A stretch of DNA of 64,000 nt, taken from Macrostomum hystrix. Its lineage: Eukaryota > Animalia > Platyhelminthes. The notes under the pieces were generated by a model. The model made no database searches. It saw only the letters and a list, made by a program, of their open reading frames with translations, and was not told where the DNA came from. The DNA lies in contig CATNEN010000031.1 in the NCBI GenBank assembly GCA_950097015.1, positions 372,001-436,000 of the forward strand. Reading direction: 5' to 3'. The translations under genes and the position numbers were made by a program. Below are positions 1-64,000 of the stretch, piece by piece; the first letter of the stretch is position 1; every line of letters starts with the position of its first letter.

Positions 1-110
1 TCTCCATGGGCAGCTAGGTAAGTCTATTAGGCCTGGATAATAAGCTTACTAGGATCAGTAATTATGATCAAGCCTAAACATGTTAAATAGGGATCAGTGT
101 TGATATTACC

Positions 111-885
111 TGATTGGAATCTGACATGAGTTTTCATGTTTGGAATCAGGATTGAGCTTTCACGATTGGGATCAGGATTGAGCTCTCACGATTGGGATCA
201 GGATTGAGCTCTCACGATTGGGATCAGGATTGAGCTCTCACGATTGGGATCAGGATTGAGCTCTCACGATTGGGATCAGGATTGAGCTCTCACGATTCGG
301 ATCAGGATTGAGTTTTCACGATTGGGATCAGGATTGAGCTTTCACGATTGGGATCAGGATTGAGTTTTCACGATTGGGATCAGAATTGAGCTTTCACGAT
401 TGGAATCAGAATTGAGATCTCACGATTGGGATCAGGATTGAGCTTTCACGATTGGGATCAGGATTGAGATCTCACGATTGGGATCAGAATTGAGATCTCA
501 CGATTGGGATCAGAATTGAGCTCTCACGATTGGGATCAGGATTGAGCTCTCACGATTGGAATCAGGATTGAGCTTTCACGATTGGGACCAGGATTGAGTC
601 TTCACGATTGGGATCAGGATTGAGCTTTCATGATTGGGATCAGGATTGAGTCTTCACGATTGGGATCAGGATTGAGCTTTCACGATTGGGATCAGGATTG
701 AGTCTTCACGATTGGGATCAGGATTGAGCTTTCACGATTGGAATCAGGATTGAGTTTTCACGATTGGGATCAGGATTGAGCTTTCACGATTGGGATCAGG
801 ATTGAGTTTTCACGATTGGGATCAGGATTGAGCTTTCACGATTGGGATCAGGATTGAGATCTCACGATTGGGATCAGGATTGAGC
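111..885. repeat. 26-bp minisatellite (GATTGGGATCAGGATTGAGCTYTCAC)n, left block
   Basis: Period 26 read directly, e.g. agctctcacgattgggatcaggattg at 181, 207, 233; about 29 units with point variants. Confidence 0.97.
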
Positions 886-1661
886 TTTTGCAACTATTTT
901 ATAGCCGATGTATCTGATGCTTATGACAGAACGCGGAACAACAACTGACAGTCTGACAGCTGACACTTCAGCAAAACCCGTTTTGACACCTCAGCTGACA
1001 TTATGTTTGACACCTCAGCTGACATTATTTTTGACACCTCAGCAGATGTTTATTTTGACACCTCAGCAGATGTTTATTTTGACACCCCAGCAGGTGTTTA
1101 TTTTGACACCTCAGCAGATGTTTATTTTGACACCTCAGCAGGTGTTTATTTTGACGCCAGGGCTGACGTTCTTTTTTGCAACTGAGCTCACGCTCTTTTT
1201 TCACGCCAGAGCTGACATTTATTTGAAAATTACAGCCGTCATTCCTTTTGACACCACAGCTGTCGTTCTGTCTGGCACCTGAACTGGTGTTCGTTTTGAC
1301 ACATGAGCTGATATTCCTTTTGACACCAAAATTGCTGTTTCTTTTCTGACAACAGGTCTGACACCCAATCTGACATTCATTCTGACAGTCGAGTTGATAA
1401 TTCTATTTTTGGCATTCGAACTATCGCTCCTAGTGAAATCCTAGGGATGTTGACAACCTAGCTGAACAAATATCTGATAAACTCCTTGGAACGAGTGACA
1501 ATTCGATCACCAAACCCATTCGCCCAACTAAAAGACTATATACCCCACCGTCTGCTTAACTGAAATATCCAAGACAGCTGCGTCACCCTGTGTCCATCCT
1601 TTGGCTAGGACGTAGTAATAAGGACAAAGCACTTTGGAGAAGAAACAGAAATCTGTCAAAA
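886..1661 (+). repeat. ~0.75-kb dispersed repeat, copy 1 (interrupts the 26-bp satellite; contains internal 24-bp TTTTGACACCTCAGCAGATGTTTA units)
   Basis: Near-identical to 4163-4890; copy 1 is 48 bp (two 24-bp units) longer, matching the 124 vs 108 aa spurious ORFs. Confidence 0.93.
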
Positions 1662-1676
1662 CTTTGCTTTGCAAAA

Positions 1677-2925
1677 CAGAGCTTTCACGATTGGAATCAG
1701 AATTGAGCTTTCACGATTGGGATCAGGATTGAGCTCTCACGATTGGGATCAGGATTGAGCTCTCACGATTGGGATCAGGATTGAGATCTCACGATTGGGA
1801 TCAGGATTGAGCTCTCACGATTGGGATCAGGATTGAGATCTCACGATTGGGATCAGAATTGAGCTCTCACGATTGGGATCAGGATTGAGCTCTCACGATT
1901 GGAATCAGGATTGAGCTTTCACGATTGGGACCAGGATTGAGTCTTCACGATTGGGATCAGGATTGAGCTTTCATGATTGGGATCAGGATTGAGTCTTCAC
2001 GATTGGGATCAGGATTGAGCTTTCACGATTGGGATCAGGATTGAGTCTTCACGATTGGGACCAGGATTGAGTCTTCACGGTTGGGATCAGAATTGAGATC
2101 TCACGATTGGGATCAGGATTGAGCTCTCACGATTGGGATCAGGATTGAGCTCTGACGATTGGAATCTGACATGAGTTTTCATTTTTGGAATCAGGATTGC
2201 GCTTTCATGATTGGGATCAGGAATGATTTTTCACGATTGGGATCAGGATTGAGCTTTCACGATTGGGATCAGGATTGAGCTTTCACGATTGGCATCAGGA
2301 TTGAGCTTTCACGATTAAGATCAGGATTGAGCTTTCACGATTGGGATCAGGATTGAGCTTTCACGATTGGGATCAGGATTGAGCTTTCACGATTGGCATC
2401 AGGATTGAGCTTTCGCGATTGGGATCAGGATTGAGCTTTCACGATTGGGATCAGGATTGAGCTTTCACGATTGGGATCAGGATTGAGCTTTCACGATTGG
2501 AATCAGAATTGAGATCTCACGATTGGGATCAGGATTGAGCTTTCACGATTGGGATCAGGATTGAGATCTCACGATTGGGATCAGGATTGAGCTTTCACGA
2601 TTGGGATCAGGATTGAGATCTCACGATTGGGATCAGGATTGAGCTTTCACGATTGGGATCAGGATTGAGTTTTCACGATTGGGATCAGGATTGAGCTTTT
2701 ACGATTGGGATCAGGATTGAGCTTTCACGATTGGGATCAGGATTGAGTTTTCACGATTGGGATCAGGATTGAGCTTTTACGATTGGGATCAGGATTGAGC
2801 TTTTACGATTGGGATCAGGATTGAGCTTTCACGATTGGGATCAGGATTGAGTCTTCACGATTGGGATCAGAGTTGAGCTTTCATGATTGGAATCAGTATT
2901 GAGCTATCAAATTGGGATCAGGACT
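1677..2925. repeat. 26-bp minisatellite, right block
   Basis: Same unit as 111-885 resumes after the inserted element and degenerates near 2900. Confidence 0.97.
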
Positions 2926-4162
2926 AACTTTTAGTGATGGGGATCATTACTGAGCATCATGCATAGCATCGGGATTGGGGTCAAGATTAAAGGCATTCAA
3001 ACAGAATGATAGCCAGATTCAGATTCAGATTGACTAAGGCACAGGTGCGAGGAGACTAATGGCTAGCATTTCCAAATGATGATGACGTAACCAAGTCAAA
3101 CAAACAAAGCTGAAACAGTTCGAATTCAATGCCGATGAGTAAACAAAACCCATCCGGGCATCACTTGCCCCAGTCGCTAAATGCGAACAAATAGTGACTA
3201 GGACCAGGCCTTGTCAGTTAGCAATCTACATCATAAATAAAGTAAAGGATACACTCAGTAGGCACACTGTGCAGGTCCATATACGATAGCCAAAGAAAAA
3301 TCCGGGTAGCTGTGTGCAGTTATGACGCAATCGCTAGACTTTAATAGGGAAAATGGAAGGGCCGCAAAGTTGCACATCGCCGCCGCTGCTGCTGCTGCTG
3401 TCAGCAATCAGAACTGTAGGCTGGAGTCGCATCCCAACATCTCACTTCCCAATTGGATTTAAGCCGTTGCCTGCTCTTAGCTATAAAATATTGTCACGCA
3501 ATTGGCAACACAAGCGAATGCAAAATATATAAGTTGGCGCGCCAGACCAGGCTTCTGCTCCTGCTCTGTTGTCAGCTTCACACAGCAGGCGAATGCTCTT
3601 TGCCACATCCTGGCATGCGCCAAATGAGTGAGTGCCGGCTATGGGTCACTGAAGAACAGATGGAATAAGGCGTTGAGTGGGCGAGGGGCATGGGACTAAA
3701 GAAATGGGAAACGGTCGAAATGGGAATTGGGAGAATATCTGGCCATCGAGTCAGCGTGTGCGCGGTGAGCCAGCCTAGGTCCCCAGGCACCACCTAGAAA
3801 CATGGGAATCAAGGAAAGGAAGGAGTGAGTCACTCGCGCTGCTCAAACTACAGTCTGAGTGGCCCCATTTTGAGTACATAGCGAATTAGAGTCAAAACCT
3901 ACACCACAATACATTCTGCGTTATACAAATGCCTAATTTAGGCATCTAATCGGCAAATATCAAACATCATGACGGATTTTAGAGTTGGATTCAAACTTTT
4001 TTCACGTACATTCTCAATTCCGGTCTGTCTTGATGCTTTGAATCATAATCAGAGCTGACACTTCTTCTAGTAAATGGATTCGTGATCTTGACATTTGAGC
4101 TGGTGTCATCTGGCAGGCACCGGAGCAAAGTAGCGTACCTCCTTCTGACTCGCTACCGCCGA

Positions 4163-4890
4163 TTTTGCAACTATTTTATAGCCGATGTATCTGATGCTTA
4201 TGACAGAACGCGGAACAACAACTGACAGTCTGACAGCTGACACTTCAGCAAAACCCGTTTTGACACCTCAGCTGACATTATGTTTGACACCTCAGCTGAC
4301 ATTATTTTTGACACCTCAGCAGATGTTTATTTTGACACCTCAGCAGATGTTTATTTTGACACCTCAGCAGGTGTTTATTTTGACGCCAGGGCTGACGTTC
4401 TTTTTTCCAACTGAGCTCACGCTCTTTTTTCACGCCAGAGCTGACATTTATTTGAAAATTACAGCCGTCATTCCTTTTGACACCACAGCTGTCGTTCTGT
4501 CTGGCACCTGAACTGGTGTTCGTTTTGACACATGAGCTGATATTCCTTTTGACACCAAAAGTGCTGTTTCTTTTCTGACAACAGGTCTGACACCCAATCT
4601 GACATTCATTCTGACAGTCGAGTTGATAATTCTATTTTTGGCATTCGAACTATCGCTCCTAGTGAAATCCTAGGGATGTTGACAACCAAGCTGAAGAAAT
4701 ATCTGATAAACTCCTTGGAACGAGTGACAATTCGATCACCAAACCCATTCGCCCAACTAAAAGACTATATACCCCACCGTCTGCTTAACTGAAATATCCA
4801 AGACAGCTGCGTCACCCTGTGTCCATCCTTTGGCTAGGACGTAGTAATAAGGACAAAGCACTTTGGAGAAGAAACAGAAATCTGTCAAAA
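4163..4890 (+). repeat. ~0.75-kb dispersed repeat, copy 2
   Basis: Starts ttttgcaactattttatagcc and ends aatctgtcaaaa, as in copy 1. Confidence 0.93.
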
Positions 4891-5483
4891 CCCAAGCCTG
4901 ACATTAGCGCTTTCATGTCGATGATCCATGCAGCTCTCCGCTTAGCCTAGAGTGAAAGAGTCCGAAGAAACAAGAGGCCCAGTGACAGGCAAACAAGCGC
5001 GCCATGCTGCACTGACAGAAGCGGAAAAGGACAACTAAGCAGAACACGCGTGCAGAAGGTAGCAAGGACTGCAGCTGTGGCATTGCATCCAACAGTTTGG
5101 TCAACAGACCGATGTTTTGTTGAAAGAGGAGTCGGAATTTTCTTCAGAATTCAATTGTGCAATTCATTAAAGTACATTGTTTAAAGTGCAATCCATAAAC
5201 CTGAGAGAACTACGAAAATTAAAAAGGAGCAGTTTTGGAAACTGAAGTCCTAAATTCTCGGTCAATTTAAGAGTCGAAGGAATGCGATTTAGTACTCGTA
5301 GAACGGGAGGCTTTAAAATGTGAGATTGTGGATTTGGATTTAAATATTTTGGAATGGCAGCTTGTCGAATGGGGATTGTGGAATGGGGATTGTGGAATGA
5401 GAGGCTTTAAAATGTGATATTGTGGATTTGGAAGGGCAGATTGTGGAATGGGATGTCGGGGGAAAGCTATGTTGTTGACTAAT

Positions 5484-5675
5484 AGTCGTAACTCAGTGGT
5501 TTGAGCGATGGAATCCGAACCGATCGGTCGGGAGTTCGAATCTCAACACAGGGGAGCAAAGATATGTGTACTTAAGCAAGACGCTTAAAATTATCTGATG
5601 GGTGTATCGCCAACCCAGTGCACACACTGAACAGTTGTACACAGCAGTTGGATGTGCCGCACAATAGCTGCGAAT
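5484..5675 (+). mobile_element. tRNA-derived SINE family A (diverged copy)
   Basis: A-box-like ctcagtggtttgagcg, B-box gttcgaatc, then tgtgtacttaagcaagacgcttaa body shared with the other family A copies. Confidence 0.75.
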
Positions 5676-6215
5676 GCGCCACTGGCTATAATACATGTGT
5701 CTCTACTCAATAAAGCGAATTTTGTATTAGATATTAAGTTCTTATAAAAAATCGGTGCTAAATATACATTTGCAACGCTTAACAATATCCCAGAACGCAG
5801 CACACTAGAAGGTCGAACCCAGGCCCACACAGCAGTAAAATGGTGATACCAATTCCACCCGATGGCGCTCTCGGGCTATCAGCGGTACTGTGTATTATTG
5901 ATCCGCAGCCTCCGCAGTCCATCTACATATTTATAAGCGCATATCCCTCTCTGGCCGAAGCATTATCCCAAACTGCCAAAGCCTCCTCTTCAACTTGCAA
6001 TTAGTAGGGCAAAACTTGGGGATACTGGGTTGCATGGATAATAAAACGAACTAAAAAACTGGGCCTTGCTGCCTTCAGTGGGAACAGCGAGTTCTTCGCC
6101 TCCCCTCTGATACGCAAAACCGCAGATCTGCAACTGGCAGTCATCAGCCAGGATAATAATTCGTCAATACAGCCAGAAAAGCAGGGGAAGTGCACAGTAA
6201 AATGGTACTTTCTCT

Positions 6216-8017
6216 TTACATGCCCAACTCCAGTTTCTGGACAGAACTTCTGTTATTTAGGATGCAAAAGAATGCCAGCCCCTTCAGTGAAGGCTTCGCG
6301 CACCTGCAAACAATCAAAGCCAAATTGCTGGAGAAGCTAAGCTAAGGTTTCAATAAGTCCGCGATGTTGTTAATGCGACAATTGCTAACCCCCAGACAAC
6401 TGGCCAAATGAAGAGTGACTGAAACACTAGCCAATAGGACCTCTTGATCAAGCATCTGGACTGCTGCCGTATTCAGAGGTCGAACAAAAAGAAAGTTCGA
6501 GAAACTTTGAGACCATTTGTGCATCTTAACAAACAAAACATGAACTATATGGACAGGAGAAAGTAACTGACCTAGCAAGCATTCAGCCAGATAAGCCAAC
6601 GATGCAAAATTCATGAAACACTATAGAGTCCGAATAGCCATTTTAGAAATCGAAGGGATTACACCGAGGGGAAATTTTTACTTCGCAGCTCCAAGGAGAT
6701 CCCTTAAGAGGGTATTTTGTGCGGATTAGAGTCCGACTAATTCAGAGAGGGCTGATAGAGACTTGCATAAGCTTACATAACCTGAAGGATAGTAGAAATA
6801 CGCCCACACTCGCTCGCTACTACTGACAATAGGTATACGCAGAAGTAACTGGTGCACCCACTAATCCAAGCAAAGATCGTGATAGTATAGTAGTCATCGG
6901 TTGGCCCTCCAATTGGCTTAACTATTTACAATTCTGGCTAAGATTCCTGCAACAATTCCAATTACAGCTCGAGCTACGACTCTAGTTACGATTCCAGCTA
7001 CGATTCCAGTTTAAGATTCCATCTACGATTCTAGCTTAAGATTGCAATTACAGTTCCAGCTGTGATTTCAGCTACGATTCCTTTTAAGATACTGGACGTG
7101 AGTTCACCTACGATTGCAGCTAAACGCTATTCAGTTTATAACCTTTTATAAGCGTGGGCACAGTAAAAGCCCTCTGTGGGAGGTTGGGAGGCCAGTTGTT
7201 AAAGCTTTGAACTCCTAATCGACAGGTCTGAAGTTCGAATCTAAGCCTATGGGAAACAACTAGTATTAGTGTCATTGACACCTTATTGGCAATAAAACTC
7301 GTTCTCAAAGATTCAGCTCACCCAGATTTGAAATGGGTACCAGCATAAGCTAGGATGGGAATTTGAGTGGGTGTGGTGTCCCCCAGTCCATGGACTGTTA
7401 ATAGTTTGACGTAAGCAGTCTTTTGGATGCGCCGCTGTTGAACTCGCCCACCTGGATAATTTCTATTCTTAATCCGTGAAAACTATTCAGCAGCTTTATA
7501 AAGAATTTCGCAGACTTTCAATTCCGACTTCAGCATTGACTTTGCCCACGAATAGCTTGCGAGCACTAAATGAACGCAAAGAAAGAGAAAAGTCAACTCA
7601 CCCGAGGGACAGCATGGCCAGATTCTGGTTGTAGCCTCGCCAGCCAGTCAGCTCAGCTTCCTCCTCCACCACCTCCTCGCCGACATCCTCAGCCGCCACC
7701 TGCTGGTGGTAGTCTGAGAAATCAGGATAACCAGGTGCGCCACCGAGCACCGGGCACAGAGCGGCGCCGGCCGAATTCGGCTGATCGCCAACAATGTCGT
7801 CCTCCCAGATGTAGCCATCATTCGACATCATCTCGTCTTCGGCGCCGACAGCGGCGGCGCTATTCGAGAAGGCGGCTAAGCTGGCGCTGGTCCGCTGGCG
7901 CAGTTCGTCGAACACCAGCGGCGACATGCGGCGCCACGGCAGGCAAGCGAATTCGTCATCTTCGTCATTGAGACCGCCGTGCCCGTGGTAACCGCCGCCG
8001 CCGCCGCCAGTTGCCAT
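6216..8017 (-). CDS. Putative small acidic protein (~167 aa), exons 8017-7602 and 6303-6216; C-terminus BC/SOCS-box-like
   Basis: GC-rich ATG ORF MATGGGGG... ends at a CTCGG|GTGAGT donor (phase 2). The TTTGCAG| acceptor at 6304 continues in frame as GCAKPSLKGLAFFCILNNRSSVQKLELGM*. The exon join is inferred. Confidence 0.5.
7178..7440 (+). mobile_element. SINE family A
   Basis: B-box gttcgaatc, then cacccagatttgaaatgggtaccagc and cccccagtccatggactg, as in the 28990 and 51163 copies. Confidence 0.8.
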
Positions 8018-8194
8018 GGCTCAATCAAACAGCCCAGATTAAGTCAGACATCAGCGAAAGTGGCGATCGCTCTGCTGGAGATGCGGGCAGTTGGCCGGAC
8101 TTTATTGTGACTGAGTTCTGTGCGGTGCCAGCTGAAATCGGTGCAATTAGTTAAATAAAGGGTTTGGAAGACACTGAGATTTTTATCTCCCCTG

Positions 8195-8650
8195 TCTCAC
8201 TATCTGCCCCGTGTCTTTTTTCTCCTGTCTCACCATCTCTCCCGAGTCTTATCTCTCACTGTCTTATCTCATCTCTCACTGTCTTATCTCATCTCTCCCG
8301 AGTCTTATCTCTCACTATCTTATCTCATCTCTCCCGAGTCTTATCTCATCTCTCACTGTCTTATCTCATCTCTCCAGAGTCTTATCTCTCACTATCTTAT
8401 CTCATCTCTCCCGAGTCTTATCTCATCTCTCACTGTCTTATCTCATCTCTCCCGAGTCTTATCTCTCACTGTCTTATCTCATCTCTCCCGAGTCTTATCT
8501 CTCACTATCTTATCTCATCTCTCCTGCTCACTATTTCTACCGAGGCCCAAATCATCTCTCCTGATTCATATCATCTTTCCCGTGTCTCATGACATCTCTA
8601 CTGTCTCATCTAATCTCTTCCGTGCCTCATCTAATCTCTCCTATCTTATA
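8195..8650. repeat. Pyrimidine-rich mosaic minisatellite (TCTTATCTC / ATCTCTCCCGAG / TCACTG modules)
   Basis: Direct reading; source of the spurious SHLSRVL/SYLISPE ORFs. Confidence 0.9.
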
Positions 8651-9893
8651 TTATCTCCCTAATGTCTTACCAATTACGTGTCTATTTCAAGCATTTTCTG
8701 TGGCCTACAAGGCATAAAAGTTGAAACGACCCATGGCTAATTGCCGAGTTTAATTCACGAATAAGTAGGTTCATGAGTTCAGGACAGGTTTACAGTCAAT
8801 TCTGAGGCCTTGCCTTAACAATATACCAGAGAAAGCTAAATTTCTACAGCTGTTTTGGTGTATACAGACATGGCACGCTTGTACTTTCTGTGTACTTTTT
8901 TAGGATAATAATTGAAAAAAAGGAAAGTAACTTGACAACCTTTTAATTAGCCAAAAACGTGACACACGGCTAAGACTGCTAAGACGTATAGCATATGTGT
9001 CTCATTTATGTTTATTAAATATCCAGCTTACACATAATCAGGGAGAGAAGGTGACAGTTTAAACTCTACTTAACACTTTTAAATAAACACAATAGTTTGG
9101 TAGCTCTGACACAGAAATTCAGATTTAGAAGTTAAATTTGTTGCTCAAAGAGCGCACAAACGATTATTTACATAATAAAGAAGTACATTAAGCAAAAACA
9201 CATTACTAGCAGTATGCATGATTAGCAAGTTCGAGTAACTACACACTTAAAACTGAAAATAGCTTTTTTCTATAATTTTGAAAAGACAACATCAATTTGC
9301 GGGTGGGTTTTTTGTTCAGGCTGCAATGGCAAAGCTTGACTAACTTTGTTCTTTGCCATTTGGCATTGCAAAAAATAGCAAATAGGGTTGTGAGAACATG
9401 CGTACCAAACACCAGAACAAGGATAAATACTATACACCTCAAAAATTCCAAAAACCAGGTCAGGATAATTATTTTGAAATAAATGAGCAATGCACTGACA
9501 GGCACCAAGTTAATAGAGGAAAATTGCTTTGACAATTGAACTGATTATGGATCAAAACTAAAAGATAATGACTTACTATAAAAATACTAATGCTTTTTCA
9601 ATCTACTAGTAGTAGCATATTTACACTTGCTATATATTAAGAGTTAAAGGTCAGTCATTATTTTTAACAGGGTGTGCCTACAGCTTGCCTAAATAAATTG
9701 TCTAATATCTCTCTGCCAATGTGACAGCAAAGACGAGAAACTAAAAAAAGATTATTTTCAGAAAAAATTGGATAGGAGAAACGGAGAGACAGAAGAAGAA
9801 ACAGTGAAAGGTAGTTGGGAAGGAACAGTGGCAATTTTATTGAAAGGCGGGGGCAGTAACGCGGGCAGCAAGCAAGGCACAAGCTTAATCTGT

Positions 9894-10002
9894 CTACTTG
9901 TCTCCATCGTGCCGAAGGTCAACCCGCTCAGGAGTGGTGGCCGCCTCCTGCCGGCGGAAGTCCTCTCGGCCTAGGATGTAGACCACCAGCAGGGCGTAGG
10001 CC
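9894..10002 (-). pseudogene. Orphan duplicate of the 3' end of cytochrome b561 exon 2 (...YALLVVYILGREDFRRQEAATTPERVDLRHDGDK*)
   Basis: Identical to 13234-13342 and truncated at the duplication breakpoint. Confidence 0.9.
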
Positions 10003-10517
10003 CTGCCTAGGAAATTTTTACTTCGCAGCTCCAAGGAGATCCCTTAAGAGGGTATTTTGTGCGGATTAGAGTCCGACTAATTCAGAGAGGGCTGATAGAG
10101 ACTTGCATAAGCTTACATAACCTGAAGGATAGTAGAAATACGCCCACACTCGCTCGCTACTACTGACAATAGGTATACGCAGAAGTAACTGGTGCACCCA
10201 CTAATCCAAGCAAAGATCGTGATAGTATAGTAGTCATCGGTTGGCCCTCCAATTGGCTTAACTATTTACAATTCTGGCTAAGATTCCTGCAACAATTCCA
10301 ATTACAGCTCGAGCTACGACTCTAGTTACGATTCCAGCTACGATTCCAGTTTAAGATTCCATCTACGATTCTAGCTTAAGATTGCAATTACAGTTCCAGC
10401 TGTGATTTCAGCTACGATTCCTTTTAAGATACTGGACGTGAGTTCACCTACGATTGCAGCTAAACGCTATTCAGTTTATAACCTTTTATAAGCGTGGGCA
10501 CAGTAAAAGCCCTCTGT

Positions 10518-10780
10518 GGGAGGTTGGGAGGCCAGTTGTTAAAGCTTTGAACTCCTAATCGACAGGTCTGAAGTTCGAATCTAAGCCTATGGGAAACAAC
10601 TAGTATTAGTGTCATTGACACCTTATTGGCAATAAAACTCGTTCTCAAAGATTCAGCTCACCCAGATTTGAAATGGGTACCAGCATAAGCTAGGATGGGA
10701 ATTTGAGTGGGTGTGGTGTCCCCCAGTCCATGGACTGTTAATAGTTTGACGTAAGCAGTCTTTTGGATGCGCCGCTGTTG
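10518..10780 (+). mobile_element. SINE family A (duplicate of the 7178 copy)
   Basis: Lies inside the tandem duplication. Confidence 0.8.
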
Positions 10781-10941
10781 AACTCGCCCACCTGGATAAT
10801 TTCTATTCTTAATCCGTGAAAACTATTCAGCAGCTTTATAAAGAATTTCGCAGACTTTCAATTCCGACTTCAGCATTGACTTTGCCCACGAATAGCTTGC
10901 GAGCACTAAATGAACGCAAAGAAAGAGAAAAGTCAACTCAC

Positions 10942-11357
10942 CCGAGGGACAGCATGGCCAGATTCTGGTTGTAGCCTCGCCAGCCAGTCAGCTCAGCTTC
11001 CTCCTCCACCACCTCCTCGCCGACATCCTCAGCCGCCACCTGCTGGTGGTAGTCTGAGAAATCAGGATAACCAGGTGCGCCACCGAGCACCGGGCACAGA
11101 GCGGCGCCGGCCGAATTCGGCTGATCGCCAACAATGTCGTCCTCCCAGATGTAGCCATCATTCGACATCATCTCGTCTTCGGCGCCGACAGCGGCGGCGC
11201 TATTCGAGAAGGCGGCTAAGCTGGCGCTGGTCCGCTGGCGCAGTTCGTCGAACACCAGCGGCGACATGCGGCGCCACGGCAGGCAAGCGAATTCGTCATC
11301 TTCGTCATTGAGACCGCCGTGCCCGTGGTAACCGCCGCCGCCGCCGCCAGTTGCCAT
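10942..11357 (-). CDS. Second identical copy of exon 1 of the small acidic protein
   Basis: Identical translation and donor to 8017-7602; no duplicated exon 2 follows it. Confidence 0.45.
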
Positions 11358-11534
11358 GGCTCAATCAAACAGCCCAGATTAAGTCAGACATCAGCGAAAG
11401 TGGCGATCGCTCTGCTGGAGATGCGGGCAGTTGGCCGGACTTTATTGTGACTGAGTTCTGTGCGGTGCCAGCTGAAATCGGTGCAATTAGTTAAATAAAG
11501 GGTTTGGAAGACACTGAGATTTTTATCTCCCCTG

Positions 11535-11990
11535 TCTCACTATCTGCCCCGTGTCTTTTTTCTCCTGTCTCACCATCTCTCCCGAGTCTTATCTCTCACT
11601 GTCTTATCTCATCTCTCACTGTCTTATCTCATCTCTCCCGAGTCTTATCTCTCACTATCTTATCTCATCTCTCCCGAGTCTTATCTCATCTCTCACTGTC
11701 TTATCTCATCTCTCCAGAGTCTTATCTCTCACTATCTTATCTCATCTCTCCCGAGTCTTATCTCATCTCTCACTGTCTTATCTCATCTCTCCCGAGTCTT
11801 ATCTCTCACTGTCTTATCTCATCTCTCCCGAGTCTTATCTCTCACTATCTTATCTCATCTCTCCTGCTCACTATTTCTACCGAGGCCCAAATCATCTCTC
11901 CTGATTCATATCATCTTTCCCGTGTCTCATGACATCTCTACTGTCTCATCTAATCTCTTCCGTGCCTCATCTAATCTCTCCTATCTTATA
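11535..11990. repeat. Duplicate of the 8195-8650 minisatellite
   Basis: Lies inside the tandem duplication. Confidence 0.9.
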
Positions 11991-13233
11991 TTATCTCCCT
12001 AATGTCTTACCAATTACGTGTCTATTTCAAGCATTTTCTGTGGCCTACAAGGCATAAAAGTTGAAACGACCCATGGCTAATTGCCGAGTTTAATTCACGA
12101 ATAAGTAGGTTCATGAGTTCAGGACAGGTTTACAGTCAATTCTGAGGCCTTGCCTTAACAATATACCAGAGAAAGCTAAATTTCTACAGCTGTTTTGGTG
12201 TATACAGACATGGCACGCTTGTACTTTCTGTGTACTTTTTTAGGATAATAATTGAAAAAAAGGAAAGTAACTTGACAACCTTTTAATTAGCCAAAAACGT
12301 GACACACGGCTAAGACTGCTAAGACGTATAGCATATGTGTCTCATTTATGTTTATTAAATATCCAGCTTACACATAATCAGGGAGAGAAGGTGACAGTTT
12401 AAACTCTACTTAACACTTTTAAATAAACACAATAGTTTGGTAGCTCTGACACAGAAATTCAGATTTAGAAGTTAAATTTGTTGCTCAAAGAGCGCACAAA
12501 CGATTATTTACATAATAAAGAAGTACATTAAGCAAAAACACATTACTAGCAGTATGCATGATTAGCAAGTTCGAGTAACTACACACTTAAAACTGAAAAT
12601 AGCTTTTTTCTATAATTTTGAAAAGACAACATCAATTTGCGGGTGGGTTTTTTGTTCAGGCTGCAATGGCAAAGCTTGACTAACTTTGTTCTTTGCCATT
12701 TGGCATTGCAAAAAATAGCAAATAGGGTTGTGAGAACATGCGTACCAAACACCAGAACAAGGATAAATACTATACACCTCAAAAATTCCAAAAACCAGGT
12801 CAGGATAATTATTTTGAAATAAATGAGCAATGCACTGACAGGCACCAAGTTAATAGAGGAAAATTGCTTTGACAATTGAACTGATTATGGATCAAAACTA
12901 AAAGATAATGACTTACTATAAAAATACTAATGCTTTTTCAATCTACTAGTAGTAGCATATTTACACTTGCTATATATTAAGAGTTAAAGGTCAGTCATTA
13001 TTTTTAACAGGGTGTGCCTACAGCTTGCCTAAATAAATTGTCTAATATCTCTCTGCCAATGTGACAGCAAAGACGAGAAACTAAAAAAAGATTATTTTCA
13101 GAAAAAATTGGATAGGAGAAACGGAGAGACAGAAGAAGAAACAGTGAAAGGTAGTTGGGAAGGAACAGTGGCAATTTTATTGAAAGGCGGGGGCAGTAAC
13201 GCGGGCAGCAAGCAAGGCACAAGCTTAATCTGT

Positions 13234-14513
13234 CTACTTGTCTCCATCGTGCCGAAGGTCAACCCGCTCAGGAGTGGTGGCCGCCTCCTGCCGGCGGAAG
13301 TCCTCTCGGCCTAGGATGTAGACCACCAGCAGGGCGTAGGCCGTGAGGACCAGGCCAAGGCAGTTGGACAGCTTGGCAGCGTCGGGCAGCTTGGCATAGT
13401 CGCCGGCAAAGAAGTTCTTTTCTGTTAGGCCCATCAGGCAGGCGGCCACAGAACCGACAAATATGGCGGCGCCCCAGAATCTGGTTTGGTGGGTATATAC
13501 GAGCCGTATTTATTTATAAATAATAATACCCGCAGCCAGCGAGAAGGCCATTCTTCCCTTTCCGCTGGCTCTAAAGCACACACGCACGCACTCTCACAGG
13601 TGTGTACATCTGCCCTGACTCTCATCGTCAGGCAGAGTGCACTCTCACTGTGCCTTGGAGGTTGGCCCTCAAGGGCGTAAATTGCCCGACACGCCCCCAA
13701 GCCTTCTCTCCGCGTCTGCGCCCCAAATGAATATGTCCTCGCCGCGGAATCGAGCTCAGGGACCTTGTTACGAGATGCGTTAGGCCGTTCTACCACTCAG
13801 CACTATACTTATTTCCTTATTTTTACTATCTGTTTGACAATCACTCACATGTTAAGAAAAACGTTTTCATTGATATTTCAGAATATTTGTGCAATCTGAA
13901 TTGAGAACCACCTAGTAAGCTTTGATTTAGAATCGAATCGCCTGTGGACCAATATAGCTGTGTCATAGCTTATGATCAACCCTGTATTAAAACCCCAATA
14001 GCAATGAAATTCAACAGATCTGATCAACGCGCACCTATGCGAAGATAGATAAGCCGCCCGCAGACCATGGGACACGCCGGGAAAAACAAACATGACAAAG
14101 GCGGCCACCCACTGCATGCAGAACAGGATGACAACAGCCAGGCCGACCCAGGAGTGCAGACTGTACATGTTCGGTATGGTATGAGTCGGCAGGTTGTGAT
14201 ATTTGAACACGGCCACAAGGCCAACAATGCTAAAAACCAGAGCCAGGATGTGTAGTACGCCGTGTACGCTCTTCAGCAGTGGCTTGCGAGTGTTGCGAAA
14301 GACGCGATAAATCAGCGCCGAATTGGCGTACAGAAACACCATACCTATGACCATGAACAGTGGATGGTAATTGAACACCTTCTCATTGTTCCAATCAAAG
14401 CCGCCAAGGTATTTTGTTAGCCAAACGGTTGTCATGACAACTGCACTGGCGCCAGTAATTAAGGCGAGTAGTACCCACACAGTGAACGACTTTAGAGAAT
14501 TGTCGCCAGCCAT
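13234..14513 (-). CDS. Cytochrome b561 family protein (CYB561/Dcytb-like), exons 14513-14035 and 13480-13234, 241 aa
   Basis: Heme-ligand motifs FNYHPLFM, KSVHGVLH, SLHSWVG and, across the splice CATAG|gtgcgc...aaaccag|ATTCTGG, HRFWG followed by LMGLTEK; six hydrophobic segments; 726 nt in frame. Confidence 0.93.
13500..13808 (-). mobile_element. tRNA-derived SINE family B, in the cytochrome b561 intron
   Basis: Minus strand reads gctgagtggtagaacg...gagctcgattccgcggcg (A box, B-like box), then cctgacgatgag...cagggcagatgtacac, shared with the 27275 and 32545 copies. Confidence 0.8.
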
Positions 14514-14669
14514 GATTTTCTATGATGCTCTTGTCCGTTAGTTCAGGAAAGCTGAAATATAGGCAGTGGTGGACCTTCTTAGTTTTCGATCCTATTGAAT
14601 TTACTTCTAGTCTAGTCTAGGTCATAATCAGTTGAGTTTAAGCAGGCTGAGGTATATACCAATAGAAAT

Positions 14670-14905
14670 GAGAAAACCAGTTGGGCCAGATGCACAGCCG
14701 GACCCGACAGATATTCAGTCCGGGGACTGGGGGGGGGCACCACACTCGCAAGAATTTCTACCCCAGCTGATGCTGGTACCAATTTTACAGCTCGATAAAC
14801 TGAAGCTCTCGAAAATCAACTGTCTTGCTTAAGGACACAAATTGTTTTCCTTGGGCCGAAATTCGAACTGCCATTCAGTCAAAGGTTAGAAGCTTTAACC
14901 ACTGA
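14670..14905 (-). mobile_element. SINE family A
   Basis: Minus strand reads tcagtggttaaagc...gttcgaatttc...tttgtgtccttaagcaagacag...ggtaccagcatcagctgggg...ccccagtcc. Confidence 0.8.
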
Positions 14906-17900
14906 TCTTCCGTGGGCTGGTGCAGGCAGAAAGTAACGAACCTCCGGGAATAAACGAAGAGCAGTGGTACCTCATATCAGAACTCACGAAATACGTTGGG
15001 CACATACGGCAGCTACTCGTATTGTTGAGTTTATTCAGCTTAGTTGAAGGTTATTTCAAATTGATCTTAACGCCACAGTATATAATGTAATGAGAATATC
15101 TACTTAACTCTGTCAGTTTTTTGTAGTGTGCGACCAGATTCGAGTAGGCGGACTTAACTAAAACTGCACGAAGAAAGGCCAGCAAACGGTGTCAAATTAT
15201 CAGCGCTTTTTATTTTGCAAAAATCCAAGGCAACATTTCAATTAACTCTAACATCGACGAAGCAACAGCTATGAGCCGAAGAAAGTGACGACACGAATTT
15301 AGTTATATTTTACCCAGCCAAGAGAGCAGGCCTGCTTCTGGGTCGCATTCCGCTAAGTGCTGTTCCCGTATATATGTTTATGAATTCGGCAGTCAGGGTG
15401 GCTGGCGCGAACACTGAATACCCAATGGAAGAAAGCAGGAAAGGCCAAGAAAAAAGCGCACTACTATATGAAGCAACTGCTGCGCAAATTTCGTTCCTTT
15501 CACAAGCCGCCTTCTGCAACTAGCACTGGCAATGCACATCCAAGCAGTTAGCCTTGGCATCTTCGCAGTGTACACTTCGCTTTGGTATCAAATCCTTTGT
15601 ACCAAAGCAGCAGGAAAACTAAAAAATGGACTAAACTCCCCCGCAGCATAAAAACTGGAATGACTGGCAACATTTCCATACCAAAGATGAAATATCAATA
15701 TTTAAACATGTGTTAGCCAATCCTAACATTGCCAGCTTGCACAAATTTGCATCATAAAAAATCACTCATAACTAATGCTATTTTATTTTTCAATAAATGA
15801 ACTCCAACTAATGAAAGTAGTTCTTTTTGCACTAAAAAACTGCTTCATTTTGTGTGCCAATATCATAGCTCATGAAAGTAATGTTATGTCAGTTGAATGT
15901 ACATATTTACAAATGCATATAATTTTGTACAATATTTTAAATAACAGGAACCAAATATTTTAGGGTGTACACAATATGCTATTTGTGCTAATTAACCTAC
16001 CAAACCATGATGAAACGAATTAATTAATAAAAATTTTAAAGAAAGCTTTCTTATTTCAAGACAGCATAGACAAATTCCAAGTGAAGTTCAAGCAAGTTTA
16101 TAAAAGTACATTAGTTTCTGCATCTAAAATGGGAACTGCATCAGAAAAATTGCTAATGATGCTGAGATTTCTAAACCTAGAACATTATTCAATTAAGTCT
16201 AGTAAGAGTCTGTTTGATTTACACAAAATTATCTAATATACTGCACTTAATATAAATTTTAAAATAAAAAAGTGAAGTTGATTTAGTCTTTGGCCAGCAC
16301 AGTCCTAAAAAAGTGAGTTTGATTTAGTCAGCACTGGGGTTTACTTTAGTCCATAGTGAAGAAATGAAATCAATTCAGTCAAGTGCCACATATTTAAGCT
16401 CTTCCATGACTTGATTTAAGTCAAAGTGAATTTTATTTAGTCACCATGGTGGCAGCTGTAGGCATTTGCAGCATTACAATCTCTAAGCAGTAACTCTGCA
16501 AAGACTCATTGACCCCTTTATCGGCAATTTAGGTTTATCTGCCAGAAATGTTATCATTAAATACAAACAAAGTGGATGCATTCAGGCCTTGAGACAAGGT
16601 GCAAATAAGTCAAAAGCTTTAACTGAAACTATGCTTGACAGCCTTGTTGAATTTGTTGGTGAAACACCGACCATGATGCTCAATGACATGTGCCATGCGG
16701 CAATCTCTCAATCCATGTTTACTTATTTAAAATGTAATTGTAACTTTTAAAATAATTTATTTTACATTTCTTGAGCAATATTTTTTCTTTTTAGCAAATA
16801 GCAAAGTACACTAGTCTGGCAAAGGTAAAACCAGACTCCAAAAAGTAATTTTACATGAATTTCCATAATCAACTGCTTCTTTCATTCAATAACTATTCCT
16901 TTAATTTGGAAGCAAAATTATTTTTAGGCATTCAACCTAAAATACAAGCAAGTGGGTCTCAATTAAGGATAGGACAGATAATCAAATTAATAATAATAAA
17001 AACTCTATACTAGCTAATTAAAACCCTCAACTTAAATATAGTGGTACAAACTTGATTTTAGACTTCTCTATGTAAAGGCTGCAATTGATTATCAACTTTT
17101 ATGGATAGTCATCTGACTTACTCTCATCCTTTGTGTAAGCCAACCTTTTGTTGAATATACTGAATTATTAGTAGGTTTTGTTTCAATATATAAAAATGCA
17201 CTAATATATGATAGATTAATATCACTTGCATTGTTAAAAAATTAGCTAGATCTTTTAAATTGTCTAGGTGAACAGAGATGTATCTTAAAGATAATAATTG
17301 AATGTAGATATTCCATTTTTATTGCCTGATTAAAGCAAAACTCTTTACTTTAATATCATAATTATGGCAATATCCATATATTAAACCTGACTTCCAAGTT
17401 ATACAATATCTACATTTAAACATTCCATATAATATTAAGAACTGTTTAGAATAAATAAATTTAAATTCAAGTAGCATCAATTGGTGCAAAAAATATCATT
17501 ATCCCGATGGCTATACTCATTAAATTAATATAATGGCATAAATTTACTTTTGTTTGCAAAATTATTTTCCTTTTTTAAAATGGTGCCAATGATGTGGAAT
17601 GACAAATGGGAGTTGTCTATGGCCCATAGTAGTTGCGTAGAGTTGTTTGGGACACAAAATTTTGGCTGAGTTTTATTGAGCCCTCACTATAGTTAGGATT
17701 TTAGAGACTGAGACTCTTCTGATTTGCAAATAGCTGGATGGCCCCCAAGACCATCGTGGATTGAGCCACCGAATGAAGTTCTGCTGGCAGAGGCACTGAC
17801 AGAACTAAATATGAATTCGAGGATTCTGATAGAAGTGACGGCAAGACGGCAAGTGATAGAACTGACGAGACTATGTGGTGGCTTGCTCATCATGGACTAT

Positions 17901-19404
17901 CACCCTGGCCTGTCAAGGCTTTTGACAGCATTCTATACTGGATTCATCATTAATACCCAGTTTAGGAATCTTAGACAGTCAGGAGTGCATTGAACTGAGC
18001 TGAGCAATGCTCAGTGTTGTTTAAAAATGTTTCCCACCAGTTGTTACCAGTTGACATTATCTGCTTCATTGTTCAACATTTGAAAAGAAGAACATAATTT
18101 GGCCAACAAAAGTAAATTTACACCAATATAATATATCTTTAAACTGTAAAGTTAAATTCTAAGTATGTGACTTATGTACTTACTGTCTTTCCTGTCTTTA
18201 CTTTTTAATAAAAATTAGGCATTGTAACTATTGCTTCAATATAGCTAGCAATAGCAACACAGTTGTCTTAAAAAAGAAAAATTAAGTAATTTGTTTGTTT
18301 GAGACACTAAGTTAGTACTTGAAGCCTTGAAGTACTTGAAGAGAATTTAGTGTAGTTAGATCTATCTTGATCTAACTGTATGAGTCATACAGAGAGCAAT
18401 ATGCCTAGGTAACTATTTCACTATAAAAAAGTGAGAAATTACTTAAAGCCATAAAGGCTAGTATATTTTTAGATAAAGAGAGATATTTAAGTGTATTAAA
18501 AATACATCACTTCAAACACTATATGCCATGGCTGCAAACATGAATGAACAGAGAGATCTATGTTGCTGTGCTTCGTCTGTTTTCATGGTGATGTCGTGTT
18601 AGTGTGTAGTAATTTTATAGTGTATTCAAACCGTTGGTTAGGCCAAAGAAACCATTTAAATAAATATTTTTTAATGCGATTCGTTTTAATTTTAGTTTCT
18701 GTGTTAGAGCACTAGAAAGACAATACTCAATTTGCGACAAAATTTGTATCAGAGTCTCCCTCTCATGCCTGCTAGCCAGCAGCAGCACTGTCTTTGACAC
18801 TTCTAAGAAAAAAATTATAGTTTCAATTTATTGTAGACTAACAAAGCAACCCTTTAAATGCAAAGCGATTATTTTATTAATTCAAGCAGATTTATTATTA
18901 TTATTGATTTCTAACCTGTTTAATTCGCTTCATTATGAATGAAACCGTTGCTCTAAATATTCAGTTTCTGGGTTTCTGCACGACGTCGAAACATGAAAAA
19001 ACTTGCTTTTACGAACTAGAAGACATGAAAACATTTTCGCTTGAAAAAATTACTGGCAGACTTTGTATGCGATACAAAGCCTTAGCCCTTATGCCAGGCA
19101 TATTAATTTGGACATAGTAACATTAGCCCTCGATTGGCAATCGCTGGAAAAATTGCATTTGAAATTACTGCATGTTCGCTGTACCGTCTGCTTGTTGCTA
19201 TAGCAAATTTGATGTAATTCATTAATTTTATGTTTTCATTTTTTGAAGAGTATCGAATTTGGTACTTAAATTTTAAGGACTATCTTGGTGGTACCTATTT
19301 TTGTATTATATGGAGGCTTGTGGCTGATCTATGGTTAGAGCTGAGCTGTAAGGGAAGAAACAAGAATTTTAACAATTATTTTAATTCCAAACTGTATCAA
19401 TAGA

Positions 19405-19525
19405 GCTATAAAATGGGTAGCAGCAGAGGTAAAAATCGGTGTGATGGCCTCCCCAGTCCATAGACTAAATTACTGTACACAGCAGCAGCCTCGGATGCAC
19501 CGCGCAGTCGCTACTGCTGTGTCAC
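19405..19525 (+). mobile_element. SINE family A, 3' fragment
   Basis: aaaatgggtagcagc...ccccagtccatagact...gcctcggatgcaccgcgcag. Confidence 0.6.
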
Positions 19526-21399
19526 TAATATATTGCTTTTCGATCTGGCTCACTGCTGAATAGGTTATCGACTGAATATGGTACCATCCTAAGTCTTAAC
19601 AAGACTAGGTTTATCTTGTCTAAAAAACTTTCTGCTATGCTGTTACACTATTGCATGCAAAAATGTGCTTCTCTCTTTCATATTTTCATGCCTTCATATT
19701 TAAGATATTTTGCTTGTATGCCAAGGTCCAAGGTAGGCCAAGGCTTTTAAAGCTGCAAGAATCAAAGAACTACCGGGCAACAGAAGAGTATCTATTCAAT
19801 AAAGACAAACAGAAAGGCGACGAGAAATAGCGAAACATTTCAGAGCCTAGCAGCCTAACTAGAGATCGATTTTATACAAAAAAGGAGTGATAAAGTAAAG
19901 CTCTTTGACTTCCAAGCTGTAAAAACTTTGTTAGTTAAATCTACATGTAGCTATACGAAATTACGTTCGCAGCTCCTCAGCTGTAGTAGATGTACGATTT
20001 CATGCGTCTGCAGGTACACCTCCACCGCAAGTCTCGCGCTTCTCGCCTACTTGGTAATAAAACTGCCGCGCGACACAAGCTTGCTACAGAAATAATTGGG
20101 ATGGAGAAAAATTAGGGGTAGTCGGGCATTGTACAATGTGCAGTCGTCTTCATTTCCCATTCCTTCTTTTCGCTTGCGCAATAATGATGCCTTCCCTCGC
20201 TTAATCTGTTTCGTTCATATCCGAGAGGTTTGGGAAGCGAAAAAACATCCAAGTGTTTGGGTTCGAGAGTCGGAAAGTAGAAAGGGACGGACAGAATGGG
20301 AAGTGCAGACCTGGTAGAAGGGGATCGATTGATTGGTCCGCGCCTGTTGGCGCCGCGGTGGATGCAAGGATCTTGGGGAAGCTGCTGGGAGCAGTCTGGT
20401 GGATGATTTCATTTCCCCCTATTTTTCGTGACGTCGGAGAGCGGGGGCGGGCGGTTGCGCGCTGCACGGGGAGGAGGTTGCGCTGTTTTCAGTGAAGCCT
20501 CCAGGAATGCGGCAGGGTCGAGAAAGCAACGCAGCCGCCACCCCCTCCTAATCCCTAAAACCCAGTCAGTCATTGGCTCCCATCGTAGCCAGATTTTAGC
20601 TTGCAGCAGCTTTTCTGTTTAGATTCCGCCCGGATAGCCCGCTTTTCTTCCGTCACTCCGTTTCTATAGATTCCCTTTATACACTAGTCGATTCTTGCCG
20701 CATAAGTCGCTACCCATTTAAATATTCACCTGGTTGTTGCTCCGCTAAACAAAAGTTTTCACCCTATTATCTTCTTCGATTTCAAAGTGAGCCGGGTTCG
20801 GAAGCTCCGTTTGGACGTTCCGCTGCAAGGTAAGAATTACGAGTATGATCAGCTGGATTTGGCAATCATGATCTAACTTTGCATGATGCATAATTTGCAA
20901 ACCCTTAGGCTACCAATAATGAAACATCACTATTGCCTCTGAAGGGCTAGCATGTGTTTGTGTCAAAATTCTGCAGCTTCTGATTTCCCAGCAATGAGTA
21001 TTTAAGGGAGAAATCGAAATCGCAGTCAGCTGAACTTTTACGAAACAACGCAGCAATTACGCCCTTGCCTTCTAAGTGCTGCGCAAATCGAAATCTCCGA
21101 TTCCTCGACTTTGAAGACGGTACAAATTCACGAGTCCTCTCGCTTTCGTATTCGCAGGTGTGCGATCTAGGCGTCCTTTTTTATTTAATTATGCAATTTT
21201 GGTTTGCCAGACGTCCTATCAATGGTTTGAAACATAAAAACTAATTAAAAAACAGGTCGCACGATTACGACTTAATCAAACTGTTGAACAGAATTTCTTC
21301 CGACTTTCTTGTCTACATGGACGGCTGCGTTCCATAGAATCGCATATAAACTAGACTATAGATTCGGAGAGTCTCCCACACCACCGTCGGATTGGAGCG

Positions 21400-24300
21400 A
21401 TGTTCAAGAGCGTCTTCAAGACCTTTCAGAAGCAGGGTACCGTTGAGATTCCGGTGGATCCGGGTGAGTATTTTGCATTGTCATAGTTTAATATTTGAAG
21501 ATAAAAAGTTTTTGTAAGTCTGGTGGCAGCGCCTTCTACCAGGGACTACTAAATAGGAAAATCGAGGTTACCCCATCTCGCGTCACTGCATAAGAAATGT
21601 CAAATAAATATCAAGAGGAATTTTTGGCCTTCTAAATAAGTGTTTCCGTTACTGGATAATGCCAATTTTATCGGCATTAATTCAGCATGACTTAGAAATG
21701 TGTCCACTTAAGACACGGACTCTTAAAAACCAATCAGCATTCGTCCCTGAAACACATTTTAACATTGCAAGCATTTTGAAGGTGGTGCTTTTGGGTCTAC
21801 AAATATGGGCCGATTGTTGCACGCACGCCTGAAATGTCTATGGCCACGGCTAGCTACGAGAATACTTGTCTTGCTAAACAGGCCATAACTTTGGTCATAG
21901 ACATTTAAATAATCGTTACACTCTTCCAATGTCTATGACTAAGAGGAGCTTAAAATCATAAAATGACAGTGGAGAACGCCACTTTGCACACATTGGTGCT
22001 GTCATAGCCATTCTCAAATACATCATAGCAGCATTGGTAATAAGAAAAAAAGTTCGAAAAACTCTGTAAACTCTGTATGGTAATAGTGGTATAGAAAGAA
22101 AATGAAAGCCAGCAATATGCGATCTCGATAGACCTACCGCCGTAGGTGCGCGAGTTTGAATTTATCCCAGATCTCGTGCACAGCTATGCGCACATCGCGC
22201 CATACTTCCAAGAACTTTTAGCGTCTTCGTGCATTTCTTATATTCGATTGCGCTAGATACGTCAATCGTCCATTAGCCAAATTAATAGCAGGCTGCGATA
22301 AAGCTGCCAGAATACTAAATCGTAGACATTTAATGCCTTCGGTATACAAGCGAGCTCCTGTCTCGCCTAACAGATGGTGGCTTGTCAAGCCCCGTCATTC
22401 AAAACAAACCCCTTGACTGCCAGCTTTATTCCCTGGTGCTGACGCACATGGCAGGGTAAATGAACCGCTGTGCAAGCACATGCACAGAAGCCGATCTTGC
22501 AGGAGTGACGACTAGAAGGTTGTGCTGCTTTTCTCTGGTCTCGCTTCCCAGAATCAAGATCGACTTTCATAACGCAGGCGCTCTTTTGGCCACTGTAAAT
22601 AGGAATTTTCGAATGGAATTTTGGCACCCGGGGAAAAGCACTACTAAGGGCGCGTTACACTTTTTGTGCGGCTGTGTGGGGGCTGAAAGGGACAGCGAAT
22701 GCGTACCCGGTTTCACTTTCAGTTGGACAGTGAGGTACTGAATAGGGATAATCTGAGAGAGTGGTTGGTGTTGGAGTCAGCGATGCAAATTTCTGTACTC
22801 CCTCCCCAATGCGATAGCTCGCATCTCTAACAAACGCTAGCAGCTGCACCGCATCTTAGCCTGCCTGACAGAGAGTGGGAGTGAGGACTGGCGGACCCAG
22901 TTCGATTCTGAGGGAGAGAAGGGGACCGCCTGACAGACTGAAAACCCACAACGGACTTCCTCTTCGCCATTCCTGCAAGCTTCGCTTGAGGGACCTCGTC
23001 GCGTGTTCGCTTGATGGATTGCTGGCGCACCTTGGTGCGGACGAAGCGAATGGGTTCTAAGGTGGGCGACTCGAATCGTATGCCATCCACCTCTGCGTGC
23101 TTGGCTTATTTCGTGAACTGCTGCAAGCTACCAATGGATGTTATTTTGGATAGTCACATTGAATCTGTTCCAGACGACAGAGTTAAAGTTGGCTTACCAA
23201 TACGCATAATTGTTAATTGATGCGATTAGGCTTTTTGCCCCTAGTTCTTGTCCCACTTTTTTCTATAAATAATGGACTTTCTGTATAAAAATTACTTTAA
23301 TCTTGTGGAGCTATCTTTTCTAAAGGTGCATGATGTGATGCCGGATTAGTTCAACGAGTTTAAATCATGTTTAAATCACGAGTTTAAAGCATGAAACCCC
23401 TCATTCACTTATTCATATATCCACCCACCCATCCATCTATCCATCCATCCATCCATCCATCCATCCATCCTTCCATCCATCCTTCCATCCATCCATCCAT
23501 TCAATCCATCCATCCATCGATCCATCCATCCAAATATCTATCCATCCATCCATCCATCCATCCACCTATCCATCCATCCATCCATCCATCTACCTATCCA
23601 TCCATCCATCCGTAAGTTTATTTCTGAGCATATCAATTTAACCATAAAATCCACCCATCAGCTCCATCTATCCATCGGTCAATTCTTCTATTCACCCACT
23701 TATTTTCATAGTGCATGGAGGCTAAAATTTACCCCTCCCGTAAACCACCCTCCCTGCGATTTCCAGATGAGACCGACCCTAATGTGTTAAAGAAGAAGGT
23801 GGAAATAAAGAAGAACAGAAACGTTGAGAAGGACTATGAGATCGAGGAAGTCATTGGAAAGTGAGCCATTTATTCATTTGATCATTACAATCTTCTTTGG
23901 CCAATTTGGCCGGTTACCAAGACTTCCTTTTATGACATTTTCTCCATCCGCCTCTCTTGATGCGAACTTTAATGTGGCTAATATGGGATGATGTGAATCT
24001 AAATCCTGGCCACCCTACCCGCGTTTCCCTGGTACATAGCCTCTCAATTCTGTGAGTTAATTGCATCTTGGATACCACTGAACCTGATTTGCAGCGGTCG
24101 ATTCGGTGAAGTTCACAAGTGCATCGAGAGGGCCACATCAAAGCCATTCGCTGCGAAATACGTAGCCACAAACAACAACGACGACAAGGAGAGTGTGTGC
24201 AGCGAGATCGCCATCATGAAAAAGCTGAAGCATCCAAGACTTCTGCAGCTATATGATGCCTATTTCTACCGGAACACTTATGTGCTAATCTTAGAGCTGT

Positions 24301-27300
24301 GAGTTACTACTGAATTTACTAATGTACTACTCGTAGATGTGCTAAATACAGGTAAACATGCGCTTTCGTACGAGTATTAACTTTTTCGTCACAAACTCCA
24401 GCATTACAGGTGGCGAGCTCTTTGATCGAGTGATCGATGAAAGCTTCGACCTGACGGAGGCTAAGTGCGAAAAGTTCATGCGCGAAATATGCGAGGGTAT
24501 TGAGTACATCCACTCGCAGAATGTTATCCACCTGGATCTGAAGGTTTGTTGTGGTCAAATAGTCATCATTCAATTGACTTTGGCTATATACTCGTAGGTC
24601 ATAAATGAACTCGACTGATTAATGTGTTGTTAATGTGTTAATCGACACCAACCGCAGCCGGAGAACATCCTGTGCCTGACCCGCACTGGCTACCGCATCA
24701 AGATCATCGACTTCGGCCTGTCCCGCTATTGCGCACCGGACCTGCGAGTGATGTTCGGCACACCCGAGTTTGTATCACCCGAGGTGCTGGCATACGAGCA
24801 AGTTGGCACACCCGCTGACATGTGGTCCGTTGGTGTCATCTGCTATGTCCTGTGAGTGCTTCACTTCTGCTGCTTTTACGCTTATCTGTTTTTTTTCAGA
24901 TAAGCCATTTTGAGCTGTGCGCAAATAGAGCATTAGGATAATTCTCCATAAGCGCGAAAGACACAAATACGAGGTTAATTCTTCCCATTTTAAATCCTGA
25001 TGGCAGTTAAAAAGCCAGGCAACTCATAGTGTCAGCACAAATTTAACCTCTTTTCAGCTTGTCCGGTCTGTCTCCCTTCATGGGTGACAATGAGTTCGAG
25101 ACCTTTTCAAACATCTCCAAGGTTTCATACTCCTTCGACTTTCCTGAGTTCGACGAAATCTCGGCGGACGCTAGGGACTTTGTGCGGCGCCTGCTTCAGA
25201 AGGACGCCAAGTGAGTTTTATGAAGTGCTTGAAATTCTTCTCCTTACATTAATGTTATAGGGACTCGTATTAGGGATCCCCAGTGTAGGGTTCCTTGAAG
25301 TTAGACACTTAATCAGTGTCGAATGTTACACGTGTCGAGACGACTGTTTAGTCATGTCAGTTGCTGCTGACACAGTAAAAGTACGCCATGCAATGTGAAG
25401 ATGTAAACAAAACCCATGCAATGCTGCGAGCCTAAAAGTGCATGTACACATGAGTGCCCCAGATAAAAATCGCCAGGTTCCAGGCTGTGGCATTCGCCGT
25501 TCAGAGAACCATAGTCGTGCGCAAAGTCTTAGTTATTGCTGCCAATGAAAGGCAAGTGACATTTGCGACCGCCATTGACCATTCAGAGGCCGCCCTGGTT
25601 GATGTAGTCTGTTGGGCTCCTTTAAGACAACATGGAAGTAGCATTATAATATATCCTAGGGGTTGTATAAACACACTGACTGAATAATCTTCCTAGGTTA
25701 TTAGTCGACCACCGCACGTTCTTGTAGGACAGTAGCGGGCTTATCCATCAGAATCGGAAACCCCGGGCTTTGTCTACATCATCATTTTTGTGACTGGCTT
25801 TAGCCAAGCTTCTGTAGATTTATCTTTCCACATTTATGATGCTTTGAAAAGACCATGCAGACCAGTAAAAAACTCAAAGTTTCGGTACTTAGCTTTCTTT
25901 CTATTTCTACTGGCTGGTAAAACCCTAGGGAAGGTGCCGCTTGGCTTGTAATAGATTGCGCTTTTCCTAAATTGCTGTCTATGCTGCGTGTTCCAGTAAA
26001 AACCAGAAGCTCCCATTTTAAGGTGCAACGCTTTTCCTGGCCCAAACTCGTCCCAGTACAAGGTGTACGGTCGTATGGTGTGACACGTACGCAGCTCAGT
26101 GCGCTGACAGGAATGCCCTGCTTTAGGCGCATCCTTGAAAACTTTTACTGCAGGGAGAAAAGGAAAATGGGATAAGGGACAACAAGCGCATAGTGCACAG
26201 AGTTCTTCCTTTTTCTGCAATCTGTTAGCCTTTTGCCTGCCTCGCGAGATTTGTTTACCATACTTGGCAGTACAAAAGAAGCCAGCCATATTCGGGAGTC
26301 AACTGCCACCTCTGTCCGTTTAACTGGTCCATATTTCATTTAATTCACCGCCTTTCAATCCAAAAGCGTTTTTCTGTTGATTTATTTGCTCCATTATGTC
26401 TGGGTCCATCTAGGTCTAATACCACTTTTGGTCTTGAAATCTATTCCTTTCTGTTGGGAAATCCAACAAAGGCTATCCTAAGAAGAGAACTCATCGAAAA
26501 TGTCCGTGTGGTTGCCATTTAGAAAAAAATATTCATCTGTTGCGATTTTGAAGTGCTTATATATGAAATTATTTTGTTATTGCTCTGAGCTTACTTCCTA
26601 ACGAGACATGAATGCATTTTTAACGTTCCTAAGTTAATGTCTTCTCGTAAATCAAATCGTCCGGTTTTATCATTTCAGGAGCCGCCTCACAGCTAGTCAG
26701 TGCTTGAGACACACCTGGTTGAAGGTAAGTGTCCAAGTACAATTTTCTTACTTACTTTTATTCCTGTTTAGCGTAGATGATTCCCACAGAAATTTAGTCT
26801 CATATTTTTATTACTTTGTTTAGAATCCGGAGGCCAGCGCTCACCAGGGTCACGTTTGCAAGAGGCGCTTGAAGAGCTGGGTCTATCGCAGAAAGTGGCA
26901 CGTAAGTAAAGAATATAAAGCAAGAACAGATATATAGCAAGAATATACTGTCATTGTGACACGGGCAAGCCGTAATTACACATTCCTGCCGACGGAAGAC
27001 CTCATCTTCAAGATCCGATAGATTTAGTACTCGATTGGAACACGGGAAGATGGTGTCTAATAAAAAATGTGGAAAAACGCGAAAAACGCGTGTAAGACCG
27101 TAAGAATAGGCTGCAGGCCTAATTCACCTTCGTGGATGACGCCGAACGAATAGCATTTCTACTGAGCTTGTCAGTAGATAATAGCAGATAGTATAGATCG
27201 TAAAATAGTGGAGCTTGAAGGATTCTGATCGAGAGGTCAGATTGTTATTATTATAATAATAATAATTATTGCAGGAGGGCTGCGGTATCCTGAGCACACA

Positions 27301-27887
27301 CGCAAACGGATACCGTACGCAGACATGCACTCACACATTGTATACATCTGCCCTGACTTTCTCATCGTCAGGCAGTGTACCATGCAAATGGGATTAAATT
27401 GCAAGACAAGCCCCCCAAGCCTTCTCTCAGCGGCTGCACCCCAAGTTGATGTGGCCTCGCCGCGGAATCGAGCTCAGGGACCTTGGTGCGAGAAGCAAAA
27501 ACGTTAAACCGCTCTGCCACTAACCCACCTGAGGTCGGGAGTTCTAATCTTAGCTTTAGGGAAATAATTGTATTTGAGCAAGACACTTGATTCCGCATTG
27601 TATCAGTTCACCCAGTTGTACGATAGATAGCAGCATCAGCTGGGATAGAAATTTGCATGGGTTTTCGGCCGTGTCCACAGACTGAGCAGCTGTACACAGC
27701 CTTTGGAAGCATGGCGCAATCACTGCAGCTTTGACACTTACGTTTTATTTATATATTCTGTCTATTTAAAACAGCAGACATCTTCGACAACATTTTTCAG
27801 AAAGCCTTCAACGCCATCATCGCTCTGATCCGTATGGGTGGCACCTTCAATCACCAAGGTTCTCAGTGCCATCAAATTCAGGCTTAG
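21400..27887 (+). CDS. Myosin light chain kinase family (MLCK/DAPK group) Ser/Thr kinase, 353 aa. Exons 21400-21463, 23767-23860, 24095-24298, 24402-24543, 24658-24851, 25058-25210, 26679-26724, 26824-26901, 27801-27887
   Basis: All junctions are GT-AG and phase-consistent (1062 nt). Motifs [52 protein letters not shown], and a C-terminal calmodulin-binding-type [17 protein letters not shown]. Confidence 0.95.
23410..23612. repeat. (CCAT)n microsatellite in a kinase intron
   Basis: Direct reading. Confidence 0.95.
27275..27528 (-). mobile_element. SINE family B
   Basis: tacatctgccctgac...ctcatcgtcagg...cgccgcggaatcgagctcagggacc, as at 13500-13808. Confidence 0.8.
27529..27730 (+). mobile_element. 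SINE family A (5'-clipped), head-to-head with the family B copy
   Basis: ggtcgggagttctaatc...ttgagcaagacacttga...cagttcacccagttgt...gcatcagctggg. Confidence 0.75.
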
Positions 27888-28989
27888 TGAAGAATGGATT
27901 AGCGCCTAATTTCTCTCTGATGGAGCAAAAGTAAGGCAACAGCGCATCCTCATCGGGTTGCTTAATTGCGTCGCACAAAACATCTGTATAGAATTCCTTG
28001 AACTTTTATAATCCGCTCGTATTCATTTCATTGGATAATCTCTATTACTCCCGAGTTTTAAGTCATAAATTAATGCATGTAATCAGACATGATAAATTCT
28101 GTCTTTTTCTATCTTTGCTTTCTCATCTAACATGAGCATACAAGCGGCCGTTTTGTTTTTATTAAATGGTAGTTCCGATTTTTTATCTATTTAAGCGAGC
28201 GCTTGGTGGATTCATTAAAAGTTTAATAATACGGCTTAGGAATGGAGCAGACAGTAGATGGAGAGAGTTGGTTCCAAGCATTGGAATTTATGAGCAAGTT
28301 CTTGAAAGTATATAGAGTTCCTGTAGTCTAAACTGTCCCAATCTCATTGCTAGACGTCAAGACGTCTTGTAGCCCATGTGGCAGAGCTGTCAAACCAGAG
28401 GGCTGAAGCAACAATCGACGATGTCGGTGCGGAGTATTTCTTGCACACCGTCTTGGTTCTTTATAGACCTTCTGAATCAAAACGGTCAGGACCTATCAGA
28501 TTCTGTTTGATCATACCCTGTCATGTTATTTTAGTTTGGTAAACAAAAACAGCTTGTTTTCAAGCCTTTCTGAACTTACTGAATTTGCGAACTCGGATAT
28601 TTGTCAAGCCTTAAATACAAACATTTTTTAACAGTAAATAGATTGAACACACATTTCTATCTGAATTGCCACTACCAGAACAACCATGCTATTTGAACTG
28701 TAACTGAACAAGTCTAAGTCTATCAGATTTCACTCAGTAATAATTCGGACTTTGGAAAATGCAGGCCTTTACAGTTTCTTTGTATACCACAAAAGCCACA
28801 GACTTTCTTGAGAAGGCGTAAGATTTGAGCAAAGTAGTCTGAGTACATGGGTTCGAATCTCATTGTTGTCTTTGGTTAGGGTCTAGTTTAGCTATATAGT
28901 TAATCTTTATTTTTAGTTCAGTGTTTCAAATAATCAAGCCCTATAATACCAGTTAGCTCTTCGCAGCAGTTCTTCAATCATGTTGTAGA

Positions 28990-29258
28990 GGGAGAGGTTG
29001 TAGCCTTGTGTTTAGAGCGTCGGACTCACGACTTGAAGGTCGGGGGTTCGATTCTTGACTCCACTCGAACACTTTGTGTCATTTAGCAAGACACTTAACT
29101 CTGCATTGCTTCAGTTCACCCAGCTGTGAAACGGGTACCAGCATCAGTTGGGGTAATTGAGGGTGGGCGTGGCGTCTCCCCCAGTCCATGGACTGAACCG
29201 CTGAACAGCCTTCAGATGTGCCGTGCAATAGCTGCCAATTGGGACAGGTGTAATCAAT
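28990..29258 (+). mobile_element. SINE family A, well-preserved full-length copy
   Basis: tRNA-like head gtagccttgtgtttagagcgtcggactcacgacttgaaggtcgggggttcgattc; body tttgtgtcatttagcaagacacttaactctgcattgcttcagttcacccagctgtgaaacgggtacc, resembling CORE-type SINE domains. Confidence 0.85.
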
Positions 29259-29475
29259 TGTAAGGTGTGCGGTGATTCATTCTCGCATCGCGTCGTAAGT
29301 TGGCTTCGTAAATTGTGCAATGCGATGTACATTCTCTGGTGTACATAGCCAATATAAAGTCGCTCACTTGAGGCTTTAGTCACCTCGTGTTTTCTCGGTT
29401 CTCGCGCAAGTCTCGCCTTCTGACCTAGTTTACATTGGTGGCAGCGGTCTCTATCTCAAGTCGGCCCACTCACTC

Positions 29476-30312
29476 ATGGCGCACGCCAATGCACTTTTGC
29501 CACCCAAGTTTTCCGGCTCAGACGATGCCGACATCAACATGTGGCTGCAAATGTTTGAGGACTTCGCCACGGATTCCGAGTGGGACGACAAAAAGATGGC
29601 ATCGAAAATCCGGCTGCTCTTATCTGGCGAGGCGCTCGTCTTCGTGTGGGACCTGCCGGAGGAGAAGAAGAAGAGCTTCGCGACCATCAAGGACGAGCTG
29701 GTCAAGTTCTACCGTGGCAAGGAGAACTCGTTCTGCGCCATGTCGGAGTTCGAGAGCCGGAAGCGACGCCAAGGAGAGTCGCTGAGGGAGCTGTGCCACG
29801 CTCTCAAGCTCTTGTACCGGAAGGCACGCCCTGACCACGATCAGACGGTGAGAGACTGCGAAGTGCGACACCGACTGCTGGCTCTGCTGTCGAAGGAGAT
29901 TCGCGAAACGTTGCTGAAAGACGCTGACTGCAGCAGCAGCAGCCCGGAGCAGCTGGCGGACCGCGCCACGGCTCTTGAGAGCATCGGCGGCAGAGGCGCC
30001 TCTGCAAGCATCGCGGTAACATCGGTGAGCAGCCAAGTGGTGGACCGGCTGGAGCAGATGCAGGAGCAGCTGGCGGACCTGGCTGCGACGGTCGCCACCA
30101 TCAGCAGCCGTGGACAGCGCGGTGCGCGAGGAAGAGGAGCTCGGGGGAGAGGCAGCGGTCGCGGGAAATGCTTCAACTGCGCTCAGCCCGGCCATTTCGC
30201 GGCCCAGTGCCCCAGGCAGGCCGCGCCAGCCGTGCCGCCCGTGTGCAGCCGCTGCTCAGGCAAAGGGCACCGGGCCGAGGTCTGCCCGACCCCGGCTTCG
30301 GGAAACTTCTGA
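29476..30312 (+). CDS. gag: Retrotransposon Gag with two CCHC zinc knuckles
   Basis: Intact 278-aa ORF containing CFNCAQPGHFAAQC and CSRCSGKGHRAEVC. Confidence 0.93.
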   Translation: MAHANALLPPKFSGSDDADINMWLQMFEDFATDSEWDDKKMASKIRLLLSGEALVFVWDLPEEKKKSFATIKDELVKFYRGKENSFCAMSEFESRKRRQGESLRELCHALKLLYRKARPDHDQTVRDCEVRHRLLALLSKEIRETLLKDADCSSSSPEQLADRATALESIGGRGASASIAVTSVSSQVVDRLEQMQEQLADLAATVATISSRGQRGARGRGARGRGSGRGKCFNCAQPGHFAAQCPRQAAPAVPPVCSRCSGKGHRAEVCPTPASGNF

Positions 30313-30358
30313 GGACTGGTGACCGTGGGCCATCACCAGCCCTGCCTAGCAAGGCCCA
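30300..30358 (+). promoter_or_regulatory. -1 programmed ribosomal frameshift signal (slippery heptamer plus H-type pseudoknot)
   Basis: G GGA AAC at 30300-30306 in the gag frame; stem 1 ctggtga (30316-22) / tcaccag (30333-39); loop tgggcc pairs with ggccca (30353-58). Confidence 0.8.
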
Positions 30359-31370
30359 AACCGCTTCGCTCTTCCTGCCCGGCAGCATCGCAGGCCGGCC
30401 CTGCAGGTGGCTGTTCGACACGGGCGCGCAGGTGACGCTCGTATCAGCTGCCCAGTTTCGAGCTCTGGGAGTCGCAGCTCAGCTTCATCCGCCTCTCAGC
30501 ACTCCGGTCGGGATCGATGGTCGACGCTTGGAGTCTCCGGCATGCGCAACGCTGGCCATTCAGCTGGGCGGACTGCCGCCCATGGAGCACCCGGTGACGG
30601 TGGTCGCCGACATTCAGCCGGAATGCGTGCTCGGCATGGACGCCATCAGCAAGATGTGCTCAACCTTCAGCGTGGATCTCATGTCGTCTTCTGTCCTGCT
30701 GGGGTCAACCAGGATCCCAGTCCTGCCAGACAGGAACTCCATGCCGGCCTGCCGGGTGGTGCCCACCGCCGTGGTCGCCAGAGTCGCCAGCACCGTGTCC
30801 ATCCCAGCCCGCAGCCGCGTCATCATCCCGGTCAAGGTGGCATCGTACGTTGAGCAGGGTCTGTTCGAGCCCAGCTCTGACTTCGTCGACAAGACCGGCC
30901 TGCTGCCGAACCGGGCTCTGGTGGTCTCCAGCGCGGACGGCAACCTGCCGGTGGGAGTCTGCAACCTGAGCGCCGACCCGGTGGTGCTCTACCAGAATCA
31001 GGCCATCGGCAACTTCGACGCTGCCGAGCCTCACGGGCCCGACGGTGAAGCTGCGGAGGAGGCCGGCTTCAACATCAACCCGGAGCTGAGCCGGTCGCAG
31101 CGCGAGGTCATCGAAGCCCTGCTGAACCAGCATGAGCTGGCATTCGCCAGTCACGAGTTCGACCTGGGGACCACGCACCTACTGCAGCACGAGATCAACC
31201 TGGAACCCGGCAGCCGCCCCATCAAGCACGAGACGGAGCTCGGTGGTGCACCACGACCGGCTGAAAGCGTTCGTGGCGAGGCGGCCGCAGCCCGCTGTCC
31301 CGCAGCCCGCCGCCGACCCACCCGCTGCAGAGAGCGACCGGCCGCCCAGTCCGGCTGCCGACCCGCGTGA
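30300..31370 (+). CDS. pol: Truncated Pol in the -1 frame: aspartic protease plus the start of RT, then out-of-frame fusion to the integrase C-terminus
   Basis: WLFDTGAQVTLV protease motif; RT N-terminus ...LLQHEINLEPGSRPIK stops abruptly; another frame carries VVHHDRLK...RRSNRTRRQPD, typical of pol ends. No YxDD, RNase H or DDE core. Confidence 0.85.
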   Translation, partial: GKLLRTGDRGPSPALPSKAQTASLFLPGSIAGRPCRWLFDTGAQVTLVSAAQFRALGVAAQLHPPLSTPVGIDGRRLESPACATLAIQLGGLPPMEHPVTVVADIQPECVLGMDAISKMCSTFSVDLMSSSVLLGSTRIPVLPDRNSMPACRVVPTAVVARVASTVSIPARSRVIIPVKVASYVEQGLFEPSSDFVDKTGLLPNRALVVSSADGNLPVGVCNLSADPVVLYQNQAIGNFDAAEPHGPDGEAAEEAGFNINPELSRSQREVIEALLNQHELAFASHEFDLGTTHLLQHEINLEPGSRPIKHETELGGAPRPAESVRGEAAAARCPAARRRPTRCRERPAAQSGCRPA

Positions 31371-32544
31371 GACCTGGCAGGAGCTGCTGGACGAACCGGC
31401 GCCTGCTGGGCCCAGACGCTCGAATCGGACTAGGAGGCAGCCAGATTTTTTTGTCGCGCAATTTTGAGCTGCTAACTACTCGTATTTTTTTGTTCTTATG
31501 AGGCTTGTAGTGCATCATTTTAAGCTGCCTAAAATATTTGTTTATTTTTTTGTTTTTAATGTCCTCAATTTAGGGATGGAGTGATGTAAGGTGTGCGGTG
31601 ATTCATTCTCGCATCGCGTCGTAAGTTGGCTTCGTAAATTGTGCAATGCGATGTACATTCTCTGGTGTACATAGCCAAATATAAAGTCGCTCACTTGAGG
31701 CTTTAGTCACCTCGTGTTTTCTCGGTTCTCGCGCAAGTCTCGCCTTCTGACCTAGTTTACAAATTATTATTATTAAATATTATTACTTATCAATCAAGGC
31801 AAGAAAAGGGCGAATTCGCATGCAGCAAAAAAATATGAGACAAACAATATGAAATTTTACGAGCGGGAATACATTCTGGAGTACAAAAATTCACTACTGT
31901 AGAATTTCGGTTTATTTTTAGAATTTGAGCCTTTACGAAAGGACAACATGCGATTTATATTGTGTTTCAGCATGCAGGAAATAGTTAACCAGCATCAGAC
32001 TTAAACAAGGCTCAGACTGGATATAAGCTATAATTATTTGTTATAATATCTATAGCATGGAAGCGCTTTTTTCAAAGTTGATGAAGTTTGAGATTAAAGT
32101 TTTAAACTTAAAGTTTGAAGGGTTAAAAAAAAGTTAAAAATAAGTTGTCAAGAAGCAATGAATACGAGCTATAACTGGAATATAATATTACGAACATACG
32201 TTTACACTTGAATAAAAAATGCTTTAATGTGATACAAAATTCCCCGCTTTTTAAAAAGGAGCAGGTTTGACTCGATTAACAGACTGATGTGTTTTATACA
32301 TAATGTGAATAGCTCTTAACAGAAAGTTTTAAGTTAGCTCTTAACATTGCATCATCAATATGCAATGAGTACTGTATGTATGATGTATGATTACTACTGA
32401 AATACAACTTTAAGGCATACTGAAATATCGCTGCTCACTCTGATAGTTGTGAATGTGAATCATTCTGAATATATGAATTAATTAATGATCATTTTTGCAG
32501 GAAGGCTGTTGCGTCGATCATCATTTTGCGTCGATAGAACCGTT

Positions 32545-33100
32545 CCGCTGACTCCCGAGTACACATGCACGCAGATATACTGTACGCTCGCACACACTCA
32601 CACAGTTGTGTACATCTGCCCTGTATTTCTAATCGTCAGGCTTTCACTGTGCCTTGGAGGACATAAATTGCATGACAAGCCCAATCCTTCTCGCGGCGGC
32701 TGCTCCCTAAAGGAATGTGGCCACGCCGCGGAATCGAGCTCAGTGACTTTGGTGTGAGAGGCAAACGCGTTAGACAATGCACTCTGCCACTCACGCTCTG
32801 GAGTGACTTTGGTGTGAGAGGCAAACGCGTTAGACAATGCACTCTGCCACTCACGCTCTGGAGTGACTTTGGTGCGAGAGGCAAACGCGTTAGACAATGC
32901 ACTCTGCCACTCACGCTCTGGAGTGACTTTGGTGCGAGAGGCAAACGCGTTAGACAATGCACTCTGTCACTCACTCTCTGGAGTGACTTTGGTGTGAGAG
33001 GCAAACGCGTTAGACAATGCACTCTGCCACTCACTCTCTGGAGTGACTTTGGTGTGAGAGGCAAACGCGTTAGACAATGCACTCTGCCACTCACGCTCTG
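32545..33100 (-). mobile_element. SINE family B whose 5' tRNA-like segment is amplified as six 60-bp tandem units (32741-33100)
   Basis: Body matches the other B copies up to ggaatcgagctc; then a 60-bp unit agtgactttggtgtgagaggcaaacgcgttagacaatgcactctgccactcacgctctgg repeats six times. Confidence 0.88.
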
Positions 33101-33366
33101 GATAAGCTAAATTTACCGCTAAGTTCAAAGTGGTTGCAAGAATAATTAGAGCATTTTTTCCAAAAAACCTTGGAAATTCTAAAAAAAGAGTTTTAATCGC
33201 ATGAATGGATAGTCTAGAAAATATACTCGTGAAAAGAAAATCTATGCTCACAGTAGTTTCTGGCTATTGATAGATTTTATGAAAAAGGATAAGGTAGAAA
33301 AATAAAAACAACTTTCTCAATTGAAAAAGCCACAATGTCAATCACAGACCACCACAGCATTTCCGA

Positions 33367-36300
33367 TCACTTGCAATTTACGCGATCAGGCAGAATTTTC
33401 GGCTCTTCGTCATCGTAAACGGACTAAAAAGGTGAACTTTGCATTCATTAGTTGTACTTTTAGTTCAAAATCTACTCGAAAAATCACCGTGCAACTCACG
33501 TTCGGGTCGATATACTCGTCGTTGTACACGGTCTGAAATAAGCCAAGAAAGGAGCAGTATAATAAAAAGGATGCAAAGAACCACCTAGTTGCTATCAGAG
33601 AAACATGAAGCTTTTTCAAAAACCTACATTCGGATCTATTGCCAGTGGCATGCTGGTCATTGGAATCGAACCCGTCTGTTTTCGAAGCACGAGCAGTTTT
33701 CTCGAAGCTTTCATTCGGCTAAACATCCGCATCGCAACAGAAGCTATTGCAGTGATAGCCAGAGTCACTACCACAGCCACAATGAGAACCGAAAACAGCT
33801 GGTCATTCGACCATTGGCCCGAATGCGGTTCTAAATAAATAGAAATCGATTTTAAAACAAAGCATCATTTTAAGCAAGTATTTTCCTCGATTCACTACTA
33901 ATGCTACGTTCCTACACCAGTGCATCGGCGTAATCTATAAAAATTTGCACATTGAAGTCATTCTTAAATACTGTCATTTTTCTCAAGGCTAAGTGGTCAA
34001 TTTCAACAGTTTAAGTACGACAAGCATGAGTTACTAGTCTGCATCGGATTGCTGACTGGAAAGCGAGACTCCAATGTGAACTCCTCAATGCCCTGTTTAA
34101 TTGAGCAGGTAAATTTGACAGGCTCGGACTTGTTCATAGCGATCTCAGCAGAGTGCTGTCCGACTAGGAAAACTTCAGAGCCGCTCGCAGTTACGACCTA
34201 AATTAGAAGGATCTCTTAATTTCAAATTGAGGCATTCAACGAGTCTAAAAGGGCATATTTCTCACAAATCGAGTTCCTGTGTTAGTGAGTAGTGAACAAT
34301 TTACTATTGGGCTCGGAAAACCCTCGGTGACACTGAAGAAGATGAGCACAGATGATACTGAAATCTTTGCTCCCGTCAGCAGCACATGAGACCGGACTGA
34401 AAAGTCACGAAAACGGCACCATGTTTGGATCGCACCAAAAAAATGAAAAAAAATCGATAGCACCTGCCCCAATCGGGCCAGTTTGCGGCTGAGAAGGGCT
34501 GTTGAGTCAGTTGCCTGGGGCATCCTAAACCCAGAATTTCGCCAGCTAATTCTGGTACCCATTCAGCATCTGGGTGAACTCAATAAATGCCGAGTTAAGT
34601 GTCTTTCTAAAAGTTAAAAATGGTTACACTGAAGTCTGGAATCGAACCCGCGATCTTCGAGTCGTGAGTCCAACGCTCTAACCACTAAGCTACAACTCCC
34701 AACTCCTTCCTGCCAAAACAGGCACCATTACAGAGGCATATGGTTTAATTTTATTTGCGCTTGTAAATATTTGCGAGCATAAATTTTCTCAATTAAGTTA
34801 TTCATTAAGTAATGTTTGATTTGGTGAGAACATTACGACGAATTAGGCTCGTAAATTATATACATAGAAAACAATTCCGAAATCACTTACAGAGAGCGTG
34901 GGGCAGCTGATAGCTTTGCCAGGTCTCAGCAATTCCAGATTGGTTCACCAGACACCTGATATATCCAGAGCTGCCCCAGCTTTTGCTAACAACCAGGCGG
35001 AAATTTGTGCTTGAATTCGTTATCTGCAGCATAAAAGAAACGGAATTCATCAATCCTCATGCATATACCTTTGCTATGATAGAGTTCATGAAGCATTTAT
35101 AATGTTCATTTGCGAGTCCTTTGGCATCAATATACCCTCAGCACAGCGAGCAAGAAATTATGCCAAACACTAAATTTTATTTAATTTCTTGTCTGTTACG
35201 ACTTCGGTTTTGGAAGTAAACAATGAAGACTTTTAGTCAATCATGGGCAAAAACAACTAAATAGACCAAAGCAATGAGGATTCCTCTCATTCCTCTCTAG
35301 GATTCAGTATCAGCTCACCGAGAGGACTGGCAGGTTGATCTTGTCAACAGCAGGAGTCTCCAGTAGGCAGGTGCAGATTGTTGGCACCTGACTAAGGTTC
35401 GTGAAATCAAGCGTCACGGTAACAGTGTCGCCGTGCTTCCAATGGCTGGCTGGTGGCAGCTGCAATTCAGGTCTAATCGGTGCTGCAACAAAAATTTTCT
35501 GTACTCTCTTACACATCTATTGAGAAATGAAAGCTGGTAAATTGTACTCGCATGATCACAGGAATTAACAGCTTACCAACCAGCTCAGGTAGCTGAAGTG
35601 TTTGATTGCTTCTTATGCAGGCTCCTTTGAGCACCGACGCACAGAAGATCTGTTTGCCGGACATATCGTTCCGAATATTGAGCCTATACTCAGATTTCAG
35701 GCTGATAGTATGGGGTGCGGTGGCACTTTCCACGAATTCCTGATCGGCGATTTAAGAACATTCTGAACATAAAAACGCTAATTGTTTTGTGCTCAAGGCT
35801 GGCCAAACCTAAAGTTGCGCAGCTTTTATTGTAATACCTTTACAAGGAGAAACTTGACGAGATTGTCATACTTTATGAATAATTACTTGTATTATCAGTG
35901 TAATTATAACCATTCTGCTACTAAATCCAAATTCAAACGAGCCATGTGAGAGTATTTAGTATTTCATGCATAGGAGGTTGTACTATTGATTTACAAAATT
36001 CCTTTATGTATTCCTCATAGGCATTTTGCACTGCTCTTTCTATCATCCATGCATTTTATAACGTAATTAAAAAACGCTTTTCTAAAAGCCTCTGAAAATA
36101 ATTCAGAGATATTACAAAAACATTAGAATATTAACAGTAGAACTACCGTGGGGGGGAATTCTCCCCCCAGGCAATTTTTTGTGCTGCACCCTAACGGAAC
36201 TACGCAAGCACACGAAACTCAAGAGCACGGGCCAACTTTTTGTTGCGCATCTTCTGAGACAAGAATCAAGTCGCCAGTTCTCTTCAGACCGTTGAGATAT

Positions 36301-39300
36301 TCAATGGTTCTGGCCGAAGGTCAGATTTTTTCCATCAGTGCTAATGTATTTCAATGTAATGTAATGTAATGTAGTGCTAATGTAATTTATTACACCCCGA
36401 TACACAAATTAGCACTGCGCCTCAGTGTGGCGTTGCCAGGCCTTCAAAAATTTATCCGCATGTCACCCGAATGTGCCTGCATCATCTCCGACTTCGGTGG
36501 TGACTTACTTTTATCTAGACGGACTGCTGGACCTTCAAGGGCTACAACAGGTGGAAATAGGCCATTATGGACACCCTGACGCGAATTTCTCCAATTTCAC
36601 TGACCAAGCCGAAATTAGGCGCAGCTCAACCACAGTACACCATCGTCTAGTCTGTCAACCAATCAGTCACCACCCAACGCTGTTAGCATTCAGGCGCTGC
36701 CAAAGAAACTTCAACAGGGGGATTACAGTCCCCCCCTTGGTATAAAAACGGGCGTCAAAATGGCTTGGTAGTCCTACTGTTAAACTGAGCAAATGAATAG
36801 AACAACCTCCCATAGATCACATACTAAAATATTGAGCAGCTGTCTCACATGCCTTCACTACGGCGTTCTTCTACTCTAGTATTCATTAAATCCAAGACCC
36901 AAAATTAACTTCACGAGATGGTTATCTAGTGTTGCTTGCCTGGCTGCTAGGAGTCAAAAGACGATCCGCTGAGTCCCCGACACTGCTGGCCAGCTTGCAG
37001 AAGTGTACAGGCTTTGGGTAAGCCGCTTCAGTTACAAACGTGAACCGGAGCTTTGTTCCCTCTGCCAGAAAGTGACGCGACCCAATCTGAACCGCGTTGT
37101 GCTGTTCGATGCTGACGTTCCTTGGCACCTGAACTGTAAATATCGGAACGGTATTTTTCCTATAGTTTGTTGCTGGGACAGGAATTTGGTACGATGATGA
37201 TTTTAAGATAGTTTTTTGAAAGTTATATTAAGAGGATGTTCATAGAAACGAGCTTGAAAAATTAGCCCCGCGACGAGGAGATCATCAAAGCATTAGGCAA
37301 TAGGACATTGCGCATTAACTCACTGATATGTCCGATAGGTTCAGTCAGTGATACTTTAGGTCCATCGGGACAATTAAAGCTGCACGTGAAGTTACCGCCT
37401 TGCATGTCTGAATTGACCGGGAGCGTCGCAACTAAAGACCTAGGATTCCCATCCTGAAGAAGTTAGTGAGATTTTATTAGTCGCTTTATCATTAGTTTGA
37501 GCTGTGTTCGTGAAGCAGTACTCATATGATCTGATATGCCAACATTTATATTCTAACGGCGAGAAGCGCAATATCTAGGCATTCAGACGTCCTTTTACAA
37601 ATAGGTATCCTCAAAAACTTTTTAGAAGTTAGAATTGATTATATTATTGCTATGACAGGCGTAAGATAAGCTTGGAAACTTAGCAGTTGGTTGTTGGTTT
37701 CTCTCTGCACTGAAGAGAGTCTAGAACAGGGGTAGGCAAACTTATTTGCTGCCGGGCCAAAGAGAGAACCTAAAAGACGACAGCGGGCCGCATTGACTGT
37801 ATAAATATGAGATTGGGGAGAGATGAGACACGGGAGAGATGAGACACGGGAGAGATGAGACACGGGAGAGATGAGACACGGGAGAGATGAGACACGGGAG
37901 AGATGAGACACGGGAGAAGATGAGACACGGGAGAGATTAGACACGGGAGAGATTAGACACGGGAGAGATGAGACACGAGAGCGATGAGACACGGGTGAGA
38001 TTAGACAGGGGAGAGATTAGACACGGGAGAGATGAGACACAGGAGAGATTAGACACGGGAGAGATTAGACACGAGAGCGATGAGACACAGGAGAGATTAG
38101 ACACGGGAGAGATAAGACAGGGGAGAGATTAGACACGGGAGAGATTAGACACGAGAGAGATGAAACAGGACACTGTAGATGTCAGAAGGGGCAACGGGCC
38201 GGATTTGGGAGCTTCGAGGGCCGCATCTGGCCCGCGGGCCGGAGTTTGCCGACCCCTGGTCTAGAAGTTTGCGTTTTTGCCGTCTTATTTTTTTGTTCTT
38301 GCGATTTTTTTATCACCCCTCCCATCAGCTAACACAATCGACAATAAGAGCAGCGGCTAAAAGTGGGGATCGTCAGTCAGTCAGAGCCGTCGTCAGTCGT
38401 CAGTCTCAGTCAGTCAGCCGGCTCCTCATCTAGCCAGCTGACTGGAACTTTTTCTAGTCCGTATGTGAGGAAATTTTTTTTACAGAAATCACTATAGCCG
38501 GGACCATAAATTATGTATGACCGAGCAACTCATCGAGACACAGAAACTGTGACATAAAGTATGTTACATTTTACGCTAGGCATTTCGGTTGTTGTCTTTT
38601 GAAGTATAAAATAAGCAACGTATTAGCAACGGATTGATGAGCTCACCACTTGGACAATCGTGCTTCCACTCCGCGATTCAATGCGACAAGTAGCATTATT
38701 AACAAACTGGAGCAGGCATGGAGGGTAGAGATTGATGGCAATATTTTGACCGTCTGTGAGAACACTCAGACGGTTCATTTTGCAGGCGCAACTTCCTGTA
38801 TTGGATGGCCGGCATGAAAAATCCAGAACTGCCTCGGATACTGAAATTAAGCACAAGAAAAAGTCACACCGCGTCGCAAAAACCATTCAATAAAAGTCAT
38901 GGCTCATGCCTTTTTCGATTTCCAGAGACTTAAAGTTCATGCGGGCGAATCTTCTCAGCAAAATATAGTCGGTAATCTGTAACGAATAGCAATCCAGGTA
39001 AAGTAACGAGCTATAATTTGCTATTCGTTGATGAAGACACTCGTAAGAACTTACCTCTGTGCAGCTGGGGGCTCTGCAAGTCACAGTCATGCGTGACTGG
39101 CTTCCCTCCATCCTCGTGGCCCCGCACCGAGTTAAAAGGCTCACATCGCTGTCGATTGATGCATAGCAACTTCTTTCAGGAGTCAGACCGGGCGGTTGTC
39201 TGTCACTTAAGAAAATCTCGATGTTTTCTGCCTGGTTGAGAGCTAAAACAAATTTCATTTAAACCTTCTGTTAGCTAAACTGTCAGTTCAGTAAATTCAT

Positions 39301-39797
39301 CTTGTGCTTCGAATATGTGCAAGGTCGTAGCTCGTACCAAGATTTTACCCCAATGAAATTATATAATAAAATAATGAAGGTAATACACAATGCTTTACCT
39401 GTAGATTAACACTTACCATTGTCATTAGCAACAACAGTTACAGACCGCACCCGTATGGGTCGTGTAAGCTCTATTAGCAGCCAGTGATAGCCGAACTTAT
39501 CAGGCAAATCGGAGTAGAAATAATTCCACAAATCAATTCTTTTCACAGAATCTCTAAAGCAATCTTCGTTATTCGAAGACTGCCAGGAGTTTGCGATCAC
39601 ACCATGCTTGACCTTGAATGTGACACTGGCATTCACACACTGCGACCCTGTAGCGTCTGCAAAGTAACGAATCAGGTATGTCACGTACATAGGCTCCGGA
39701 TATCAACGCTGAAAAGCACAACTAGAGGCTCACCGCATCCTACGGAGCAAAAAGCCACGCACACGGCGCAAAGCGCACAGAGCAGAGCCGTGAACAT
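33367..39797 (-). CDS. Receptor paralog C: signal peptide + F-type-lectin/discoidin-like domain + four Ig-like domains + TM + Tyr tail, ~707 aa. Exons 39797-39734, 39656-39417, 39242-39055, 38976-38910, 38840-38647, 37453-37324, 37133-36940, 35739-35577, 35482-35319, 35023-34891, 34396-34266, 34197-34035, 33830-33628, 33532-33500, 33423-33367
   Basis: Fifteen phase-consistent exons (2124 nt, no stops). Signal MFTALLCALCAVCVAFCSVGC; TM LFSVLIVAVVVTLAITAIASVAM; tail AIDPN|TVYNDEYIDPN|SVYDDEEPKILPDRVNCK*. Two donors are GC. Domain names come from motif pattern only. Confidence 0.78.
34553..34701 (-). mobile_element. SINE family A in an intron of paralog C
   Basis: Minus strand reads gggagttgtagcttagtggttagagcgttggactcacgactcgaagatcgcgggttcgattcc...aagacacttaactc...ttcacccag...gggtaccag. 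Confidence 0.85.
36174..36490 (+). repeat. ~300-bp dispersed repeat, copy 1
   Basis: Aligns by eye with 46634-46910 (gcaagcacacgaaactcaaga.cacgggccaactttttgttgcgcatcttctga; cctcagtgtgg..ttgccaggccttcaaaa). Confidence 0.85.
37727..38258. mobile_element. hAT-superfamily MITE (532 bp) with an internal 16-bp GAGATGAGACACGGGA array
   Basis: TIRs CAGGGGTAGGCAAAC / GTTTGCCGACCCCTG; perfect 8-bp TSD GTCTAGAA at 37719-37726 and 38259-38266. Confidence 0.93.
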
Positions 39798-41249
39798 TAA
39801 CGTTGGATAAGAGCACGTAATTGATCAGCTGAATTGTACCGGTATCAGTACCGAGCCAGCAATGCGCAGGCTGGAGTATCACTAAGGCGCAATTGCTAGA
39901 ACAGCTTCTCAATTTATAGCACACAAATTCAAGGTGTTGTTATTTTATTGGCCCAACCAACTAAACTACTTTTATAGTTCAAACTAGGTCAACATTGGTG
40001 ATCCTGCTGGTCTAGGCATGTTTCCATCTTCGATATCTTAGCTGATTGGATAAAATTCACGTTTCTGGGTTTAGCTTGCAAAACGTATAGTTGTAAGTAA
40101 AGGTAATGATAAGAAATAGCGTCAAACATTTTCGAAATAGGCTTTTTACTTGTTCAGATGTGGTCGGTCTATTAGAAGCCAGTGAATTACGAATTGACAG
40201 GGTGTACAGGAATGCGGAAACGAAATTAAACTCGATGTAGAAAGAAATTTAAGAAGAAATAAGCGGAGTTTAAATTATCGATCGATTTAGCAGGAAAATT
40301 TAATATGACTCACGTGACTTCGAGAGCCTAAAGATAAGCCACACAATTTCAATCGACAAAAATGTAAAACTTCGTCAGGAAATTGATTGATGACTCATCG
40401 TTCAATCTCTCAGGGCATGAAAGCGTTTAAATATATATAAACAGGAAAAGTGCTTTAGACAAGGCGACTTTCGCAAAATTCATGAGACCAACATTGTTCA
40501 GAAAGCTATGCATTGTTGGAATTAGCATATGAAAAAATGTCTTTTGATTGTCTCAAAATCCATACACAAACTTGTATGCCAGCGAAGAAAATAGTTTGTA
40601 AAATTTGAAGTACCTGAAGATTAAATTAATTGTTTATTGTTTAAAGCTGCTTTAGTTCTAATCTGGATTAGATTTTAGCTCGTATTTTCATCGCATAAAT
40701 TAACCAGCGTTCCTTTTTACGAAGTTATATCGTGCACACGCAACCGAATGCTGTACGAGCATTAGTTTGAAATTCGAATAGTTTAAATAGTGTAAAACAT
40801 ATCGGGTTTTCATTATACAAAACAACTTAAAATGAAGAAGACGAAGAATCTACTTCAGTGTACGAGTCGTAAGATTATTCGGTAGAAACAAAAATTGTTA
40901 ACAGTTACGAGCGTGTTGTGTTAATTTGCGTGACAACTTTAATCTTTAATATAACAAGTTGGCTCGCTTCGCAAAATCGCTTCGGGGTGCAAAACAAGGA
41001 ATAATGTAAAATATAGGTATAGGAAGAATTCGGTAAATGTTTTGTAACTGAATTTGTAACTAAAACCCACTGGTTTATTCTTATCCTGTAGCTTTTTGCG
41101 CCGACAGAAACCCGAAATCTTTGATCGCCTCGAGCGGTGGAGCGGCCATAGCGGCAAGTCAGCTCGAGCTGTAAAGACGACGAGCTGTATCACTCAGTCC
41201 AGCTTTTTGAAAAATGTCGCATGGCGCTGGTTTTTGCAGATTTTATGGA

Positions 41250-42130
41250 TCCTTGAGCTGTGACATTGCTCGCTGACACTGCTCACTTAAATATAAGGCT
41301 AGCCCATAGAAGCAAGTTACCGAAATGCAACAATCCGACTAGTTCGTGGTCACTGCCACCTACCAGAGCGCTGCTAACTGTTTCACGGTCGGTCGTCAGA
41401 ACCAACAGCCACAGGGCCTGCAAAGCTCTGGTGGCTCGGGCCGCTCAGCTGCTCCATATGATCAATGATAGCTGGTCCATTGAACGCCAGAATTGATGAC
41501 CGCTTTTAACGATGCCAAGCAAGCGTTTGCCGGTGCTGCCATGTTGACGCATCGGCTATTCGACTTGCCAATTAGCCTGATGCTCTTTGACATCGTCATC
41601 GGCGTCATCAATGGCTTGGAAGCCTCTAGCTTTTATCAGCCGACAACCTCGCCCATTTCGCCCGTTCAGCCGACAACCTCGCAACATAGTTGTCCCCAGC
41701 GAGTGTTTCAGCAACGTCCGCATCGGTCTGTTAGGCCCCTGCCGATTTAAGTACAGCCGCTTAAATCCCACACTGGGCTGCCATTAGTGCCGGTGGAATC
41801 CGCAAGCTAGGCTCCCCTGCCACCTGCCGGAATCAATGGCAGAGCTTGTGTCATTGTGATAATAATGACCAGTTCTTGGCGCAGTTGCTCAAATCGCAGC
41901 CGTACATCCCGCTGCCCGCTGCCCTCAACTCCTGTACGCCAGCGTTTTTCAATCGAATGGAAGCCGACACCACTATGATTCTCCGTTTAGAGTGTTTCAG
42001 AGACTTTCATTCTGAACCCGTCGTGAACGTGAGTGGCGACTGCCTAAAATCAGTGATACTGATTCTGCCAACGTTTTCCTGTGCGGTTGAACCAACGCCG
42101 GCTTGCCATCCAACCTAGTAGCTACTGGAG
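41250..42130 (+). pseudogene. Degenerate Ty3/Gypsy pol remnant (RT connection / RNase H / integrase N-terminus)
   Basis: Broken frames contain AFNDAKQAFAGAAMLTH and WKPLAFISRQ, matching the RT-RNase H region; many stops and frameshifts; no LTRs recognised. Confidence 0.6.
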
Positions 42131-42856
42131 CAACCAACCTTTTTCAGGGCCGTTGCTAACCATTTTGGCAGTAAAGGTAACCATACGTGTCGGCTCGATG
42201 CTGCGGAGCTGTGATGGCGATAAGCATCTGCAATATTTTGTCTATGGCTGCAACCAAGCCCCATTTATGCCCGAACTTCTTGCATTAAACAGAAACAGCA
42301 CGCTCGCACTTTCTCTGTTTAATAAGCCAGCGCATTGTGCTGTTGCTTGGCCTATAGGCAAGGGCGTGCTTTTCTAAAGAAAAAATTATCATACGACTCG
42401 TATTTACAAAAAATTGCAGTGTTCAGATATTAAATTTATGGAAAAAGTTCCGATTCAAGTATTGGTCTCAAATCTCCAACACCATATTGTATATGGTATG
42501 CATAAATGATTTTTGTGTTTGCAGCGTTAGTGAGACATAATCAAGTCATGCATCTTTTTCGAAGGCAAAAACGTATCAAAAGTTCTTAAACCTTAAAAAT
42601 GTTGCTAGCAGTCAACGTTGCAGTTAAATTGATTACGAGTACATTAAAACTTGAGTAGTTCGTACTTCTGAGTTCGAAAGTCCTCGCTCTATTCATACGG
42701 TGTAATGAGTAGATACCTAAAAATTAGCATATCGCTTAATAATTTCCGCGGAACATCAATTAAAAAGTGTGCGAATTGATAGGGTATTGACAACGACGCC
42801 AGTTTAAGTGAAAGCAACAGATTTTAGTACCGCTTTCTAAAGCTCTTCAGTGTCTT

Positions 42857-45742
42857 TCAGTGTCTTCGAATGTCTTCGAGGTGGAGTTCGTACTCATTCT
42901 CGTCGAAAGTCTAAAAAGAAATTCCGTGAAATAGTTATACCAGTTTTATAAGAGATGACCGAGTCTGGCAAAGAAAACTGCGCGTGTAAGATGCATACGT
43001 TAGGATTTATCTTAGAAGAAGCCCCAGAAGGATTGCTCAGAGTTTGCTTCATTCCAGAGGCATTTTTTACGCAGAACGCCACGCAGATGACGCCGAAGAG
43101 GGCCAGCGACAGCGCACCGGCCAGGGCGAGAACTGTTGCGCGCATCTTTCCAACAAAAGTTCCTGGCGTCTCTGGTTCTTCCCATCCTCGGAAAACAGAG
43201 AAGGCAACCCTTGCAGTATTGCATTAAATCTCGCATTCTCCATGAAACATTCATCAATGAGTGAATAAGTACAAATAACCCACTCACTAAAGCACTCACT
43301 TATGAATCCAATGCGCTCGGTTACATTCACAGAGCGGCCATTGACACATTGAAGAGTACAGGTCAAGAAGCCACCTTGGATGCCAGGGCTGACCGAGAAC
43401 CGAGTAACCAATGACTCTGAACTATTTTCCTGTTGAATATTATATGACTAGACCAATTTCATGATTAGTAAGAGATAGAGAGAGGAAGAGATGCTTATGA
43501 AGTAACAATGGCTAGCTGCATATGTGCCCCATGAGGATGAGAGTGGAATTTATCGAATGTACGATTACAATGTGCTATAGACTAGTAATTAGGAGCTACA
43601 GGTCGTATATTTCTACATACCGTTGAAATGTTTCTCGTAGTTCCACTCGGTGATTTGATGCGACAGCTGGCCTTACGGAACTGGTGTTGGCACGGAGGAC
43701 ATATTTTCAAAGCAATTTCGTCGTGCATTTTAAGAAAATTCAGGCCAGGAAGCCTACAATTGCGAATGCCTTGAACAGTGGGCAGGCAATTGAAAACCAA
43801 AGCCGGCTGCAATGCTGAAACAGAAACAGAGTCAAGCTAAACAGAACACATTCCAAGTGGGTGCAATGCTGAAACATATATTCAAGCTAAACAGAACACA
43901 TTCCAAGTGGATGCAATGCTGAAACATATATTCAAGCTAAACAGAACACATTCCAAGTGGGTGCAATGCTGAAACATATATTCAAGCTAAACAGAACACA
44001 TTCCAAGTGGATGCAATGCTGAAACATATATTCAAGCTAAACAGAACACATTCCAAGTGGGTGCAATGCTGAAACATATATTCAAGCTAAACAGAACACA
44101 TTCCAAGTGGGTGCAATGCTGAAACATATATTCAAGCTAAACAGAACACATTCCAAGTGGGTGCAATGCTGAAACATATATTCAAGCTAAACAGAACACA
44201 TTCCAAGTGGGTGCAATGCTGAAACATATATTCAAGCTAAACAGAACACATTCCAAGTGGGTGCAATGCTGAAACCGAAACTGAGACAAGCTAAACAGAA
44301 CACATTCCAAGTGGGTGCAATGCTGAAACCGAAACTGAGACAAGCTAAACAGAACACATTCCAAGTGGCTGCAATGCTGAAACAGAAACAGAGTCAAGCT
44401 AAACAGAACACATTCCAAGTGGGTGCAATGCTGAAACATATATTCAAGCTAAACAGAACACATTCCAAGTGGGTGCAATGCTGAAACATATATTCAAGCT
44501 AAACAGAACACATTCCAAGTGGGTGCAATGCTGAAACATATATTCAAGCTAAACAGAACACATTCCAAGTGGGTGCAATGCTGAAACATATATTCAAGCT
44601 AAACAGAACACATTCCAAGTGGGTGCAATGCTGAAACCGAAACTGAGACAAGCTAAACAGAACACATTCCAAGTGGGTGCAATGCTGAAACATATATTCA
44701 AGCTAAACAGAACACATTCCAAGTGGGTGCAATGCTGAAACATATATTCAAGCTAAACAGAACACATTCCAAGTGGGTGCAATGCTGAAACCGAAACTGA
44801 GACAAGCTAAACAGAACACATTCCAAGTGGGTGCAATGCTGAAACCGAAACTGAGACAAGCTAAACAGAACACATTCCAAGTGGGTGCAATGCTGAAACA
44901 TATATTCAAGCTAAACAGAACACATTCCAAATGGCAGTACCCTTTGTGATTTCCAAAGCCTGGAAGCTCATATATTTAGCAGTTTTACTTTTGACGTGGC
45001 TCCTCAGCAGAATGAACTCTGTTAACTGCAATGATGAATGAGGGCTTTTAGTTTTGCTCCAGTTGCTTTCTGCTTACCCATCTCAAAACTAACCCTTGTA
45101 CAGTCGAAGTATCTGCAAGTCACCACAAGGCTAGTCCGGCCTGGCTCCCTCTCAGTGACTCCGCACCGAGTGAAGGAGCCCACGTCACTTGAGAGACTTG
45201 CATAGCAACTGCCCATTACCGGTGCCAAACCCGTAGGCCGTTGGTGGCCCATAAAAATCTCTATGTTCTCAGCAATGTTGGGGTCTAAAATGAATGTTTA
45301 ATTTAAATGCACGAAAGTAGTGAATAGAGAAATGGATGAATCGTACCCTCACCAGTATTAGGAGCGTAAACAGTGACCGACAGAACACGAATGGGCTGAG
45401 TCAGCTGTAGCAGCAGCCAGTGGTAACCAAAGTCATCAGGGGTGTTTCTAGAACGAAAGAATTTCGCTGAATCCTTGTATGTGACGGTGAAACGAAAACA
45501 GCCATTTTGAAACCCTGACGATTGCCAAGAATTTGCGACATTATTCTGGGTGATGTTAAAGCTGATGCTGTGAGCTTCGTGCTCGTACGGGACCTCATTA
45601 CAAACTGGAAAAGTTTGGGATCGAAAAAATACTGTAGTGCAGAGAGAATACAAACTATTTCCAAACAAAATACCAACTCACAGACTTCAATTGGCCATAC
45701 AGCGTTCGCGCACAGCATGCATAGCAACCAGAGCTGAGGCAT
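42857..45742 (-). CDS. Receptor paralog B: signal peptide + lectin-like domain + one Ig-like domain + TM + short Tyr tail, ~395 aa. Exons 45742-45682, 45631-45347, 45284-45094, 45025-44941, 43814-43621, 43429-43300, 43186-42999, 42910-42857
   Basis: Phase-consistent (1188 nt). Exon-for-exon similarity to C (ANSWQSS...FGYHWLL; AENIEIF...SCYAS; PPC..QF..A.CRI.S.SG; QGG..TC), with identical 194- and 130-nt exons. TM VLALAGALSLALFGVICVAFCV; tail INPN|TFDENEY. Confidence 0.75.
43806..44935. repeat. 50/54-bp minisatellite (~22 units) filling an intron of paralog B
   Basis: Unit gtgcaatgctgaaacatatattcaagctaaacagaacacattccaagtgg (50 bp), plus a 54-bp variant. Confidence 0.96.
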
Positions 45743-46633
45743 GATACGAGCGTAGCTGCTGCTGAGTCAGCACAGACAGTGGCACCCGGGAACCGCGTGT
45801 AACAACTGCAGCAACAATATTTATCAGCACCTAAATCGAGAGGTGTCGTCGTATGCTTATGTTCTGTGCTGTCTAGATGCTGTCGTGCACAGCACAGTTA
45901 CCCCATTGGTTTGATGAAATTAACACTGGAGACGGCTGAGGTGGAAGGCTGCGTCCTAATCAGTCCTGAAACCCTATCATTAAAACCGAATACTGTGTTT
46001 TATTTTAGCTTGCGAAAGCGCTTTTAAATTCACCACTTAAGCTAAGAACTGTCTGCTACATATCAAGTAAAGTCCTATCAAAACATGCCACTGAAGTTCT
46101 GCGTTGTGCTTTGATCTTTTCTTGTTTGCCTAGTACCTTAAAAATTAGACATCATACATTAATGTCCATCGCTGACAGGACATGACAGAAAGCCTTGAAC
46201 TTTCAGTTCTTCCATAAACTGACAAACTGGATCGAGTTTAAGCTTGAACTAATTTAAGCTTCAACGATGCCAAAAAGAATTTTCACTCGCATGTTTCCAT
46301 CCTGTCATCATAGCAAAATTATGTTCGCCCCGCTAGTGCATGTATTCCCTTAAGTTGTGAGACGATCTTGTCATGACAAAATTTGCGTCTTTGTTTAAAA
46401 AATAAATACAAATACTGTAAGTCCAGGTTTTTTAATTCTGATTTGAAGGTGTTTTGATACGAATTTATTGTGTATGTCTTAGCAAAGAGGCAAATTTTGA
46501 AATCATTCGCGCTTTCAACCGGAGCCATCCCGCCAAGCAAGCTCAATTTAGATATTATAAGCGCCATTGAAGCAGCAACTTGAGTATTGAAGCGAGTACG
46601 AATGAACAGTAGTACCAAGGGAGAGAAATGACA

Positions 46634-46910
46634 TTTTTTGTGCTGCACACAAACAGAGCAACGCAAGCACACGAAACTCAAGAACACGGGCCAACTTTTT
46701 GTTGCGCATCTTCTGAAACAAGAATCATGTCCCTAGCTCTTCAGACCGTTGAGATATTCAATGTTTGTGGCCGAAGGTCAGATTTTTCCTATAAGTGCTG
46801 TGTATTTGATACGTACCCCTAAACTTAAATAAGCACGGCGCCTCAGTGTGGCCTTGCCAGGCCTTCAAAATTTATCCGCATATCACCCAAATATGCCTGC
46901 ATAATCTCGG
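46634..46910 (+). repeat. ~300-bp dispersed repeat, copy 2
   Basis: See 36174-36490. Confidence 0.85.
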
Positions 46911-47184
46911 TCTTAATAGTCCTACTTTTAATACGTTATACGTTAAAGGGTCATCAAAGCAAAAATTCATTTGCAATATAAGTATTACTTGCAGAACTAT
47001 GTGCAAAAATACTGTCAACATATTCGATCGAAAAGTGACTGTGAATGGGGTGAGCGATTGAAAACTTTCGACTCTGGAACGGACTTCCATAAAAATTTGA
47101 CCAGGAGTATTCGTAGTTAGCATCTCTCGGATGAACTCGAGCTCTTGGAGCTCAAAGGTATATTGCAACAGTTCTTGTCATCAT

Positions 47185-49520
47185 CTATTCTTCTTCCTCA
47201 TCGTACACCGTCTGAAAAGCCAGGTTCGTTTTCATGGCCTCATTTTGAGCAGCTGTTGGCATGGCGAATTTTAGCATCGCGAAATTCGCAGTACAGAAAC
47301 TCACGTTTGGATCTACCAACAAAGCTCCCGGTACGAAATTTGACGGGAAAACGCTCTCCTCATAAGTATACGGTCTGAAAAATTCAGCTAGATCGTCAGG
47401 ATTATATCGGCAAATTTGGTTGCTTATAGGGGAAATGGCAGCAAAGGGTCTCCTTATTTTTCTGAGTGGCACCTCACGATATTTAAAACCCTAAATTTGG
47501 CCTATACTTGTCGGCATTAAAGGTTCTTATGCCGTCTTCATATGGGCATTCGGATGCATACGAGTGCATTCAATATTCAGTATTGCAAATTGTTGCAAAA
47601 GTTCTATTTTCCTGATCAATCCACAGACCTGCAACGAACTCACATTAGCGTTAGGCAATGATATTCCAGATTCCAGTGGAGGCTGCACTGTGTTCTCATA
47701 GTAAACGGTCTGAAACAGAACATCAGGTAAATACGTCTTTGAGCCACCTGTAGAACAAAATACTGTAAGCACTTCATCGGATCTGTGACACTCATGTTCG
47801 GATCCACAAATCTAGTCGCGGATTGAGACTGGTCTATGTTTTCCTTATCGTATACGGTCTGAAAATTATCATGTATCTACTATAATTGGATTGAAAGAAT
47901 TGCTTCAACGCATGGAAAATCCTGGCTCAAACGTACATTCGGATACCTCCCATGCGCCACAGGGACCCAGGTGTCTGCAGGCGCTTGAGTACGAGCCGTC
48001 CATCTTCTATGATTTAGCCAAATGACAGCGGTGTTGCCACTTGACCTTCTGATGCGGGCCCAGACTGAGATGACGGCAAGAAGGACCAGAAAGACAGCTC
48101 CAGTCAGGCCGAGAGCTAAGAAAACCATGAAAGTCTTGCCATCCTTCTTATCCTCTGGTTCGGAAAGCTGAGTCTTTCTGGATTTGATTTCTAAGGCGAA
48201 ATCATTTATGTCAAGGAAGTCCTAGCGGTTCTGCAACACAGTGCAGCTGATGTTGACGGATCGAGGTTGCTCTTTAAGACCCACCTGGGCAGAGTACTGG
48301 CCCAAGGTGAAAATTTCATTGAAGTATTTAGTCATCACCGTCTAAATTTAGGTTTCAATTGTTTTCAAGCTGCAGATAAGACACTATTTACACTTTTAGA
48401 AATCCAGTGAATTTAGGCAACCATTCGACAGCTTACATATCGCATCCCAGAGCTGGTATAATGATTGAGCAGTTCACTCGCGGCATCGGGTTCCCATCTG
48501 CAATTCTGATGCTCACAATTCTGAGCCGAGCTGTTAAACGCTCTGCGTCTTCTTTTAAGTCACGTAAACTAAAAAACTCACAAAGGACAGTAAGCCTCGT
48601 GTTAACCAATTCACTCAGATGCTCGTCTTGAATGAACTTGCAGACAACAAGCTTTTGATTATGTTCCTTCCGGGCAAGGAGCATGAAATTAGATGTATAT
48701 ATGTTCCCAGCAACTGTGCTCTGTGGTACATTTTGCAATGCCAGTCGGGAGTCCTTAAGCCGGCACCTATGCACTCGGACAGGAGGTCGGCTTTCAAATG
48801 AAATGAGACTTCCGTGCACCATGCTACCTACAGTGACGGCACCCGCTTTTTTGATGTCTACTATATTTAACACTCTGTCTGAAATGAGGGAATGAAAACT
48901 ACACAATAAATACTCGTACTTTCATCAAATTAGAGAGTTAAGAAAGTGATTTTTCTAACAGTTGACCGAGACGTTTTGAATACTGTTAGCGCTAAACACA
49001 GTTACGCTCGTAGCGAGCCGTGAGTCTGGAGCGCCGTACAAGTGACTCTCGTGTCACTTTTGTGTGGGTGTATTTCATTTGTCTGTAGCTCTGAGCCGAC
49101 ACGTTTTCTTTGCAGAATAGCCTGGGGAATAAAAGTTCGCTAAGAAATTCGCTAGTGGACTCTGCAGTGTATAAATGAATAGCATTTGCACATACGATTT
49201 TGCCGTTGTCTGCAACGCAGCTATGAGCAAGCACCGGGTTTCCGTCGCCTAATCTGACCGTAAAATAGGCGCTGACGCCTTCATAGACACTGAAAGCCAG
49301 CTGAAATTCAAGCGGAGGCTGCGGCTAGTCTAAAAGGGGATGATAAATTTTCCATCGCATTGATTACAGCATGATTTTTTTAATTCATGTCTTCGCATAA
49401 AAGCTCACAGAAAACCGACAGTCTGTGACAGACTGAGAAAACCGATTGTAAATTTCAACATTTCCTGTCTGAGTCGCAAGGAATTTCAGGGTGCCACCGT
49501 TCATTGAGCACGTAGCATTA
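47185..49520 (-). pseudogene. Receptor paralog A (Ig-like domains, TM, four PN|TVY tail exons), apparently decaying; 5' end not found
   Basis: IADGNPMPRVNCSII matches C's VTEGFPSPIVNCSLL, and EIFTLGQYSAQ matches EVFLVGQHSAE. In-frame TAG at 48224-48222 before the TM; AT instead of GT donor at 47795; 70-nt (frameshifted) tail exon 47374-47305. Confidence 0.7.
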
Positions 49521-49544
49521 ATGCTAAAGATGTGGCTGCATTTT

Positions 49545-50312
49545 GCATTTTTGGGGATGGAGCAGGATGGGGATTGAGCAAGATGGGAATTGAGCAAGAT
49601 GGGGATGGAGCTGGATGGGGATTGAGCAAGATGGGAATTGAGCAAGATGGGGATGGAGCAGGATGGGGATTAAGCAAGATGGGAATTGAGCAAGATGGGA
49701 ATTGAGCAAGATGGGGATGGAGCAGGATGAGGATTGAGCAAGATGGGAATTGAGCAAGATGGGGATGGAGCAGGATGGGGATTAAGCAAGATGGGAATTG
49801 AGCAAGATGGGAATTGAGCAAGATGGGGATGGAGCAGGATGAGGATTAAGCAAGATGGGAATTGAGCAGGATGGGGATGGAGCAGGATGAGGATTGAGCA
49901 AGATGGGAATTGAGCAGGATGGGGATGGAGCAGGATGGGAATTGAGCAGGATGGGGATGGAGCAGGATGGGGATTGAGCAAGATGGGGATTGAGCAGGAT
50001 GGGGATTGAGCAAGATGGGGATTGAGCAGGATGGGGATTGAGCAGGATGGGGATGGAGCAGGATGGGGATTGAGCAAGATGGGGATTGAGCAGGATGGGG
50101 ATTGAGCAGGATGGGAATTGAGCAAGATGGAGATTGAGCAGGATTGGGATTGAGCAGGATGGGAATTGAGCAAGATGGGGATTGAGCAGGATGGGGATTG
50201 AGCAGGATGGGAATTGAGCAAGATGGAGATTGAGCAGGATGGGGATTGAGCAGGATTGGGATTGAGCAGGATGGGAATTGAGCAAGATGGGGATTGAGCA
50301 GGATGGGGATTG
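49545..50312. repeat. Mosaic 16-bp-based minisatellite (GATGGGGATTGAGCAG/A variants)
   Basis: Direct reading; source of the SCSIPILLNPH spurious ORFs. Confidence 0.93.
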
Positions 50313-51162
50313 AAATGGTTAATCCATGTAAGAAATAACTAATTTCTAGAAAGACTAACGAAGGCACATTTTACAATATACCTCAGGCTATCTTTGCCTC
50401 TAGAACTGAGACAACTGCTGCAGGTGACTGTCAGCTAGCCATTTAGGCTATTTATTTATCTAGAATGACTCGTGATCACGATGAAAAAAACTAAAATTAC
50501 ATTCTTAGTACATTTAGGATACTTGAATAAATGTACTGATCGTATGTGGATGAGTTCATATAAACTAAAACACGATATAAGCTAGCTATATTGGTTGGTT
50601 GCAGACATGAGGACACTAATCGGGTACTTGCACGGATGCACGATCGAGTTAGAGTAGCAATAAATCAAGCTTGGAAAGCTAGCGCAGTAGGCAAATCAGT
50701 TTAAAAAACCCAAGCAAGTCTTTCATAAAAAACGAATAAAAAGGCAAACAATGCTACTACAAGTAATAAAAAATTACAACCAAAACAATTGTAAATCACG
50801 AGTAGCTAAACAATGCCAAGACAGGCTAATAGAAGCAGCAAAAAAACAGTTTTGAGGCAGCTAGCATTCATTTAAGGAATCTTGGAAACAGCCGGACAAA
50901 ACTAAGGAGCGTCGCACAGTCACGTGACAATCAAGATAGACACACAACTTTAATAAGACATCGGAAAAATTACAAAGCGTAGAAACAAACAAACAAACAA
51001 AAAATGACAGCATTGCCATAACTAAGTGTACTGCGCTTATGTAAAAACGTAGAATTTTTTCAACCAATGTTGAAGGGTTACTCAACGTGATTAACAATAG
51101 TCAACTTCAAAGTCTGCCCACCTTAACTAGAATCCACCTCCGTAAATACTTAAAGTTACTTA

Positions 51163-51430
51163 CGGCTCACGACTTGAAGGTTGGGGGTTCGATTCCCGAC
51201 TCCACAGCAACAATTTGTGTTCTTTAGCAGGGCAATTAAATCTGCATTGGTTCATTTCACCCAGCTGTTAAATGGGTTCCAGAGCTTGGGTAATTGAGGG
51301 TGGGTGTGGCGTCCCTCCAGTCCATGGACTGAACAGCCGTACTCAGCTTTCAGATGCGCCACGCAGTAGCTGCGGCTGTACTGTCGTCTGCACATCTAGA
51401 GTAGGTAGGTGTAATCAACGATCAATTATT
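51163..51430 (+). mobile_element. SINE family A
   Basis: ctcacgacttgaaggttgggggttcgattccc...ttcacccagctgttaaatggg...ccagtccatggactgaac; nearly colinear with 28990-29258. Confidence 0.85.
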
Positions 51431-52011
51431 AGTTTCATAATCAATACTAATAACAAAGACTTAGCAGTTTTTGTCAGCATATTTAGTTAATACTGGGTGC
51501 TACGTAAAACTAGCTTGATTAAAACAGTATAGAAATCAGCATTTAATGAAAAGCAATGAACTACACAGCTTATGTACATCGCAGTAGGTAAATTAGCAAT
51601 TTACCTGTAACAAAACAAATAATTTTTTGCAATTTGATAAAATAAACTGACAGGTTGCAATAAAGAGAGTTTTCACCGAAGACTGCAATACAACTTCCCA
51701 AAAGAACTAGATTAAAAAAATGGTGACAAAAAGCTAAGCGTCAAAGAATGAGTGAAAATACAGTACACCAAATAATAGCACAACTAAACTGAATATTGAA
51801 GCACCAAAATATTGGCCACAATAAAAGTACAGCTCGTTTCATTTTTATTAGTGCCCAATAAGAAAAAACCATTCGATTTTGGTCAGTTACACAGCTGAAA
51901 CTGAATATAATTTTTTTCTAAAAAGTAAGTCTACTTACAGTAGTGCGCTAGCAACGCTTAACACAAATCTGAACAGACAAGATGATGATTAAATCACTGC
52001 TAGCCAGTTGG

Positions 52012-52161
52012 CTACTCGACTGTAGCGGCAAAATGATGCTGCTGCGGCTGCCGTCGAGCTGCTGACAGACGGCCGAGAGTGGCTGAGCGGCCCTGGTGCT
52101 TCAGGCAGCCAGGCTGGCAATAGTGCCCGCTTGAGACGTGCGAAGTGACGGACATCGACCG

Positions 52162-52196
<35 letters not shown>

Positions 52197-53745
52197 GCTT
52201 TCCATTAATGTTACTAATGCTATTATTAGAACAGTTATTGGTGTGACTCTGCACTGCTTCACTGCCCACTTCGTTCGGAATGACTGGTGCAAGCTTCTGC
52301 AACAAAAAGTGGTCCATTGCAAGGATCTGCTATTAGCAAAACTCTGAGGACTATGAATTTCGATTGCAAAAAGCGAGCACACCCTGAGCAAGGCGCTCCC
52401 ACTATGAGTAGGCAAATAACGATGATCAATCCATGCGTTATGCAATATTGGTGTTATAGATTTGCGAATCATTTGCGAAGCATTGCAGTTTGCAATTAAG
52501 TTAGTGAATTATTGTGGACAATATTGCAAACCTACTATGAGTAGCATGTTAGCAAAGCAGTGCTATAAAACCATTCAAACAAAATCAGTAAAGCCCCGTT
52601 ATCTGCATTATCAGGATATTGATTAGTAACTATTACCAATATGTATTACCAATATGCGCAAACAAAACGGACTGTACACAAGAGGCCAGTGACCCTAGCC
52701 AAATGAGGCCAGTAGGCCATCACAACTTCTGGAAGACGAATTAAATGAAATATTTTATCAGTGTCAAAATGGTTCGTAAGAAAGTTTAATCCCATCCTGA
52801 AAAATTCGACTGTTGGTCTATGATCGCATGGTCTATGATCGCATGGTCTATGATCGCATGGTCTATGATCACATGGTCTATGATCCTATGGTCTATGATA
52901 CCATGGTCTATGATCCCATGGTCTATGATCCCATGGTCAATGATCCCATGGTCTATGATCCCATGGTCTATGATCCCACGGTCTATGATCCCATGGTCTA
53001 TAATCCCATGGTCATGATCCCGTGGTGAATGTTCCCATTCTTAGTCTAGGATGATTCCGTGGTGAAAATTCCCACTCTTGGTTTGCAATCCTATTTTTAA
53101 CGATCCAATATTGGTCAGTCAGAGATCTATTCAAGATGGGCTATTTTTACAAGTTTAAGGAACCTTTAATCCATTTAGGTTCTGGTATCCCATACTCAAT
53201 AATATCCTGAAGGGCGTTATCCTAAATAATCTCACGAAGAGCGTATCCAGCCCTAGTCATCGCAAAAGAAGCCGAATCAGAACCCAGATTGAAAATCTGA
53301 TATCTCATTATCATAATTCAGGGTTAACAGCGGGCAATGATCAAAACAAAAGCGGAGCCCTGACTCACCAGGCTGAACTGCGGGCCAACATTGGCTGGTC
53401 CAGTCGGGGCCGCCGAAGCCAGCCTGGGAATGCCCGACATGCCGGCGCGAGGTTGCGGCAGGCTGCTGGAGCTGACCGAGTGCTGCTGCTGCTGCTGCTG
53501 CTGCTGCTGCGGTGGTGGGGCCGGGGCGGGAATTCTCGACCTTGGAATGGCAGACGCGGATACGGAAGCCGCCGCAGTCGTTGACGTAGCAACAGGCGAT
53601 GGCACAACAGCCGCGGCGGTGACAGCGGCGGCAGCTGAGGGGGCGGGAATGCGGCTCACGCCGCTTCCAGCTTCATCGCTAGAGCTGAGACGGCGTGGCA
53701 ACGAGCTGGCTGAGACCGTGGCTCCGACAGTCAATGGTGGGGGCA

Positions 53746-53809
<64 letters not shown>

Positions 53810-56800
53810 TGGCGCCAGGATCTTCGGCGCCGGAAGTGAGGAAACGGGTAGCGATTTCTCTCCGCCGTTTATTGATGTCGGCAGCTGCGAAATGGGTGGC
53901 TGCGACTGCGGCTGCGTCGGCTTCGAGATGGCGGTCGGCTGCCGAAGGCCGCTTGTCTGCCGACGGGGCGGGGAAGCCGACGAAGCAGCTGTGACTGAGG
54001 GCTCGGACACCCCGGATACCTGAGCCGGTAATGTGGAAGCCTGAGGAAGCGGTGGCGCCACTTCAATGATGGTGCGCTGGCTCAGGGCGCTGCTGTCACC
54101 ACTGTCAGACTGCGATAGGCCGCTGTAGGTTCATGAGAGCAACGGGATATAAGATACAGGCTACAGCCTGACCAGTGTACAGGCTGACCAGTGTACTGTG
54201 ACCAGTGTACAGGCTGACCAGTGTACTGTGACCAGTGTACTGTGACCAGTGTACTGTGACCAGTGTACTGTGACCAGTGTACTGTGACCAGTGTACTGTG
54301 ACCAGTGTACTGTGACCAGTGTACTGTGACCAGTGTACTGTGACCAGTGTACTGTGACCAGTGTACTGTGACCAGTGTACTGTGACCAGTGTACTGTGAC
54401 CAGTGTACTGTGACCAGTGTACTGTGACCAGTGTACTGTGACCAGTGGACTGACTGACCAGTGTACTGTGACCAGTGTACTGTGACCAGTGTACTGACTG
54501 ACCAGTGTACTGACTGACCAATGAACTGACTGACCAGTGTACTGACTGACCAATGAACTGACTGACCAGTGTACTGACTGACCAATGAACTGACTGACCA
54601 GTGTACTGACTGACCAATGAACTGACTGACCCACCTGGAGCTGTTGCAAGTTCCACTCGGGGTTGACACAGCTACCGGCGAAGGCAGCAATAAGTCGCCA
54701 TTGACGCCGCCTTCCACAACTGTAGAGCGTATTGGCGACACCTGCGGTTGAGGCGGCTTGGTTTCCATGGCAACCGAACGATTCGGCGAGGCTTGCGCTG
54801 CATTTGCTAGCGAATGAGTGAAGCATTAGTTTACAATTAACCAAAATGACAAACACAATATCATGAAGAATATGAGAGCAAGGTTTCATAACCCAATATC
54901 TACTCACCAGGAGCAGCTGGCACCAATGGCTTGGCTTCGGCCTCTTTAATCTCGTCATCATTCTCCTCGGGAATGCCGGCAGTCACAACAATGATGGCTT
55001 TAGTCTCGATGGTCTCAGGACCGGAAGGCCGGCTCGCCTGCTGCTTGTCGGCTAGAGAATAGCCTGAGTCGCTGGAGCTGCAATAGTTGTGAGAGGCAGT
55101 TTTGTGCTTATGCTTAACCAGCTGGTGCATCAGTTAAGCACAGAGTCTCTTTTAAGGTAAAAATTACACAGGAAGAGCAGCCAGTAATGCTGCTCTGGCA
55201 TTTTATTTGTAACATAATTAGCGCTCCACATTACTAACTTGCTATAGTAGTGCAGCGCGCACAATGAAGAAATATCGCTAAAGAAATATGAAGATACCAT
55301 CAACCAAAGCCCACCATCCAACTGCCGACTGGCCGCACACTGCACGGGACTGGGGCCTTCACAATGGCACCAGGTAAAGTTTTTATTTATAAAGCAAATA
55401 AAGCATGCTAATTTAGTCTGGGCTGCCACACCAGAGGAAGATAAAAAACAGACACTGAGACAGCCAGTTAGCTCTGTGCTTTCTCTAAGTCGTGTTTCCA
55501 ATTGTACAGAGTAATTTAAGCTTTGCTGCGCACAACTAAACTTTGCAGGCAATATACTTGCTTTAGCATTAGTGTTTTTATCTTTTGATTTATTGGCAAA
55601 AAAGAACCAGCAGAGCAGAAGAGATAAAGCCCGCACAGTTGAAGAGGAAAAATGGAATGCCATTCAGTTGGGCTGTGAAAGAACGTTTGTCATCCGAAGC
55701 ACCTTCGCAAAATAGTAAGAATTGTAAAGATAATAGCACTAATTCACTGAACCGAGTTCGCTTATGCGTTTAAAAAATTGAGAAAACCCCAGTGCGTGAA
55801 ATTGCATAGTACTGCGAGTTCTCTAACTCACAACAGGATGGGAGGTAATGAATAGGAAACTATTGACATGGCTAATATAGAAGGAAATTAAAGCCCGCTA
55901 TATACTCGTAATTGTACCATATTTTAACACTTGTATAATGCAGGCAGTAACTAAAAGCAGTCTCCCTATAAAACATGTTTATAATAATATATACACCAGC
56001 TGTTCCCTCATCAAGGAACACAAGGCAAAGCAGTTTGCTCATCAGGCTAGGACTCTGAAAATAATAGACAAATTGGGAATGGAAATATGTCAATCAGCTT
56101 TAGTGTGAGCTGTCTGTGAGCACCAAAGCCTTCTTTTAGAATCTAGTATACTGGTCTAAATTTTACATGAACTATACTTTCTCAATGACGATTGGAGACT
56201 AGTTAGAAAACATGGAAGCCATTGCTATCAAGACTAGTTAGAAAACATATAAGCCATTGCTATCAAGACTAGTTAGAAAACATGGAAGCCATTGCTATCA
56301 AGACTAGTTAGAAAACATGGAAGCCGTTGCTATCAAGACTAGTTAGAAAACATGGAAGCCGTTGCTATCAAGACTAGTTAGAAAACATGGAAGCCGTTGC
56401 TATCAAGACTAGTTAGAAAACATGGAAGACATTGCTATCAAGACTAGTTAGAAATCATGGAAGCCATTGCTATCAAGACTAGTTAGAAAACATGGAAGCC
56501 ATTGCTATCAAGACTAGTTAGAAAACATGGAAGCCATTGCTATCAAGACTAGTTAGAAAACATGGAAGCCATTGCTATCAAGACTAGTTAGAAATCATGG
56601 AAGCCGTTGCTATCAAGACTAGTTAGAAATCATGGAAGCCATTGCTATCAAGACTAGTTAGAAAACATGGAAGCCATTGCTATCAAGACTAGTTAGAAAA
56701 CATGGAAGCCATTGCTATCAAGACTAGTTAGAAAACATGGAAGCCATTGCTATCAAGACTAGTTAGAAATCATGGAAGCCGTTGCTATCAAGACTAGTTA

Positions 56801-57719
56801 GAAATCATGGAAGCCGTTGCTATCAAGACTAGTTAGAAAACATGGAAGCCATTGCTATCAAGACTAGTTAGAAAACATGGAAGGGTAGAGCCGAATAGAG
56901 TCCGAGTGGCCGGCAATTGCGCAGTGCAGCGAGCAGCCTCGAGCATCGAATGCCGCACACAATGCATCCCTGCAGGCCTTAGGTCTCTATGGCATTGCAG
57001 ACCTAAAAATCGCCCTATGCATCCAGTTTAACTGCGCACAATGGTATCCAGTTGCTGAATAGCTACAAAATGAATGCTGACAAGCTTTCAAAGTAAAAAA
57101 TATTCTGAGAGAAATAATCCATTCGAAGTAGCCCGAAGTAACTTCTATCGTCAAATTAAATCCGCCATCTAATTAGTATCATTGTGAATTTTGTGAATTG
57201 CCTGCGCAAAACTAATTCTTCTTCAACATTCAAGAAGAAAAAAATCTTTGAATCGCATTGATTTATGGGGACAAATTTGAACGCTTTGCTTCGTTGCTCT
57301 TTAGACCCCTGTTCCCAAGCACAAAAGCGAAATACTTACTCGACCGGCACCACCCTGAGACCCGACGAGGCCGCAGCCGTGGAGTCCGCTCGCTTCTCGG
57401 CGCGACGGTGGTGCTGTCGCTCAGCGTCGCTCCTGGCGAAGCTCGGCCGGCAGCTGTACCGGGTGGACGGTTTCCGCTCGAAGCGGGCCGATCGCCTCTG
57501 GCTGGTGCCGAACTGGTTCTCCTGCACCAGGCTGGTCTCCGTGCGGAAGCTGTGGTAGAACCGGGAGCGCAGGCGGAGCAGCTGCTTGGTTTTGCTCGGC
57601 GGCGCCTTCGGTTGAACTAGGCGGAAGAAGGCGTGGTGCTCCACAGCACAGCGCCACAGGTGCTTGCAGGTGCGAGTGTCGGCCAGCTTGAACACGAAGG
57701 TGTGATCCTGCTGAGCGCC
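52012..57719 (-). CDS. yurt: Yurt/EPB41L5-like FERM-FA protein, 3' part. Exons 57719-57340, (unresolved gap), 55121-54908, 54806-54635, 54122-53369, 52326-52012
   Basis: GAQQDHTFVFKLADTRTCKHLWRCAVEHHAFFRL (end of the FERM C-lobe) and LRLRSRFYHSFRTE...RRSARFERKPSTRYSCR (FA domain of the Yurt/EPB41L5 type). The last four exons are phase-consistent low-complexity Q/S/P tail. One phase mismatch implies a missing exon between 57340 and 55121; 5' exons were not located. Confidence 0.8.
52812..53025. repeat. 15-bp minisatellite (GGTCTATGATCCCAT)n
   Basis: Direct reading; intronic. Confidence 0.95.
54168..54630. repeat. 14-bp minisatellite (CCAGTGTACTGTGA)n with CTGA variants
   Basis: Direct reading; fills the intron 54634-54123. 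Confidence 0.95.
56195..56883. repeat. 35-bp minisatellite (GCTATCAAGACTAGTTAGAAAACATGGAAGCCATT)n, ~19 units
   Basis: Direct reading. Confidence 0.96.
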
Positions 57720-57769
57720 CTGTGTGAGGCAGCGAGGAAATAGTGCAATAACTAGAGACGGTCTATATA

Positions 57770-58836
57770 CCGGGTGGCCCATGCGTTTAAGGACAACCTT
57801 AAAAATAGAAGAAAGCAAAGCCAGCGGTAGCTAGAGCATAATAGTTTTGGTCATAGACAAAATAGTATCTATATAGTCTGTAGCTGCCGCGAAAATTTTC
57901 GGCAACTTAGCATTAGCCATAATAATAATAATAATAATTGACACTAGACCCAAGGGCCAGTGCAGGTGTTGTGTGTCAGGCACACTAGCAGGTGGGGACT
58001 GCACACCTAATTTAGCATTAGCCATGAATCGCGCTAAACGTTTGATGGTGGTAGACCAGCTCGCGCGGGGTATAAGCCCAGCACAGATAGCAGAGAACCT
58101 CAATGTTGCAAGGTCGTTTGTTTACGCCGTCAAGAGCGACATTGAAGAAGTTGGAGCTGCTGCGGCAGTTGAAAGGAGACTCCAGCTCTGCTGCGGAGGA
58201 ACACCGCTATATGCCTCGCCAGCAACATGCCAAAGGTGCCATGTTTCTCGGTGTCGTGGCTTCGGACGGCAGGGTGGCTCCCCCGATCTGGAGTGAAAAT
58301 CAACTCAGCCGAGTACATCCGCATGCTGCAGGATCATGTACTGCCATGGATTCGACACAACTTTGCCCCAGGTACGTTTGTTTTTCAGCAGGACGGCGCT
58401 CCTGCCCACACGGCTGTCGCTACTCAAGAATTTCTTCGCCGGGAGCTCGGCGAGGACTTCTGGGATGCGACCACTTGGCCACCATCGAGTCCAGACTGTT
58501 CCCCTCTCGATTACTTTGTGTGGAACAACGTGGCCCGCGTTGCATGTTTAACAACTTATGCTACCGTGGAGACTCTCCAAGTTGCTGTTAGTGCTGCCTG
58601 GTCAGCTCAGGGCCCTGCCGTCATCAGAGGTGCCTGTACCAAGTTTCGGTCTCCCATTGAAGCCGTGTATGCAGCGGAGGGGGGCTACATTGAGTAAATG
58701 TTATTTTTAGTTGCCATCTAGACATTATGGCGGTCAGTTAAAATGTTAAAGTTTTCGTTTGTTGGTTGTTTTTATATTAAAAATGTATATACATTTTATC
58801 ATTTTTAAGTTGTCCTTAAACGCATGGGCCACCCGG
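57770..58836 (+). mobile_element. Tc1/mariner (maT-like) DNA transposon, internally deleted, 1067 bp
   Basis: TA TSD at 57768-69 and 58837-38; TIR CCGGGTGGCCCATGCGTTTAAGGACAAC(C)TTAAAAAT. HTH-like N-terminus at 58024; C-terminal QQDGAPAH...WPPSSPDCSPLDY; first catalytic Asp region missing; frameshifts present. Confidence 0.93.
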
Positions 58837-58882
58837 TACCGTACACCTAAATAATTCACAGAAACATATGAATATAGGGGAA

Positions 58883-60815
58883 ATCAGAGCTAGCTGATCT
58901 GGGAGCAGGGAAGCCAAAGCTAGCTGATCTGGGAGCAGGGAAGCCAAAGCTAGCTGATCTGGGAGCAGGGAAGCCAAAGCTAGCTGATCTGGGAGCAGGG
59001 AAGCCAAAGCTAGCTGATCTGGGAGCAGGGAAGCCAAAGCTAGCTGATCTGGGAGCAGGGAAACCAAAGCTAGCTGATCTGGGAGCAGGGAAGCCAAAGC
59101 TAGCTGATCTGGGAGCAGGAAAACCAAAGCTAGCTGATCTGGGAGCAGGGAAGCCAAAGCTAGCTGATCTGGGAGCAGGGAAGCCAAAGCTAGCTGATCT
59201 GGGAGCAGGGAAGCCAAAGCTAGCTGATCTGGGAGCAGGGAAGCCAAAGCTAGCTGATCTGGGAGCAGGGAAGCCAAAGCTAGCTGATCTGGGAGCAGGG
59301 AAGCCAAAGCTAGCTGATCTGGGAGCAGGGAAGCCAAAGCTAGCTGATCTGGGAGCAGGAAAACCAAAGCTAGCTGATCTGGGAGCAGGGAAGCCAAAGC
59401 TAGCTGATCTGGGAGCAGGGAAGCCAAAGCTAGCTGATCTGGGAGCAGGGAAGCCAAAGCTAGCTGATCTGGGAGCAGGGAAGCCAAAGCTAGCTGATCT
59501 GGGAGCAGGGAAGCCAAAGCTAGCTGATCTGGGAGCAGGGAAGCCAAAGCTAGCTGATCTGGGAGCAGGGAAGCCAAAGCTAGCTGATCTGGGAGCAGGG
59601 AAGCCAAAGCTAGCTGATCTGGGAGCAGGGAAGCCAAAGCTAGCTGATCTGGGAGCAGGGAAGCCAAAGCTAGCTGATCTGGGAGCAGGAAAACCAAAGC
59701 TAGCTGATCTGGGAGCAGGGAAGCCAAAGCTAGCTGATCTGGGAGCAGGGAAGCCAAAGCTAGCTGATCTGGGAGCAGGGAAGCCAAAGCTAGCTGATCT
59801 GGGAGCAGGGAAGCCAAAGCTAGCTGATCTGGGAGCAGGGAAGCCAAAGCTAGCTGATCTGGGAGCAGGAAAACCAAAGCTAGCTGATCTGGGAGCAGGG
59901 AAGCCAAAGCTAGCTGATCTGGGAGCAGGGAAGCCAAAGCTAGCTGATCTGGGAGCAGGGAAGCCAAAGCTAGCTGATCTGGGAGCAGGGAAGCCAAAGC
60001 TAGCTGATCTGGGAGCAGGGAAGCCAAAGCTAGCTGATCTGGGAGCAGGGAAGCCAAAGCTAGCTGATCTGGGAGCAGGGAAGCCAAAGCTAGCTGATCT
60101 GGGAGCAGGGAAGCCAAAGCTAGCTGATCTGGGAGCAGGGAAGCCAAAGCTAGCTGATCTGGGAGCAGGGAAGCCAAAGCTAGCTGATCTGGGAGCAGGA
60201 AAACCAAAGCTAGCTGATCTGGGAGCAGGGAAGCCAAAGCTAGCTGATCTGGGAGCAGGGAAGCCAAAGCTAGCTGATCTGGGAGCAGGGAAGCCAAAGC
60301 TAGCTGATCTGGGAGCAGGGAAGCCAAAGCTAGCTGATCTGGGAGCAGGGAAGCCAAAGCTAGCTGATCTGGGAGCAGGGAAGCCAAAGCTAGCTGATCT
60401 GGGAGCAGGGAAGCCAAAGCTAGCTGATCTGGGAGCAGGGAAGCCAAAGCTAGCTGATCTGGGAGCAGGGAAGCCAAAGCTAGCTGATCTGGGAGCAGGG
60501 AAGCCAAAGCTAGCTGATCTGGGAGCAGGGAAGCCAAAGCTAGCTGATCTGGGAGCAGGGAAGCCAAAGCTAGCTGATCTGGGAGCAGGGAAGCCAAAGC
60601 TAGCTGATCTGGGAGCAGGGAAGCCAAAGCTAGCTGATCTGGGAGCAGGGAAGCCAAAGCTAGCTGATCTGGGAGCAGGGAAGCCAAAGCTAGCTGATCT
60701 GGGAGCAGGGAACCCAAAGCTAGCTGATCTAGAAGTAAAGAAAACCAAAGCTAGTTGATCTAGGAGCAGGGAAACCAAAGCTAGCTGATCTAGAAGTGGA
60801 GGAAACCAAAGCTAG
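58883..60815. repeat. 30-bp satellite (AAAGCTAGCTGATCTGGGAGCAGGGAAGCC)n, ~64 very homogeneous units
   Basis: Lines repeat exactly every 60 nt. Confidence 0.98.
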
Positions 60816-61085
60816 CTGATCTGGGAGTGTGGAAACTACAGCTAGCTGATCTGGGAGTGTGGAAACTACAGCTAGCTGATCTGGGAGTGTGGAAACTACA
60901 GCTAGCTGATCTTGGAGTGTGGAAACCACAGCTAGCTGATCTGGGAGTGTGGAAACTACAGCTAGCTGATCTGGGAGTGTGGAAACTACAGCTAGCTGAT
61001 CTGGGAGTGTGGAAACTACAGCTAGCTGATCTGGGAGTGTGGAAACCACAGCTAGCTGATCTGGGAATGTGGAAACCAAAGCTGC
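60816..61085. repeat. 30-bp variant block (GCTAGCTGATCTGGGAGTGTGGAAACTACA)n
   Basis: Direct reading; about 9 units. Confidence 0.95.
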
Positions 61086-62089
61086 TGTCCTTCCTAAAAT
61101 GGAAGGTACTTAAAACTTGTCACGGTGACTTAATGAATTCGGCGACGGTACATTAACATGCAGAAAACTTTAGTGCATACATACTCGTCTCGTCACTATT
61201 TCTGCGCTTTTGAGCAGTCTACAAAAGTTTCCTATTAAATGATAATATATTTTCATATATATTTTTTCAAAACTGCCAGACAGACAGTAGCTTATAATAA
61301 AGCACCCACTCACAGGGTGGAGACATACTTTTAAATTTAAATTCATTTACAAGAACCCAGATTGTCATGACACACGCGGACACGCATGAGAACTCAGCTA
61401 TTTCCTAAAGCTACCTGGTAGGTTAGAAAAAGTAAAGCCTTTTGTTTCTATGGGAATATACCGAGAATTTCCAGTTAAAGTCAGCTAAAGGGTGGATAGA
61501 GAAATGCTTATTACACGAGCTAAGTAGGTAGAAACATAGGTAACATAAGGTAGAAACAGTGTTGCAAGTTTTTCTCCTTCTCAACTTTCTCACACAGACT
61601 GCAGGCAGCGGGCTCTCTACACGGCTGCACACACGGCCTATGCACAAAGCATTTAGTATTAGCACTTTCTTTCTATGTATCGAAGCGTGTAGTCTGCTGA
61701 ATACACAAGCCAGCACCGAGCGGCTAATTACCAGCTATAGCTAAGGCGGCCAGGTATAGCAGCACAGTTCGATGAATAGCGAGCCAGAGGTGGTAACTCG
61801 TGCCAGTCAACTAATATTGCAAAGCATTGGCTGCAACTAAGCACACTAGCATAAGCAGGAACTGCTTTTCAATGTCGCAACGAATATACGAGCGTACATA
61901 CTCGTACAATAGTCAATATTTATTCCAGATATATGCCGCCTCGCCAATCCTTTGTGGCTTTCAATGCAGCGTGCACATCGGCAGTTATTGTTTACAGATG
62001 CGTGCGAGTGTTTGCACGAGTGGCCGACCAGCCACTTGCCTTCCATACAATGTTACTGCGAAATCATGTGTTTGGAAACCATGTCTAAA

Positions 62090-64000
62090 TGATCTGGGAG
62101 TGTGGATACCAAAGCTGGGAGTGTGGATACCAAAGCTGGGAGTGTGGATACCAAAGCTGGGAGTGAGGAAACCAAAGCTGGGAGTGTGGAAACCAAAGCT
62201 GGGAGTGTGGATACCAAAGCTGGGAGTGAGGATACCAAAGCTGGGAGTGTGGAAACCAAAGCTGGGAGTGTGGAAACCAAAGCTGGGAGTGTGGATACCA
62301 AAGCTGGGAGTGTGGATACCAAAGCTGGGAGTGTGGATACCAAATCTGGGAGTGTGGATACCAAAGCTGGGAGTGAGGAAACCAAAGCTGGGAGTGTGGA
62401 TACCAAAGCTGGGAGTGAGGATACCAAAGCTGGGAGTGTGGATACCAAAGCTGGGAGTGAGGATACCAAAGCTGGGAGTGTGGAAACCAAAGCTGGGAGT
62501 GTGGATACCAAAGCTGGGAGTGTGGATACCAAAGCTGGGAGTGTGGAAACAAAAGCTGGGAGTGTGGATACCAAAGCTGGGAGTGTGGATACCAAAGCTG
62601 GGAGTGTGGATACCAAAGCTGGGAGTGTGGAAACCAAAGCTGGGAGTGTGGATACCAAAGCTGGGAGTGTGGATACCAAAGCTGGGAGTGTGGATACCAA
62701 AGCTGGGAGTGTGGATACCAAAGCTGGGAGTGTGGAAACCAAAGCTGGGAGTGTGGATACCAAAGCTGGGAGTGTGGAAACCAAAGCTGGGAGTGTGGAA
62801 ACCAAAGCTGGCTGATCTGGGAGTGTGGATACCAAAGCTGGCTGATCTGGGAGCGTGGATACCAAAGCTGGGAGTGTGGATACCAAAGCTGGGAGTGTGG
62901 AAACCAAAGCTGGGAGTGTGGATACCAAAGCTGGGAGTGTGGATACCAAAGCTGGGAGTGTGGATACCAAAGCTGGGAGTGTGGAAACCAAAGCTGGGAG
63001 TGTGGAAACCAAAGCTGGCTGATCTGGGAGTGTGGAAACCTAAGCTGGCTGATCTGGGAGTGTGGATACCAAAGCTGGCTGATCTGGGAGTGTGGAAACC
63101 TAAGCTGGCTGATCTGGGAGTGTGGATACCAAAGCTGGCTGATCTGGGAGTGTGGATACCAAAGCTGGGAGTGTGGAAACCAAAGCTGGGAGTGTGGATA
63201 CCAAAGCTTGCTGATCTGGGAGTGTGGAAACCTAAGCTGGCTGATCTGGGAGTGTGGATACCAAAGCTGGCTGATCTGGGAGCGTGGATACCAAAGCTGG
63301 GAGTGAGGAAACCAAAGCTGGGAGTGTGGAAACCAAAGCTGGGAGTGTGGATACCAAAGCTGGGAGTGTGGATACCAAAGCTGGGAGTGTGGAAACCAAA
63401 GCTGGGAGTGTGGATACCAAAGCTGGGAGTGTGGAAACCAAAGCTGGCTGATCTGGGAGTGTGGAAACCTAAGCTGGCTGATCTGGGAGTGTGGATACCA
63501 AAGCTGGCTGATCTGGGAGTGTGGAAACCTAAGCTGGCTGATCTGGGAGTGTGGATACCAAAGCTGGCTGATCTGGGAGTGTGGATACCAAAGCTGGGAG
63601 TGTGGAAACCAAAGCTGGGAGTGTGGATACCAAAGCTTGCTGATCTGGGAGTGTGGAAACCTAAGCTGGCTGATCTGGGAGTGTGGATACCAAAGCTGGC
63701 TGATCTGGGAGCGTGGATACCAAAGCTGGGAGTGAGGAAACCAAAGCTGGGAGTGTGGAAACCAAAGCTGGGAGTGTGGATACCAAAGCTGGGAGTGTGG
63801 ATACCAAAGCTGGGAGTGTGGAAACCAAAGCTGGGAGTGTGGATACCAAAGCTGGGAGTGTGGAAACCAAAGTTGGGAGTGTGGATACCAAAGCTGGGAG
63901 TGTGGAAACCAAAGCTGGGAGTGTGGATACCAAAGCTGGGAGTGTGGAAACCAAAGCTGGCTGATCTGGGAGCGTGGAAACCTAAGCTGACTGATCTGGG
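62090..64000. repeat. 21/30-bp mixed satellite (AAAGCTGGGAGTGTGGATACC, with or without a 9-nt CTGATCTGG insert) with a ~429-bp higher-order repeat
   Basis: 7-aa and 10-aa periodic spurious ORFs; 63001-63440 recurs from 63430; runs to the window end. Confidence 0.96.

Follow-up and report, generated by a model that had tools for sequence, protein, structure and literature searches.

A probable tandem cluster of Macrostomum receptor genes that join an F-type-lectin-like head to an Ig-like stalk and a tyrosine-motif tail

We analysed a window of 64,000 nucleotides from Macrostomum hystrix (GCA_950097015.1, CATNEN010000031.1:372001-436000; positions are counted from its first letter) and found a minus-strand tandem trio of related copies: C (intact and transcribed), B (intact) and A (decayed). 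A phmmer comparison of seven family proteins with all stop-free segments of the window gave no further family exons. C and B share one build, in which an F-lectin-like head is followed by an Ig-like stalk, a transmembrane (TM) segment and a tail with tyrosine motifs. A preliminary description had proposed a cluster of lectin-Ig-TM-tyrosine receptors here, and that cluster is real: a gene model and spliced contigs from four RNA runs establish C, and B has an intact reading frame.

Gene C (33367..39797, minus strand) comprises 15 coding exons that total 2124 nt and encode 707 amino acids, with reading frame and splice sites checked. A signal peptide exon (39734-39797) is followed by three F-type-lectin-like head exons (39417-39656, 39055-39242 and 38910-38976) and by four domains of ~108 residues, each built from two exons: D1 (38647-38840 and 37324-37453; 194 and 130 nt), D2 (36940-37133 and 35577-35739), D3 (35319-35482 and 34891-35023) and D4 (34266-34396 and 34035-34197). 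The TM exon (33628-33830), a mini-exon encoding TVYNDEYIDPN (33500-33532) and the last coding exon, which opens with SVYDDEE and runs to the stop (33367-33423), complete the protein, and the 3'UTR reaches beyond 33200. Written with a caret at each exon junction, the tail reads ...AIDPN^TVYNDEYIDPN^SVYDDEE... to the stop. This model agrees with the earlier outline of about 707 residues carrying a signal, a lectin-like domain, four Ig-like domains, a TM segment and two junction tyrosine motifs, and its exons are colinear with the M. lignano protein P0020.

Each of the four RNA runs yielded one spliced gene C contig of ~2.5 kb, and all splice junctions between exon 5 and the stop appear in these contigs, identically in all four samples (minus strand; 37324^37133, 36940^35739 (GC-AG), 35577^35482, 35319^35023, 34891^34396, 34266^34197, 34035^33830, 33628^33532 and 33500^33423). 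From exon 5 onward the C exons are joined as proposed. The 5' third is covered by the share of short words: the four runs contain 0.51 of the 31-mers sampled from 38600-39800, which fits the modelled 5' exons, for which 606/1171 = 0.52 is expected with exons E1-E4 alone present. The donor of exon E3b (38909) is GC in the model, with indirect support. Intron 6 holds a dispersed repeat (36126..36895), outside the gene product, whose RNA word depth in the four runs is 60-675 as against ~15 for gene C; contigs over it finish in many unrelated loose ends.

Gene B (42857..45742, minus strand) has 8 coding exons, an intact reading frame for 384 amino acids and GT-AG boundaries at all introns. It consists of a signal peptide exon (45682-45742), three head exons (45353-45604, 45094-45284 and 44941-45025), the two exons of a single Ig-like domain (43621-43814 and 43300-43429; 194 and 130 nt), a TM exon ending in ...KINPN (42999-43186) and a last exon reading TFDENEYELHLEDIRRH before the stop (42857-42910). 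Its exon phases are those of C, whose 194- and 130-nt exons recur in B at exactly these lengths, as the earlier reading had remarked of the paralogous exons. At the tail junction, PN^TF, the junction tyrosine is replaced by phenylalanine, and one tyrosine lies downstream (NEY). Gene B shows homology with both C and M. lignano proteins and, judged by its sequence, is an intact, shorter predicted paralog of C; the single Ig-like domain and single tyrosine previously ascribed to it stand, with the length corrected from ~395 to 384 residues. A minisatellite of 50 nt in ~22 copies (43808..44934; Tandem Repeats Finder and exon mapping) fills its intron 4 (43815-44940). When RNA runs were searched with the A/B region, the sole run listed came from another organism (share 0.05).

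Copy A (47185..49540, minus strand), traced by direct reading of the sequence, contains Ig-like open reading frames (~49406-49538, 48995-49324, 48437-48906 and 48225-48341), a TM open reading frame that ends at 47937, three TVY modules (47796-47858, 47644-47709 and 47305-47374) and a terminal module, TVYDEEEE, directly before a stop (47185-47211). In M. lignano P0002/P0020 it is the C-terminal Ig domain to which the frame at 49324-48995 corresponds. All the parts reported earlier, including the four TVY modules, are present in the DNA, but the modules cannot be joined cleanly: a phase-2 donor at 48437 faces a phase-0 acceptor at 48341, an in-frame TAG occupies 48224-48222, mini-exon 1 has AT in place of GT at its donor (47795-47794), and mini-exon 3 is 70 nt long and reads TVYL followed by a stop. 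Head exons were not found upstream within the window (phmmer, family proteins against stop-free segments). Because head exons are missing in the window and there are several lesions, copy A is probably a pseudogene or remnant; a decaying copy fits the phase clash, the TAG, the AT donor and the interrupted mini-exon better than a receptor with four motifs.

The disabling lesions of copy A could be taken to mean that the whole cluster is mostly non-functional, made up of transcribed pseudogenes or annotation noise. We consider this the most improbable account of the locus, since C keeps an uninterrupted frame of 707 codons across 15 exons with identical splicing in four samples, aligns colinearly with M. 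lignano proteins (37-60% identity) and shows dN/dS <1 (see below), while B retains an intact frame and every splice site.

The head of these proteins is predicted, by profile comparison and structural modelling, to be a divergent F-type-lectin domain that lacks the canonical fucose motif. In the PDB, a family profile that included the window exons matched only two entries, FBP32 (3cqo) at E 7.1e-7 and eel agglutinin (1k12) at E 0.023. The head of the M. lignano protein, modelled with AF2 (pLDDT 79.9, pTM 0.82), gave 1k12, lectinolysin, SpX-1 and FBP32 (3cqo) as its top Foldseek matches, at TM scores of only ~0.5, and against Swiss-Prot models its top matches included the eel fucolectins 1-7 and the Xenopus pentraxin fusion protein. 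Here and for the stalk, the model is of an M. lignano homologue used as a proxy for the window proteins (44-59% identity per aligned exon between the window head and the modelled protein), computed from shallow alignments of 16 rows and ~8 lineages. Pfam gave no match to the head among 20 single-exon translations from the window; full-length M. lignano proteins scored below threshold, at 15.5-17.1 bits against cut-offs of ~28 (F5_F8_type_C and F5_F8_type_C_2).

Like F-type lectins (AAA 1k12 and FBP32 3cqo), the window head starts with A-x-(W)QSS and has a core of the form ...WLL.L..P.R..SVTV..., a NIEI strand and closing ...ILLR...NF..LE.E strands; unlike them it falls below the Pfam threshold, is carried on an Ig stalk with a TM segment and tyrosine tail, and is without the fucose motif H-x24-R-x-D-x4-R/K, which a regular-expression search did not find in C, B, P0020, P0004 or P0016. 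In the profile alignment the two arginine positions of the fucose triad are occupied by N and Q in C and by P and I in B, and the triad histidine is missing in both, so lectin activity is uncertain. The profile match to FBP32, the Foldseek matches and the motif search together bear out the earlier view of the N-terminal domain as F-type-lectin-like but devoid of the fucose motif.

The partners of F-type lectin domains given in a 2017 review are CTLD, pentraxin, CCP, FA58C and TM, and the window's combination of head, Ig stalk and tyrosine tail is not among them (PMC5712786). With the window family the F-type lectin fold gains a new domain partnership. Drosophila Furrowed likewise crosses the membrane once and has an F-type lectin domain in its ectodomain, but it carries numerous CCP (sushi) repeats and a C-type lectin domain in place of an Ig-like stalk; neither CTLD nor CCP was detected in the window family by Pfam or structure search.

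Structural models likewise indicate that the repeats of the stalk are Ig-like domains, most of them encoded by an exon pair split by a phase-0 intron. The AF2 model of M. lignano D1-D3 (pLDDT 78.9) aligns over ~320-385 columns with the three-Ig ectodomains of nectin-1, SIRP-alpha, ICAM-5, CD22 and RAGE at E values of ~1e-9 to 1e-7 (3e-9 and weaker); SYG-2, IgLON, NCAM and MAG are also among its matches. On these grounds we rejected D1 as a separate, non-Ig cysteine-rich fold, and the model gave the expected Ig-like beta-sandwich domains for D1-D3. Pfam C2-set_2 scored 21.0 bits in M. lignano P0002, exactly at the cut-off; against the Pfam Ig models one window exon scored 12.3 bits.

Two of the fold matches, CD22 and MAG, are Siglecs, which resemble the window proteins in that a glycan-binding-type head tops C2-type Ig domains of varying number, a TM segment and a tyrosine tail follow, and the genes are clustered. 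The Siglec head, however, is formed by a V-set Ig domain whose arginine binds sialic acid, whereas that of the window family is an F-lectin-like jelly roll, and the window tails are neither ITIM nor ITSM. We read the resemblance as one of analogy and not homology.

Charged residues are absent from the TM segments of all three copies. The tails are short and acidic and are built from a module of the form ...D-P-N^[T/S]-V-Y-x-[D/E]-E, in which Asn ends one exon and Thr/Ser-Val-Tyr opens the next; we take this to be an NxxY-type tyrosine motif of the PTB-binding kind, which the B junction lacks. The tail mini-exons are symmetrical (phase 0 to phase 0), so a module can be gained, lost or skipped without loss of frame, and because the motifs span the exon junctions their number can be changed by exon duplication or skipping. 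The tails illustrate cleanly how signalling motifs can be put together over exon boundaries. Together with the 194+130-type exon pairs of the stalk, they uphold the earlier proposal that stalk length and motif number vary between paralogs by whole exon modules. A regular-expression search found no ITIM, ITSM or ITAM in the C and B tails, and we rejected those classes for the window. M. lignano P0004, on the other hand, differs from the window genes in having TM segment and tail in one exon and not mini-exon PN^TVY modules, and its tail holds VVYAQV (an ITIM) and TEYTEI (an ITSM), 27 residues apart, so the family does use tyrosine signalling tails.

Searching 1.84e9 (1.84 billion) representative proteins returned 15 matches, about nine of them from M. 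lignano; the others were a multi-FTP lectin from a copepod and some proteins, bacterial or unnamed, that are probably spurious. That copepod FTP-domain protein was the best clearly homologous match outside Macrostomum, no orthologues were found there among the same representatives, and on this sequence evidence the family is restricted to the genus. The M. lignano homologues (PAA49974.1 / A0A267DMT8, A0A1I8H8M2, A0A1I8GPA9 and others), all uncharacterised, share the head, D1 and the order of the Ig domains with the window genes and resemble them in exon layout, at 37-60% identity per aligned exon; at two M. lignano loci no neighbouring paralog lay within flanks of up to 10 kb (shorter at contig ends). 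The architecture lacks a family name, as had been said, its sole relatives being labelled 'hypothetical' or 'Ig-like domain-containing', and neither Macrostomum lectin and immunoglobulin literature nor searches with M. lignano gene identifiers led to a paper describing it. Taken together, we think it likely that the genes of this tandem cluster encode type I (single-pass) membrane receptors of a family confined to Macrostomum.

Identity between B and C is 48% over the head and 37% over domain 1, so that an earlier estimate of about a third of residues matching holds for the Ig part and is too low for the head. Between them dN is 0.45-0.53 and dS ~1.5, giving dN/dS of ~0.3; with dS near saturation, this ratio says little beyond an old duplication that is not obviously under positive selection. 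B and C look like the products of such a duplication under purifying selection on average, as far as their coding sequences tell. Three of the four contigs show no difference from the assembly and the fourth two, over ~1.4 kb of exons, in samples that perhaps all derive from one laboratory line.

These data bear on the remainder of the preliminary description, whose receptor architecture, head type and modular variation we retain, and which had also called the family rapidly evolving, paired and a candidate for allorecognition. The dN/dS and near-saturated dS lend no support to the first of these terms. A complex for allorecognition or for paired activating and inhibitory signalling, Hydractinia Alr-like or LILR-like, would accord with the tandem layout of divergent IgSF-type receptors whose tails bear tyrosine motifs, and with the one M. 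lignano member that has both ITIM and ITSM. We nonetheless regard it as very unlikely: the window TM segments are uncharged and the tails free of ITIM, ITSM and ITAM; no activating/inhibitory pair shares a common ectodomain, those of B and C being 37-48% identical; between the assembly and the four transcriptomes, perhaps all of one line, there are 0-2 exonic differences; and in this solitary animal, in which fusion and rejection are not known, we know of no allorecognition biology. The Alr genes themselves are, like this family, lineage-restricted and tandemly expanded IgSF genes with tyrosine-motif tails, but they are without an F-lectin head, have no sequence relation to the window genes, and encode proteins with V-set-like tips and extreme polymorphism (PMC9546547), as against the 0-2 differences among the window contigs.

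Recognition between sperm, egg or mating partners is a further use to which such proteins could be put. Macrostomum is a hermaphrodite genus with fast-evolving reproductive genes, which would suit this idea. In oysters, F-lectin domains act as bindins, polymorphic gamete proteins made of F-lectin repeats (PMC5712786). Bindins are, however, secreted lectin-domain repeats with neither TM segment nor Ig stalk, and neither positive selection (B vs C) nor polymorphism (four contigs) was seen here; we consider a reproductive role improbable.

A role in cell adhesion deserves more weight. Head and stalk would then mediate cell-cell or cell-matrix contact, and the NxxY tails, like the beta tails of integrins, would connect to PTB adaptors of the cytoskeleton. 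The best stalk fold matches (nectin-1, SYG-2, IgLON, ICAM-5 and NCAM) point this way, as do dN/dS of ~0.3 and near-invariant transcripts, which fit conserved partners; Furrowed, an F-type-lectin membrane protein with an adhesion role, offers a precedent (PMC5712786). Against it, genus-restricted, clustered and very divergent paralogs (37-48% identical here), with no orthologues found outside Macrostomum, are more typical of recognition families. We hold adhesion to be a doubtful but serious alternative, nearly as likely as recognition of the innate-immune type.

Our best guess for the role is recognition of non-self or of glycans, of an innate-immune type, and an immune function is possible. 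The head would bind a ligand outside the cell, which may be a protein or some glycan that is not canonical fucose, and the Ig stalk would project it from the membrane; ligand engagement could then lead to tyrosine phosphorylation of the NxxY/acidic modules, and the phosphorylated modules may serve PTB- or SH2-type docking or endocytosis. Snail FREPs are comparable, as lineage-restricted, tandemly expanded proteins that pair IgSF domains with a recognition module, although they lack an F-lectin head; FREPs are secreted and have a C-terminal fibrinogen domain. As a speculation that we would not yet favour, the clustered receptors may form a diversified cell-surface repertoire for non-self, invented independently in macrostomid flatworms and Siglec- or FREP-like in kind, with members that are either ITIM/ITSM-inhibitory or NxxY-signalling; if so, the number of NxxY modules in the repertoire would be set by symmetrical mini-exons.

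Very little is known of how flatworms recognize microbes or other cells at their surfaces. This genus-restricted receptor family, in which a lectin-type head is combined with an Ig stalk and tyrosine tails, would for that reason offer a concrete entry point, and since Macrostomum is a laboratory model with working RNAi and transgenesis, the family's role is directly testable.

The window is animal DNA with abundant minisatellites and transposon remains, and carries three related units (gene C, gene B and copy A) on the minus strand from 49.5 down to 33.4 kb. Elsewhere in the window, a tandemly duplicated segment (7570–8600 and 10910–11940; period ∼3.3 kb) contains identical ORFs and identical microsatellites, and a minus-strand ORF of 211 aa (13878–14513) presumably encodes a cytochrome b561-type membrane protein, as recognised by eye. 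A GC-rich piece (59%) at 29400–31400, judged by eye, is what we take to be part of a retroelement, holding one ORF of gag-like zinc-knuckle type and another resembling an aspartic protease; the segment at 58227–58697 similarly appears by eye to be a Tc1/mariner-like transposase fragment.

Exon models for the three units were assembled manually, using stop-free segments, consensus splice sites and comparison between the paralogs. Gene C runs on the minus strand from an ATG at 39797 to a stop at 33367–33369, and its 15 coding exons (2124 nt) encode 707 aa, the same length as in the preliminary description. Of its 14 introns, 12 follow the GT-AG rule; the other two, with GC donors at 38909 and 36939, are GC-AG. 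The donor at 36939 was confirmed by four transcript contigs, for which GC-AG is the sole possible placement of the corresponding intron (35740–36939). Intron 6 also holds a dispersed repeat (36126–36895) that is found again between copy A and gene B (∼46300–46900); its RNA word depth is 60–675, versus ∼15 for gene C, its contigs run into many unrelated flanks, and it probably belongs to a transposon or SINE family that is expressed.

RNA data for gene C came from four runs of the same organism, evidently transcriptome assemblies, each of which contained one spliced gene C contig of ∼2.0–2.5 kb. For all introns between exon 5 and the final exon, the contig junctions agreed with the model to the base in all four runs, and the contigs brought to light an exon (34266–34396) beyond the initial hand model. 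Approximately 1000 nt of contig stand upstream of exon 6, enough to accommodate exons 1–5 (883 nt) and a 5′ UTR. An independent quantitative check on these upstream exons is given by 31-mers sampled over 38600–39800: the share present was 0.51 in each of the same four runs, and the share expected from exons E1–E4 only, without introns, is 606/1171 (0.52). The observation of a paralogous receptor cluster in the preliminary description is confirmed, and gene C is confirmed to the base.

Gene B (45742 to 42857, minus strand) comprises eight coding exons, with all introns GT-AG and a predicted product of 384 aa. Exon phases are common to genes B and C over the first six exons of B, the 194-nt and 130-nt exons of C recur in B at exact length, and the single Ig-like domain of B is followed directly by the transmembrane (TM) exon. 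The two genes are 48% identical in the N-terminal head and 37% in domain 1, with dN of 0.45–0.53 and dS of ∼1.5. A 50-nt minisatellite (43808–44934, ∼22 copies) takes up intron 4 of gene B and carries, ∼22 times, the stretch TGTTCTGTTTAG, which is similar to the true acceptor TCTGTTTCAG at 43815.

Copy A (49.5–47.2 kb, minus strand) contains Ig-like ORFs together with an ORF for the TM segment; of its four modules starting with TVY, two are intact. The C-terminal Ig domain of P0020, an uncharacterised Macrostomum lignano family protein, shares 51% identity with one of the copy A ORFs. The unit looks decayed because no head or D1 (first Ig-like domain) exons were found upstream of it within the window; the exon at 48437 is followed by a single good donor, in phase 2, and the next acceptor (48341) is in phase 0; between the last Ig half and the TM ORF, which continues in the same frame, stands an in-frame TAG (48224–48222); the donor of mini-exon 1 is AT where GT is expected; and mini-exon 3, at 70 nt (a multiple of three plus one), reads TVYL-stop. 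Skipping of the damaged mini-exons would leave a transcript with a two-motif tail; the ectodomain lesions would persist. Copy A is probably dead, and we consider it likely to be a pseudogene or remnant. Two of its stretches (48437–48921 and 48995–49324) hold entire Ig-like domains within single ORFs, whereas domains of C and B are each split by a phase-0 intron; a 13-nt sequence at 48578–48566, GTGAGTTTTTTAG, looks like a collapsed intron with in-frame read-through.

When a profile built from the first exon of the head (C and B) was run against 1.84 billion representative proteins, it gave 15 matches, ∼9 of them uncharacterised M. lignano proteins; the only other clearly homologous match was a copepod protein of four FTP (F-type lectin) domains. 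On this basis the window belongs to a Macrostomum-like flatworm. Further M. lignano members were recovered by a word-based search, and P0020 is colinear with exons 1–9 of gene C. A whole-head profile, built from an alignment of M. lignano proteins and window exons and run against all PDB sequences, matched only two: striped-bass F-lectin FBP32 (E 7.1e-7) and eel fucose agglutinin (E 0.023). For an M. lignano head modelled with AlphaFold2 (pLDDT 79.9, pTM 0.82), the best Foldseek matches were eel agglutinin, the lectinolysin lectin domain, a pneumococcal fucose-binding module and FBP32, with other galactose-binding-like domains next; among Swiss-Prot models, eel fucolectins and the Xenopus pentraxin fusion protein came out on top. 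The canonical fucose motif (H-x24-R-x-D-x4-R/K) was not found in any family member tested, and its two arginine positions are Asn and Gln in C and Pro and Ile in B in the PDB-profile alignment. We therefore conclude that the head is a divergent F-type-lectin domain, which need not have fucose as its ligand.

A model of stalk domains D1–D3, made for the M. lignano homologue (pLDDT 78.9), aligns over most of its length with three-Ig ectodomains, among them those of nectin-1, SIRP-alpha, ICAM-5, CD22 and RAGE, so the cysteine-rich first repeat (D1) is Ig-like as well.

In the tail of gene C, the TM exon ends in ...AIDPN, a 33-nt exon (phase 0 on both sides) reads TVYNDEYIDPN and the last exon starts with SVYDDEE, all junctions being RNA-confirmed. 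The resulting motif, D-P-N-[T/S]-V-Y-x-[D/E]-E, is split over exon junctions and is therefore present only in spliced message; the corresponding junction of gene B reads PN|TFDENEY. The motif includes NxxY, which we take to be a possible signal for PTB docking or endocytosis, set in an acidic kinase-substrate context. The tails of the window genes contain no ITIM or ITSM. The more distant M. lignano member P0004 carries VVYAQV and TEYTEI, 27 residues apart, which read as a textbook ITIM/ITSM pair. Its TM segment and tail lie in a single exon (15508–15966 of its locus on NIVC01003746.1), whereas the window genes have tails made up of mini-exons.

Planaria are among the taxa credited with the domain in a 2017 review of F-type lectins, which names C-type lectin, pentraxin, CCP, FA58C and TM as its partners; the Ig stalk and tyrosine tail of the window family are not among them (PMC5712786). 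Literature searches for papers on this receptor family found none. Its layout of lectin tip, Ig stalk and tyrosine tail parallels in function that of Siglecs, and likewise lineage-specific invertebrate IgSF families, but the parts differ in both cases, and the defining features of Siglecs, Alr and paired receptors were looked for in the window genes and not found, Alr-like polymorphism being looked for in four transcriptomes that may all come from one laboratory line. The proposal of a rapidly evolving, paired or allorecognition receptor system finds no support at the window locus; what stands of that interpretation is that the cluster represents a real, unnamed receptor family assembled from exon modules. 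The tail sequence of P0004 indicates that this family uses more than one class of tyrosine signalling tail.

Follow-up and report, generated by a model that had tools for sequence, protein, structure and literature searches.

The locus considered here raises the question of whether a signalling motif in receptor tails is assembled by splicing. In the window (64,000 nt of Macrostomum hystrix DNA, the whole stretch that was analysed), exons encoding short cytoplasmic tails end in (D)PN ahead of a phase-0 intron, and the exons that follow begin with TVY or SVY. A sequence-only reading held that the tyrosine motif PN-TVY (hyphens within tails encoded in the window mark predicted splice junctions) exists only after splicing and has been multiplied by duplication of mini-exons. 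I examined which parts of this claim the DNA bears out, and what the conserved element is likely to be.

The exons belong to three tandem paralogues, A, B and C, on the minus strand, which encode predicted type I membrane receptors. As judged from sequence, the ectodomain of family members would combine a fucose-lectin-like beta-sandwich head with Ig-like domains; there would also be a signal peptide, a single membrane helix and a short tail in the cytoplasm. The best Foldseek matches to the model of the head (pLDDT 70) are the F-type lectins 1k12 and 3cqo (E 2-3e-5, TM 0.44-0.48). Pfam F5/8 type C matches to the head are below cut-off, the Ig-like domain has a borderline C2-set_2 match in the M. 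lignano protein P0017 (21.4 bits vs a cut-off of 21), and the window exons, scanned singly, gave no Pfam match. All searches were queried with single exons or database proteins, not joined exons. True homologues were found in M. lignano only, and the family is Macrostomum-restricted.

Gene C is the clean copy: nothing interrupts it between signal peptide and stop, and its splice sites are canonical. Its transmembrane and juxtamembrane exon (33628..33830, on the minus strand like every feature below) starts in phase 1 behind the acceptor tatttatttag (33831-33832), encodes some 23 residues of hydrophobic character and then RMFSRMKASRK, and ends in phase 0 with PLAIDPN and the donor GTAGGT. The predicted tail reads AIDPN-gtaggt...tttcag-TVYNDEYIDPN-gtgagt...ttttag-SVYDDEEPKILPDRVNCK-stop, just as had been proposed. 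Its two introns (95 and 76 nt), both of phase 0, lie on either side of a symmetric mini-exon of 33 nt (33500..33532; acceptor tatttcag, donor GTGAGT), and the last coding segment occupies 33367..33423. The mini-exon consists of two junction halves fused, TVYNDE and YIDPN, which is what should remain after tandem duplication of a segment with an intron at its centre, and a message without it is predicted to restore IDPN-SVY. A comparison of the membrane-helix exon with transcript-derived proteins gave no candidate, a blank that carries little weight since that search covers only proteins of 37-117 residues.

Gene A has the most repeats, and they are damaged. The transmembrane exon (47937..48190), of phase 1 at its start and phase 0 at its end, closes with AHGRYPN ahead of the donor GTACGT, and the first predicted junction, GRYPN-gtacgt...ttcag-TVYDKEN, stands as it had been read. 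The rest of the claimed PN-TVY series fares worse. Tail exon 1 (47796..47858; 63 nt; TVYDKENIDQSQSATRFVDPN) ends in VDPN at 47796, and the bases after it are ATGAGT, which offers no GT donor; the nearest good in-frame donor past it is CAG-GTGGCT, the GT of that intron starting at 47747. Tail exon 2 (47644..47709; 66 nt; TVYYENTVQPPLESGISLPNAN) has the donor GTGAGT. Tail exon 3 (47305..47374; 70 nt) reads in frame TVYL and then a stop (TGA at 47362-47360). It carries a 1-nt insertion, TT at 47365-47364 vs a single T in exon 2, which the version given earlier, TVY(Y)EES, conceals, and ESVFPSNFVPGALLVDPN can be read from it in the shifted frame only. The fourth TVY segment (47185..47211), TVYDEEEE followed by a stop, lies past the in-frame stop of exon 3; because the frame is broken in that exon, the protein is no longer in the one frame that yields the supposed junction VDPN-TVYDEEEE. 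No family exons were found 5' of gene A upstream of 49.5 kb in the window, where satellite arrays occur instead. Gene A as assembled is a damaged copy, probably truncated at its 5' end; its lesions could be assembly errors instead of real decay.

Gene B has kept the junction and lost the tyrosine. The open part of its transmembrane exon (42999..43145) ends in SSKINPN and the donor GTATGC, and an 88-nt intron with the acceptor ctttttag leads to the last coding segment (42857..42910). The predicted tail, KINPN-gtatgc...ttttag-TFDENEYELHLEDIRRH-stop, agrees with the junction sequence reported as INPN-TFDENEY, but the motif position holds TFD instead of TVY, a difference of two point changes that leaves no tyrosine there.

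To what extent might such a pattern arise by chance? Within the 64-kb window, YAG acceptors followed directly by codons for [T/S]VY number six, against 0.70 expected, and none of 100 shuffled windows attains six. All are on the minus strand and confined to the tails of genes A and C. The recurrent acceptors noted earlier, ttcag-ACCGT at 47858, 47709, 47374 and 33532 and ttcag-ACGGT at 47211, are indeed in the sequence. Each of the six sites is preceded by a short phase-0 intron and, under the predicted splicing, by an exon ending in (D)PN. The donor pattern CCNAAY-GTR by itself is not enriched in the window (8 vs 5.6 expected). Five of those eight sites are the ends of transmembrane or tail exons: four have a TVY acceptor 76-95 nt downstream, and in the fifth, that of gene B, the TFD acceptor comes after 88 nt. 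The tail introns have canonical splice signals and are 76-95 nt long, except one of about 270 nt.

The codons for DPN and TVY differ synonymously from copy to copy (CCG/CCA/CCT, AAT/AAC, GTA/GTT/GTG, ACC/ACG). No similarity was detected among the tail introns (every z-score <2), and alignment of the exon flanks shows splice signals and motif codons alone in common. Synonymous variation beside introns that cannot be aligned argues that both halves of the pattern are translated and under selection. The same lack of residual similarity makes the duplications invisible as DNA repeats, and they are deduced from structure. Symmetric phase-0 cassettes, as had been proposed, are present in that the internal exons are of 33, 63 and 66 nt with phase-0 introns, but the copy with the most of them, A, is the damaged one. 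The [T/S]VY-acid pattern is nonetheless real, non-random and placed where tiny tail exons begin.

The half of the pattern that extends beyond M. hystrix is the tyrosine half. The tail of the M. lignano protein P0020, LVP-TVYYYEENPALPDR, includes LVP-TVYYYEEN and LVPTVYYYEENPALPDRPP. It aligns with the last exon of gene C (8/14 identical between SVYDDEEPKILPDRVNCK and TVYYYEENPALPDR, E 0.003), and thus TVY-acid-LPDR is conserved between the species and the PN half is not. No alignment was found for the membrane-helix exon. P0020, whose gene model is chimeric, is the only M. lignano protein found with a comparable tail, and a region search with that tail returns P0020 alone. The absence of PN from P0020 weakens the claim that splicing is needed to create the motif. 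The tyrosine and its acidic downstream context are encoded together in a single exon. Among M. lignano paralogues, the more distant P0004 (PAA49974.1) has an ITIM (VVYAQV) and an ITSM (TEYTEI) in its tail; its membrane helix and tail are in a single exon, so the intron split is not common to the whole family. The M. lignano loci L001 and L002 both contain the ITIM/ITSM paralogue, and neither has a TVY exon. No relevant literature was found on ITIM in Macrostomum.

Six copies (TVYDKE, TVYYEN, TVYL-stop, TVYDEE, TVYNDE and SVYDDE) were scored against known classes of tail motif. The ITIM ([I/L/V/S]-x-Y-x-x-[I/L/V]) fails, the +3 residue being E, N or a stop in every copy, in agreement with the earlier remark that the hydrophobic +3 residue of ITIM/ITAM is absent. 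The ITSM (T-x-Y-x-x-[V/I]) fails for want of V/I at +3, though Thr occupies -2 in 5/6 copies. An ITAM (two YxxL/I, 6-8 residues apart) fails as well, YxxL/I being absent from every predicted tail, as do NPxY (Asn -3, Pro -2), with Thr/Ser at -2 and Pro at -4, and the YxxPhi endocytic signal, with no hydrophobic +3 in any copy. In ITAM-type gene structure a phase-0 intron interrupts the tyrosine motif; here a phase-0 intron is predicted directly before [T/S]VY in all six copies, but Tyr and the residues after it share one exon. Gene A alone has a Grb2-type YxN (Asn +2), in RYPN and at the second tyrosine of TVYYEN; B and C have none. The minimal NxxY is present at the predicted junctions of C (two) and A (one clean, one with the stop after TVYL) and absent from P0020 (LVPTVY). 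TVY-acid matches no defined SH2/PTB consensus but this minimal NxxY, which hinges on an unconserved Asn.

The explanation that I favor, and hold to be modestly probable as a whole, is that the tails carry a conserved exon-edge [T/S]VY-acid element on duplicated mini-exons, decayed in A and B, whose likely role is phosphotyrosine docking. The sole conserved tail element is [T/S]VY with its acidic run, continuing in the last exon as ..EE-x(2-3)-LPDR and always set at the extreme 5' edge of an exon behind a short predicted phase-0 intron; the exon upstream of that intron ends, in the window species, in (D/N)PN. Old tandem duplications of the segment centred on the intron may have produced the symmetric mini-exons, each a TVY-acid half fused to an xDPN half, which would have left C, the intact gene, with two modules and A with as many as four. 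Gene A would later have suffered loss of a donor and a frameshift to a stop, and gene B loss of the tyrosine. In its acidic surroundings the tyrosine is most probably a site of phosphorylation and docking. In P0004 the corresponding position in the protein holds the canonical ITIM and ITSM, and the phosphotyrosine function of the TVY tails is put forward by analogy with it only.

Other readings give the weight to other parts of the pattern. If PN-TVY were a composite NxxY motif made at the junction (a PTB/kindlin-like or endocytic turn), its copy number could be tuned by skipping mini-exons: each predicted junction of A and C has Asn three residues ahead of Tyr, DPN is retained through synonymous change, and skipping any 0-0 exon restores xPN-TVY. 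This is unlikely, however, in view of the M. lignano relative without the Asn (LVP-TVY), of gene B, which retains NPN yet has no Tyr, and of gene A, where 2/4 junctions are unusable as assembled; and with Pro at -4 rather than -2, PN-TVY is not NPxY. That (D)PN-TVY-acid is an undescribed docking motif, composite and splice-assembled, with copy number set by mini-exon inclusion or skipping, I consider quite doubtful.

It is also improbable that the tyrosine is incidental and that what matters is the exon-initial Thr/Ser with its acids, as an acidic-cluster sorting signal or a Ser/Thr-kinase site (CK2-type, S/T-x-x-D/E). Tyr is retained in 6/7 window copies and in M. lignano (TVYYY), the family paralogue P0004 uses tyrosine motifs, and copies A2, C1 and that of M. 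lignano, with Y or N at +3 from Thr, do not fit CK2, even though Thr/Ser opens every copy, including Tyr-less B (TFDENE), with an acidic run after it in all, and S/T-x-x-D/E is satisfied in A1, A4, B and C2. Finally, the tail exons might be relics of decayed duplicates, or be spliced otherwise, preserving an ancestral pattern with no present function, the mature proteins stopping soon past the membrane helix by read-through (in C, ...DPNVGF and a stop). The dead donor, frameshift and absent 5' exons of gene A and the degenerate motif of gene B are what one would expect of relics. But gene C runs intact from signal peptide to stop with canonical sites, its last exon is conserved between species, and amino acids are conserved despite synonymous turnover, all of which makes the relic interpretation unlikely.

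The favored reading, a conserved exon-edge element with a candidate docking tyrosine, presents at this point a well-defined sequence pattern and a putative function. Macrostomum is a laboratory flatworm genus. Provided that the modelled splicing takes place and that the tyrosine is phosphorylated, these tails would offer a first handle on signalling by lectin-headed, lineage-restricted Macrostomum receptors, and an independent case, comparable to vertebrate immune receptors, of tyrosine-motif tails both constructed and multiplied from phase-0 mini-exons.

How do these tails compare with known ones? The NPxY/NxxY consensus of the LDL-receptor family and integrin beta tails has Asn at -3 from Tyr. 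The predicted spliced flatworm tails share that Asn but differ in having Pro at -4, not -2, no hydrophobic residue at -5, and an Asn that is unconserved in M. lignano. P0004 is a relative within the family that shares head and Ig-like stalk with the window's receptors and also has tail tyrosine motifs, but these are a canonical ITIM and ITSM, and helix and tail share one exon. In teleost NILT and other ITIM receptors, ectodomain introns are of phase 1 and tail-motif exons of phase 0 (PMC3022915); a similar change of phase, from 1 at the start to 0 at the end, is seen in the membrane-helix exons of C and A, whereas the flatworm tails miss the ITIM consensus. A phase-0 intron that splits the YxxL motif is characteristic of ITAMs (PMC2832619, PMC5112662). 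Vertebrate ITAM and ITAM-like tails (CEACAM3-type, CD3, FcR gamma) join an Ig-superfamily tail tyrosine motif to several small exons and a phase-0 intron, and the predicted flatworm tails would resemble them in this, but the flatworm intron lies two residues before Tyr, not inside YxxL, the tails have an acidic +3 and no YxxL/I pair, and the family is unrelated and flatworm-restricted. In PECAM-1 (CD31), skipping of exon 14 removes the ITIM tyrosine and SHP-2 binding (PMC5664058). There the tail has many short exons with alternative splicing, and inclusion of exons sets the number of docking sites, a likeness of principle in which the flatworm splicing is predicted; PECAM-1 splicing and function are demonstrated, while the flatworm motif is not an ITIM and is known from sequence alone. 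The general principle is not new, phase-0 splitting of ITAMs and skipping of PECAM-1 tail exons being already known in vertebrates. A composite motif assembled by splicing, if that is what PN-TVY proved to be, would be an independently evolved invertebrate counterpart of both.

In all three of the tandem minus-strand receptor paralogues (genes A, B and C), the membrane-helix exon is parted from small tail exons by short predicted introns, seven over the three genes. Gene C is the clean case. Its membrane-helix exon (33830-33628, minus strand) ends in ...PLAIDPN before the donor gtaggt, a predicted intron of 95 nt with acceptor end tatttcag leads to a 33-nt exon (33532-33500) encoding TVYNDEYIDPN before the donor gtgagt, and a second predicted intron of 76 nt, with acceptor end ctttttag, leads to the last exon, which starts at 33423, stops at 33367 and encodes SVYDDEEPKILPDRVNCK*. 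DNA, splice signals and reading frame exactly match the tail that the sequence-only reading had given for this gene. In gene B the predicted junction (a caret marks such junctions below) runs on the minus strand from ...KINPN and gtatgc across an 88-nt intron to ttttag and TFDENEYELHLEDIRRH*; the motif position holds TFD (ACT TTC GAC), as against TVY (ACC GTN TAC) elsewhere, and there is no tyrosine there. The observation as a whole is partly confirmed: gene C is clean, two of the four junctions in gene A are defective, and gene B is without the tyrosine. A GC-rich (0.59) retroelement fragment (29476-31500, plus strand) adjoins gene C on its downstream side; the fragment's gag-like ORF, which carries zinc knuckles of the CCHC type (CFNCAQPGHFAAQCP), is followed by a protease/pol-like ORF.

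The acceptor half of the motif, YAG followed by [T/S]-V-Y codons, occurs six times in the window versus 0.70 in dinucleotide shuffles, none of 100 of which attains six, and all six sites are minus-strand sites in the tail regions of A and C. On its own, the donor half CCNAAY^GTR is not enriched in the window (8 versus 5.6 expected). Five of the eight sites are the 3' end of a membrane-helix or tail exon; four of these precede a TVY acceptor by 76-95 nt, and the fifth, in gene B, precedes the TFD acceptor by 88 nt.

In the 33-nt exon of gene C, TVYNDE corresponds to the start of the last exon and is fused to YIDPN, which corresponds to the close of the membrane-helix exon; the 63-, 66- and 70-nt exons of A carry the same ends. 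Tandem duplication of a segment '...IDPN' - intron - 'TVYxDE' would yield exactly the exon of gene C, and I infer that the repeats arose by such duplication, with no DNA-level repeat left. The proposal that PN^TVY is created by splicing and multiplied through duplication of mini-exons is supported in part: its geometry and duplication logic hold for the predicted exons, and the existence of the motif only after splicing is unproven. Searches were run with single exons or database proteins; a search with C's membrane-helix exon, covering proteins of 37-117 residues only, found no match.

The main support for multiplication comes from gene A. Its first predicted tail junction agrees with the earlier reading, ...GRYPN being followed by gtacgt, an intron of 78 nt ending in ttcag, and TVYDKEN.... 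Beyond this point the earlier reading overlooked three features of the tail. The first tail exon, A1 (47858-47796, minus strand), encodes TVYDKENIDQSQSATRFVDPN, and the next bases, where a VDPN junction had been read, are ATGAGT, with no GT donor; the closest in-frame donor of good quality, CAG^GTGGCT (intron GT starting at 47747), would add 16 residues and give VLQ^TVY in place of VDPN^TVY. The third, A3 (47374-47305, minus strand, 70 nt), supposed to read TVY(Y)EES, gives in frame from its acceptor TVYL and then TGA (47362-47360), and yields ...ESVFPSNFVPGALLVDPN only in a shifted frame. Because of this stop, the reading frame as assembled never reaches the fourth junction claimed, VDPN^TVYDEEEE*. 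The intron between A3 and A4 (47304-47212, 93 nt) is without an in-frame stop, and if it were retained, VDPN and TVYDEEEE* would share a frame (ORF 47185-47472). Family-related exons of gene A are confined to 49.5-47.2 kb, with no head or first Ig-like exons detectable upstream as far as position 64000, and the upstream DNA holds dense satellite arrays and a transposase fragment. The defects in A1 and A3 and the missing upstream exons make gene A look like a damaged copy, probably 5'-truncated, although the defects may instead be assembly errors.

Repeat units of 14-60 nt make up the many satellite arrays, which lie at 49552-50313, 37816-38167, 32742-33102, 54169-54608, 58800-60800 and 62050-63010; one adjoins gene A's most upstream detectable exon (49528-49424) and may mark the truncation point of this copy. 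A probable transposon fragment at 58227-58697 (plus strand) is an ORF that shows the C-terminal signature of mariner/Tc1-like transposases (FQQDGAPAHT...). Another ORF, of 245 residues, at 53324-54061 (minus strand) has abundant poly-Gln and Ser/Pro/Ala and may be either a coding exon of low complexity or an artefact of repeats.

Searching a library of 1.8 billion proteins with a profile built from the head exon (fucose-lectin-like ectodomain domain) of B and C gave 16 matches, and the true homologues among them are all proteins of the flatworm Macrostomum lignano. Gene C can be followed exon by exon along M. lignano proteins, through signal peptide (39788-39738), head domain and successive Ig-like segments. 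Gene B has this layout in shortened form; the intron that separates its head exons from the following ectodomain exon is occupied by 50-nt tandem units (~22 copies, 43808-44934). When the head is modelled with AlphaFold (pLDDT 70), the first matches are the F-type fucose lectins 1k12 and 3cqo (E 2-3e-5, TM 0.44-0.48); Pfam adds no more than a borderline match to C2-set Ig and sub-threshold matches to F5/8 type C.

In one M. lignano protein, P0020, ...GRPADVPLVPTVYYYEENPALPDRPPSVEE... follows a membrane helix, and the alignment of this tail with the last exon of gene C begins at the first residue of the exon (SVYDDEEPKILPDR versus TVYYYEENPALPDR; 8 of 14 identical, E 0.003 in a single comparison). 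The membrane-helix/juxtamembrane exon of C does not align with P0020 at all. Since the one exon aligns and the other does not, [T/S]VY-acid-LPDR is the conserved portion of an otherwise fast-evolving tail, and its conservation in M. lignano supports the last exon of C being coding in the modelled frame. The motif DPN[TS]VY, which was to be sought in related species, is thus half kept: P0020 reads LVP before TVY instead of DPN. The P0020 model is chimeric, its N-terminus fused to another gene's tail: the entry (A0A1I8J1C7; see residues 1-55 and 700-760) starts in the tail of a first receptor (…STVYYYEENPALPDRPPSVEETD…EFYVQ) and continues into the next receptor's head. That the model runs from a tail into the next head implies that tandem TVY-type genes exist in M. 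lignano too; a search with the P0020 tail found no second TVY-type tail. Within the window, codons at the junction halves vary synonymously (Pro CCG/CCA/CCT, Asn AAT/AAC, Asp GAT/GAC, Thr ACC/ACG, Val GTA/GTT/GTG), and no similarity is detectable among the tail introns (every pairwise z-score below 2). This synonymous turnover, with introns that retain no similarity, speaks for selection at the protein level in M. hystrix, on DPN as well as on TVY, and for the tail duplications being old.

The predicted tails of the window genes fit none of the ITIM, ITSM, ITAM, NPxY and YxxPhi consensus sequences, because the residue at Tyr +3 is always acidic, Asn or stop, as the sequence-only reading had rightly noted for the hydrophobic +3 of ITIM and ITAM; the minimal NxxY occurs only by way of an unconserved Asn. 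Among M. lignano paralogues, the more distant P0004 has a canonical ITIM (VVYAQV) and ITSM (TEYTEI) in its tail, which makes tyrosine-based signalling plausible for the family. In the P0004 gene one exon encodes both helix and tail, so only the TVY-type tails have the split. A phosphotyrosine function of the TVY motif itself is unproven, and the motif may instead be an acidic-cluster or CK2-type Thr/Ser motif, since the exon-initial Thr and acidic run persist even in gene B, where the tyrosine is lost.

The principle of tail tyrosine motifs in phase-0, skippable exons is already established elsewhere: in CEACAM-type vertebrate receptors the ITAM YxxL is 'characteristically' interrupted by phase-0 introns (PMC2832619, PMC5112662), and the PECAM-1 tail consists of eight alternatively spliced exons, loss of exon 14 abolishing SHP-2 binding (PMC5664058). 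Teleost NILT genes (PMC3022915) combine phase-1 ectodomain introns with phase-0 tail-motif exons, and the membrane-helix exons of C and A, which begin in phase 1 and finish in phase 0, have the same phase pattern. What this case adds is a different motif, in a flatworm family not described before; overall it is a modest variant of a known design.
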